A DNA stretch of 64,000 nucleotides, from the NCBI GenBank assembly GCA_051362555.1, contig CM120649.1, forward strand, positions 4,712,001 through 4,776,000, written 5' to 3'. Of this stretch, positions 1 through 64,000 are shown in pieces; position 1 is the stretch's first letter, and the number at the start of each line of letters is the position of its first letter. Source of the stretch: Lingula anatina (taxonomy: Eukaryota; Animalia; Brachiopoda). The notes beneath the pieces were generated by a model that saw only the letters and a program-made list of their open reading frames with translations, was not told the origin of the DNA and ran no database searches. The position numbers were made by a program, and so were the translations under genes.

Positions 1-329
1 ACATATGAGAGTCAGCTAATGCGTTGCTTAAAATGCCTCTGTGACTTAAATGTGTCATTACAATTACCGAAAATTGAGACGACAAATGTGTCTCAAAATG
101 AACAGTGCGCCATGCTTGTAGCAACGGAAACCATGCCCTCCACATGTGGTCTGTTGTAATATACGACCCCACACACATCTATTAGATGTGTTTCATTCTT
201 ATTAAAGGATAATACCCAGACGGAAAACATCGATATCTATCGCACATCAATCAAGTCGATAATACTGCTTTCAATAAGCCACGGCTTTGTTACGTAATCC
301 AGACGTGATACACCGCTGTAGTGCATTAA

Positions 330-908
330 AGGCCCAGTCACAATGTCGGCGATCTGTCGGGGATTAGTTTTGGCCGGGGGTCGTCGTAGAAAATAAGAAT
401 CCTTGAACAATCCTTGCAATAATCCTAATAAAAGTGGAGCAGTCACATTGTCTGAGATTTTTTCAAGGATTTTGACCCGGTTTTGTCGAAAAATCGTGGG
501 ATTAGCCTCCGATCGCCTCCGATTGCATCGGAGGCGATCGGAGACGATATCTGCGAGCGTCTTTTCTTGTAATTTTTCCCCCCTGGGTATATGTGTATAT
601 ATCTTGCGACTAGTCTTAGATTATTCGGAGGACGCCTCCGATTAATCGGAGGGCATCGTAGGTCATCGGAGATTGTGTCTGGGATGCCCAAAATGGGTGA
701 AAAATCTTGCGAGCAATCTTAAAATTTTAAGTTCAAAGTTGGGGACCGCGACGGGTGTGGCGATGTCTAAAAAATCTGCGACAACCCGCAGGCGTCCGGA
801 GAGCGCCTCCGACGGGTGCAAAATCGTGAGATCTCTCTCAAGATTTTGTTCAAATTTCCCGGGTTTTACCCATCCCCGACGCATCGCAACTGATTTGTGA
901 CTGGGCCT
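330..908. mobile_element. PIF/Harbinger-type MITE (579 bp)
   Basis: TIR AGGCCCAGTCACA...TGTGACTGGGCCT; TAA target duplication at 327-329 and 909-911; empty site 'gtgcat-taa-gtcg' in copy B (~14692-14704) and copy C (~29837-29849). Confidence 0.9.
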
Positions 909-1718
909 TAAGTCGTTTTACTTTGCTACATAGTATTTGCTGGAATCGGATTATTTTCAGATGAATATGCCAGGAAAACGAGGAACCCACTGACTAAAAA
1001 CTCAAATAGCTGCTTTTATTTAAATAAAATTGGCAGCACAATTTTCTAAGAAACCCCTATTTCCAATGTTTCGATACCCCCTTCCCATATTTCATTCACT
1101 AGCTTATTGTTCAGTAGTGACGTGTGATAAGCGTTTTAATTCGCAATTCACCAGGGCAGTCGTACCCTCAATAAGATGAGTGCATCTGAACGCATCACCT
1201 CGGTATCTATTAAACAACAATCAATTTTGTAAAGCAGATAAATCACATGCTCTTCTGTTTACTTTTTGTGCTTAAAGACGTCCCCTAGTGTTTGATTATA
1301 CTTGATGCATGATTTAAAACAAGATTAAATGCCAGCGACACAGACTGCCATATCCAACAGACACAAGAAGGCACCGGGTGACATCAACAGTTTCAATATA
1401 CCGCTACAAGGGAGATGAGAGGGTTGTTCTTCATTGCCTTGCATCTGGCGTGGTTTATGCCGATTTATCAAAAATGTGAGATTTGAGGATCGAATATTTA
1501 ATTAAGATTCCTGATTTACATAAATGGTTGTGTTTCAAGCGAATTCAATGTAAAGTAAGAGAAGCGTTTTATGATGTAGGAGTTTTTTCTTTATGATATA
1601 CAAAGCCGCATTTAAGAGGGATTATTTTTTCCATTCGTTCGGGTCATCCAATTTACATATAAGTATGACATTCAAAGCTCAAATTCAGCAGAATGACCAC
1701 AAATTATTTTTATTTCAG

Positions 1719-3678
1719 ATGCACGGGGAGCATCGAGTAGCCCTCACACAACTGACGGTAACAAATCAATTTACTTTAATTATAAAAGTATATCCTCAAA
1801 CTATACCTGTGGATCAGTTCTGTCATATCATTATTAGACAAACCCAATTATGATTACAAAAAACAATGAGTACAAAGGAATGAACGACTAAAATTCGGCT
1901 AACCGTTTATGACTTTCACAATGTTGGGAGAAACTGATCGCCAAGTATAACAATAACAGAATACGATAAATTCTGGAAAAATATACTTTATTCCGAGTGG
2001 AACGGTAGTCCTAGGATTGGAAGTCCGGGTGTAACGTGACAGAGAGTCCCCCATGATAGAGAGTCCGATTCCCATTCATTGGTACATGGATGCCTCGCCC
2101 TAGATTTAGACCCACTTTGGTCAGGTTAACCCAAAACATTATAACTATATGGAGGGCGGACTTTCTATTATACGGACCCTCAGTTACATTACATGGGCCC
2201 CATATGTTTAATACATGTAAGGGTGCTTTCCCAGAGATTTAGATCGATCTAGAGATTAAGATTTAGATCGACCTAACTCCCTGGGGGTTCAAGCTAAATT
2301 GCAGTCAGCCGAGCGGGCACCATAGTTAATTACCCCCTTACAGCTTTTAGTAGGCGGGACAGACGCTTAAGCCGGCCAAGCTGACAGTAATATAGTGAGA
2401 CTCCCCACAGGGATAGATCGATCTAAAAATCTATGGAAATGTGGTGTAAGAGTTAGTCGGAGTGTTGGGGTTAGTAATGTAGGTGGGACGAATGTCACCT
2501 GTAGAAAGTAAAGAGGAACGTTGGCCTACAATTCCTAGCGGAGCACCATTCCTGTCACACAGGCCTTCCCTGCTTCATTTTTTTATTTCTAATATAAAGA
2601 AAATATTGTACTTTAATGAAAGAAATAAAACACATTGGTTACTCCGTGTAATGTTTTTTCAGCTTGTAAAAACAAGGACATAGCATTCCTGTTAGATGTT
2701 ACTGGCTCCCCAGATGATGCACCAAAGATCCAACGGTTCTTGGCGTATTTGGTCAACGATTCATTCGTAATTGGACCTAGTGACGTCAATATCGCTATTA
2801 TTTCTTTCATACCGGAAATAAATGGCCATGTGACACTGGACAAAGGTGACTTATATCCCTACGTATCGGCAGCAATCCTCACTGTGAACGTACACAATGG
2901 GACATCTTTCGAAAGCCAAACGTATAACGCGTTGGACTTGGCCAAGACCGTTTTTCTTAGTCCTGAGCATGTTCAAGGAGGAAGAATAAATGCAAGTAAA
3001 ATCGCTGTCGTCCTAACTACGGGGCTGAACGACAAATTCTGCACTACTGTACAAAAGGCGCTGGCTGCAAAACAACAGGGTATTGAAGTGTATGCGATAG
3101 GGGTCGGCGACAAGACAAGCCAACTTCTAGAACTGAAAGCGATTGTTAGCCCACCTGCGTATACCCATTCTTTCCATGTAGTATCGTTTGATGAGCTTGG
3201 CGAGCTGGCAGAGGACTTCTCTAAAGCACTTTGTTCAGGTAGGTCATTTACCGAACTTTTTTATGTTTGACATAAGCCCATTAGTGCAGTGTTGTTACTA
3301 TAAACATTTACCAATTCTTAAAAGCATTTTGATCGTGCTTATGCATGTATCACTGCACCCTATACATGAAGAACCATACATGTAGGTTCTCTTTGTGTAT
3401 TTGGACCAACTAGATTACAATGTACATATCCTGCCATTTTAGGAAAAAACAATCCCAGCGGGCAATTTATGTTGTTTTAACGTTGGGAAGACATCGAATA
3501 AACGTTGGATTTGAACATTGTGTCAACCTCAGATAACAACGTTGTATCCACGTCAGAAACAATGTTATATCAACCCCACCCAGCGGGAAATTAGCCTGGA
3601 TGTGTTTAGCAGTAGGACATGTTTGATGGCTAAATATATGTAGGGTATAAATGTATGGCCATTCAGTTAAATTTCCAA

Positions 3679-3739
<61 letters not shown>

Positions 3740-5118
3740 CAAAGTCACAGTCACCTCAACCTGTCTATCTATAACAGGTTACCAAGAACTGTTAACCCTA
3801 TCACATTTACAGCAACTTATTCATCCTAGTGTTAGCTGACCTTGCAAGGAATTCAGTTCATTGGAATGTATTTCTGAATAACATGTTAAGAAAATTCACT
3901 AATTCACTAAAGACAAAACAACTGTCACCTTTACTTTAAAACCCTTTTGTTATTATTTTGATAAATTTAGTTACAGTATTGATTAACAAAGTATCACGTT
4001 TTCAACAATTAATATTTTAAATTACAATCCATAACTGCAAGGTTGTGTCATTGACCAAAATGCAACGTTGAGTCAACTTCACATTATGACAGTGTTTCGA
4101 CGTGGCTGGATCAACGTTGATTTTACGTTGAATTTAGGTAGATCAACGGCAATTCAACGTATCAACCTGTTTTCAACGTTGATCCAACGCAACTATGCCT
4201 GCTGGGATGCTTCATATAGAAATAAGATTTAATTCAACATTTCCAACTGCAGTGTATTAGACCATTGTTTAGTTTACAATGCTTCTTTTGGAACAAAATG
4301 CTTCCAGTAATCTATTTTCGGTTATAAAAAATTAGATTTGAGTTTTTATTAAACGTTTGCTTTTAAATCTTGTATTTTCAATTTTTAATTCCATGATAAA
4401 TTACAATTTTTGCTGTATTTCAATACTTCAAAAGGTGCGGCTTTATTTCACTATTTAAATACAATGTAGGTCCCAACTTTTCACCATGCGCATGCTGATC
4501 TTTCCAGTTACAAACAACATGACGTCACCAGAAGACGACGGCTGGTACAGGCATTACCAGACAACTTGCCTGAATGTAACCAGCTTTCAGCAGACGACAA
4601 CCTCATTGCCGCAATCTGGTGTGACTGGTGAGAACGACACAGTCCCACCTACTGCAATTTTTCCCTCCGCTACCGGGACTTCACTAGATAATTTCACCTC
4701 ATCACCGATTTCTGTTGTGACTGGTGAGAACGACCCAATCTCACCTACAGCATCCTATCCATCTGCTACCGGGTCTCCACAAGGCACTGCAAAGTATATA
4801 GATAATTTTACCTCATCGCTGCAATCTGTTGTGACTGGTGAAAACGACACACTCTCACCTACTGCATCCTATCCTTCCGTTACCGGGCCTGTACCGGGCA
4901 CTGCAAACAATGCAGATCATATTAAATCGGCAACTGGTATTGATTCTAATAAACCAAGCCAAGACTTTGATGTTATAATGTGGGTTACTGTCTCAGTGAT
5001 TGCATTATTGTGGCTTGCTGCCATAATTGGTTTCTTGTGTTGTATGAAGAAAAAATCGAGACGGGTGCGAGCTGAAGATGTTCAAGTTGATAAGTCAGCA
5101 GAAAAAGAAAACGGGTAG
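1719..5118 (+). CDS. VWA-domain type I membrane protein, copy A (5' exons not found). Exons 1719-1757, 2663-3238 (VWA), 4508-5118 (3 Ser/Thr repeats, TM, short tail)
   Basis: GT-AG phase-1 junctions join in frame. DIAFLLDVTGS / KIAVVLTTG / GIEVYAIGVG are typical VWA strands. Hydrophobic VIMWVTVSVIALLWLAAIIGFLCC is followed by the KKKSRR stop-transfer signal. Confidence 0.85.
2028..2195 (+). mobile_element. Short dispersed non-autonomous element (GGTGTAACGTGACAGAGAGTCCCC... family)
   Basis: Same ~170 bp sequence at ~15828-15995 (+), inverted at ~13160-13331 and ~28329-28500, and a related copy at ~45132-45418. Confidence 0.65.
2221..2446. mobile_element. Harbinger-like MITE specific to copy A
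   Basis: TAA flanks at 2218-2220 and 2447-2449; imperfect TIRs with internal inverted AGATCGATCT; copy B reads through as 'atacatgtaagagttagtcgg' (~17527-17547). Confidence 0.75.
3454..4206. mobile_element. CMC/EnSpm-like non-autonomous element in VWA-gene intron (copy A)
   Basis: TIR CCCAGC(G/A)GGCA, 2-bp AT duplication, many subterminal CAACGTTG motifs, internal (TA)n; empty site 'aaaccc-at-gcttc' in copy C (~31872-31884). Confidence 0.8.
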
Positions 5119-7449
5119 TAGAATAGGCGTAACGTTTTGATTATATAGGACTGATTATCATGTAGGCCCAATTTTTACTACATCTTAACGGCCATCTATT
5201 AACAATATTGACTGATATGCACGTATATACGTGAGCTACTATATACCACACACGTTTTGCATTGATATCAACTATAGATAGAAAATTAAGTCCATTTTCT
5301 TTCACAACAGCGACGCAGTTAAGGTAAGGTGTAACGCAATGCAGAGGAGAACCAACCCCCTAATAATCTGGACCGACTCCACCATTCTCTTTAGGAAGAA
5401 AGGGACAATATTCCACAAAACAGAATATTTACCCTGGTTGATGCCTGTCACGCCGCAGATAATTGCAGTGCGTGGTAGGCACACTCGCTATTAGACATGT
5501 GACCTTCAACGAGCACATCCTACTGCTGATTGTGTGTAAATTTGATGACATTTGGTGGCGACTTTTAAATTTAATGAATATTCCCTTGCCTTTGTTGGAA
5601 TCACCGTGAAACATAGGAATTGAGGGGGTACACTGCTATGTACATGTTATAAAACTGAATAAATGACATAAAATACGGATATTATCACCACTATTTTGTA
5701 TTTTCTGAACCATTTATCATGCTTTATATTGTATCCTGAATAAAAAGCACTGTTTATGACAATTAACACCTGTGAGGTGATCATTTCTAGATAAAAGCAC
5801 ATGGAATTGGGTGGGATAGCCTTTGACCAATCCTGTATGATCATCCACATACTATTAGAAGTACTTCACTCGCGTTAAATGATAATACATAGACGGAAAA
5901 CATTGGTATTTGTCGCACATCAATCAAGCTAATAACAGCGTTCAATAAGCCGATTGACTTACTATCTTAAGAATTAAAAAATTGGTGATAATTTCGCATG
6001 TAAATATTGGATAATACTGCATATACTTGACAAAAAAAAAACTATTTTGTGTACTGTCAACATTAACGTTAAAAATGAATTACAGTGAAGCTTATTATCC
6101 CCAAACTCACTGGGGTGATTCCCAGTATGTTAATACAGTTAAGTGATGTAGAGCTTTATGAACGATTCAGAATGGATCTCAGCGTGATACTAGACAGGCT
6201 AATCAGCAACTTGTTGATTATATCTTTCCAATATACGTTAACATAAATGTGTACGTGATGTGGGAAATATGGGTTATTATCTGTTTGTTTCTTCCACAAA
6301 GTTTTTGGTTCTGTGTCCTTAAACACCGGACACAGAAGACACAGACTTGTTTTATGGGAATGTTTTTTTTTTTTTTTTTTTTTTTTGTCTCCGTGTCATC
6401 GTTAAAAATATTAACAGATCTTAATGGAAAATGAATTTTGTCTAATTCTGACTTTGCTTCGAGACAACAGCGATTTTAAGATAGACATGCGGTTTTTACA
6501 ACAGTATTCCAAAATGATAGAAGTCAAATTCTCAGATCTTTGTCACAAAGACACTCGCCTTTGATGTGGATCGTTTTGAAGATGTAATAAGCTGAATCAC
6601 TTGTTGATACTGTATCAAGGACACGCGTACACATAGAGGTGTTGTAGCTCACTTATACAGAACCTACACTACCGCCGCTACTTACATGTAGTCTTGCTAC
6701 AACGGTGCAGGAACTAAGGTGTGTGTAGTAGACTTCGACAGTAGACTGGTTTGAAGCTTTCATTATCGGTGAGTTTTAATTCTTACTCGAATATCTCAAA
6801 AAATAATAATATAAAAAAAATAATAATAGCGTTTAATTATGTATTTTGATACCCTAGTAGTTATCTTGTATTTTCAGAAGATAAGTAGGCTTGTTAAGGA
6901 CCAAATATTGACCAAACGCTGCATTTTGTAGTACAAATGTCTAACTTGGCATGAATGTTCCTTGGGCCAAAACATTTTTTTATCCAAAGAGACACGCTAT
7001 ATCGATGCATATATTAGCATGAATTATGCAAATTAGTTACCAAAATATACAATTTTTCCTATTCCCATCAAACTTTGGCCTAAAAACACGTATAGATCAC
7101 CAAACTTCAATACATTAGGGACATTTTTTGATATTATGGAAGCAATTGGTGGCCATTTTGTGCCATTTTGTCTCCAAAATGTACAGATAGATTTAACACT
7201 TTCACATTATAAATCAAAGCCTCTTCAATTAAAAACATAGACCAGACACATGTATTCGGAGGGAGACATCGAGAAAACTTATATTACAAAGGTGGGATGT
7301 CTACCAAATTATTCAAACTTTTTTGGGTGAGAACTTTATGAAGGCCACTTTCTTTGGCTTTTAGTTAAGTGCTTCTACAGGAGTACAAATTACCTATCTG
7401 CATGTATTGCAATTATGGCTCTCCCAAGCATTTTTGTCAGTCTACGGTA

Positions 7450-7452
<3 letters not shown>

Positions 7453-7531
<79 letters not shown>
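7453..7531. repeat. (TA)n microsatellite (also 3683-3737, 18776-18811, 22632-22702)
   Basis: Direct inspection. Confidence 0.95.
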
Positions 7532-7534
<3 letters not shown>

Positions 7535-8020
7535 CTTGTTTCCGTTAGTGCAAATCTTAATTGACATTGGATGTTGTATAAATTGTACATTATTGTACAT
7601 TATTACATGTAAGAGATAGATTTTCTGAATCAATTTTTTCCTCAAAATCAAATGCCATCTCCAGTAATTAACACCAAGTAAGGAGGCACAATAGTGAGAT
7701 GTTAATTTGTTTGAATTATTTGTCTTATTCGTGTCTTTAGAGTCCAAAATTCAGTGGAAACAATTTAAGGTATAATAAAGGTGTGTGGAAAAAGGTAAAT
7801 ATTTGTATGTGACATCCTTTCTGTCTTTTCGAAGTTGGCGTTTTATTCGGACAAGATACTATTTTTATGTTAAAGTTTTTGCAACGGTGTTTTGACTCTT
7901 TGTAGTATCAAATTGACACTGAATGAAAACAGCTCTGATTTCAGTAAAAGCAAAACAAAGAAATGTTAGAGACCCAATTTCATCTTTTCTTTTTGTTTAT
8001 TTTTATTTGTGAGCGTAGGA

Positions 8021-8430
8021 CAGGGTGACACAAAAAAAAAAAAAAAAAAAAAAACATAAAAATTAATTAAATCCTACGAGGATCCATCAAATTTCAAGAC
8101 ATTGCTGGACTTTAACTCCAACATGTGCATGATCATTCCCTAAAACGTCAGTTATCTTTGTAGTCCTGCATAAAAGTTGTTTTTTTAAATATGTTCCAAA
8201 TGGCCTCAGCGACACTGAGGGACACTTGCATACGTCGCACAAAATTGTCAAACACTCGAACACATTCCTCTTTGGGGATTTCCCTGAAGTTTGCTGTAAT
8301 AGTTGCCTTCAATTGTTTAAGGACTGTTATCGTACACTTTATACTTGACATATACCAACTGAAAAAATATGTTTGTTTGTGCCAAGGAGTAGGGGGCAAG
8401 TCTGATGGATACCATGCCCACTCAGCATCA
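8021..8430 (-). mobile_element. Tc1/mariner transposase C-terminal remnant (second copy ~23192-23602)
   Basis: Minus-strand frame ...LKQLKATITANFREIPKEECVRVFDNFVRRMQV resembles the C-terminus of mariner/DD37D-type transposases after the WPPxSPDL motif; CAGGGTG-type terminus at 8021. Confidence 0.7.
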
Positions 8431-8529
8431 CACTTCCTTCGTATCACCTTGTATAAAAATGTCCCCGATTCGAACTTGTACTCAGGTGAATGCTATTATA
8501 TTTTTAACGCGTATATATCTACTGTCCAT

Positions 8530-9349
8530 TTTTTGCGCAGAATCTCACTTCCCACGCAAGTCCTTCTTACGAAATTTCGAGTTTGCAGACAGCCTGTAAG
8601 CACGTACGGAGGATGTTGGACATGTCCAAAAGATTCTACGAATAACCTGCGAACAGCGAGGCCGCAAGCGTAACTTGCTCCCCTCGCACGGAGTTAGCAA
8701 GAGAGACGCGCGTTGTGCAAGACGCACGTCGCAAGCAATGAAGGAACAAGTGCCCTTTGGGTGTTGAGTAAGGCGCACGCCCTCACAACTAACGAACAAA
8801 GTCGAGAGCACACCGGGGATGCGTCGCACGTGCGTCACCCCCACGCCTAGTGTATAAAAAGCGCACGCTCGTGTCTTTACAATGAACGTCGACTGTGTAA
8901 CGTGTACAAAAACTTTCAAAATTTTCAAATTTTTGCTCAATTTAGTTTCTACTGTGCCTCCAAAAGGCAAGAGAAAAAAGCTTACATAGTAGAAAAAAGG
9001 GAGGAGGAAGAAGAAAGAAGAGGAGAACCGGGAGCAAAAGTGGCGTACGCCGTCAGTACGTCACCACAAACGTGTGAAGCAAGTGTGAAGCAAAACTGAC
9101 GCAAAAGGGACCACTTTCGCCGTGCGTTGCATTCCCTTCGTAAGTGGTGAGTGTGTGCCACTTACACAGGAAGCAAGACAAACTCTTGCAATTAGCGCCC
9201 CTGCTTGAAAGGACATCTCATGTGGCCCTTGCGACTCGCAAGGCAGACTTTCCTCTACCTCTACGACCTCCACGGCCTCCGCAACACCTAAAAATCGCAG
9301 GGGAAGTACGATCCTGAAATCTGTGCGACCGGTTGTGACCGTGGCTTTA
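8530..9349. mobile_element. GC-rich MITE-like/Harbinger-like remnant (second copy ~23702-24521)
   Basis: CpG-rich island in AT-rich DNA, ending GTGACCGTGGCTTTA, similar to the TIR class of the 330-908 element; left end not resolved. Confidence 0.5.
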
Positions 9350-10533
9350 TAGGAATGTCACCTGTTTTCTCCAGTACTTTAAAAGTGCATTAAAATCAAA
9401 TGCAGCTGTTTAAGGTAATTTGGATCACTATCAACTATCAACGGTGACCACGCGTCAATTTGGCACTAATGACTCGCTTCATCAAATACAGTATACAAAC
9501 TGCAGCTACAGCACCCTCCCTCTGGTCACAGCGCGAGCGTTACTGGCACAGGATGGACATGTATATTTGTCAAGTTTTTTTTTTTAACTCCTTATAATAT
9601 CTACAAAATGTTTAAGGGCAGGGGCGTATCCAGGATTATTTAAAGGGGGGGGGGTCCGCGGATGCGAAGCCGACCCCCCCCCCCCCCCCACACACACACA
9701 CACACACACACACATGATGTGGGGTTTGGGGCCCGGTGAAGGATTCTCTAAAATGTTTGGTATTTTAGAGGGCGAAAGGTGGTACAGTTTTGAGCTATGA
9801 TTCAGCTAGTCAGAATTCTAATTTCAAGCGGGACGAGAAATCGAAGGGGGGGGGGGGAAGAAGTTGCAAGAATAAATATCATTTTTTTATTATTTTATGA
9901 CTTTTTGTTTTGAGTCATCCATATTGTACGTATCGAAGTGATTTATACCCGGATGTCCTTGTAAAGGAGGCTGCAGAAAGGACTATAACCCCTGGTACAC
10001 TGCTCCTGATAGGGTAGGTTGAGCCCATGTGACCGTGTAACCTTGGTAATTAAGTTCTTAGCCAGGGAACCAGACTTAAAGTTGTCTTGTGAAACCCGGA
10101 CAGAATACCAAAGCGACTTTGCTGTGGGGTGTCGTCGGTAAAACATTAACAATAAACACATTTTATCCATTTCAGCATCAATCTGCCTCTAGACCAAAAA
10201 AAAACGCTATACTCAGATATGTGTGCAGTTTTAATCTTAATCTCAAATGTTACATGTTCTATTGACAGATTTCACAAAGCACTCCTCTTTAATATCGATC
10301 TTTTTGAAGATTTATGTCACCACCAATTGCTTGTTCTCACCTTTTTGTTGATTCAACATCAAAGACACACACACAGAGAGAAAGCTGTGAAAGCTCAGTT
10401 ATACGGGACATTCGAAGCCGCTTCTATTCAGTCTTCCTACATCACTCCAGCTGAATGCAGCAGACCGGTTTGGAGAGTTCGATAGTGTTGTGTGCTATAC
10501 TTCAATAACTTGGTGGTAATTCTGGAATTCCAG

Positions 10534-11603
10534 ATGATGGCAGCATCTGTTGTCACCTTATTCGTTGCTGTCTTCGTGATAGCCACTGTTATAGAGGAAG
10601 CTCAAGCTGTGTGTTGTAAAGCAGACAAGAACGGGTGGTGTGCGGACTGTACTCCGGTAAGACACAATTTATCCTTCATGTCAAGCACACAGTTGTTTAT
10701 GTCATTTCTGTGTAACGCATTTAGAGATGAAGTTAGTGTTTTCCTATTTAGTCATCAGTCAGTCATACTGCAAAACAGAATCAACTGTGTATTAATCCGT
10801 GAGAATTAGCTCGTTTACTTTTTGTTCTGCATTTTAATGTGTAAAAAGCGGGCGAGCGCTGGTTGTAAAACTGACCAAGTTGTTAAGCTTTTTGGTGCTT
10901 TTTTAGTCCAATTATTAATAAAAAGTCGATGAAGCCTTAAGTCATCTAACTCATCAATACCAGCAAATTTGAACAAATACCGTGCATGGATAATGTGACA
11001 TATAAATGAAAGGTTGATATTAGTCGCAGCTCAGTGTCACGCTCCATACATTTGCGCTTAATTTCTAAGTATTTGTTATTAAAGATAAACTAGTAATTTT
11101 TACAGTTATGAAACGCATTCGTTGGCGGTTAAATGAAGTTACCTGTATAAACATTCAAATTTTTTTATTAATTTTATAGTATTTTATTAAAGTTAGCCAT
11201 TATATCTGAATTGGTCCATTTAGTCTTTTTCCCCTCACTTAAGTATCCGTCAAGTAAAACATGAATGCAGGAAATGAGGTTTTTCATCTCCTTATTGTTT
11301 TAACAATATAATCGAATATCAAAAAAAGTGAAATAGATATTTTATCCCCCAATTTTTACCGAACTGACAAATCGATCGAAATCTGTTAAAAAAATAACAA
11401 AGGCTATGCACTTGAAAATACTTACATATGTTCAAAGTAATCAGGTTTACGTCTCAAATGCGATTATTCTGTTTCAGACCACTCCATATTGTGGGTATGG
11501 GAAGTGTAACATATTCGGCTGTGCTTGCAAAGGAGGCTGCAGAAAGAACTGCAACCCCGTGTACAGCGATTATTATCGTCCACCGCCGTATGTATACCTG
11601 TAA
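10534..11603 (+). CDS. Secreted 82-aa Diedel-like cysteine-rich peptide, copy A. Exons 10534-10656 and 11478-11603
   Basis: Phase-0 GTAAG...TTTCAG intron. Signal peptide MMAASVVTLFVAVFVIATVIEEAQA; mature VCCKADKNGWCADCTPTTPYCGYGKCNIFGCACKGGCRKNCNPVYSDYYRPPPYVYL (10 Cys). YCGxGxCNIFGCxCxGGC is the Diedel signature. Confidence 0.85.
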
Positions 11604-11641
11604 ATCTTGATAGGCCTTCCAATAGGATGTACATACATATA

Positions 11642-12054
11642 AACTAGAAAAGCACCCCGAGAGCGCAGACCTCCGCCAAGGCAGCAAAGTCTCCACCCAA
11701 TGCCGTTTCACTCCTAAATTTTTATTCTATAATGATTTAATATTTTTGATTTTTGATTATTGATTGATTATTGATCCGGATCAACACCAAAAACTAATCA
11801 TCTGTTCCTGGCCCACTTCTGACAGTTCCTGAAAATTTCATCCAAATCGGTCCATAACTTATTTTTTCATCTTTGATTATTGATTGATTATTGATCCGGA
11901 TCACCACCAAAAACTAATCACTTCTAAGTAAACCCATTTCTGACCTACCCTGAAAATTTCATCGAAATTCATCCATAACTTTTGGAGTTATGTTGATGAG
12001 AAACTACCAAACAAACAAACAGGGGTGAAAACATAACCTCCTTGGCAGAAGTAA
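11642..12054. mobile_element. Helentron/HINE-like non-autonomous element (second copy ~26811-27223)
   Basis: Subterminal inverted repeat CCTCCGCCAAGG ... CCTCCTTGGCAGAAGTAAT, internal ~120-bp tandem repeat, (CAAA)n microsatellite. Confidence 0.7.
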
Positions 12055-15000
12055 TGATATAGGACTCCAATTACTGTAAAAGAGGACCTAATGTTTGTAC
12101 TATTCCCAGCAAACACAAAACGTACCTGTATTTAGAGCGTTATCACAACTTTCTGCTTAAGTTTTCTGTTTGATGGGTTAGTTCTTGGTGTATTGTTTTC
12201 AATACGTACATTATTTCTAAATAATACTAATCCAAGACACAAAGTGCGGTACGGAACAGGACGAATCATTGCAGGACGTCACGCACCTTGGCTTGTATAC
12301 AATGTTCGAAAAGATATAATATATCAATAACCCGGTGAAGAGGAATGGCTATCGGATAGATTAATATTGGCCATTCACTGGTATGTTTATTGATCACAGT
12401 AAAAACAAAAATGAATGAAATAATAATAGTAATAATATAAATATATATATATTACCTGAAGTTTGGGAATGACTGGATTTTTTTTCAGTTTCTGGGTAAG
12501 CTATTTCCGAAAATGCAGATGCCAAAACACAAGGTCTGTGGAAGATGAGACCGGGGGAGGTACTGTCGCTAGAGAAACATACCTTAATTGATGCACATCT
12601 AGACGGGTAAGGGACTCATACCGTTCTTTTATTTGGAAAATGTGACTTAAAATATTGTAATCGCTGATTTGCGCCAGTTTGCTGAAACAGTAACTTTTTT
12701 GGAGGCACGTTAATCTTAAGCTGCCATTTAATTTGGTGAAACACGTATTTTGTGATTTTTAACTTGTATTTCTTTTCCAATGTTAGATTGCAGAGAAGAA
12801 AGAAGCTCAGAAGATACATAGCGATATTCAGACAAAATAAATTTATGCTGTCGAGTATAACAATAGCACAAATTGGTACATGTATTCTTTGAATCTCTTT
12901 CATTTTTGATTTTCACTCAAATTAATACTCAGTTTTGATAAAATGTTACACCATCTGCCGTATTTTTCAATGATTTTGTGAGATGATGTTTACGACTTTA
13001 ACAGGAAATACAGGATTTTTGAAGGGTTTGATTGTTGTGCTTTTATGCGAGTAAATGGGGAAGTGAAATCGAAAAAACAGAAAAGAATTTGATCGTTGAA
13101 AATATTGATGATTGATATGAATAATCAGTCAAAATCACCACTAAAAGTGAAAAGGGTACGGTTTAACATAACTGAGGGTCCTTGTAATAGAAAGTCTGCC
13201 CTCCATATAGTTATAATGGTTAGGGTTAGTCTGACCTAAGTGGGTCAAAATCTAGAGCGATCGAGGCTCACCTGTACAAATGAATGGAGAGCGGACTCTC
13301 TATTATGGGGACTCTCTGTCACGTTACACCGACACAGGCTATATCATATAGATTTTGCACTTGATATGGGAAGTGAACCGTTGTAGATCGCATCCGTAAA
13401 GTGTACCACCGGATGAAAAAGTGTACCGGTACACATTGTATCAGTTAAGAAACTTTTTTTTGCAAAGACAATCTGCCAAGCGCAGTGAACGGGTAGTATG
13501 ATGTACGTAAGCAAACATTTTTCTCGATTCTTAAATCAGATTTGATGGTTCAAAGCAAGCAAGTTAAATTGGCTAATTCATTCCCCAACCGAACTTTAAT
13601 TGTTTGTTATCTCACACAAGTGACACAACTATTCAAATAGGAATAAACCACTTTTTAGATACTGTATGTTTCGTAGATAGTGAGCCACTCAAGAGAAAGA
13701 GTGACAAACATTTAAATTTCATTTGTGCATTTGTTGCTTGTTTCAGATCAATATTATTCTTATTCCTTTAGCAGAGTTCATAAAAATTAGTCACACTTTT
13801 GCTATTATTTTATGACTGATATTGTTTGAACTGTTTGGAAGAGCTTGATTTTCTAATCAACAACACCAGTGGGGGACAGTATAAAGGAATTGGGCCATCT
13901 TTAAACTGTATTATGTAATCGCTTCAGGGATGATTTATCTTTCTGTATCACTTTCGTAGTCATATATTGGTCCAATTTATCATCTAGTGTAGAGGAAAAT
14001 TGTCATCCTAGTATTAGAGCTGGCATCAAACTTGAACCTGTGCAAACATTTTTATCTGTATTCCCAAGTACCAATACATTTAATTAGTCTCCAACTTCAA
14101 TCAAATCTTTATAGGAGAAAGATATCGCTTGGACACAACTTAACATAGCATGGCTATAAGTATCATGAGAATCTGATGGAGGAAGCACACTGTTAATGAA
14201 AAAATATTTCATACGGCAACATAAAATGGATAACATAAGTGTATTCGCACAATCAAATAAATGTGGCTTAATTTCGATTCAAGACCTTAATTCCATTTGC
14301 CGAATTACCGTTTGCATGTTATAATGTATCTAAGCATTAACAAAAGTTTGAAGATTTGAAGTTTATAAAACATACGCGAGTCAGCGAATGCGTTGTTTAA
14401 AAGGCCTCTGTGACGTAATTGTATGCCATTACAATTATCGAAAATTGAAACGAGAAATGTGTCTCAAAATGACCAGCATATTTTAAAGTGCCTTATGCTT
14501 GTAGCAACGGAAACCATGCCCTCCACCTGTGGTCTTTCGTAATATACGATCATCCACACATCTATTAGAAGTGTTTCATTCTTATTAAAGGATAATACCC
14601 AGACGGAAAACATCGGTATCTTTGGCACATCAATCAAGCTTTCGATAAGATACCACCTTGTTACGCAATCCAGGCGTCATACACCGCTGTAGTGCATTAA
14701 GTCGCTTTACTTTGCTACATAGTATATGCTGGATTCGGATAATTTTCAGATAAATATGCCAGGAAAACGAGGAACCCACTGACTAGAAACTCAAATTACT
14801 GTTTTTATTTAAATATAAGGCAGCACATTTTTTCTCAGAAACCCCAATTTCCAATTTTTCGATACCCCCTTCCCATATCTCATTCACTAGCTTATTGTTC
14901 AGAAGTGACGCGTGATAAGCGTTTTAATACCCAATTTACCAATTTACCAGGGCAGTCGTACTCTCAATAAGATGAGTGCACCTGAACGCATCACCTCGGT

Positions 15001-15542
15001 ATCTATTAAACAACAATCAATTTGGTAAAGCAGATAAATCACATGCTCTTCTATTTACTTTTTGTGCTTAAAGACGTCCCCTAGTGTTTGATTATACTTG
15101 ATGCATGATTTAAAACAAGATTAAATGCCAGCGACACAGACTGCCAAATCCAACGGACTCAAGGAAGAACCGTGAGACATCGACAGTTTCAACATACCTA
15201 TACAAGGGAAATGAGAGGGTTGTTCTTCATTGCCTTGCACCTGGCGTCATTTATGCTGATTTATCAAAAATGTGAGAGGATCGAATATTTAATTAAGATT
15301 CTCGATTTGCATAAATGGTTGTATTTCAAGCCGATTCAATGTAAAATTAAGATAAGTGTTTTATGATGTATGAGTATTATTTTTCTTTTTGATATAAAAA
15401 AGCCGCATTTAAGAGGGATTATTTTCCCCATTCGCTCGGGTCATTTTAGATGCCCATTATGAATAATAAATACAATTTACATATAAGTAAAATATTCAAA
15501 GCTCAAATTCAGCAGAATGACCACAATTTATATTTATTTCAG

Positions 15543-18500
15543 ATGCAGGTGGAACAACGAGTAGCACTCACACAACTGACGGTAACATATCAATTTACTT
15601 TAATTATAAAAGTATATCCCAAAACTTAACCTGTGGATCAGTTCTGTCATATCTTTATTAGACAAACCAAATTATGATTACAAAAAACTATGATTACAGC
15701 TAACCGTTTATGACTTTCACAATATTGGGAGAAACTGATCGCCAAGTGCAACAATAACAGAATACGATAAATTCTGGAAAAATATACTTTATTCCGAGCG
15801 GAACGGTAATCCTAGGATTGGAAGTCCGGGTGTAACGTGACAGAGAGTCCCCCATGATAGAGATTCCGATTCCCATTCATTTGTACATGGAAGCCTCGCC
15901 CTAGATTTATACCCACTTTGGTCAGGCTAACCCTAAACATTATAACTATATGGAGGGCGAACTTTCTATTATACGGACCCTCAGTTACATTACATGGGCC
16001 CCATATGTTTAACCCTCATCCACCTTTCAGGGGGCCTCGCAGGCCCAGACCCATGTATCTTTTGCTCTCTCTTCATTCACATGAGGTTTTGAGCCTGTTC
16101 CTTTCATGTAATCCTCAAGCAACTTATACCCCATCAATGGATAAATAACTAGTTTTGAAATAATTTACACCATATGTAGAAATTAACTTTTCCAAAAGTT
16201 AGTCCCATTTCCTGGAAACCGGGCCTCCGAGGCCCGGCCCCTTGATAATTTTACTTCCACATGGGAGCATGTGTATATAAGATATGTGATGCATTGTTGA
16301 GTTTTACATTTGTGTGGAGCTTTGTTCAAACAATGTCTAGAAATGTATATAGAATAGAATAGAAATCTGCCTGTGAAAGATTCAAGACCTGGAGAAATTA
16401 TTATTTATGAGTAATCGGTCATCTTGGTCACCTGATATGCAGATATCAGTTTAAATCTATCATTATTACATACCTGATAGACTGCACTAGCTTTGCGAAA
16501 CTTTCCATTTTGAGAAAAAAAATGATTTTTCCGCATGTTCCATACACATGAAAATCTGACTCCCCCCATGAACATTTGACTCCCCCCTCCACAAAACTTC
16601 ATAAATCTTATTTTATTTGAGTATATGACTGAGATCTTGAAGTATGTAAAATAGAGGATACATTGGCACTTTTTTTTAGTTTGCAGGTGAACATTTTCAT
16701 GAAAAAATAAGAAAATTAAAAATGTGCACTCAACCGCCCATTGTCTCCCTTATGAAAAAGCTATTTATTTGATATTGGATTATCATTTCTACATTTTTCC
16801 TTTAAAGTTACTTTATTAAGATTATATTATTTGAAAGTTTGATGGTAAACTATTGGGTGAAAAAACTAAAAAGAAAACATGAAAAATAAGAAAATTAAAA
16901 ACGTGCATTTTATCACCCAATAACTCCCCTGTGAAAAAGCTATCTGTTTAATATTTGATGATCATTTCAACACCTTTCCCTAACTTTTACTTTAAGAAGA
17001 TTATATTAGAAATATTTGAAAGACTAGGGAAGTCAAAATCCTACGGGTACAAGAGTGCACTTTGTTATCCATTTAAAATCATCAATCCCCATTTTCCATT
17101 CAGCTTTGGGAAAAAATGGGAAAAACAACAGCAAATATAAAACGGGGCCTTTCACTAATTGGAGTCCATAGGAGTCCAAAATCCATGCATATGAAAATGA
17201 AGATTTTCATAAATTTTTTCATTTATTTTCACCCAGTATTTTACCATTCAAACTTTTAAATATGTCCTCCATTATGCATACTACAAGATCATAGTCATTT
17301 ACTGAAATTAAATGAGATTTATGAATGTTTTATTTATTTATTTATTTATTTTTTTTGGGGGGGGGAGTCAAAATTTCATAGGGGGAGTCAGATTATCATT
17401 ATGAAAATCTGACTGGGAAGTCACATTTTCATAATGAAAATCTGACTGGGGAGTCACAATATATGGGAGTCAGAGGCCCGGTTTCAGGGTTTACGTAGGG
17501 TTCCATTTCCTTGTGGATGAGGGTTAATACATGTAAGAGTTAGTCGGAGTGTTGGGGTTAGTAATGTATGTGGGACGAATGTCACCTGTAGAAGGTGAGG
17601 AACGTTGGCCTACGATTCCTAACGGAGCACCATTCCTGTCACACAGGCCTTCCCTGCTTCATTTTTTATTTCTAATATAGAGAAAATATTGTACTTTAAT
17701 GAAAAAAAAGGAAAACACACATTGCTTAGTCCTATGTAATGTTTTTTTCAGCGTGTAAAAACAAGGACATAGCATTCCTGTTAGATGTTACTGGCTCTCC
17801 AGATGATGCACCAAAGATCCAACGGTTCTTGGCGTATTTGGTCAACGATTCATTCGTAATTGGACCTAGTGACGTCAATATCGCTATTATTTCTTTCAAA
17901 CCGGAAATAAATGGCCATGTGACACTGGACAAAGGGGACATATTTCCCGACGTATCGGCAGCAATCCTCACTGTGAACGTACACAATGGGACATCTTTCG
18001 AAAGCCAAACGTATAACGCGTTGGACTTGGCCAAAACCGTTTTTCTTAGTCCTAAGCATGTTCAAGGAGGAAGAATAAATGCAAGTAAAATCGCTGTCGT
18101 CCTAACTACGGGACTGAACGACAAATTCTGCACTACTGTACAAAAGGCGCTGGCGGCAAAGCAACAGGGTATTGAAGTGTATGCGATAGGGGTCGGCAAC
18201 AAGACAAGCCAACTTCTAGAACTGAAAGCGATTGTTAGCCCACCTGCGTATACCCATGCTTTCCATGTAGAAGCGTTTGATGAGCTGGGCGAGCTGGCAG
18301 AGGACTTCTCTAAAGCACTTTGTTCAGGTAGGTCATTTACCGAACTTTTTTATATTTGACATAAGCCCATTAGTGCAGTTTTGTTACTATAAACATTTAC
18401 CAATTCTTAAAAGCATTTTGATCGTGCTAATGCATGTATCACTGCACCCTATACATGTAGAACTATACATGTAGGTTCTCTTTGTGTATTTGGACCAACT

Positions 18501-18771
18501 AGATTACAATGTACATATCCTGCCATTTTAGGAAAAAAAAAACATCCCAGCGGGCAAATTATGTTGTTTTAACGTTGAGAAGACATCGAATAAACGTTGG
18601 ATTTGAAAGTTGTGTCAACCTCAGATAACAACGTTGTATCAACGTCAGAAAACAATGTTATATCAACCCCACCCAGCGGGAAATTAGCCTGGATGTGTTT
18701 AGCAGTAGGACATGTTTGATGGCTAAATATATGTAGGGTATAAATGTATGGCCATTCAGTTAAATTTCCAA

Positions 18772-18812
<41 letters not shown>

Positions 18813-20292
18813 CAAAGTCACAGTCACCTCAACCTGTCTATCTATAACAGGTTACCAAGAACTGTTAACCCTATCACATTTACAGAAACTTATTCATCCT
18901 AGTGTTAGCTGACCTTGCAAGGAATTCAGTTCATTGGAATGTATTTCTGAATAACATGTTAAGAAAATTCACTAGTTCACTAAAGACAAAACAACTGTCA
19001 CTTTTACTTTAAAACCCTTTTGTTATTATTTTGATAAATTTAGTTACAGTATTGATTAACAAAGTATCACGTTTTCAACAATTAATATTTTAAATTACAA
19101 TCCATAACTGCAAGGTTGTGTCATTGACCAAAATACAACGTTGAGTCAACGTCACATTATGACAGTGTTTCGACGTGGCTGGATCAACGTTGATTTTACG
19201 TTGAATTTAGGTAGATCAACGGCAATTCAACGTATCAACCTGTTTTCAACGTTAACGTTGATCCAACGCAACTATGCCTGCTGGGATGCTTCATATAGAA
19301 ATAAGATTTAATTCAACATTTCCAACTGCAGTGTATTAGACCATTGTTTAGTTTACAATGCTTCTTTTGGAACAAAATGCTTCCAGTAATCTATTTTCGG
19401 TTATAAAAAATAAGACTTGAGTTTTTATTAAACGTTTGCTTTTAAATCTTGTATTTTCAATTTTTAATTCCATGATAAATTACAATTTTTGGTGTATTTC
19501 AATACTTCAAAAGGTGCGGCTTTATTTCACTATTTAAATACAATGTAGTCCCAACTTTTCACCATGCGCATGCTGATCTTTCCAGTTACAAACAACATGA
19601 CGTCACCAGAAGACGACGGCTGGTACAGGCATTACCAGACAACTTGCCTGAATGTAACCAGCTCATCGCCGCAATCTGGTGTGACTGGTGAGAACGACAC
19701 AGTCCCACCTACTGCAATTTTTCCCTCCGCTACCGGGACTTCACTAGATAATTTCACCTCATCACCGATTTCTGTTGTGACTGGTGAGAACGACCCAATC
19801 TCACCTACAGCATCCTATCCATCTGCTACCGGGTCTCCACAAGGCACTGCAAAGGATATAGATAATTTTACCTCATCGCTGCAATCTGCTGTGACTGGTG
19901 AGAACGACACAGTCCCACGTACAGCATCCTATCCTTCCGCTACCGGGACTTCACTAGGCACTGCAAAGTATATAGATCATTTCACCTCATCACCGCAATC
20001 TGTTGTGACTGGTGAGAACGACACAGTCTCACCTACTGCATCCTATCCTTCCGCTACCGGGCCTGTACCGGGCACTGCAAACAATGCAGATCATATTAAA
20101 TCGGCATCTGGTATTGATTCTAATAAACCAAGCCAAGACTTTGATGTTATAATGTGGGTTACTGTCTCAGTGATTGCATTATTGTGGCTTGCTGCCATAA
20201 TTGGTTTCTTGTGTTGTATGAAGAAAAAATCGAGACGGGTGCGAGCTGAAGATGTTCAAGTTGATAAGTCAGCAGAAAAAGAAAACGGGTAG
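15543..20292 (+). CDS. VWA-domain type I membrane protein, copy B. Exons 15543-15581, 17752-18327, 19586-20292 (4 stalk repeats)
   Basis: Same exon sizes (39, 576 nt) and splice sites as copy A; open frames. Confidence 0.85.
16013..17523. mobile_element. piggyBac-like non-autonomous element (1511 bp), specific to copy B
   Basis: TTAA duplication at 16009-16012 and 17524-17527; TIR CCCTCATCCAC; subterminal inverted GAAACCGGGCCTC; single TTAA empty site at 2208-2211 in copy A. Confidence 0.9.
18546..19285. mobile_element. CMC/EnSpm-like element in VWA-gene intron (copy B)
   Basis: Same site and structure as 3454-4206; AT duplication and CCCAGC TIR. Confidence 0.8.
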
Positions 20293-21704
20293 TAGAATAG
20301 GCGTAACGTTTTGATTATATAGGACTGATTATCATGTAGGTCCAATTTTTACTACATCTTAACGGCCATCTATTAACAATATTGACTTATATGCACGTAT
20401 ATACGTAAGCTACCATATACCACACACGTTTTGCATTGATATCAACTATAGATAGAACATTTGGTCCATTCTCTTTCACAACAGCGACGCAGTTAAGGTA
20501 AGGTGTAACGCAATTCAGAGGAGAACCAACCCCCTAATAATCTGGACCGACTCCACCATTCTCTTTAGGAAGAAAGGGACAATATTCCAGAAAACAGAAT
20601 ATTTACCCTGGTTGATGGCCCGTCACGCCGCAGATAATTGCAGTGCGTGGTAGATACACTCGCTATTAGACATGTGACCTTCAACGAGCACATCCTACTG
20701 CTAATTGTGTGTAAATTTGGTGACATTTGGTGGCGTCTTTTAAATTTAATGAATATTCCCTTGCCTTTGTGGGAATCACCGTGAAACATAGGAATTGAGG
20801 GGGTACACCGGCATGTACATTTTATAAAATTGAATAAATGGCACAAAATACGGATATTGTCACCACTATTTTGTATTTTCTGAACCATTTATCATGTTAT
20901 ATATGGTGTCCTGTATAAAAAGCACTGTTTATGACAATTAACACCTATGAGGTGATCATTTCTAGATGAACGCACATGGAATTGGGTGGAATAGCCTTTG
21001 ACCAATCTTGTATGATCATCCACATACTATTAGAAGTACTTCACTCTTATTAAATGATAATACCCAGACGGAAAACATTGGTATTTGTCGCACATCAATC
21101 AAGCTAATAACAGCGTTCAATAAGCCGATTGACTTACTATCTTAAGAATTAAAAAATTGGTGATAATTTTGCATGTAAATATTGGATAATATTGCATATA
21201 CTTGACAAAAAAACTATTTTGGGTACTGTCAACATTAATGTTAAAGATAAATTACAGTGACACTTATTGTCCCCAAACTCACTGGAGTGATTCCCCGTAT
21301 GTTAATACAGTTAAGTGATGAACATGTAGAGCTTTATGAACGATTCAGAATGGATCTCAGCGTGATACTAGACAGGCTATTCAGCAACTTGTTGATTATT
21401 TCTTTCCGTTATACGTTAACATAAATGTGTACGTGATGTGGGAAATGTGGGTTATTATCTGTTTGTTTCTTCCACAAGGTTTTTGATTCTGTGTCCTTAG
21501 GTTAAACACCGGACACAGAAGACACAGACATGTTTTACGGGAATATTTTAATTTTTTTTTTTTTTTGTCTCCGTGTCATCGTTAAAAATATTAACAGATC
21601 TTAATGGAAAATAAATTTTGTCTAATTCTGACTTTGCCTCGAGACAACAGCGATTTTAAGATAGACATGCGGTTTTTACAACAGCACTCAAAAATGATAG
21701 AAAT

Positions 21705-22628
21705 CAAATTCTCAGATCTTTGTCACAAAGACACTCGCCTTTGATGTGGATCGTTTTGAAGATGTAATAAGCTGATCACTTGTTGATACTGTATCAAGGA
21801 CACGCGTACACAGAGGTGTTGTAGCTCACTAATACAGAACCTACACTACTGCCGCTACTCAATCTTGCTACAACGGTGCTGGAGCTAAGGTGTGTGTGGT
21901 AGACTTCGACAGTAGACTGGTTTGAAGCTTTCATTATCGGTGAGTTTAAATTCTTACTCGAATATCTCAAAAAATAATAATATAAAAAGATAATAATAGC
22001 GTTAAATTATGTATTTTGATACCCTAGTAGTTATCTTGTATTTTCAGAAGATAAGTAGGCTTGTTAAGGACCAAATATTGACCAAACGCTGCATTTTGTA
22101 GTACAAATGTCTAACTTGGCATGAATGTTCCTTGGGCCAAAACATTTTTTTATCCAAAGAGACACGCTATATCGATGCATATATTAGCATGAATTATGCA
22201 AATTAGTTACCAAAATATACAATTTTTCCTATTCCCATCAAACTTTGGCCTAAAAACACGTATAGATCACCAAACTTCAATACATTAGGGACAAGGAACC
22301 CATTTTTTGATATTATGGAAGCAATTGGTGGCCATTTTGTGCCATTTTGTCTCCAAAATGTACAGATAGATTTAACACTTTCACATTATAAATCAAAGCC
22401 TCTTCAATTAAAAACATAGACCAGACACATGTATTCGGAGGGAGACATCGAGAAAACTTATATTACAAAGGTGGGATGTCTACCAAATTATTCAAACTTT
22501 TTTGGGTGAGAACTTTATGAAGGCCACTTTCTTTGGCTTTTAGTTAAGTGCTTCTACAGGAGTACAAATTACCTATCTGCATGTATTGCAATTATGGCTC
22601 TTCCAAGCATTTTTTTCAGTCTACGGTA

Positions 22629-22705
<77 letters not shown>

Positions 22706-24849
22706 CTTGTTTCCGTTAGTGCAAATCTTAATTGACATTGGATGTTGTATAAATTGTACATTATTGTACATTATTACATGTAAGAGATAGATTTTCTGAA
22801 TCAATTTTTTCCTCAAAATCAAATGCCATCTCCAGTAATTAACACCAAGTAAGGAGGCACAATAGTGAGATGTTAATTTGTTTGAATTATTTGTCTTATT
22901 CGTGTCTTTAGAGTCCAAAATTCAGTGGAAACAATTTAAGGTATAATAAAGGTGTGTGGAAAAAGGTAAATATTTGTATGTGACATCCTTTCTGTCTTTT
23001 CGAAGTTGGCGTTTTATTCGGACAAGATACTATTTTTATGTTAAAGTTTTTGCAACGGTGTTTTGACTCTTTGTAGTATCAAATTGACACTGAATGAAAA
23101 CAGCTCTGATTTCAGTAAAAGCAAAACAAAGAAATGTTAGAGACCCAATTTCATCTTTTCTTTTTGTTTATTTTTATTTGTGAGCGTAGGACAGGGTGAC
23201 ACAAAAAAAAAAAAAAAAAAAAAAAACATAAAAATTAATTAAATCCTACGAGGATCCATCAAATTTCAAGACATTGCTGGACTTTAACTCCAACATGTGC
23301 ATGATCATTCCCTAAAACGTCAGTTATCTTTGTAGTCCTGCATAAAAGTTGTTTTTTTAAATATGTTCCAAATGGCCTCAGCGACACTGAGGGACACTTG
23401 CATACGTCGCACAAAATTGTCAAACACTCGAACACATTCCTCTTTGGGGATTTCCCTGAAGTTTGCTGTAATAGTTGCCTTCAATTGTTTAAGGACTGTT
23501 ATCGTACACTTTATACTTGACATATACCAACTGAAAAAATATGTTTGTTTGTGCCAAGGAGTAGGGGGCAAGTCTGATGGATACCATGCCCACTCAGCAT
23601 CACACTTCCTTCGTATCACCTTGTATAAAAATGTCCCCGATTCGAACTTGTACTCAGGTGAATGCTATTATATTTTTAACGCGTATATATCTACTGTCCA
23701 TTTTTTGCGCAGAATCTCACTTCCCACGCAAGTCCTTCTTACGAAATTTCGAGTTTGCAGACAGCCTGTAAGCACGTACGGAGGATGTTGGACATGTCCA
23801 AAAGATTCTACGAATAACCTGCGAACAGCGAGGCCGCAAGCGTAACTTGCTCCCCTCGCACGGAGTTAGCAAGAGAGACGCGCGTTGTGCAAGACGCACG
23901 TCGCAAGCAATGAAGGAACAAGTGCCCTTTGGGTGTTGAGTAAGGCGCACGCCCTCACAACTAACGAACAAAGTCGAGAGCACACCGGGGATGCGTCGCA
24001 CGTGCGTCACCCCCACGCCTAGTGTATAAAAAGCGCACGCTCGTGTCTTTACAATGAACGTCGACTGTGTAACGTGTACAAAAACTTTCAAAATTTTCAA
24101 ATTTTTGCTCAATTTAGTTTCTACTGTGCCTCCAAAAGGCAAGAGAAAAAAGCTTACATAGTAGAAAAAAGGGAGGAGGAAGAAGAAAGAAGAGGAGAAC
24201 CGGGAGCAAAAGTGGCGTACGCCGTCAGTACGTCACCACAAACGTGTGAAGCAAGTGTGAAGCAAAACTGACGCAAAAGGGACCACTTTCGCCGTGCGTT
24301 GCATTCCCTTCGTAAGTGGTGAGTGTGTGCCACTTACACAGGAAGCAAGACAAACTCTTGCAATTAGCGCCCCTGCTTGAAAGGACATCTCATGTGGCCC
24401 TTGCGACTCGCAAGGCAGACTTTCCTCTACCTCTACGACCTCCACGGCCTCCGCAACACCTAAAAATCGCAGGGGAAGTACGATCCTGAAATCTGTGCGA
24501 CCGGTTGTGACCGTGGCTTTATAGGAATGTCACCTGTTTTCTCCAGTACTTTAAAAGTGCATTAAAATCAAATGCAGCTGTTTAAGGTAATTTGGATCAC
24601 TATCAACTATCAACGGTGACCACGCGTCAATTTGGCACTAATGACTCGCTTCATCAAATACAGTATACAAACTGCAGCTACAGCACCCTCCCTCTGGTCA
24701 CAGCGCGAGCGTTACTGGCACAGGATGGACATGTATATTTGTCAAGTTTTTTTTTTAACTCCTTATAATATCTACAAAATGTTTAAGGGCAGGGGCGTAT
24801 CCAGGATTATTTAAAGGGGGGGGGGGGGGTCCGCGGATGCGAAGCCGAC

Positions 24850-24880
<31 letters not shown>

Positions 24881-25325
24881 ACACATGATGTGGGGTTTGG
24901 GGCCCGGTGAAGGATTCCCAAAATGTTTGGTATTTTAGAGGGCGAAAGGTGGTACAGTTTTGAGCTATGATTCAGCTAGTCAGAATTCTAATTTCAAGCG
25001 GGACGAGAAATCGAAGGGGGGGGGGAAGAAGTTGCAAGAATAAATATCATTTTTTTATTATTTTATGACTTTTTGTTTTGAGTCATCCATATTGTACGTA
25101 TCGAAGTGTTTTATACCCGGATGTCCTTGTAAAGGAGGCTGCAGAAAGGACTATAACCCCTGGTACACTGCTCCTGATAGGGTAGGTTGAGCCCATGTGA
25201 CCGTGTAACCTTGGTAATTAAGTTCTTAGCCAGGGAACCAGACTTAAAGTTGTCTTGTGAAACCCGGACAGAATACCAAAGCGACTTTGCTGTGGGGTGT
25301 CGTCGGTAAAACATTAACAATAAAC
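21705..25325 (+). pseudogene. Disrupted older Diedel-like paralog (copy B); exon-2 tail 25119-25190
   Basis: Duplicate of the 6525-10156 relic. Confidence 0.68.
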
Positions 25326-25702
25326 ACATTTTATCCATTTCAGCATCAATCTGCCTCTAGACCAAAAAAAAAACGCTATACTCAGATATGTGTGCAGTTT
25401 TAATCTTAATCTCAAATGTTACATGTTCTATTGACAGATTTCACAAAGCACTCCTCTTTAATATCGATCTTTTTGAAGATTTATGTCACCACCAATTGCT
25501 TGTTCTCACCTTTTTGTTGATTCAACATCAAAGACACACACACAGAGAGAAAGCTGTGAAAGCTCAGTTATACGGGACATTCGAAGCCGCTTCTATTCAG
25601 TCTTCCTACATCACTCCAGCTGAATGCAGCAGACCGGTTTGGAGAGTTCGATAGTGTTGTGTGCTATACTTCAATAACTTGGTGGTAATTCTGGAATTCC
25701 AG

Positions 25703-26772
25703 ATGATGGCAGCATCTGTTGTCACCTTATTCGTTGCTGTCTTCGTGATAGCCACTGTTATAGAGGAAGCTCAAGCTGTGTGTTGTAAAGCAGACAAGAA
25801 CGGGTGGTGTGCGGACTGTACTCCGGTAAGACACAATTTATCCTTCATGTCAAGCACACAGTTGTTTATGTCATTTCTGTGTAACGCATTTAGAGATGAA
25901 GTTAGTGTTTTCCTATTTAGTCATCAGTCAGTCATACTGCAAAACAGAATCAACTGTGTATTAATCCGTGAGAATTAGCTCGTTTACTTTTTGTTCTGCA
26001 TTTTAATGTGTAAAAAGCGGGCGAGCGCTGGTTGTAAAACTGACCAAGTTGTTAAGCTTTTTGGTGCTTTTTTAGTCCAATTATTAATAAAAAGTCGATG
26101 AAGCCTTAAGTCATCTAACTCATCAATACCAGCAAATTTGAACAAATACCGTGCATGGATAATGTGACATATAAATGAAAGGTTGATATTAGTCGCAGCT
26201 CAGTGTCACGCTCCATACATTTGCGCTTAATTTCTAAGTATTTGTTATTAAAGATAAACTAGTAATTTTTACAGTTATGAAACGCATTCGTTGGCGGTTA
26301 AATGAAGTTACCTGTATAAACATTCAAATTTCTTTATTAATTTTATAGTATTTTATTAAAGTTAGCCATTATATCTGAATTGGTCCATTTAGTCTTTTTC
26401 CCCTCACTTAAGTATCCGTCAAGTAAAACATGAATGCAGGAAATGAGGTTTTTCATCTCCTTATTGTTTTAACAATATAATCGAATATCAAAAAAAGTGA
26501 AATAGATATTTTATCCCCCAATTTTTACCGAACTGACAAATCGATCGAAATCTGTTAAAAAAATAACAAAGGCTATGCACTTGAAAATACTTACATATGT
26601 TCAAAGTAATCAGGTTTACGTCTCAAATGCGATTATTCTGTTTCAGACCACTCCATATTGTGGGTATGGGAAGTGTAACATATTCGGCTGTGCTTGCAAA
26701 GGAGGCTGCAGAAAGAACTGCAACCCCGTGTACAGCGATTATTATCGTCCACCGCCGTATGTATACCTGTAA
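25703..26772 (+). CDS. Secreted 82-aa Diedel-like peptide, copy B. Exons 25703-25825 and 26647-26772
   Basis: Protein identical to copy A; same splice sites. Confidence 0.85.
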
Positions 26773-29700
26773 ATCTTGATAGGCCTTCCAATAGGATGTA
26801 CATACATATAAACTAGAAAAGCACCCCGAGAGCGCAGACCTCCGCCAAGGCAGCAAAGTCTCCACCCAATGCCGTTTCACTCCTAAATTTTTATTCTATA
26901 ATGATTTAATATTTTTGATTTTTGATTATTGATTGATTATTGATCCGGATCAACACCAAAAACTAATCATCTGTTCCTGGCCCACTTCTGACAGTTCCTG
27001 AAAATTTCATCCAAATCGGTCCATAACTTATTTTTTCATCTTTGATTATTGATTGATTATTGATCCGGATCACCACCAAAAACTAATCACTTCTAAGTAA
27101 ACCCATTTCTGACCTACCCTGAAAATTTCATCGAAATTCATCCATAACTTTTGGAGTTATGTTGATGACAAACTACCAAACAAACAAACAGGGGTGAAAA
27201 CATAACCTCCTTGGCAGAAGTAATGATATAGGACTCCAATTACTGTAAAAGAGGACCTAATGTTTGTACTATTCCCAGCAAACACAAAACGTACCTGTAT
27301 TTAGAGCGTTATCACAACTTTCTGCTTAAGTTTTCTGTTTGATGGGTTAGTTCTTGGTGTATTGTTTTCAATACGTACATTATTTCTAAATAATACTAAT
27401 CCAAGACACAAAGTGCGGTACGGAACAGGACGAATCATTGCAGGACGTCACGCACCTTGGCTTGTATACAATGTTCGAAAAGATATAATATATCAATAAC
27501 CCGGTGAAGAGGAATGGCTATCGGATAGATTAATATTGGCCATTCACTGGTATGTTTATTGATCACAGTAAAAACAAAAATGAATGAAATAATAATAGTA
27601 ATAATATAAATATATATATATTACCTGAAGTTTGGGAATGACTGGATTTTTTTTCAGTTTCTGGGTAAGCTATTTCCGAAAATGCAGATGCCAAAACACA
27701 AGGTCTGTGGAAGATGAGACCGGGGGAGGTACTGTCGCTAGAGAAACATACCTTAATTGATGCACATCTAGACGGGTAAGGGACTCATACCGTTCTTTTA
27801 TTTGGAAAATGTGACTTAAAATATTGTAATCGCTGATTTGCGCCAGTTTGCTGAAACAGTAACTTTTTTGGAGGCACGTTAATCTTAAGCTGCCATTTAA
27901 TTTGGTGAAACACGTATTTTGTGATTTTTAACTTGTATTTCTTTTCCAATGTTAGATTGCAGAGAAGAAAGAAGCTCAGAAGATACATAGCGATATTCAG
28001 ACAAAATAAATTTATGCTGTCGAGTATAACAATAGCACAAATTGGTACATGTATTCTTTGAATCTCTTTCATTTTTGATTTTCACTCAAATTAATACTCA
28101 GTTTTGATAAAATGTTACACCATCTGCCGTATTTTTCAATGATTTTGTGAGATGATGTTTACGACTTTAACAGGAAATACAGGATTTTTGAAGGGTTTGA
28201 TTGTTGTGCTTTTATGCGAGTAAATGGGGAAGTGAAATCGAAAAAACAGAAAAGAATTTGATCGTTGAAAATATTGATGATTGATATGAATAATCAGTCA
28301 AAATCACCACTAAAAGTGAAAAGGGTACGGTTTAACATAACTGAGGGTCCTTGTAATAGAAAGTCTGCCCTCCATATAGTTATAATGGTTAGGGTTAGTC
28401 TGACCTAAGTGGGTCAAAATCTAGAGCGATCGAGGCTCACCTGTACAAATGAATGGAGAGCGGACTCTCTATTATGGGGACTCTCTGTCACGTTACACCG
28501 ACACAGGCTATATCATATAGATTTTGCACTTGATATGGCAAGTGAACCGTTGCAGATCGCATCTGTAAAGTGTATTACCGAATGAAAAAGTATTGTATCT
28601 GTTAAGAAACCTTTTTGCAAAGACAATCTGCCGAGCGCAGTGAACGGGTAGTATGATGTACGTAAGCAAACATTTTTCTCGATTCTTAAATCAGATTTAT
28701 TGTTCAAAGCAAGCAAGTTAAATTGCCTAATTCATTCTCCAACTGAACTTTAATTGTTTGTTATCTCACACAACTATTCAAATAGGAATAAACCACCTTT
28801 TAGAAATGTCTCGTAGATAGTGAGCCACTCAAGAGAAACATTTAAATTTTATTTGTGCGTTTGTTGCTTGTTTCAGATCATTATTATTCTAATTCTTTTA
28901 GCAGAGTTCATAAAAATTAGCCACACTTTTCCTATAATTCTATGTCTTATACTGTTTGAACAGTTTAGGAAAGCGTGATCTTCTTATCATCAACACCAGT
29001 GGGGGACAGTATAAAGGAACTGGGCCACCTTTAAACTGTATTATGTAATCGCTTCAGGGATGATTTATCTTTCTGTATCACTTTCTTTGTCATATATTGG
29101 TCCAATTTATCATCTAGTATAGAGGAAAATTGTCATCCTAGTATCAGAGCTTGGATCAAACTTGAACCTGTGCAAACGTATTTTATCTGTTTTCCCTAAT
29201 ACCAATTCAGTTAATATGCCTCCAACTTCAGTCACATCTTAATAAAGATATCTCGTAGACACAACTTAACATAGCATGATTTATAAGTATAATAAGAATC
29301 TGATGGAGGAAACGCATTGTAAATGAAAACTATTTCACACTGCAATGTAAAATGGATAACATAAAAGGGAGTGTATTCGCACAATCAAATAAACGTGGCT
29401 TAATTTCGATTCAAGAACTTAATTCCATTTGCCGAATAACCGTTTGCATGTTCATAAAATGTATCTAAGCATTAGCAAAAGTTTAGTTATTTAGTTTATA
29501 AAACATATGTAAGTCAGCGAATGCGTTGGTTAAAATGCCTCTGTGACTTAATTGTATGTAATTACAATTATCGAAAATTTAGATGACAAATGTGTCTCAA
29601 AATGAAGAGCACATTTAAAAGTGCCTCATGCTTCTAGCAACGGAAACCATCCCCTCCACCTGTGGACTGTTGTAATATACGACCCTCCACATATCTATTA

Positions 29701-30584
29701 GAAGTACTTCACTCTTATTAAATGATAAAACCCAGACGGAAAACATCGGTATTTGTCGAACATCAATCAAGCTGATAATACAGCGTTCAATAAGCCGCGG
29801 GATCGCTAAGCAATCCAGACGGCTTTCTCCGCTGTAGTGCATTAAGTCGCATAACTCCGATAGAAATTAATTGTTGGATTTTGTTTCAAATGAACCTTTT
29901 GCCAGGATAACGAGAAACCAACTGACTTAAAAAAAGCTGTTTTTATTCAAATATAAGGCATTCACTCGCTAATCGTTTAGTAGTGACTTGTGATATGGGT
30001 ATTAATACCCAATTTACTGAGGACGGCTCACCCTCAATAAGATGAGTACATTTGAACGCATAACGTCGGTATCTCTTAAACAGCAATCAATTTGATAAGG
30101 CAGATAAATCACAGGTTTTTCTATTTACTTCTTGTGTGTAAAGACTTCAAACTCGGTCAAATTGGTCACCTTGGTGCATCAAACATATTTAAAACATAGA
30201 CTTCCAAATCCCACTGACACAAGAAATCACCGAGAGATATCAACAACTACATCATACTGGTACAGTGAAAATGAGAGGACTATTTTACATTGCCTTACAT
30301 CTGGCGTCGTTTATGTTTATTTATCAAAAATGTGAGGTTTGACAATCGGATCTTTTATTAAGATTCCCGATATGAATAAATGGTTGTGATTCAATGTAAA
30401 ATTAAGTTATAACGTTTTAGGGTACAGTGTTGTTAATCATTTTCAAAGCCAAATTTATGAGGGATTATTTTTCCCGTTCCCTCGAGTCATTTATTGTTTG
30501 TACAATTATTTATACAACTTGCACATACAGATGAGATTCAAAGTTAAAATTTAGTGAAATTAAAACAAATTATTTTCATTTCAG

Positions 30585-31660
30585 ATGGAAGCGGAGCGAA
30601 GGGTAGCGCTAACACAACTGACGGTAACAAATTCCTTCAATACGTTATGCCTATCCCCAAATTATATCTAAGATTCAGTTCTGTGATATTCTTAATAAGA
30701 AAAACCCAATTGCAATGGCACAATTCTATGAGTACATTGTAGTGAACAATGAATAAATAAAATTATTCTTATCGTGTCTGACTTTCACAGTATTAGAATA
30801 AATTTATCACCAAGTATAAGAACAATGGAATGTGGTAAGTTCTGGGGAAAATATATTATATTCCGGTGTGACATGAATGGCAATCCTAGAGTTGGAAGTC
30901 CAGGGTCCCATAAGATAAGGCACAGGTTAGGGTTTGTCAGAGGATTGGGGTCAGTATATGGGACGAATATCCCTGTACAAAGTAAAGGGGGTGGTCTACG
31001 AGTCCTAGAGGATTATTGAAAAAATGTAAAACACACATTAGTTAGTGCTGTGTAATGTTTTTCAGCTTGTAAAAACAAGGACATAGCATTCCTGTTAGAT
31101 GTTACTGGCTCCCCAGATGATGCACCAAAGATTCAACGCTTCTTGGCGTATTTGGTCAACGATTCATTCGTAATTGGACCTAGTGACGTCAATATCGCTA
31201 TTATATCTTTCATACCGGAAATAGATGGTCATGTGACACTGGACAAAGGGGACTTATATCCCGACGTATCGGCAGCAATCCTCACTGTGAACGTACACAA
31301 TGGGACATCTTTCGAAAGCCAAACGTATAACGCGTTGGACTTGGCCAAGACCGTTTTTCTTAGTCCTCAGCATGTTCAAGGAGGAAGGTTAAATGCAAGT
31401 AAAATCGCCGTCGTCCTAACTACGGGGCTGGATGACACATTCTGCACTACTGTACAAAAGGCGCTGGCGGCGAAGCAACAGGGCATTGAAGTGTATGCGA
31501 TAGGGGTCGGCAACAAGACAAGCCAACTTCTAGAACTAAAAGCGATTGTTAGCCCTCCTGCGCATACCCATGCTTTCCATGTAGAAGCGTTTGATGAGCT
31601 GCGCGAGCTGGCAGAGGTCTTCTTTAAAGCACTTTGTTCAGGTAGGTCTATTTACTAAAG

Positions 31661-31693
<33 letters not shown>

Positions 31694-32772
31694 TTTTATG
31701 TTTGGCATAAGCTCATTAGTACAATGTTGTAACCTAATGATTACCAATTCTAAATTATTGACTGTGTTTATGCATGTATCACCAGGACTGACTGCACCCT
31801 ACACATGTTCAACTTTAAGTTCTTTTTGCGTATTTGGACCAACTTAATTACATATTCAGCCATTTTAGGAAAAACCCATGCTTCATATAGAAATTGGTTT
31901 TAATCAAGCAATTCCACCTGCAGTGTCCCAGACCATTGTTTAGTTTACAAGGCTTCTTTAGGAGCGAAATGCTTCCAGTAAACTATTTTCGGTTATAAAA
32001 ATTGAGATTTTAGTTTTTTAAACGTTCGCTTTTAAGTCCTATATTTATTATTATACCTCCATCTATCATTTCCCATGTATAGCTCACCTTGTTATCTGTG
32101 ATTACCGTTGTGCCTATATATTTTTACTTTTTCAATTCCATTTTAAATCACAATTCATAGTGTATTTCAATACTTTAAAAGATGAGGTTTTATTTCACTA
32201 TTTAAATACCATATAGGTCCCAACATTTCACCATGCGCATGCTGATCTTTCCAGTTACAAACAACATGACGTCACCAGAAGACGACACTTGGCAAAGGCA
32301 TTACAACATAACTTGCCTGAATGTAACCAGCTTTCAGCAGACGACGACCTCATCACCGCAATCTGGTGCGATTGGTGAGAACGACACAGTCTCACCTACC
32401 GCATCCTATCCTTCCGCTACCGGGACTTCACTAGGCACTGCAAAGTATATAGATAATTTCACCTTATCACCGATATCTGTTGTGACTGGTGAGAGCGAAA
32501 CAGTCTCACCTACCGCATCCTATCCTTCCGATACTGGGACTCTACTGGGCACTGCCAAGAATGCAGATAATATTAAATCGGAATCTGGTATTGATTCTAA
32601 TAAACCAAGCCAACAAATGGATGTCATAATAGGGGTTACCGTCCCAGTGATTGCATTATTGTGCCTTGCTGCCATAATTGGCTTGTTGTGGTGTATGAAG
32701 AAAAAATCGAGACGCGTGCGAGCAGAGGATGGTCAAGCTGCGAAGTCAGCAGAAAAAGAAAATGGGTCGTAG
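30585..32772 (+). CDS. VWA-domain type I membrane protein, copy C. Exons 30585-30623, 31066-31641, 32255-32772 (2 stalk repeats)
   Basis: Same exon structure; more diverged stalk, TM and introns; lacks the intronic elements of copies A and B. Confidence 0.85.
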
Positions 32773-34011
32773 AACAGGCGTAACATTTTGATTATTCTAC
32801 ATTTTGATTTTGCTCTTCCTTCTTCGCACTGATTATCATATTGGTTCAAGTTTTCAATTTTTACTAACAATTTCGACATGTGAGTATCATTTGATATTAT
32901 AAGTGGTACTGTGTACAGTGTGCATTTGACATGCGACACTGGCTGTATTGTCATCTACATATACTATGTGTCCAACCTAGCCAATGTCCTTTAAATGTTA
33001 CGCTTGTTGCTTTATATTTCATGTCAAGTTAAATGTTTGGTTATGTCTCATTTATTGGCCATTACTGTCCTCTTGTCTATCTAACCCTAACCCGAACAAA
33101 CAGCGACCTGTATAACATAGTTCATGTTCTTTGTCTGTATTGTACACGTAATAAGCGAGATAGAGACTTTTGTTCAGCTGAAACAAACTGCTTTATGTGA
33201 CACCCATACAGCGGAGAAACTGTTACTTAACAATATGTACATCTTCAATCGAATAACGTAACAGTTATATACAGGTACATGCATTTGATTTTATTGGGGT
33301 TATTAACTTGCGTGGTTATTAATTATTTCACGTAATATTTGCCCCAAGATGTTCAACCAAGATCAATTAGTCATATGTAAAATATTGTATGAGAGAAGGC
33401 AGGATAATATAGGCAGTCTATTGATCGATTTGCTGACTCATGGGCGCCTTAGGAAACTGTACTTTCGATGGATTTTCCGTCAGTTCGAAACCGATAATAA
33501 ATCACCATAAGTAAACCTATTGTTGTATACGCTGACTGTTCAAAAATCCCTTTTACCTACGTCCATAAAAGCATAAAAGTAAATTGTTTTTCGACATTAA
33601 ATCGTAACCGTTTAGAGAATACGTAAGCTGTCATATACCAGACGTAACTCACGCTTTGCATTGATATCAAGTAGATGGAATATTTGGCCCATTCTCTTTC
33701 ACATCAGCGACGCAGTAAAGATAAGGTGTAACGGCTGTGCCCACAGGTATTCGGTCTGCCACCATCCCAGGGTCTACGCCTTATATCGGGAGAACAACAG
33801 AGATATTCCCAGGTACAGTGGGGGTTTAATTCTCACCCATCAAAGGTCTCCGCTGCCACTAACCGCGGGCGTGTTAAGGTAAAGATACTAAGGAAGGGAA
33901 ATTACCATTGTTTACTCTATCGACGGTTAAGGTCGCACTGCAATCTGTATACTAGCCGTGTATGGTCTCACCTACAAGATATAACCATCACAGACGTCAC
34001 GATCCAGAAGC

Positions 34012-34475
34012 ATGGCAGGCGTAGAGGACGATCAAACGACACCCGCAACACAAGAAAAGGGTTCCATTGAGGAAAAACCATGTGCCAGCAAACAACCCAA
34101 AGAACAATGCCAGAAACATATGCACACAGCCAGTCGGTGTGATCGATGTTCATGCAGTGGCAATAACTGTGGCCACCTTGCAGTGATATACATATGGCTG
34201 AGTGCTTTGACTGTGGCTTGTCTTAGTAACTGGCTTTATTACGGAATCGTCGTGGGGATTCAGAGCAAACATGTACTGGAGAGACGGGTACAGAGACTGG
34301 AAAAGGCCGCAGAATATAGATCTCCGGAGGTGTGTATAATTAATTATATTATATTTTAATTGGCGCTATATGGCCTTCAATGTTCATTGTTGATCGTTGA
34401 TTCGTAATCAATGAATTCAGTATAGCTCTCCGTATTCTCAGCGTTTTTCGCATGCATGCAGGTCATGTTGTCTTC

Positions 34476-34518
<43 letters not shown>

Positions 34519-36655
34519 CGCTGTGACTGAATCAGCACGTCCTAGCTTTCTTATAAGGTTCCAGTGTAGCTTCTGAGCTAGCAAGCGTATCTGCATTGCC
34601 CCAAGGCATGTTTCGCTTCCCATGCAATGATTACCGTGATACCGATACTCACCTTAAACAGCATGGAAAAAATCAATAAGGTTTGCATAATCTTGCTGTC
34701 GTATTTCCCACAAAACCCGTGTTTTCAATTAGATCATCTTCCACAAGGGGAAGTTTAACATGGGCACATGACGCCATGCAACATTTCTTTAATATGACGA
34801 CAATTTGCTTCAGGTTAGCACTGACACCACAACAGCTCACTGGACAGAGACAAAATATACATCCGGAGAAGAAGACCGCATTGAGGTAATATTCGGTCTA
34901 GAATAATAATATAGAAGCGAACTTAAATAAAACGAGGGGGGGCGAACGGACCGCCCTTTTAGGGATGGGGTGGGGTAATTTCCACCCTGTGTAAAATTTG
35001 ATTCAGATACGTAGAATTCAAGGTGAAGGGTCCACTTTTCCCAGGAAAAGTACAACCGTTTGAAATTGCTGGCTACGGGCCTGGTTCACCTCATATATAT
35101 TTAAAGTTTTATTTCAGGCGTTGACTGTTAATCTCACAAACTTACGGAAGGACGTGGAGAAATTGAGAAATCAATTAGAAAATATAACGGCATATTTATG
35201 GTGGTTGGAGAACGGACAAACCGTATGTATTGCAATTACCAAAAATTATTATGTTGACATTTGATTTGTCATATTGTATTCCCCTTCTAACAATCTAAAT
35301 GTATAAAGTTCTGCATAAAAATCTCTATACTGATGCAGTATAAAATATCATATGGAACCCAATCAATTGTTAATATCCAATAAGCATGCTCTTTTGTTGA
35401 TAAGAAAAAATCTATATAGAACACCAAAACACATTTAATGAACAGAGCATTATTAGAAGGTGTCTCTGTTTACAGCTGATGGAGCATAATGTTTCGATTC
35501 TGAAACACGATGTGAGTGGTCACTTTGATCGCTTGGACACATTAGAACTGACCAGCGAGAACCTGCAGACGACACAACAGGTATGTGACCAATGTGCATA
35601 AAGGTCACGTGGTGATTACGCACTGACCACACGTTTCGGGGAGAGGGGTGGACATTCAGGCGTTTTTTTTTTTTTAGGAATATGTGGAAAACGTCAGATC
35701 AGTACTGTGTGGTCCAGTTGGTTCTTGTTTAGTCGAATAACTTTTAGATTAATTACAGAATTCTATAGTTTATCATTTATTTCGAAATAAATCTGAAGTG
35801 AAGGCAACATAGCATCCGTTTGCAACTTACTTAACATGACAATTTTATGCTGACCCTTTTTTTTCAAAACCCTTTGGATGAGTACATTATCATTATTTTA
35901 CTAATTCTAGAGAAAAAATAGTCCTGTATTTAAGGTCGATCGCACAGGGGTGACAGTTTGTACAAAATGTTTTAAAATGCATCGGCCTTTGATGTAAATC
36001 ACATGGATATTACTTTGTTTTAGATAACTCGATTTTGCATAATGTCGAGAATGGAAACCGCTTTTGAAGGAGACAAAGAGTTAAATCTCCTAGCATTTCG
36101 AATATCCAAGCAACAGACTAATAGTGCTGAAAGGGTGACAAATTGCTCTAAACCAAGCACACGCATTTCTCGGGCGGATACTACTATGCACCGCGTCCGT
36201 TATAAATCAATATACAACAGAGCGTGCTATATGATATCTGTTCTATTGCATTATTTCTATCAGACAGTTACTTTACGTAAGCCATGAGCGCTAATAGATA
36301 TCGTAACGCACTAATATTTGAGGGAAAGGGGGGGTGTCGGAAGGTTCCCATTTTGCCAGAAAAAAATCCACTCTGGTTTAAAATGGATCTAGGTACACGT
36401 AGTAATAGGTCCACTTTTTCAGAAAAAGTCCCATTCCCTTTGAAATTGCTGGCTACGGGACTGGCTATAATATTACACTAGCTACTCCACACACTGTAAT
36501 GAGAACACTTGTTGAACTCCGTTATGGATGTGTTTCAGACTGTGTTACAACACCTGATGCACAACGTGGGGGAGCTGGGCGTGTCCGATCAAATAACCTA
36601 CGACATGATCAGCCATCTTGATGCCAAAGTCCACAATATTACCGGAGTACAAGAG
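34012..36655 (+). CDS. Type II membrane coiled-coil protein, 5' part. Exons 34012-34329, 34814-34885, 35118-35222, 35476-35580, 36024-36134, 36539-36655
   Basis: All junctions are phase-0 GT-AG and open. Cys-rich N-terminal segment, hydrophobic LAVIYIWLSALTVACLSNWLYYGIVVGI, then heptad-rich exons (ALTVNLTNLRKDVEKLRNQLENITAY; LMEHNVSILKHDVSGHFDRLDTLEL) with N-glycosylation sequons. Confidence 0.75.
34478..34514. repeat. (CT)n microsatellite; also (CA)n/(GA)n at 37065-37131
   Basis: Direct inspection. Confidence 0.9.
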
Positions 36656-37096
36656 GTAAGTGTTCAGGTCGTACACGTGCTCTGTCATTGGATTCAAACA
36701 GGAAGTCTGCGAGAACTTGTTCTTATATATTTCTTGTACTCATGCACACTAACATTTAATCCACTGATACCGGGAAAGAAAAGGCAGGCGGATTTCCCAA
36801 CAGACAAAAATTTACCAAATTGTATCGTCCACAGCGTGCACAATGCATACTTTTTTAATTCCTGCATTATTATAGACTGCATTATTATAGACTTGTCTCG
36901 ATCCTGTCTTTCATGATGAGAACAACTTTTGCAACCATGTGCATTATATATAATGGACACCATACCCTACACTCCGGACTTACATTGAATTTGTCTTTGG
37001 ACTGTTATCTTACATTCCAGTATTCCCATACAACGCGTTGGCGATGAAACACTTGTCATACTCGCACACACGCACACACACATACTCAGAGAGAGT

Positions 37097-37131
<35 letters not shown>

Positions 37132-37541
37132 TGCGTAATTGTTCAACGAGTACCCTATCACAAAGTAAGAAAAACATTCATTATATAAAAAGCTATCTAA
37201 CTTTTTGACGAAAAGTTATCGATATAATGAAACAATATTTTTCTTTAAAAGATCCCATATAAGATGGCACTATTTACGAATTGATAATGCCACTTAGAAT
37301 ATCCAATAATGTTTGCAAGTGCCCAAATGCAATCCAAAATAAAATATCAAAGAAAGGAAAAACGTATATAAGAGACTTTCAAACAAACACTCAGACAACA
37401 ACCGCAATGTAAATTTCAGTGCATTCGGTTTATTTTCCAATTTAGCAGAACTTCACAGAAAATAAGTCCAAAATTCCAAAACGATATTTTTTCTCATTGA
37501 CAATCGGCATCCCTGACAGCTGACATCACTGACAGCTGACA

Positions 37542-40500
37542 TCACTGACAATTATAGCTGCACTTATTGGCGTGCGAGGTGCCCTCTATGACCCAGCAGG
37601 TTCTCCTGTTGTCTCCATAGTGACCGATGTGGATATGCTCTCCGCCGGTACAGGTGTCACGTCCGTGCCAGATCACCTGGTAGTCCCTGGCCAGAATGCC
37701 GCTTGATCTAAGCCGATTAAAGATCGCCCGGCCAGACCCCTCACCTTCGATCCAGAAGTCGGCAGCGCGACTAAAATAATGCTGTTACACGAGAAAGAAA
37801 AAATAATAATAATGCATGGTTATAACGACATATGATTGCGTTGAGTATAAAGTTCGTTTCAAATGCTGAAATCATTTTACAGTTTTTAAAATTGTAAGTT
37901 CACATAGCGACAATACATTTCAAACTTCATTAAAAGCATGTTTTAAATTTATAGAATGGAAGTGCAATCTAGTATAGGTCTTTCCGTGTAGAAAATGAGT
38001 TTGCAGTGATCAATTGTGTAACATTTATTCCGTCCAAAAATGTGTAAAATGTCTGCCATTCTCAGTGGAAATTCAAATTCTTACTTAAAACCAAGAAACC
38101 ATAACATTACATTGTAATATTCAATATCATCTGAGTTTTAACATGATACCAATACGAAGTGATAACGTTCTAGCTCACATGAGACCTGCTATTGGACTGG
38201 TGGGGCCGATCGCCGCTGAATAAATACACTCGTTTTCCGTACAAGTTGGCAATGGCCTGAAGCTTCCTTCTGACATCAGCGTCGGACACCGCGTATCCTT
38301 GGTAGTCAACCTTCCCTTTTCCTATTCCTGTCAATCAACACAAAAATCTTTATTTGTAATAATTATTAAGGTAGTCAAACGAGTTTATTCAAGAAAGTTG
38401 GCCTGATATGGCACTTGCCACAGACTTTCTGAAAAGCGGATCAATAATTGATTTAAAATAGCTTAGATGCCCATTTATCCCACGTCTTACATATTACACA
38501 TCTGTTTTTCAAAGTAGAATCTATCATGGTGAAGCTGAAACTAAAATTTAGTTATTGCAGTCAAACTGTTTAAATTTTGTGGTATCAATATGACATGCAG
38601 AAGTTCTACAACTGCAATTGATGGCCGCAACATCACAGTTACAGTCACATTTTTATCATATTTTCGACAGAAAGTTTTACTTGTGATTGGACAGTTCAAA
38701 CTACCTGACCCATAAATAGAAAGGCACGATTCCGTTCAAGTACTTTTCCAATTTTACCTTAGATACGGCGTGTGTAGCCTCTCAAATATTTAAAACAAAC
38801 TTAACAACCGTTCCTTCCGTGTATTACGACCAAAACATAGACGGGCGAGGAGATTCTTGCTATTTACCTGAAGATGAGGAAGACGAAGATGAAGACGTGC
38901 AGCATCGCCTGGAAGTCGGTCCGGCACACAACCCGGTTTTGAAATAACCACTGCACGAGTTGAAGGCGAACTTACAAGTGCCCCCCTGACTGGTGCAGCG
39001 CCTGTCGCCTAGGACGTCCAAAATGATTGAAAATAAAATCAAAATAATTTTTTAAAATCCGAATTCAATAATTATACGAAGGAGACGAAGGTAAATAAAT
39101 AAAGATCAACGACAGAAGGATAAAATGAAGGTACAATTGGTATATTGCAGTTTAAGACGTGTATAAATAAATATACAGAGGATATAATAGAATAAGTCAA
39201 AAAATAAAATAACGATAATTTTCTTCATTCCAAAATATTAGGAAAAGAATTAAGTATTTTTTTATACGCCATACCGTATCCGGGTACGCAGCACTTCCTG
39301 TTGTACGCCCCTGCACACTTTCCACGAACGTACCAACCGCTGCAGTACAACGCGTCAACCTGGCAGGTGGCGCCAGCCCTGTACCCATGACACGCGCTGT
39401 CTGTGTGGAAAAAAAATACACAGGTTAGACTGACTTTGAAAGGCAGTGAAGTCAAATTCTCACATTATATTTTACCAAAAACATCAAGCGATTTTTCTCC
39501 ATTTGGCCGATTGTCAATGTTTTCCTTTTTTATAAACTTTGCTTATTGAATGACAATGATAAGCACTGAGGTCAATTTGCACAATATTTATCGGCCAAAA
39601 TATCAAACGATTTCTCTGCATTTGACGGATAGTCAATCCACCATTTTATAAACTTTGCTTCTAACTCAGGGTAACTTAGGGTTCAAGACTTTAAAATACC
39701 ATGATAAACAAAAGACAATGTCCAACGATTGAAAACAATGATTAACCCACGAACGATTTGATGTCTTTGCAGTAATCTGAGATCTTAAATACAATTCGTC
39801 TCTGGGAAAGTCTGCCGAAGATAACTGATACAACATTGAGTAGACAATAGATATAAGAATTCGAGTAGATAATATTTTACAGAGGAAATAAGAAATTTAA
39901 TCATGTTTTAAACAGATAAGCGCCATGCCTTGGGAGTCTGGTTCCACAGCATTCTGTACGTGTGGTCAGTTTTCTTTAGCGTGCGGTACAACTAATATTG
40001 GGTCTTATATTTGTGGAGAAGCATCATAGATTCGATCAGATAAAAGCATATGCTGACTTCAGGGAAAGAATATTTGATCTGTATAAGAAATATTCGTTGA
40101 AAGAGCCTTTGGTTTCTAACATAAGTTGAAAGGATGAAACAGCTTTTAAGTCTAAATATAATTCAAAGTAACAATAAGGGTTATTATTAACATTGGATTT
40201 ACAGGTAACTTCTGCAAGACAATTTAAGTATGTGTTTAAAAATACAGACTTGACATTTAATATGGAATATTTCAGTTTTAAAGGTATACCTAGGTCAAAA
40301 TGCGTTCTTTTTTTTAAAAAAATCAGATTTCATATAAGACATCTGTCTGGAGAAGTGTGAAGTCAGGTGTGTCGCTGCCAATTAACTGACTACCAAGTCT
40401 GTTGCACTGCTGCCTTGTGTAATATGCAGTGATTTAATTGGGCAGTGCTCCTTTGGGCTAGTCAAAGCTTGGCTTTGGCGAAGGATGGTTCTGTCAATAA

Positions 40501-42466
40501 AGTATCCATATGTCGGCAAATACTGCATAGAAGAATTTGAAATTTTGCATACAAGCGGTCGGTTTTGCAGTGCGTAAAATGAGTTAAGCAGCGTTTTACA
40601 AAACTGTTAAGCTGTGCCAGAATGGCGCGAAAAACACAGACATTGCCAGACAGATTATTGTGTCAAACGGAACGGTCTACACAGTTTTATAGAGTTATGC
40701 TCAGTTTGAGGCACTACACAGAGACCAAGCCCAATGCATCGACGTCTTACCACCAGGGTATAGGACTCACTGTCCTTCAGGATATGCTGCTGCAATTAAA
40801 CCAATACCACCCAGTCCGTTTTAAATGAGGGACAAATTGTCACCAAAACTTGTTTTTCAAGGCTCTTAGCGAACACCAAACTGATTTCAGCAGGTTAGGA
40901 TTCCAGGCGACCTCTGAGGAAGCCACTGTAAACAGCAAAGCAGCTTAGTCTGTTTCTCTAATGAATTGGGGACCATGACAGTTTCTGGGTAAAACACTGA
41001 AACCGCGTGGCTTCTTTATTGAGGCCATATTTAACCTGTACCGCTAAACTGGTCAAAACAGAGTTTACAGACATTCTGAAAAGGCCTTCGACGAAATGTG
41101 TGCCACTTATTAAGAGGCTAGGGTCATTGACAGTGTCAGTATTTGGAGTGGATACCACATTGGTGCCAAAACACCAATGGTAGTCATCGATGAAAACCTT
41201 AACCAGATCAAATAAAGAAATAATCTGGGAACCACTTGACTATTATTTGATAGGGGGCACCTTAGGAACAATTTTAGGTTGCAGGGCGAGGTTGCCGGTT
41301 CACACAGAGCACATTTAATAGCAGATAACTTACAGAACCAAGGGAATGAGTAGCTACCTTGGTCATCAAAATCGCCATATTTGAACCACATAGACAATAT
41401 GTGGGTAGGTCATTACTCGCCGAATCAACGGCCTGCATGTCCTACATCAAAACTGAGCCAAATTGGACAAGTTTTAACCGTATTCTGGAATTTTATTCCA
41501 GATTAAACTCTAAAAAGCCTATCATAAGAAATGCCTTGCGGCTTGAAAGCTCTGGTAGCAGCAAGATGAGGTCAAGCGTAACAGCGACTGTTGCTGTGAC
41601 TAGACACTGACATGGGGGGCCTTTGTGGGGCGTGTAACTCTTTTAAAGACAATAATTAGGAAAATATGGAGATCCAAAATATCGCTTTCAATGGTTGTCG
41701 TATGACTTAAAATAGGCAATGTATTTTTGTTTGCTTCACTGACGAATTCAATTAATAAACTGATGTCACAGTGACATCGAAGAGATTATCAAAAGTTATT
41801 AAAACACGATTTTAATCCTTATTTTCATTTATCAGTCAGCAAAATAGGAAAAAAACTGATGAATTATGTTTTGGAAAAAATATTCCATATTAAATGTCAA
41901 GTCTGTATGTACTACAGTTTTATTCCTAGTCGATCTCTTCTCAAACATTGAATATACATGTACGTTTACAGCATTTTTCTCAGTGAGAAAAAGACACTCC
42001 TTCAAAGATTATGTTTCTTAAATTTTATTTTCTGTTGATGAATTTTTATTTTACTCCACAATCATTATCAATCAAATTATAATCACTCTTAAGATAAACC
42101 AAAATGGTCAAAATTTAGGTGAGTGACAAAAGTTACAAAAATATTTTTGGTTGTTATGGCATGCACTGACGCAAAAATCTATTACCGATGCATATGTTTC
42201 TATACAGATTTCGTCAGAACATAAAAATTCCAATTTACTTTTTTGATTTTGTCTACTTTTCACCCTTAAATACAAGTCTTATCAAATAAAACCCTGGCAT
42301 ATGGCTGATTTACAGTATTTAACCCCACGTCCATGTCAGTACTAAAAGTACAGTAAAAAGGTTGAAACTGAACCGAAACTAAGAGATCAACGCCTCTCCT
42401 CTTACCTGATAAAGCAGCAGACTCACGGAGAAAGACAATCGCTAAAACACCGAAAAAAAACAACAT
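37542..42466 (-). CDS. Secreted 238-aa protein: signal peptide + two defensin-like 6-Cys domains + Ser linker + M15/LAS (Hedgehog/DD-peptidase fold) zinc peptidase. Exons 42466-42406, 39400-39275, 39008-38868, 38327-38179, 37781-37542
   Basis: Five exons (61+126+141+149+240=717 nt) splice in frame with GT-AG sites (phases 1,1,1,0). Catalytic part: ...YLFSGDRPHQSNSRSH/HYFSRAADFWIEG...GGEHIHIG, giving SGxR, H-x6-D and HxH motifs. AATAAA on the minus strand at 37434-37429. Confidence 0.85.
40245..41905. mobile_element. TA-flanked TIR DNA element (1.66 kb) in intron 1 of the peptidase gene
   Basis: TIR CAGACTTGACATTTAATATGGAATATTT at 40245, with its reverse complement ending 41905; TA at 40243-40244 and 41906-41907; no intact transposase ORF. 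Confidence 0.85.
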
Positions 42467-45198
42467 GGTGTTCGCCGTCTAGGTTCTACCGCCTAACGCA
42501 AGGTGTAGAATGGCGCGGCGGTGACACGCTGGAGTTTTTAAAGACACGCTGCACAGCGCCCTCTGTTGACCCGTTACTTCAAATACTACCAATTCATTCA
42601 TTTTCTCTTGATACCATGACATCATGTTGTTCAATTTCACATACGCATACAAACACATGCACACACATACACACGCGCGCGAACACACACGCGAGCACGC
42701 ACACACAGGGCACATCCAATCGATTCCGAGTAACACTCTGATTTAAATAATCGATCAAGAAAATCGACATAATCCTTATCATTGCTATTCCCTTAATTTG
42801 TCTCTTTGTAATAAACGTTCATTGAAACGTACAGTAGACCGTAGGCTTTGTGTGTGATTGTTGTTTTTTCCATAGCATATTCCGGTTTATGACGATATCC
42901 ATCTCTTCCAAGAAGAGTTCACTTAAATAACTAAGTGTTCTATACAAAAAATAATGAATAAAACAGAAATGAAATAGCGCAAGGTGACTTGTTTTGAACT
43001 CGATACAATATGGAGAAAGATGCAACAGTATTGGGAGTTGTTTTAATAAGGTGTGCCGCGCTATGGAGGTAATTGTGTTTTTGTCACAGTTTGATCCTCC
43101 CTAGCACAATCATGTTCCCGCGGTCACCTTGCCTGTTGAAGTATTGTTATTCAAATTTGACGGACTCCGAGTGACAGGTACTCAGGAAGCCATGATGGAA
43201 GGCAAATATTTCGGCAGGGGGTGGAAACGCGCTTCTTATATGATTATGATGAGCCTGACCGTCAGCACAGGATATTAGTTTGTGACCTTGAGGGCAATTA
43301 GGCTTGGTCTTTGCGGCACGCGCAAACAGTAGTCGATCTACCACACCTGGGTCTTTTGTTTTTGACAACTGTTCACTCGTCAACGAGGTGCTTGTTCTAG
43401 ATTACAGACTGATATCTACTAACTACTACCAGTGGCTTCATTAGTAACGTTCCCACAATACATGGTTTTCTGTCTGTGCGTACATACCCTAAATTTGGTT
43501 AGCCTCACTGACGAGAACAATGGACGTTTCTTACCCCTCTCTAGGATTACCCCTGATTTCGGGACGTGGTGTTCTCGGGGATGAAACGTGGGTTATCCAC
43601 CGTCACCTGCTTGAGCTGTCCGCAATAGATTGTAAGTACACATTGTGCTTGCTTTAATTTTTGATGTAGCAAATACATATGAGCAAAATGTATAAGATGT
43701 AGAATTTCAAATATGTACACTTTCGCCAGGCTCTCCACGCAGTTTGTAATCTAAGCACCTACACTGCAAGGGGATATTTTGACAGTTCACCTGTGTCTTA
43801 GCTGAATTAGGAATGCCAAGTTGACTAGCATTTCGTCAATATTTATCGATATTTAGTCCTTATGAAGGATGAAGGAGTATATTTTGGTGCATACAAAATC
43901 GAGTAAATAACAGACACACTTTAGGTCTATACAGAATGGAGTTGTCAATGCATTGTCCTTTGCGCTGTTGAACGTGTCGAAGTGTGATTAAAATGTATAT
44001 CTCGGCGTATGAAGTTTAGAGTAAACAAGGGAAGCGTGATGTATTCACAACTTATGAAATGGAATGGTCGTTGCATTCCCTTTAGCACTGTCGAAGAAAT
44101 GGTATCTAATCTGTTTTGTGTATTTCTAGTTATCAGTGCAAAAGAGAGACGAAGAAGGGCTTTCTACGAAGAAATTACAGCAGTGCAAATCTGAGTATGT
44201 TGGACGAACGCATTGTGTAAATGGAATGAAACTGGAATGCAGCAGTTGTGAAACATTGATGTCACATTTTAACCACAATTTTGAAGATGTGTTAACTTAT
44301 TTATCGATACAAAACGGCTACGACATGTTTGAGAAAGTGTAATAATCTGAAACGTATGCAAGCCGTACATTCTTTCTCATTACCCTCCGATGGAATTTTC
44401 TGTAGTTTGTAGCAACCCCTGTGAGATTTGAGATGGTCAAGCTGTATATTTTGATGTAACTACCACGTCCCGGAAAAACTGTTACAGCAGCAATACTGTA
44501 CAAAAGAGATATTCACTTGTATTCAATTTTCTAACGATTTTCCAAAAATAGTATAGTTTGTGAGCATTAACATTTAGTATAGCTGTTGGATAAGATCTAA
44601 TTTTGTTACATGTAGAAGTTGCTTTGATCGAGGGATCGTTGTGGTGATATTGATGGCATAGACCTTAACAACCTATATTTATTTGAACGATGACCGTGGT
44701 CACTCGTAATTAACTTCACTTTCTTGAGCTCTCGTATCACGTACAGAGTTTATCATTCCTAGATGTGTTTAAATCACAATTATGAACACCAGTGTCGTTT
44801 TTACATTTTATATTTATAATATATTATCCATAGTTTGGAAGGGTGGACAGTTTTGTTGTGCCACACTGTTATTTGTAAATCGACTTTGTACTCCGTATGG
44901 AATCATGCTGTATACACATGTGCACATTACCATGAATGAAAGTAACATGTTTTAAGGAGGCTGAACTCAAAAACAGAAATTACATGGAGAAGGTAGTTAT
45001 TGCGGACCTTTTGTCTCTTTTACGCAAAGTTTACTAATAACACACCAACAGGGAGTAATGATATATCTTGACTCTCTTCGTTCCAAATGTGGCGCCAAAA
45101 TAAGACCTTATTGCTGACCTATTGAGTTTCCCAGTGTAACATATGTGACAGAGAGTCCCCCGTGGTTGAGAGTCCGCTTCCCATATAAGTTAATGGAA

Positions 45199-45372
45199 CA
45201 GGGGCAGATTTAGGCCGTCTTCTGGGTCTTCCGGAAGACGGTCAGATTTTTAAGTTTACATGTACATTGACGGGTATCTAATATTTTCTGTCGGAAGACG
45301 GTCAGAAATTGAGGACGAATTAACAGAGATAATTTGGAAGACTGTCAGAAAATATATCTGGATCCGCCCCTG
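45199..45372. mobile_element. Small CAGGGGC-terminated (hAT-like) MITE nested in another short element
   Basis: CAGGGGCAGATTT...GGATCCGCCCCTG, flanked by TGGAA on both sides; internal GGAAGACGGTCAGA repeats. Confidence 0.65.
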
Positions 45373-48010
45373 TGGAAGGCGGGCTTTCTGTTACACAGAT
45401 CCTCAGTTCGTAACACTTGTTTTGACGTGCATCAGGATGCTTACTCTATGAACGCATACTTTAATCGGGGCATCAAATAGCTCATAACCAGGGCATTATG
45501 TTGTGGTCACATTTTGGACGAAGTAAGCTAGATATTTAGTTAATCCGTGCATGTATTAATAATTTTAGTCTTAAAAAACTAAAATACCTGCCAAGATTAA
45601 CCTTCCTATAGTCAATGATATGGAATTTTGAATTTGACCTCTCGCAATTTTATGCTGTTACCTAGATATTGTGTGCAGTAGTTTGGGTGCTTTGTTGATA
45701 ACATGGAAATATAATTGATAAAGATAAATCTGATCAACTTTTGTAAGTTAATTTTTTCACTTTGGCAAACAAGTGTATAACGTTGTGAATAAAAATAATA
45801 CATTTGATTAAACTCATTTTGATCTTTCTCTCCCAATCTTTTATAATTGAGTCCAGATGTACAGTCTTGCCAAATGAGCCATTGTTCCAAAGGATTTCCC
45901 TTGGTTAAAATTAAAACTATACCTAATTATTACATACGAAAGTTCTCGGGGAATCGATCCCGTCACCTTCTGGTTCCAAGACATGCACGATGCCGGTTCG
46001 TCCATTCACCCTAACCAGCCTACTTACAATTTGGATGTTCCATTTATACTTATTGCTGAACATTCTTTTTTTTTCACAAAATGTAGCTCTCTGGGAATTG
46101 ATCCTGGCACCTTCTGGTCTCCAGTCTAGCACGTTACCGATTCGTCTATTCACCCAACCACCCACCCTAAATTTCAGATATTCCCTTTGTAGTTACTGCT
46201 CCATTTGTCTATGTAGGCTGCAGATAAAACGATGTACAAAAAAATCGAAACACTTATGAGAAGCGTGTTAGCCACCAGTTAAGCTTAATGTTTTAGTGCA
46301 GAGTCTGTTAGCTTTTTACTTGCCCAACCAAGAGATTCGGCGATTTTGATGTTGTATAATAAACGCAGCGCTGTAAAAATGGTCAAAAATTACCAGAACG
46401 CTCGAGGTGGTATTGGTTCGATACTGGAGATTATTCTCCAAAATTATAACTGCAAAAACGGACGTAGTTCACAGTTGCAACGACGGTTAATGAAATATAC
46501 GTGCATTCTTTCGTATATTGTCCGCACAGTACCTGTCACCAGCCTAATTACATAATCATTTTTTTGTCCTTTGTTAGCGTTCAGGAGCAAACTCAGTTCC
46601 CGATCAACACTTTCAACATTTTTAAATAATCTTTACATTAAATTGCATACATTTTTAGAAAAATGCGCATGATTTAAGTAAAATTTTATTTACGTTTAAT
46701 CACATGTTAATGAAATTATGCGCATGACTATAATGTACGCTCAACAAAAAGTATTTAAGCATGTGTTTAGCCTAATGAAAACATATAAACAACCAATCAC
46801 ATAAAACATAACGTTTATTTGAGAGAATAAGAATTCGGTTCAATGATAAACAATAAAAAACAAACTAAATACATGCAATTACGCGTTTTCACTTACACTC
46901 AAATTAGTCAACATTTTTACTTGCTCCTTCATAACACATACCGTAGCTGTCATGAATATATCACTTTTCATTAACAGTTCAATGTCAACAATGTATTAGG
47001 AGATGACGCGGTACGATGTCAGTCCCACTTGTCGCAACTAAAGTTATAGCTATATTCCACCGTGACTTAAAATCCATTATTCCCATACAACTAAATTGGA
47101 CCAAATAGCTACCGTCTCCCAGAGAATTTCTAGTCGTTACACAGGTATATGAAAGACGTATATACAATTCTGTAACGACTAGGCTACCTTTTGTAGAAAG
47201 TAGGAAAACTCCACGGGTTTTAAGAAATGTTCCTCACATGCTTGAAACGAGCATCAGATCCATCAGCGTCCACGTGGTAGTTTTCTCCTTACTAGTATTT
47301 CACCAAAAAGCACTTTGGTTAGTCCAAGTCCAAGTCAAATAGCATGATCATATGAATATCTTTGATAGGCACATTTTCCTCACAAGTAAAGAGTGTCAAT
47401 GTCCTCAGAAATATCACTCTCCTTTTCACCGCCCTTGCGGCCAGTCTCTCTACATGTGATATGCTACTTCTGACTGGTCATTTCTCTTGTCATCCGCCCT
47501 TGGTGTTACATAACGTCCGGTGCAGGCTACCCACTCAGATAGTCAGACCAGTGACCTATATAGAGATCTTTATATGGGTCAATGGTCAGACCAAAGACAA
47601 GCTGGTGTCAGTTTATATAAAAAAGTGAACATTTAAGTTGTGCCATTGACACACACATTTTGTGTAATATTTATATAAATGTTTTATATATATTTTTTTC
47701 CATTACGGTTGAGGTACTATAGTATAAAATGGCGGAAAGAATGGTCTTAAGTCAAAATCATGCAAGTATTACACAAAATATGAGCATCGCTGAATATAAG
47801 CATCACTAGCACAGCAAAGCAAATCATGAACATGAATATCAAACGTAGAGCACACGTTTTACCTCATAGGTCTCTTCAGATATGACCAATAGCTAAGTAC
47901 ATACTCATGTCAACTAAATTAATACCAGGTGTTTCGCCTAACACATGGCAAATATATATATTCTTTTTTTGTGTGTGATTCTCATAGTGTCATTAAAACG
48001 ACTTTTCCAG

Positions 48011-49299
48011 ATTGTTGGAAACCGTGTTGTCAGTTTAGCAGAAGCCGTTATGCACCAAAAGAGAAGTATGCTATCGATTGAAGAGTCCACAGACATCCTG
48101 AAGAGAAAACAGGAGGTAGCAAACCTTTGTAGTAAAATGGTCTAGAATTCGTTGGGCATATATTGCCACTTTGACAAAATCAGTGGTAAATATGTGTAAT
48201 TGTTATGATTTTTGAGACTAGTGAATGGATATGTGCTAAATGAAAATAATTTGGAATACATAATTTTTTTCAGTCAAGAGGATGAATTTTAAGATATTCA
48301 AAAGAACTTGATCAAAACTTACATCTAACATGCACTAACTAGTACTATGATCACTTTGTTAATTTTCCTCCACCACCCGTTCCAGACAATGAACGGACGC
48401 GTGTCATTTTTACAAAGTGACGTCAAAGAACACGACCAAAGGCTGAACGCGGTGGAGATAAAAAACGACATGCTAAACCAAACACAACAGGTAATGATCT
48501 CGGCTACTACGTATTAGTAATTAGTATACAAACTGAATATATAACTTGAAGTAATGAATATGAATATAACAATTGAAAAATAATTAATACATATAGCTTT
48601 TAATAATGAATATAATTGTATGAGTGATATATACATATATTAAATTACATAAGATTTACTAATCGTCCCATATTTAGCCCGTGGGAAAGTAAACAGCTTG
48701 GGTTTCTATATAGAATGCCTAGTTAATGATACAAAATATTATAAATTTCAAAAGAACAACTCCATTTTTAATTACTTCAATAACACTCCCAGCTGTTTAA
48801 GTTACTATATACTTTATGTACTCGGTATGTGTCTAATGGTTTTTATTCCCAGTTATTAGAATTATATCATCTACTTCAAAGTACAAGAACAATTTTTATA
48901 CCTAAAATTGGATTTTGTAGTAATGCAAGTAATATAATCTACTTCAAAATATGAGTACAGTAAATAATGAAACACGCATGTATTGTTATTTAAATTGTTG
49001 TAGTAATATACAATATAGTATTTGTCTTGGATAACAATATGTATAATCAGTAAATATAGCATTATATGCATAGTTATCTGCTCTAAAAAATACATACATA
49101 GCAATACACAATCTAACAATGAAGCCACTGAATATGTAAACATAACGTTTCCTATTAAATCTCTCTGTAGGTATATTGGCAACGCCTTCGCCTGGTAGAG
49201 GTCAACTCAGCGTCTCGGACGAAAGTTGAAAAGAGAATGATGCTTTTAATAGTTCACATAATGACCGCCATGGCAACACATTCCATGTACAGTCTGTGA
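48011..49299 (+). CDS. Coiled-coil exons 48011-48115 and 48386-48490, plus possible terminal exon 49171-49299; 3' part or paralog of the 34012 gene
   Basis: 105-nt phase-0 exons. TMNGRVSFLQSDVKEHDQRLNAVEIKNDMLNQTQQ aligns by eye with LMEHNVSILKHDVSGHFDRLDTLELTSENLQTTQQ (35476-35580). Confidence 0.65.
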
Positions 49300-52200
49300 T
49301 ACTACAATGGAACCAAAAAGTGCTAATGCTTACAGAAAGAATGATCTGAAACAATTCAGTTATCACTTGGACCCAGTTTTATCAACCCTGGATAGCGCTA
49401 TCCTATGGATGAGGTTGTTATCTTCTGGGCAGTAAACCTGTGGGAAAGTAATTGTTCCCAAACATGGGGCATACTTTTGTGTCCCTGATATTGCTATCCA
49501 ATGGTTAAAAATGGAAACTTTACTCAGTATATCGCTCCTGAGGATTGCACTTTTAGTGAAAACGAAGATCGTTCGAGGGTATTTCGTTTTTGTACTGATT
49601 TATAAACCAAATAACATATTATGAGATAAATGACTGATTTGCCGAGCTGACGCATTGCATGACAGTACCTTTTTATTGGTTATGGCGCTAAATAAAGGTA
49701 ACGAAGCTAGCTTTATACAGATGTATTTTCCAAATGCTAACAATAATAAATTGAACTGTCTCATCTATGTATATAGCCATTTACCCTGCATGAATAAGCA
49801 GCTTCCAATAAAAGTCTTCATTGGGGGCAGACTGTTTAAGTAGGTAATCCAAAGAAAATGTGGTATTACCTTTTCGGCAATAACTATCTGATTCAATAAA
49901 CGTGTGCATTAAAACGCAATGTGTTATCTCTATAAATTCACTCTGAAGAAACTTGTTTTGTTTTGAAAACATATTCCTTCGTTAAGAATCATTATGATAA
50001 ATTCACATAAATTAATTTCTATTCAGAAGCACCCATCGCTGTTACAGGGGTGGATTACTTTTTGTATTCAATAAATCGGCTTTGTTGCCGATTGGCCAAA
50101 GTTCGCTTTAGATTTTAAATTAGTACCAAACTTTGATCTTTTAACATCACGTGACTTATGTGACTCTGAAAAAAAAAACACATCAAAATCAAACATAAAA
50201 AACTTCAAAACATGATAGCGTATCCAAGACTGTATTCAGCCAAAAATAAACCCTAGCTTGCCAAATATTGATGGGCAATTAATTTAATTTTCCTCTTTAA
50301 TATGTCCTATTTCTACTATTTCTGAATTGTTGTAGGACTTGAAACCTCATAAAACACACCTAATGATATTCAATAAATTGAGAAAACATAACCTATTTTA
50401 ATCACTCGATCGTACATCAGGTACTCGTACCAATCAGGAACAAAGAGGCATTCAGTTAATCTGAAATGTGATTTTAGTAAAAGAACATTACTTTTTCTCT
50501 ACTTTGTAAAACACGATGCTAATTTTAATTTTATTCTCTGTCATTGTTCCCAACTTTTAAAAAATAGCTTTTGAAAATGAAAAGATTATGTGAAATCATA
50601 CGAATAGTAAGAAAATGCAAAGGAACGGAAATCATATTACACTGTAATTTACCTTTTTAAGACGTCCTTTTCACTACTATCAGGTAATGGCATGACATCA
50701 TGTGACCTCTCTTTTTCGAAACATGGCTCCTTGTATCTCTGGTCGTACATTCGAATGGATCTTATTACATGTCTCATTTCTGTCACTGCTTTTTCCCTGA
50801 GAGATACAACATGATTATGTTTCTTTGGATGACGGGTTCGTTCACACTTACAGGGAATTGAATTAAAACAAATAGTGTGTAGGAATGTTAAGCATCAACA
50901 ATATATTAGACTCTGAAAACACAGTATTTTAACAGCTCTTGGAAGGTAAATGAATGGGAATCGGACCAGTCATAAATGACTTTCTCATACATAGAGATTT
51001 GGTGCGGTGCCAGGGAGGGGGGAGCTTCAACAAAAACAAAAGTCAAAAATATCTTAATAGGAATGTGCTTGTTACTTCCGCCAGTTGTAAAGGAAGATCT
51101 CCTATCCTATGTCAACAAGTGCTTAACGGTCCTTCTTTCGCCCACCCTTCAATCAATAGCAGCTTCTTTCCCAGTAACCGTTACAGTTAACAGATTCACC
51201 CTAACCAGAAATTAAAATCTGTAGACACGAAGCAATACATGCAGGTACGTCGTGCCTTTAGTTTGCGTATAAAGGCACACATGTAAAGATCATTTCATTT
51301 TTCTTTTTGAACAATAAACGCGTCAAATTACAAATTCGGTTGTAGGGGCACGGTCTTTGTGAAAAAATAATATAGAAAAAAAGAAAAAAAAAGTAGCATT
51401 CCTAGCATTTAAGTCTGCGTACCGTCTTCAATGAATAGATAAGTTAACAATAATGTCATTATCCTTGGATTACAAACATAATTCATTTTTCCAACTTTGC
51501 TTTCAAATTATAAGATTGGTAGGCCCTACATGTAAATTTGCAAAGAAGCGGCCTGGTTGACAAGTGCCCCAGTGTCTTCCAACCTTAGCTGACTAACAAC
51601 GCGATTTAAGTTAGATTTAACTGAGATATAAATTACACACAAAAAGCCAGATACAATTTAAAACATATCAGCTATAGCCTAGCACGAATACAGATCACGC
51701 GATGCGATGTACGTCACGTCTAGAAAACCCACTGATGTATATTGCTGGGTTTGATTTTTACAATGCTTAATAATTATAAATCGGTGTCATCCTTCTCTAA
51801 TTTCAAGCTTACAGTGCTTTAGTGTTTCATGAAACATTTACATGTTTTCTTAATTCCATATACGCATCCTTTGATAACCCAATCCCCAGTAATCAATAGT
51901 TAGCAATACTACATGTATAAAAAAACAGATCAACATCTGGTCTTTTATCTGAGATCAGTAGACCTTTGTAATATACACGATTGAAAATTAGCAGTCGTTA
52001 TATTCATGAAGATAATATGTCTTTATCAGTACGAAATAAAATATGTATTTTGACTTTGACAGAAGAAGCAACATAATGCTTTTCAAGGTGCCGTACAGAA
52101 GTAGTTGTCTTACCCGTTATTGTATAACTTGTTCAATAGTTTTCTGCAGTATTTCTTCAAATGCGCCAAATATACAATTGGTGGCATAAATCCTAGAGAA

Positions 52201-52931
52201 AAGCACCACATTTATGTACATGATAATAAATAAGTCAAATTCGGTCATCTGGTAAATCATACTAAAGATAAAATGTAGCATAAAAGCAGTTATATAAAAT
52301 GCAAATTGCATGAACGAAGACGGTATTAAAAATAAAGGATTTTTTTACGGATAAATATCCTTCTAACTAAATGTATTTTAAAATATTAAAATAGATCTAG
52401 TGAAACTTTTGTCGTATCTTCTGTTGACGACAAAGAGAACAGAGCCTAATTTTTTAAAACTTTCCATCGTTATGCCATCTTGTTAAATCGTGTCATCGTG
52501 GTTTTTACTCCGTATGGCCGTCCCTGCCATCAGACATCTTTGCCTCACGAAGACTCGATTGCCGCGGGAAGGCAAAACGTGACCTCGCAATGCTGCTCTG
52601 CAACCTTTATATTTTACAAGTAGACTAACAGATGTCGGTAAGTGCTTTGGTTATATCTTGTGACTTTCCTTACGCACCGTACTTGTCTCTAAGGTTGATG
52701 TCACGCTGTCCTGTATTTGACAGCAGAGGACAATATAACCGAGCTTGGCCAACAACCATGCAAAGCAAACCATGCAAAGCAAGTATGATGCCTATATATA
52801 AAAAATATTATAAGTTATTACCCAAACCACACACGGAGGTGACAAGAGTATATCAATTTTATGGCACTTTATACCCACAGGAAATATGAACACCTGTAAA
52901 GATACATGGTTCTCTTCTGCACAGGTGCTGA

Positions 52932-53621
52932 GGGGCCGGTTTCACAAAGTAGTAGTTAGTTAGCGATCGGTAGTTAGCCTCTCGCTAGTTATAGTGCCGT
53001 TTCACGAAGCAGTCGCTAGTTCTCTCGCTCGTTATTGTCTCGTTGTTACCTTGGATATTTAACGACTGGTCAGACCAGTCGCTAACTCTAGAGTTTCATC
53101 GTACGCATGCGTAATGAGTGAAATAATAAGGTTGCTTAGTTACCGTTGTCTGTCGTTTGTCTTTGTATCCAATATGGCGGCTACCTTTCTTGCTAACCGT
53201 ACCGCCAGACGGCAACGTAGACTACGACGTTTTCATGAAAGGCAGAATCTATTTAGAATATACACACGATGATGCAATTTACGAGAGGTTGCGCCTAGCT
53301 GTGACAAAAAGAGCGACAAAAAGGTGGTGGAGATCCTTTACGACGACCTCAAAGCAGACGTTCTTATGCATTTCCAACCACTAAAAATTGGAGAGTAAGT
53401 GCTTTCGTGACACTTTTACGCAAAAGTTCCACTTCCGGCAGACGGTTTCGAGACTACGGTGAGTAACGAGAGAACTAGCGACCGAACTTTACGACTGAAC
53501 TTAGCGATAAGTTAACTACTGCTTCGTGAAACACCCCTCGAAAATCGCTAAGTTTGCTCGTTAGCGAGGTAGTTCAGTAGTTAGTTGTTCTAACTAACTA
53601 CTGCTTTGTGAAACCGGCCCC
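52932..53621 (+). mobile_element. Internally deleted Harbinger transposon (690 bp)
   Basis: TIR GGGGCCGGTTTCACAAAG(T/C)AGTAGTTAGTTAG; flanks TGA/TGG. From 53174, MAATFLANRTARRQRRLRRFHERQNLF / DDAIYERLRL resembles a frameshifted Harbinger transposase N-terminus. Confidence 0.8.
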
Positions 53622-54913
53622 TGGACTGACGGAGGAAGATGCTCTAAGGCTGAACTTATATATGTCCAATTTACCATGGCACATGCAAGACACTTTGTCC
53701 ACTCAATATGACTACCGTCGCCTGACACCGTGGCACCATTTCTTTGTCTTCGTATTGCAATAAGACGAATTCACAAAGGCATTGCGAGTGCTTAACGGAG
53801 GCGTGCTGACTTTCTAAGGCAAGCAGCCAGCTTCGTAAATTCTTCGTGAGGCTAGAAATACCCGATAACACCAATTATCGCAAAATATTAGGACTAAAAT
53901 GACAATTTGCAAGGTGTCCTCACAATGGCCTTACTGAAGAAAAATAGACAGAACAACAACACAAACAATTACTTCAAAAAAGTTAAGCACTGCTCACGAA
54001 GTTGCTTCTATGTACCTGAGCCTGAGAAATTTTAAAGACATACGACGGATTAAGTCGCCCTTCAGCCGCATCGCCTACAGGAAAAATTGCAGTTCGCGGT
54101 ATACACACAGGCCATGAAACGCAAACTTGGGCACACCCTAATGCTAAATGTGGGTAAATGTGGTGACATTTGGTGGTGTATTTTCAATCATTTAATGGGC
54201 ACTTCTTTGCTTCTGTGGAAATCACAGTGAAACCTTATACGAATATATGAAATCTTATACGAATTTTCGTACGATTTTTTAAATGTATATATCGTAAGTG
54301 GCTACGTCGACTACGTTTAAATGTTACGTGCGGGTGCAGTGCCATTTCTTGACATAATCTTGAGGTCACGTGGAGAAATATCGGGGTTTTGGTTTAAAAA
54401 TGATCGTACGCAGCCCTTTCAGTACTAGTGCAGTTGCCAAACGCCTTCCGTGTGGCTTCCTTGAAGATGGGCACATTGTCGGTGCTGACCCCTACGATTT
54501 TTCCACCCATGTGGTCAGATTAAGGAAAATCATTATTTCAAATATATGCAAGTGAATTACAGTAAATTTTGAACATCTTTCCTATTGCAACGCCTTCTAA
54601 ACCACCAAAGAAAGAAGGGGAACTGACTAATAGCAGGTTTAACCATGATCATGATCATCGCAATTCCACAAAACAACGCCCGTGCGGGAACTGTACAATG
54701 TCATCTACGATAATGCTACTGCATAAGGGCTTACGATTTCAAAAAGTTGTCATAAGTTTAAGCTTGACAAGCTCCTAGAGGCTTTGGAGGATGTGAATCC
54801 GTTCGACTTCGCAACCATCTGCATCCGCACAGACGCGGCGCTCGAAAAGGGATTTACGGGCAGTATACAAATACCGTGAAAACATCGCATGGCAAATGAA
54901 AAATAAGCTTTAC

Positions 54914-57026
54914 CTGTAACTGCTAGTATTAATGACGGGATGAAATCTTTATCCGGAACGAGAAAGCTTTCTGTCCGGAGGCTGATTTTGTGCAGAACAG
55001 AGAGTGACCATTCATTATCTAGCACAACAGATATGCAGTTAAGACCTCTTTCAACCAGTTGTTCGACTTGTTCACTGTTCTCAGGCAGAAATAACACAAC
55101 ACAATATGGCTGCTCTGACCCAAATGATAAGGTATCTTTGGTTTCATCAAGTATATGGATGTCGCTGCATTCAACTCCCCTCTCTTCAAGTTGATCACGA
55201 ATTTGTTTTACTCTGCGTTCGTCATCGATGTTACATACCAGAGCGATTTTGTTCAAACGTGTTGAACTGGTGGCCATTTTCCTGGAAAAATACGAGATAA
55301 AAGATTTTTCGCAGATATTGAAATATAGACGATATATCGCATCGCGGAGGTTTTCTTTCACAATGATCCCTACGAACTTTAAGGATACGATATGTTGACT
55401 CGCTTCGTTCAGTAAATACAAAACAAGCAAATCGTTAAGCCCCGTCACGCCTTTCGTTAAAAGGTATGTATGGGAACCATATATGAAATCGATTATATCC
55501 ACAACTTTGAGTGTATGGAATCACCTTTTTTCCAGCGTATGAAATTGAACATTTAAGCAGCGAACGAAACTATGTTTGAACATGCTCAAAACATTTAAGG
55601 GGGTTTATTATTGTGCTATGTGAACGCAGTATTTTCCCTTAATTGTTTTTGTTATGCTACCAACCATACAACTGTAAGATTGTGTACTTTACCTAAACCG
55701 TTGTCTTGGTTCTTCAGCCAGCATGTAATCGAGAAGCTCATGCAATACTAGCAGAAGGTCGTGATATATCCAAATGTCAAAGATTTTTTTCCATCTCAGT
55801 GATGTTTTGGTTCCTAAAAAGTACAATTCAAACAGAAATCAAATAGTGATAAGTTCATTATTAATTCAATACATACAATGTTTATCTTTGGGTCGCTATG
55901 GGACTGTTTCCCGAACATAAACAACCTGTAAGCATTTAATGTTGTGGTTAAGGTTATTGTAACCCTTTATTATCATCCAAATACCGAAAAAGAGTGTTTT
56001 CCTGCTGTTAGTCCATGACCATATTATTTTAGTCAATATTCATAAAATTTATTACAGCCACACTTATATAGTATATTAGCAAAGATATTCACGTTATTTT
56101 ACTGTAGTGGAACACAACAAAATTTAGATAGGGAATTTGAGAATCTACGTGGGTTAATTAAAACAAAACTGATGATGATATGTCGTTCATTTTGTTTAAA
56201 ATATTACTTTTTGCTTTTTTGTAGCTACTCATATAGCCACTGGATCACGAAACATGTTCATGACTTCAGTGTAAGGGCAGGAAAGAAATATATGTTTACA
56301 CCTTTTTATCGTTATTGTGATCTGTTAGTGCTCCGATAATGGCACACATACAAGCATATTCAAATTAAATGCTTAATTCGCTTTCTCAATATTTTTCTTG
56401 TGTCAACATCTCCTTCAGCACCTTGGTTTTGTTTATATATTTCATCACCATGAAAAATATCAGAGCCTTTTTGACAAGCCTTCCATAAAAGTATACCATG
56501 TAAATACGAGTTTGAAACCTTACTTCAGTAACTGCATTTATTATTTATTCGGTTACCTGTTGCAGCAAAATGGACTAAACACTCCCTCCAACAAGAACGT
56601 GTTGTTGTGATGTATTCGAATTCCATGACAACAAGAGGAGCTCGCAAGGGTTCTACATCGACCAAAAGAAAATGAAACCGTCGCTTAGTCTCCAAGGCTT
56701 CCATTAAAAAATGTTTCCAGCTTTTGTTTCCGGAAGCATGGTCTGAGTAAACAATTACGAGCTTTTGGCAAGCTTCTCCGAGCTCTCTATCTTTATCTAA
56801 CTCTGTTCGCAGAAGGCAGCGAAGTCCATATGTCTCTAATACTGGTTTTATTTGCTTTTCAACTAAGTCTTTATCCTCGCTGTCAAGTAACAGGATTAAA
56901 TCGTAAGCGGCCAATCAACCATTATTTTATCACTAGGTTCCAAAGAGCATTGCTCATCATCAGTAATGTCAGGAACGACATCGGGTTTTGATCTCGACAT
57001 GCTGGCATTGGCCTGCATTGCTTGAT
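54914..57026 (-). CDS. Tandem TIR-like domain exons: 57026-56557 (frameshift near 56915), linker 55813-55693, 55281-54914
   Basis: YDLILLLDSEDKDLVEKQIKPVLETYGLRCLL...KLVIVYSDH...SW follows TIR box1/aA/bB/bC. KIALVCNIDDERRVKQIRDQLEERGVEC...CVVLFLP is a second, more divergent TIR-like fold. Phases 1-2-1 join in frame. Confidence 0.7.
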
Positions 57027-57889
57027 CTGGAAGACAAAAAGCACGTGCACTTCTTTGTCATGGTTGCAGTGCTCAGCAATGTCTGTTTTTACCAATATAT
57101 CTAATCGTATTATTTATAAACCAAACATATGGACTAGATTAAAATGTCATAGCACATACACACACACATTCACACAAACACGCAAGGCAGTAAAAGGTGA
57201 TATATATTTAGCACCTATGCGACAGATTTTCGGTGTTTTTTCTCTGGATATGCCGCTTTTGTCGCTGAACACTGGTGATAGGAGATCGACACCAAATTTC
57301 GATCTCGACATGCTGGCCTGGACCTCCATTTCTTTATCTGGAAGATAAAAAGCACGTGTACTTCTTTCCCCATGGTTGTGGTGCGTTGCAAAGTCTGTTT
57401 TTTAAACGTTTCTTATTTTATAGCCATAATTGCCATTTTGGTGACTCATCTCTCTTCTTTTTTTCTCTTTCTTTCTTTTTTTCTTTTCTTTCTTTCTTCT
57501 TTCTCTTTCTTTTTTGTCAATTACAGTATTGATGTTAGTTTGAAAGTCTGAGCCCAAACTAAGTGAAACACACTACATACGTCACCTGTGGAATTGCAGA
57601 AATCCTACCTTTTTCCGGTAAAGAAAGCTCCAATCCTGTACACGTAGGAGTAGTGTAGATTAAGACTTCGATAAAAATAGCTGTAAGTATCACTGTCATT
57701 CCTTTCTCCAATTCCCAATGGGATATTTTGGCAGGTTTCAATTTGTTATCTATTTATCTAAGTTCATGTTTTGTACTGAAACGGGCACCAATTAAATGTT
57801 CTTGTATATGGCACTTATTTTCAATAACTTACTCAGACCAGATGTAGAATTTAAAATAAGTTAGTTATCTATTACAGAAAAAGCATTAC

Positions 57890-60800
57890 CTCTTTTAATT
57901 TTGCCGATTTTCTTTGGAACACCGGTCTCCAAATGAAGTGCCTCGTGTAGGCGGAAGTCTGGTATGGTCTTAATTATCACATCACGAATAAATTCTGCGA
58001 AGTAAATAAATTGTAATTGATTACTGATTCAAGCTGCTGGCATATGTATGAAAGAGAGAAAGAACGACTTTAAGAAATGCATACTTTGGTAAAATCCAGT
58101 TAAAGTTTTCGTCTTTTAAGTTATTAAAGTAACTTTAATTTGCTGAAGATTATAATGCAACATGTCTTGTTTAGATATTTTCCGTAAACATTAACGCATC
58201 CTTCTGTAACACATTAGTTTTTACCGGGTGTTTTACGTGGTTTCTTTACAGCCTCCACGGTTATACTGATATCTTCTTCACGCCCGAATGTAGCTCCCAC
58301 AATTATACCGATATCTTCTTCACGCTCCAATGCGCCACATAGTTTAACGGCTACGGAACCTCCGCAGCAGAGATCTACAACTTCTTCCACTGACTTCTCT
58401 GAATCACAAACGACTGTGAGGGTAATGTTGCTGTTTTCAATGCGAACATCTGCAACATATCGTGTACCATCCTCAAGGCAGTCAATGGCAGTGGATATGT
58501 TATCATCTCTGCTGCAGAGGTTCCGTTTTTCTAATCTGGATATGTCGATTATGTCGTTTAGCACTGGTTTCAGGTAGTCGACATTTGCTTCTGAACCCGA
58601 CATACTGACTTGGACCTCCACTTCTTCACCTGGAAGACAAGGAAGCATGTGTACCTCTTTCCTATCGTTGCACTGCATTATAAAGTCTTTTTTAACAAAT
58701 GTATCTTATAAAAGTAGCCGTTTTGTGAAATTGTGGTCACATTATCTCTCCCTCTCTCTGTCATTTACACCTATCATTTCAGTACCAAAATGTCAGTCCA
58801 CGCCAACTTAAATACACTACATAATTCACAAACGTCACCTGTGAAATTGCTGAAATCCCACATTTTTCCGTCAAAGGAAACTCCAATCCTGTAGGAGCAG
58901 CATTGACTTCGACTATGATCAAAATATATTTGGGTGTCTCTGTCATCTATTTCTCCCGGTTCGTAAGACACAATATCGATCCATTGGCCCCTTATAAGTT
59001 CATCAGGCATGCATCGCTGAACTTTGCAATGTAAGTGACGCCACTGCAAATATGGAGCTTGTGTTGCAAAACTCCACTCAACCACTGTGCCCGCAACAAT
59101 TTTATGTCGCTTCACTTCCAGTTGAGGCATGATTCCACGGGCTAAACGACAAAAATATATTGAGATAAATAAAGTGTATTTACTAACCTATATTTTAAAT
59201 ACAACCTAAAAAATCTACGAACCACAAGGGTGAAATTTATACACATTTAACTATGCCTGGGTGTCGAACAAAGTACAAATAACGCCCATTGTATTTTCTT
59301 GCATGTTTTGAAGGCACCTGCCAAAGACGTGCTACTCTAGCTAGTGCATACATCAGCCGGCCACCCCCTAACCCCAAACCCCCACATACCACATACACGA
59401 GCACAGTTAGATTGATAAAATTTAAATCATTCCAATTATTACATAACTGAGTATGATTTTATATTAACCTGCTCGGGCAAAGTTCTTGCGAGCCTCTAGG
59501 TAGGAACTGTACTTCATGTAGACGTCCAGTTTCAAATCGGGTAAGTTTAAGGATTTCAAAGCGCCCTCGGTCGTTACGATGGTTGACAGGATCTCTGACA
59601 CGGTCCCATCTGAGCACATTTCTCGTAACTCTGTAAACGTCCCGTAGGACTGGCAGACCACGCTCATTACAATCTCACAGTCCCTGAACTCACGAACAGA
59701 TCTACCGTCGTTGTTTATAGGTCTCAACCTCATGGGATGTTTATTTGCCTGCTTATCAAGAAAAGCAGCGACCTTTGGTTTATTTCCATTGCTGAAATGC
59801 GTTTCAGGTTCTAGACGAGCGTGGACGTCAGCAGCGACCCCTATTTAAAACATTATATTTGCACAAAGAGCGCATTCTCAACGAATTAAGCCAGGCTTTA
59901 CAAAGCCGGTGACCTAAAAATGGCGGACGTACATGAAAGAAAAACCGCCTAATCTTTTAATAGTCTCTCCGCCTCTCACACGCCTCCCCACACGTCGTCC
60001 CTGCGGGGTACAGTAATTAAATCTCGGCTCCGAACATTAATATTTCCGTGAATATCTCTGGTGATATTATCTCCGTAGATAGTCGATTCATTGCTGCTCT
60101 ACGGGCCAAATTATTCCTTTTTCGTCTCTGTTTTCAAAGATAATAGAACAGAAGAGCTTTTTTCCTTCGATCGCCTTCAGCCGCCATGCTTTCTTCACCA
60201 CGAGTTTAACTGATGAGCATGCGCACTTAATATTTCTCAGGTAGCTTCCGCATGGCGAACGGAGACGCGATTTAATTACTGTACCCCGCAGGGACGACGT
60301 GTGGGGAGGCGGAGAGACTATTAAAAGATTAGGCGGTTTTTCTTTCATGTACGTCCGCCATTTTTAGGTCACCGGCTTTGTAAAGCCTGGCTTAATTCGT
60401 TGAGAATGCGCTCAAAGAGAATTCCGTTAAAAATAGCATCAATGTAAGAAGCAAAGCTTTTATATATTTTTTCCAGTTTAAAATAAAACCACTTCCAATG
60501 GTTACAGATGTACATATATTTCAGTAATATAACTATTTTCTAAAAACTACCATATCTATATTAAAAAGTGAATGACAATGTGCCTTTATTAATCTCCTAC
60601 CTGTTCTTGTTTCTCGCAGCAGGTTCTTATACTTTTCGTCAAGATATAATCCTACTTTGTATGATACAACCTCGCCTTGCGAAATCCAAGCTGTGTCAGT
60701 AAAAGAAGGATTTGCATTCGTGTTGGGCGGTCTTTTTAGTATGATTTTCTCTGTCTGCTTCTGATTGCTTTTATCCATGCACCTTGTCACCCTTGTGTAT

Positions 60801-60891
60801 ACGAGTCTCTCCACTTCTCTAGGAATCTTCCATTTAATTACTCTAAATCCCTGTTCTACAGTCACCACGACCTCCGGTGGCGGCATATTAC
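57890..60891 (-). CDS. Phase-1 exon array: FN3-like (60891-60601), TRADD-N-like (59840-59469), FN3-like (59141-58839), TRADD-N-like (58629-58225), short exon (57994-57890)
   Basis: All exons are open, have lengths divisible by 3 and GT-AG ends. P..V.W....Y.(I/V)G pattern of FN3-like sandwiches. IVMSVVCQSYGTFTELREMCSDG and ITLTVVCDSEKSVEEVVDLCCGG resemble TRADD-like N-terminal domains of invertebrate death/TIR proteins. Confidence 0.6.
59868..60413. mobile_element. Foldback MITE with ~150-bp terminal inverted repeats
   Basis: GAGCGCATTCTCAACGAATTAAGCCAGG... from 59868 is reverse-complemented ending at 60413; AAA on both flanks. Confidence 0.85.
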
Positions 60892-60973
60892 CTGGAAGGT
60901 ATGTTGAAGCATCATTATGTGAGATATCAGGTCACATTAATGTAAAATGTTATATTGACCAAATAAAACGACA

Positions 60974-62242
60974 AATTTACACCAAAATATTGACCGAAAG
61001 GCTAACAAGACTACTAGATGAAGCGCAGTCAAAGGAACAAGCAGGTTTCAGAGGCCAGTGCACCACTACTGATCATATGTACACTGTCAACCGGCTCAAA
61101 GAGAAATGTCTTGAGTATAACATTCCACTATGTGTAGCATTCGTTGATTATGAAAAAGCCTTCGAATCAGTAGAAACCCAGTATATACTAGCATCCCTGC
61201 AAGATCTAGGGACCGAAGATGGATACGTAGACGTCCTCAGAGACATATACACCGATAGCTCTGTAACAGTCAAACTACACAAGACCACCAATAAGGTCAG
61301 GATCAAGAAAGGTGTACGCCAAGGAGATACAATCTCTCCTAAACTGTTCACAGCAGCATTGGAACGTATATTCAGGGATCTAGACTGGCAGGACAAGGGC
61401 ATAAACATAGACGGTACCAGGCTCAATCACCTTAGGTTTGCAGACGACATCATAATAGTAGCAGATGATGCAAAAGACCTCGAAGAAATGCTACAGGCAT
61501 TAGCAGATGAAAGCGCAAAAAGTGGGCTAAAGATGAACACCAGCAAGACAAAGGTGATGTTTGGACCACTAACCACCCCTTGCACAGTGAAGGTCAACAC
61601 CAAAGAGATAGAAGCAGTAGAAGAGTATTTTTTCCTTGGGCAACGGTTCAGCCTTAGTGATCGAACACTGGAGAAAGAAATCCAACGAAGGATAAAAGCA
61701 GGATGAGCAGCATGTGGGAAGCACAATGACATCTTCAAGAGCAACCTTCCTACCTGCCTGAAAAAGAAAGTGTTCAATGCTTGTGTGCTGCCGGCAATCA
61801 CCTATGGTTCAGAGACCTGGGCACTGAATGCCTCCATGGAACACAAGCTACAAGTAGCCCAGGGAAAGATGTAAAGAATTATGTTGGACATCAGTCCAAG
61901 AGAGCGGAAAACGAATGTATGGTTACGTGAACAGACCAAAGTTAAGGACGTACTGCTCACAGTTAAAGAAATGAAATGGAGGTGGGCAGGACATGTCAAA
62001 AGAATGAAGGACAATAGGTGGACAATCAGGCTTACAGAATGGACCCCAAGGTATGGACAAAGGAAAAGAGGATGGCCGGTCAAACGATGGAGGGATGAAT
62101 TAGATGACTACTGGAAGTCTTGGAAGAAGAAACCTTGGCCAAACTGGAAATCTGAGGCTCGGGATATGAAACAATGGAAAAAGCATGCTGAGGCCTTTGT
62201 CCAACAGTGGAACACTATAGGCTCTAAATGATGATGATGATG
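60974..62242 (+). mobile_element. 5'-truncated RTE-clade LINE with decayed reverse transcriptase
   Basis: EQAGFR, FVDYEKAF, KGVRQGDTISPKLF, LRFADD, KWRWAGHV motifs; in-frame stops at 61704-61706 and ~61872-61874; (TGA)n tail; target duplication AAAACGACA at 60965-60973 and 62243-62251. Confidence 0.95.
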
Positions 62243-63094
62243 AAAACGACACCCTGCATATTAGAATCGCGTTGTATTCTACTAAAAAAAATAAAGGGTC
62301 TTTTGCATTTTAGATGAAGAAGTTTGACTCATCCTTACTGTTTTATAATATGAGCACTTTTAAGACAAGGTCATTATTACAGGGGTATGTATTGGTTGGC
62401 ATTTGTATTTTAATAAAGAGAATTGGAGGAAACAGGATTGTGTCGGAAGTGCAATTTTTACATATGTGCAATCTGATATGCCTATATCCAAGTATTGTTT
62501 TGTATTACGGTAAGTGCTGCAATTATAACGATGTTTGAGTGTCCTTAAAGGACTTTGGGAAAACCAGGAAGTACATTGCAACTAACAACTACTGTAAATC
62601 GCAACGAACCTCGATCGTTGTGCGATGATATATCTTTTTTAATATTCTGACGAGTTTTAGATAGTTAATGTCAAGCTGACATGAAATTCTTAATAAAGGA
62701 TAATACTAGTAGACTTGTTACACCGGGGAACGTACTTATCAGTGATCTTATGCCATGACAAAGATGATATTCTGGCAGCCTCTTTTCTGAATTGAAAATC
62801 ACAAGCAGTGGAGACTGGTAAGCAATTGCCTTAGGCTGTCAATCAATGGCCTTGAGAACTGGTCAGATTGGATCTTATCTACCTGTCAGAAGCGCTTTTC
62901 CAACTGAGTATTGAATAATAATTAATGTCAATCAGTCGTCTTGAAAAATTATTATCTCATAATCATATTACTGTCAGATTTGTGATCACCTTACCTAAAT
63001 TTTTTTTCGTCTTCTTGGAAAGGTAATATTGTTATCTTATCAGTGTAAAACTTCACCATATAAATGTTTGGCGAATTCATCACATTTAGTATAC

Positions 63095-63610
63095 ATTCTT
63101 GCAAAACATATGTAGTTCACTTTACCTCTCGTTTTTCTAAAGATGCAGAAAAATTAGAAACATTAGAAATTGGAAACAGCATAGTCACGATAGAGGTTAA
63201 AAACCTAGGGGTAATTTTGATAACAGGTGTGATATGGCAATGGCCGTGGGTTTTGAATGTTTTTTGTTGTCATTCCTGGTAATGGAAAGAGTAGAGGTGG
63301 ATCTGCTGGACCTGGTGAGATTGGACGAACTTGGATTGAGCATAGAGTTAAAATATGAAAGGCATTCACCTCTGGTGAATTTAAAAACAAACAGCAGTTA
63401 TTTAAAAACAATTCTCTGTCGTACTGTAAGCCAATGTAGTTCGAATAAGATAGATGAAATGTTTCATCTGAGAGGGGATTTGGTCAGTAGTCGTACTGCA
63501 GCATTTTGGACAGATTGCAGTTTTTCAATTTGATAGGTAGGAAGACCATACAGTAGACTGTTTTTTTCGTAGTCAAGATGTGAACTTGTGAGGGCATGGA
63601 CAAGCCTGTC
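63095..63610. mobile_element. Degenerate L2/CR1-group LINE RT fragments in opposite orientations
   Basis: + strand KTYVVHF...IGNSIV..EVKNLGVIL (~63100-63220); - strand [39 protein letters not shown] (~63610-63470). Confidence 0.8.
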
Positions 63611-64000
63611 CATTTGACATAACATAACCTCAAAGATTAATTCGGTAATTTTAATTGACACGGTTGTTAGGTAAAATGTAGTTTTATCTATGGGTATGTT
63701 ATTCAATCTCATTAAACATAATTTGCTCAAGTGAGTATCTCGAGATTTTAAGGTGAGCAATTCAGTGATGTCATGCTTCGTTTTATGTAAGCTCTGTTAG
63801 CCTGCTCGTAAACGCTTTTGATGTGTGAATAGTTTTCAAGATTGACGAGATAGATTGATCGGTGTCAAGTATATCTTTTAAGACAATTGAACAGATCACT
63901 ACAAAAACTAGTCTACATGTAAAGAAAGATAAACACTATAGGGCGCCATCATAGATTTTAGAGGAAACTGTTAGTTTGAAAGTCATCAACTTTTATTTAA

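Follow-up and report, generated by a model that had tools for sequence, protein, structure and literature searches.

Animal enzymes that break down peptidoglycan are mostly glycosidases and amidases, and few domesticated peptidases, Dae2 among them, are known. Rusticalin consists of a signal peptide, two repeats of the type Cx6Cx6-7Cx8Cx7CC, a Ser linker and an M15 domain; its gene contains introns, and both horizontal gene transfer (HGT) and an antibacterial role have been proposed for it (Daugavet et al., 2019; PMC6339383). Rusticalin-like proteins are known from tunicates, lancelets, a coral and a placozoan, with Lingula and annelids unmentioned, and the activity of rusticalin was still to be tested according to the same paper (PMC6339383). 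Table T1 of a second study, on HGT candidates, contains A0A1S3KGF4 and two further Lingula paralogues as two repeats plus IPR009045, filed apart from the rows with PF13539; A0A1S3KGF4 was scored there as two cysteine-rich repeats with E = 2.9e-10, and proteins combining the repeats with PF08291 are entered for fungi and Trichoplax (B3SC14) (Daugavet et al., 2020; PMC7379824). In the accessible part of that paper the Lingula proteins figure as a table row only, with neither a donor nor a tree given and no account of the active site or of related genes in other animals. The literature searched, in which subscription journals are sparsely covered, held no study of the M15 subfamily described below or of the Lingula proteins beyond this row. 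A comparable arrangement occurs in Trichoplax PLys, a GH23 lysozyme, in which a repeat pair and a Ser-rich linker precede a cell-wall hydrolase for which a bacterial source has been proposed. PLys is a glycosidase with experimentally shown activity, whereas the Lingula protein is a predicted peptidase.

The protein analysed here shares the rusticalin layout (predicted signal peptide, repeat pair, Ser linker, Hedgehog/DD-peptidase domain and introns). The novelty ascribed to it in the initial annotation was overstated: the layout of repeats and M15 domain and its reading as a transferred antibacterial protein had been published for rusticalin, and the protein itself is entered in the 2020 table. 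Our main reading, with a probability of about 0.65, is that a transcribed five-exon Lingula gene encodes a zinc peptidase, likely secreted, whose predicted target is a peptide bond of bacterial peptidoglycan. On this reading an ancestor of some lophotrochozoans likely acquired the catalytic domain from bacteria, and the two cysteine-rich repeats were added to it later.

Gene structure and cysteine-rich repeats

The gene lies on the minus strand of the window, i.e. the whole 64-kb stretch of DNA analysed (Table 1). Exons of 61, 126, 141, 149 and 240 nt yield a coding sequence of 717 nt, whose product of 238 aa plus stop is free of internal stops. All four introns have canonical GT..AG ends, with phases 1, 1, 1 and 0. 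The Lingula anatina database protein XP_013421539/A0A1S3KGF4 is identical to the model at 231 of 238 positions (97%) and spans all five exons, which places the gene model far beyond chance. Introns 1, 2 and 3 were bridged by four, three and three reads of RNA run X6, with ends exactly as predicted and on the expected strand, and protein P0001 has the same N-terminus as that encoded by exon 1. Among the joints listed in the four same-species RNA runs (6–25% of each run) none fell at intron 4, and the three runs other than X6 listed none for any intron of the gene; few reads fall on this copy compared with its paralogues. The join of exons 4 and 5 rests on GT-AG ends, reading frame, the database protein and the unbroken alignment to relatives. 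The five-exon gene is real. The initial annotation's five exons and intact 238-aa product thus agree with splice ends, frame, database protein and RNA joints, the RNA check having come out for introns 1–3 in one of four runs and not for intron 4.

Table 1. Features of the Lingula anatina gene and its surroundings (positions in the window).
Feature	Position	Strand	Description
Exon 1	42406..42466	-	Start codon and predicted signal peptide (aa 1-20); phase-1 donor
Exon 2	39275..39400	-	Cysteine-rich repeat 1, C24-C58, spacing C8C6C8C7CC; phase 1-1
Exon 3	38868..39008	-	Cysteine-rich repeat 2, C67-C99, C6C6C8C7CC, and poly-Ser linker; phase 1-1
Exon 4	38179..38327	-	Predicted M15/LAS domain, start, aa 110-159, SGDR motif (R150); phase 1-0
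Exon 5	37542..37781	-	Predicted M15/LAS domain, remainder, aa 160-238, and stop
Candidate polyadenylation signal AATAAA	37429..37434	-	About 110 nt 3' of stop
Inverted-repeat-bounded element, 1.67 kb	40242..41908	.	Inside intron 1; outside protein

The candidate polyadenylation signal is the sole AATAAA or ATTAAA within the 640 nt scanned downstream. The element inside intron 1 has perfect inverted repeats of 31 nt, and many reads that are 90–95% alike pile up there. Pfam searches with four of its short frames gave no match; presumably it is a decayed Tc1/mariner-type transposon.

The predicted signal peptide, called by eye from the hydrophobic N-terminus, is followed by two six-Cys modules, a Ser run and a catalytic-type domain of 129 aa. 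In line with the phase-1 exon shuffling and cationic modules initially described, each Cys module occupies a phase 1-1 exon of its own and is cationic, with a computed pI of 8.6 for the first and 9.2 for the second. The spacing of repeat 2 (6,6,8,7) is an exact fit to the rusticalin motif, while that of repeat 1 is 8,6,8,7. In the predicted structure the repeats are poorly modelled (pLDDT about 40). Pfam defensin profiles did not match the exons of the gene or the five animal proteins searched, and the beta-defensin likeness of rusticalin-type repeats is an HHpred result (PMC6339383).

The initial annotation took the repeats for targeting modules. With the same enzyme and the same origin, they might instead be neither targeting nor membrane-attacking but a protective or inhibitory pro-part that is cleaved off at the Ser linker, and the enzyme would then serve mainly to digest bacteria taken up as food, with immunity a lesser task. 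In Trichoplax PLys the repeats have a stabilising function, and the enzyme becomes more active when they are removed (bioRxiv 10.1101/2024.10.06.616844), and the rusticalin repeats were likened to a tick carboxypeptidase inhibitor, with a regulatory reading offered (PMC6339383). Relatives of the Lingula protein whose N-terminal module is PAN or SH3b, or that lack such a module, fit this idea as well. Both Lingula repeats are cationic, however, and cell-wall-binding domains occupy the same slot in relatives, which argues against a pro-part; we consider it rather unlikely.

Predicted catalytic domain and active site

The C-terminal domain had been assigned to the M15/LAS peptidases, and profile and structure searches point the same way. 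Pfam Peptidase_M15_3 (PF08291) matched P0001 with E = 2.1e-4 and 21.8 bits, just under the gathering cut-off of 23.2; 33 of 40 relatives scanned match the same profile, 26 of these above the cut-off. PHROG endolysin 894 was matched by all five domains (best E = 5e-4), and the top ESM Atlas cluster obtained with the catalytic domain contains M15_3 (score 0.95; family on 32% of members). In the predicted model, 122 residues have a pLDDT of at least 90. Its best structure alignment is with the Zn D-Ala-D-Ala carboxypeptidase of Streptomyces albus (1LBU, M15A; Z 8.4, rmsd 3.2, 104 residues aligned), and the top eight VIA-align rows are all LAS proteins. Foldseek gave a probability of 1.00 and E = 5e-3 for 1LBU, with no PDB match at E ≤ 0.001, and phage M15A peptidases were matched by the model at E ~ 1e-4. 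A phmmer search with the whole protein found no relative of solved structure, and Pfam searches with single exons gave no informative match. Judged by the predicted model and these profiles, the C-terminal domain is M15/LAS-like. No Pfam lysozyme domain was found in the protein, whose NCBI name 'lysozyme 1' is probably due to the repeats.

The Lingula domain shares its fold and the pattern R..H-x6-D..H..HxH with 1LBU and with pneumococcal VldE (9FLH; Z 6.8), but its identity to these two is 19–25% and it has four extra Cys. The rusticalin domain is Pfam M15_4 (PF13539) and Ply500-like, whereas the Lingula domain matches M15_3 and the five animal proteins gave no M15_4 match at E ≤ 10; the Lingula model also fits 1LBU better than Ply500 (2VO9; Z 5.8). 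The two domains are thus set apart by Pfam, fold scores and published filing.

The motif set consists of R150, H160-x6-D167, H198 and H208-x-H210; the arginine motif, initially given as SG(Y)R, reads SGDR. All six residues are present in every one of the 67 prokaryote-type rows (duplicates counted) and in 15 of the 16 animal-type rows of full length, and the five His and Asp residues do not vary among the 34 domains aligned, a conservation inflated by the choice of relatives with the motif-bearing exon as query. The three zinc ligands proposed at first, predicted to be H160, D167 and H210, therefore appear intact. According to the accessible part of the VldE report, activity requires each of H301, D308, H375, H370 and H373, and polarisation of the carbonyl was attributed to R294 (PMC11667670). 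If the Lingula domain works as VldE and the S. albus DD-peptidase do, zinc would be held by H160, D167 and H210, the carbonyl would be polarised by R150 together with zinc, and water would be activated by H198/H208; H198 would be the equivalent of VldE H370. The predicted substrate is a peptide bond in bacterial peptidoglycan. Fusions of bacterial relatives to LysM, PG-binding and SLT domains favour, again by analogy, a lytic endopeptidase, and the Lingula enzyme may kill or digest bacteria.

Alternatively, the domain might retain its zinc site but have a target that is not peptidoglycan, or serve for binding alone, a case that has been made for Hedgehog N-domains. Sonic hedgehog is a near-tied fold match, within one Z unit of 1LBU (Z 7.6 versus 8.4), and R150 is lost in the Owenia paralogue P0015. 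Yet the retention of the whole His/Asp/Arg set in all but one of the full-length animal-type rows speaks against such a change, as do partner modules of the cell-wall-binding or antimicrobial type, and we regard it as clearly improbable. In the profile search, too, sonic hedgehog came first (E = 0.06, 52 positions). Where it has Glu177, we take the Lingula domain to have a His, the position being matched by eye.

Relatives and origin of the domain

Sequence comparison places the domain in a separate, sharply bounded M15 subfamily distinct from the M15_4 of rusticalin, with an identity of 31–49% to prokaryote-type members and 14–30% to canonical M15. The result is moderately surprising, given that both layout and HGT idea had been published; new here are this subfamily with its bacterial-type relatives and its presence, behind other N-termini, in one annelid and one chiton. 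Outside the animals, the nearest relatives are cell-wall proteins of bacterial type, in line with the bacterial affinity first proposed. They include Acidobacteriota and Chondromyces, belong to several phyla and are more diverse than the animal members, the prokaryote-type rows being mostly metagenome proteins, with 20 of 41 rows looked up. LysM and/or PG_binding_1 domains are present in 13 of the 40 relatives scanned, and a cell-wall hydrolase domain in one more. Viral contigs gave one twelve-residue match among 20 candidate stretches, GenBank phages two weak matches (E 0.07–0.3) and no close relative, the plasmid collection no match to the domain, and JGI metagenome contigs one canonical M15 and nothing else. 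The only animals among the named matches are Lingula, Owenia (annelid) and Liolophura (chiton). Their N-termini differ (Cys repeats, PAN, SH3b), and Owenia P0005 carries a bacterial SH3_3 domain according to Pfam. Cys 203, 221, 233 and 237 of exon 5 are the four Cys typical of animal members.

In maximum likelihood and bootstrap trees the animals are nested among bacteria, and the subfamily including the animals is split from the outgroup at 99/95*. The prokaryote rows formed a single clade in none of 200 bootstrap trees. AU tests rejected none of three alternative trees (p = 0.29, with all prokaryote rows forced into one clade, 0.37 and 0.078), and animal monophyly is weakly supported (UFBoot 65). 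Introns, RNA and paralogues show residence in the animal genome. Of the initial claim of HGT, the nesting among bacteria and the bacterial-type closest relatives stand, and the direction is not fixed by the AU test of the single prokaryote clade.

A single acquisition may have been followed by the gain of two disulfides and an intron. The N-terminal modules would then have been exchanged, giving Cys repeats or PAN in Lingula and SH3b in Owenia, and all of this would have taken place independently of rusticalin. We see even odds for a fuller history in which a hitherto undescribed M15 subfamily, found typically in Acidobacteriota and myxobacteria, entered an early lophotrochozoan in a single capture and stayed in use as an active peptidoglycan peptidase in brachiopods, in an annelid and in a chiton. 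In this history it would have expanded in Lingula and repeatedly received other N-terminal modules (SH3b, PAN and cysteine repeats), the rusticalin layout being reached independently of rusticalin.

Origins other than bacteria-to-animal transfer would be an old animal domain of the Hedge/Hedglet type, a eukaryote ancestor with many losses, or a move from animals to bacteria. The Hedgehog N-domain, BacHh, Hedgling and Hedglet share the LAS fold and the H-x6-D/HxH zinc site (PMC8052667), and Hedglets are present in lophotrochozoans. Such origins would also fit the AU result for a single prokaryote clade, the rarity of the bacterial subfamily itself (three of 401 Acidobacteriota genomes, one of the three being the centre) and the animal-to-myxobacteria transfer proposed in print for GH23 lysozymes. 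Against them, the Hedgehog-family check with Pfam HH_signal gave no match at E ≤ 10 in the five animal proteins, the structure alignment to sonic hedgehog has only 17–18% identity and Hedglets are described as lacking catalytic residues. The bacterial members, moreover, are more diverse and spread over several phyla, with zero to one Cys per domain and without the animal four-Cys pattern. We judge these origins highly improbable.

GC3 of the gene is 0.62–0.66 versus 0.40–0.42 in two neighbouring frames, but it is equally high in repeats and domain and is therefore not evidence for foreign origin. The rusticalin locus of Ciona has a tRNA gene, whereas the 64-kb window contains none, so that the tRNA/attP route proposed for Ciona is without support here. 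A chance splice model or a bacterial contaminant, for which the intron 4 joint missing from the RNA lists could be cited, has a negligible probability and was rejected given four GT-AG introns, three of them RNA-bridged, the annotated protein with 97% identity, the location of paralogues on further contigs and animal-type neighbours (vWA-domain genes, a retroelement).

Significance

At least two different M15 lineages carry the repeat pair, and the misleading database name 'lysozyme 1' is corrected by domain analysis. With its intact active site, paralogues with varied N-terminal modules and close bacterial relatives, the Lingula gene is a tractable test case. If the two captures were independent, two M15 subfamilies would have been convergently domesticated behind one type of repeat pair. 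If the fuller history outlined above is true, the enzyme would represent a peptide-cutting arm of animal antibacterial defence alongside lysozymes and PGRP amidases.

Structure and transcription of the peptidase gene

The initial annotation had proposed a five-exon gene, and this model proved right: five GT-AG exons with intron phases of 1, 1, 1 and 0 are spliced into an open product of 238 residues. Residues 1–20 are hydrophobic and were predicted by inspection to form a signal peptide. Two six-Cys modules, each encoded by one phase 1-1 exon, are followed by a Ser run and a domain of 129 residues. Exon 5 opens with the codon for H160, the first predicted zinc ligand. No further copy of the gene was found elsewhere in the 64-kb window. 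A short direct duplication of approximately 17 nt (37519–37552) extends across the stop codon.

Features of the window and their coordinates
Feature	Position	Strand	Remarks
Exon 1	42466–42406	minus	ends set to GT-AG
Exon 2	39400–39275	minus	ends set to GT-AG
Exon 3	39008–38868	minus	ends set to GT-AG
Exon 4	38327–38179	minus	ends set to GT-AG
Exon 5	37781–37542	minus	ends set to GT-AG
Element, 1.67 kb	40242–41908		in intron 1; perfect 31-nt terminal inverted repeats, decayed frames
Tandem duplication	2445–14822 and 17532–29960		over 10 kb, about 95% identity
Third, partial copy of the duplication	near 31013–32795
Multi-exon gene	54753–59844	minus	several long frames
Reverse-transcriptase frame	60765–62228		non-LTR-type retroelement, split over more than one frame; RVT_1, E = 3.5e-28

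Of nine available same-species RNA runs, four (X1, X4, X6 and X7) were mapped, 6–25% of each being read. Reads of X6 bridge introns 1, 2 and 3 at the predicted ends (4, 3 and 3 reads), and its first mates lie on the plus strand, as expected for minus-strand RNA of this gene. Among the joints listed for these portions, none belonged to intron 4 in any run, and X1, X4 and X7 showed no joint of the gene. The majority of reads over the peptidase exons were 90–95% alike and ran on into paralogue-like sequence, so paralogues are expressed above the window copy in these runs. Among the best-supported rows listed, 8 of 12 differences in exon 5 fall at third codon positions.

Many reads related to the intron 1 element occurred in all four runs; its short frames gave no Pfam match, and it is likely a transposon of the Tc1/mariner type. 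The tandem duplication, which may be a receptor cluster, holds three copies of a vWA-domain frame and a frame that combines a Thr/Ser-rich stalk with a transmembrane segment. One frame of the multi-exon gene matched TIR_2 weakly, under the cut-off (E = 0.04).

Fold and predicted active site of the C-terminal domain

Searching with exon 5 identified the L. anatina protein XP_013421539 (A0A1S3KGF4). It shares all but 7 of 238 residues with the window model, and the C-terminal domain accounts for one of these differences. Its database name is ‘lysozyme 1’; no lysozyme domain was found. The M15 domain call of the initial annotation was upheld by the top Pfam match, Peptidase_M15_3 (E = 2.1e-4; 21.8 bits versus a cut-off of 23.2), and by comparison of the modelled structure with 48,161 solved chains, in which the eight best rows were all LAS proteins. 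AlphaFold2, using a 19-row alignment, gave a confident model of the domain, with a pLDDT of at least 90 for 122 residues, but not of residues 1–93; an earlier, weaker model led to the same family. The matches comprised the Streptomyces albus carboxypeptidase 1LBU (Z 8.4), three Hedgehog N-domains (Z 7.1–7.6) and pneumococcal VldE (Z 6.8), with Ply500 (Z 5.8), T5 endolysin (Z 5.7) and LysB4 (Z 5.0) lower down. Foldseek also ranked 1LBU first, short of E 0.001, with phage M15A peptidases at about 1e-4.

With two fragments set aside, R150, H160, D167, H198, H208 and H210 are conserved in all 67 prokaryote-type rows (duplicates included) and in 15 of 16 full-length animal-type rows. According to the available part of the VldE study (PMC11667670), that enzyme has R294, H301, D308, H370, H373 and H375; Ala replacement at any of the five His/Asp positions abolished activity, and H370 was suggested to be the water activator, matching the S. 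albus enzyme. If residues are matched by motif order, H160, D167 and H210 would be the zinc ligands, R150 would stabilize the carbonyl, and H198 and H208 may handle water. Animal members have four extra Cys (203, 221, 233 and 237), which likely form two disulfides, versus none or one Cys in prokaryote-type domains. This is consistent with a single acquisition followed by adaptation to secretion.

Relatives and origin of the domain

A phmmer search with exon 5 over 1.84 billion representatives yielded 44 matches at E ≤ 0.001, two of which (P0030 and P0046) are without the domain. Eight come from named animals, five being contributed by Lingula, two by Owenia and one by Liolophura; P0006 and P0024 show the animal Cys pattern. 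Sources were checked for 20 of 41 new matches; the named bacterial relatives among these are Chondromyces crocatus and, via cluster members, Blastocatellia. Pfam detected M15_3 in 33 of 40 relatives and LysM and/or PG_binding_1 in 13. A word-limited profile search of a larger database added no new protein.

GTDB genomes contributed 11 loci, seven titled Acidobacteriota, three ‘uncultured Clostridia’ and one Bacteroidota. Proteins of the ‘Clostridia’ loci (L001, L002, L006) are 68–98% identical to the Blastocatellia query; because L001 reaches 98%, these labels are doubtful and may be wrong. Among 401 Acidobacteriota genomes, three scored 130–180 bits, nine scored 24–34 bits (canonical M15) and the others were matchless; this gap indicates a sharply bounded subfamily.

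Two trees of 133 columns each were computed without Hedgehog, Hedglet or rusticalin sequences. Tree 1 contained 65 rows; duplicates and near-duplicates had been removed, as had fragments and poor rows, 35 in all. For tree 2 (51 rows), long branches and some close rows were removed as well. Within the subfamily, animals group with four prokaryote-type LysM/PG-binding proteins (97/93 in tree 1, 94/98 in tree 2). Tree 2 separates subfamily and animals from canonical M15 at 99/95; tree 1 places one long outgroup row inside them. UFBoot for animal monophyly was 65. AU tests did not reject prokaryote monophyly (p = 0.29), the other 29 prokaryote rows as one clade (p = 0.37) or animals with one outgroup clade (p = 0.078). 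These results show that a few lophotrochozoans are closely, if patchily, linked to bacteria; transfer from bacteria to animals is the likely, unproven direction.

Of the four prokaryote-type proteins closest to the animals, P0022 and P0025 (from Logan/ENA) carry an extra SLT/goose-lysozyme-like domain, called from a weak Pfam SLT match and a motif like the printed PLys sequence. Two animal-shared domains hence occur in one bacterial protein.

N-terminal modules and relation to rusticalin

Animal members carry the repeat pair (three Lingula proteins), PAN (three Lingula proteins), SH3_3 (Owenia P0005, also P0006) or no module (P0019, P0015); the Liolophura N-terminus is alignable with that of Owenia, yet without an SH3 match. 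The same peptidase forms a second clade in Lingula, made up of P0009, P0012, P0023, P0050 and P0051. Several of these proteins are encoded on one contig, all are named ‘uncharacterized protein’, and the three scanned contain PAN domains.

In the accessible text of PMC6339383, rusticalin is proposed to be a horizontally acquired antibacterial protein, the alternative being that its repeats are inhibitory. Its layout is the same as that of the Lingula protein, which is a variant of an already published kind; its domain is M15_4, whereas the top Lingula match is M15_3. The part of PMC7379824 available tabulates 382 repeat-bearing proteins. Among them, A0A1S3KGF4 and two paralogues are entered as two repeats plus IPR009045; others are a Lingula protein that fuses the repeat to trypsin and, from fungi and Trichoplax, proteins that combine it with PF08291. 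In the PLys preprint, as far as accessible, cysteine-rich repeats of this kind are shown to act as a stabilizing part that can be removed (bioRxiv 10.1101/2024.10.06.616844). Lophotrochozoan Hedglets, described in the portion available of PMC8052667 as without catalytic residues, may overlap somewhat with the Lingula-type subfamily.

The initial annotation had read the gene as a horizontally acquired antibacterial effector. Although the AU tests leave the direction unproven and rusticalin precedes it in kind, this reading is the most likely one (probability about 0.65). The Lingula peptidase is likely independent of rusticalin. New are the separate bacterial subfamily behind the Lingula domain, its presence in three lophotrochozoan phyla (Lingula, Owenia, Liolophura) and the swapping of N-terminal modules among its animal members.
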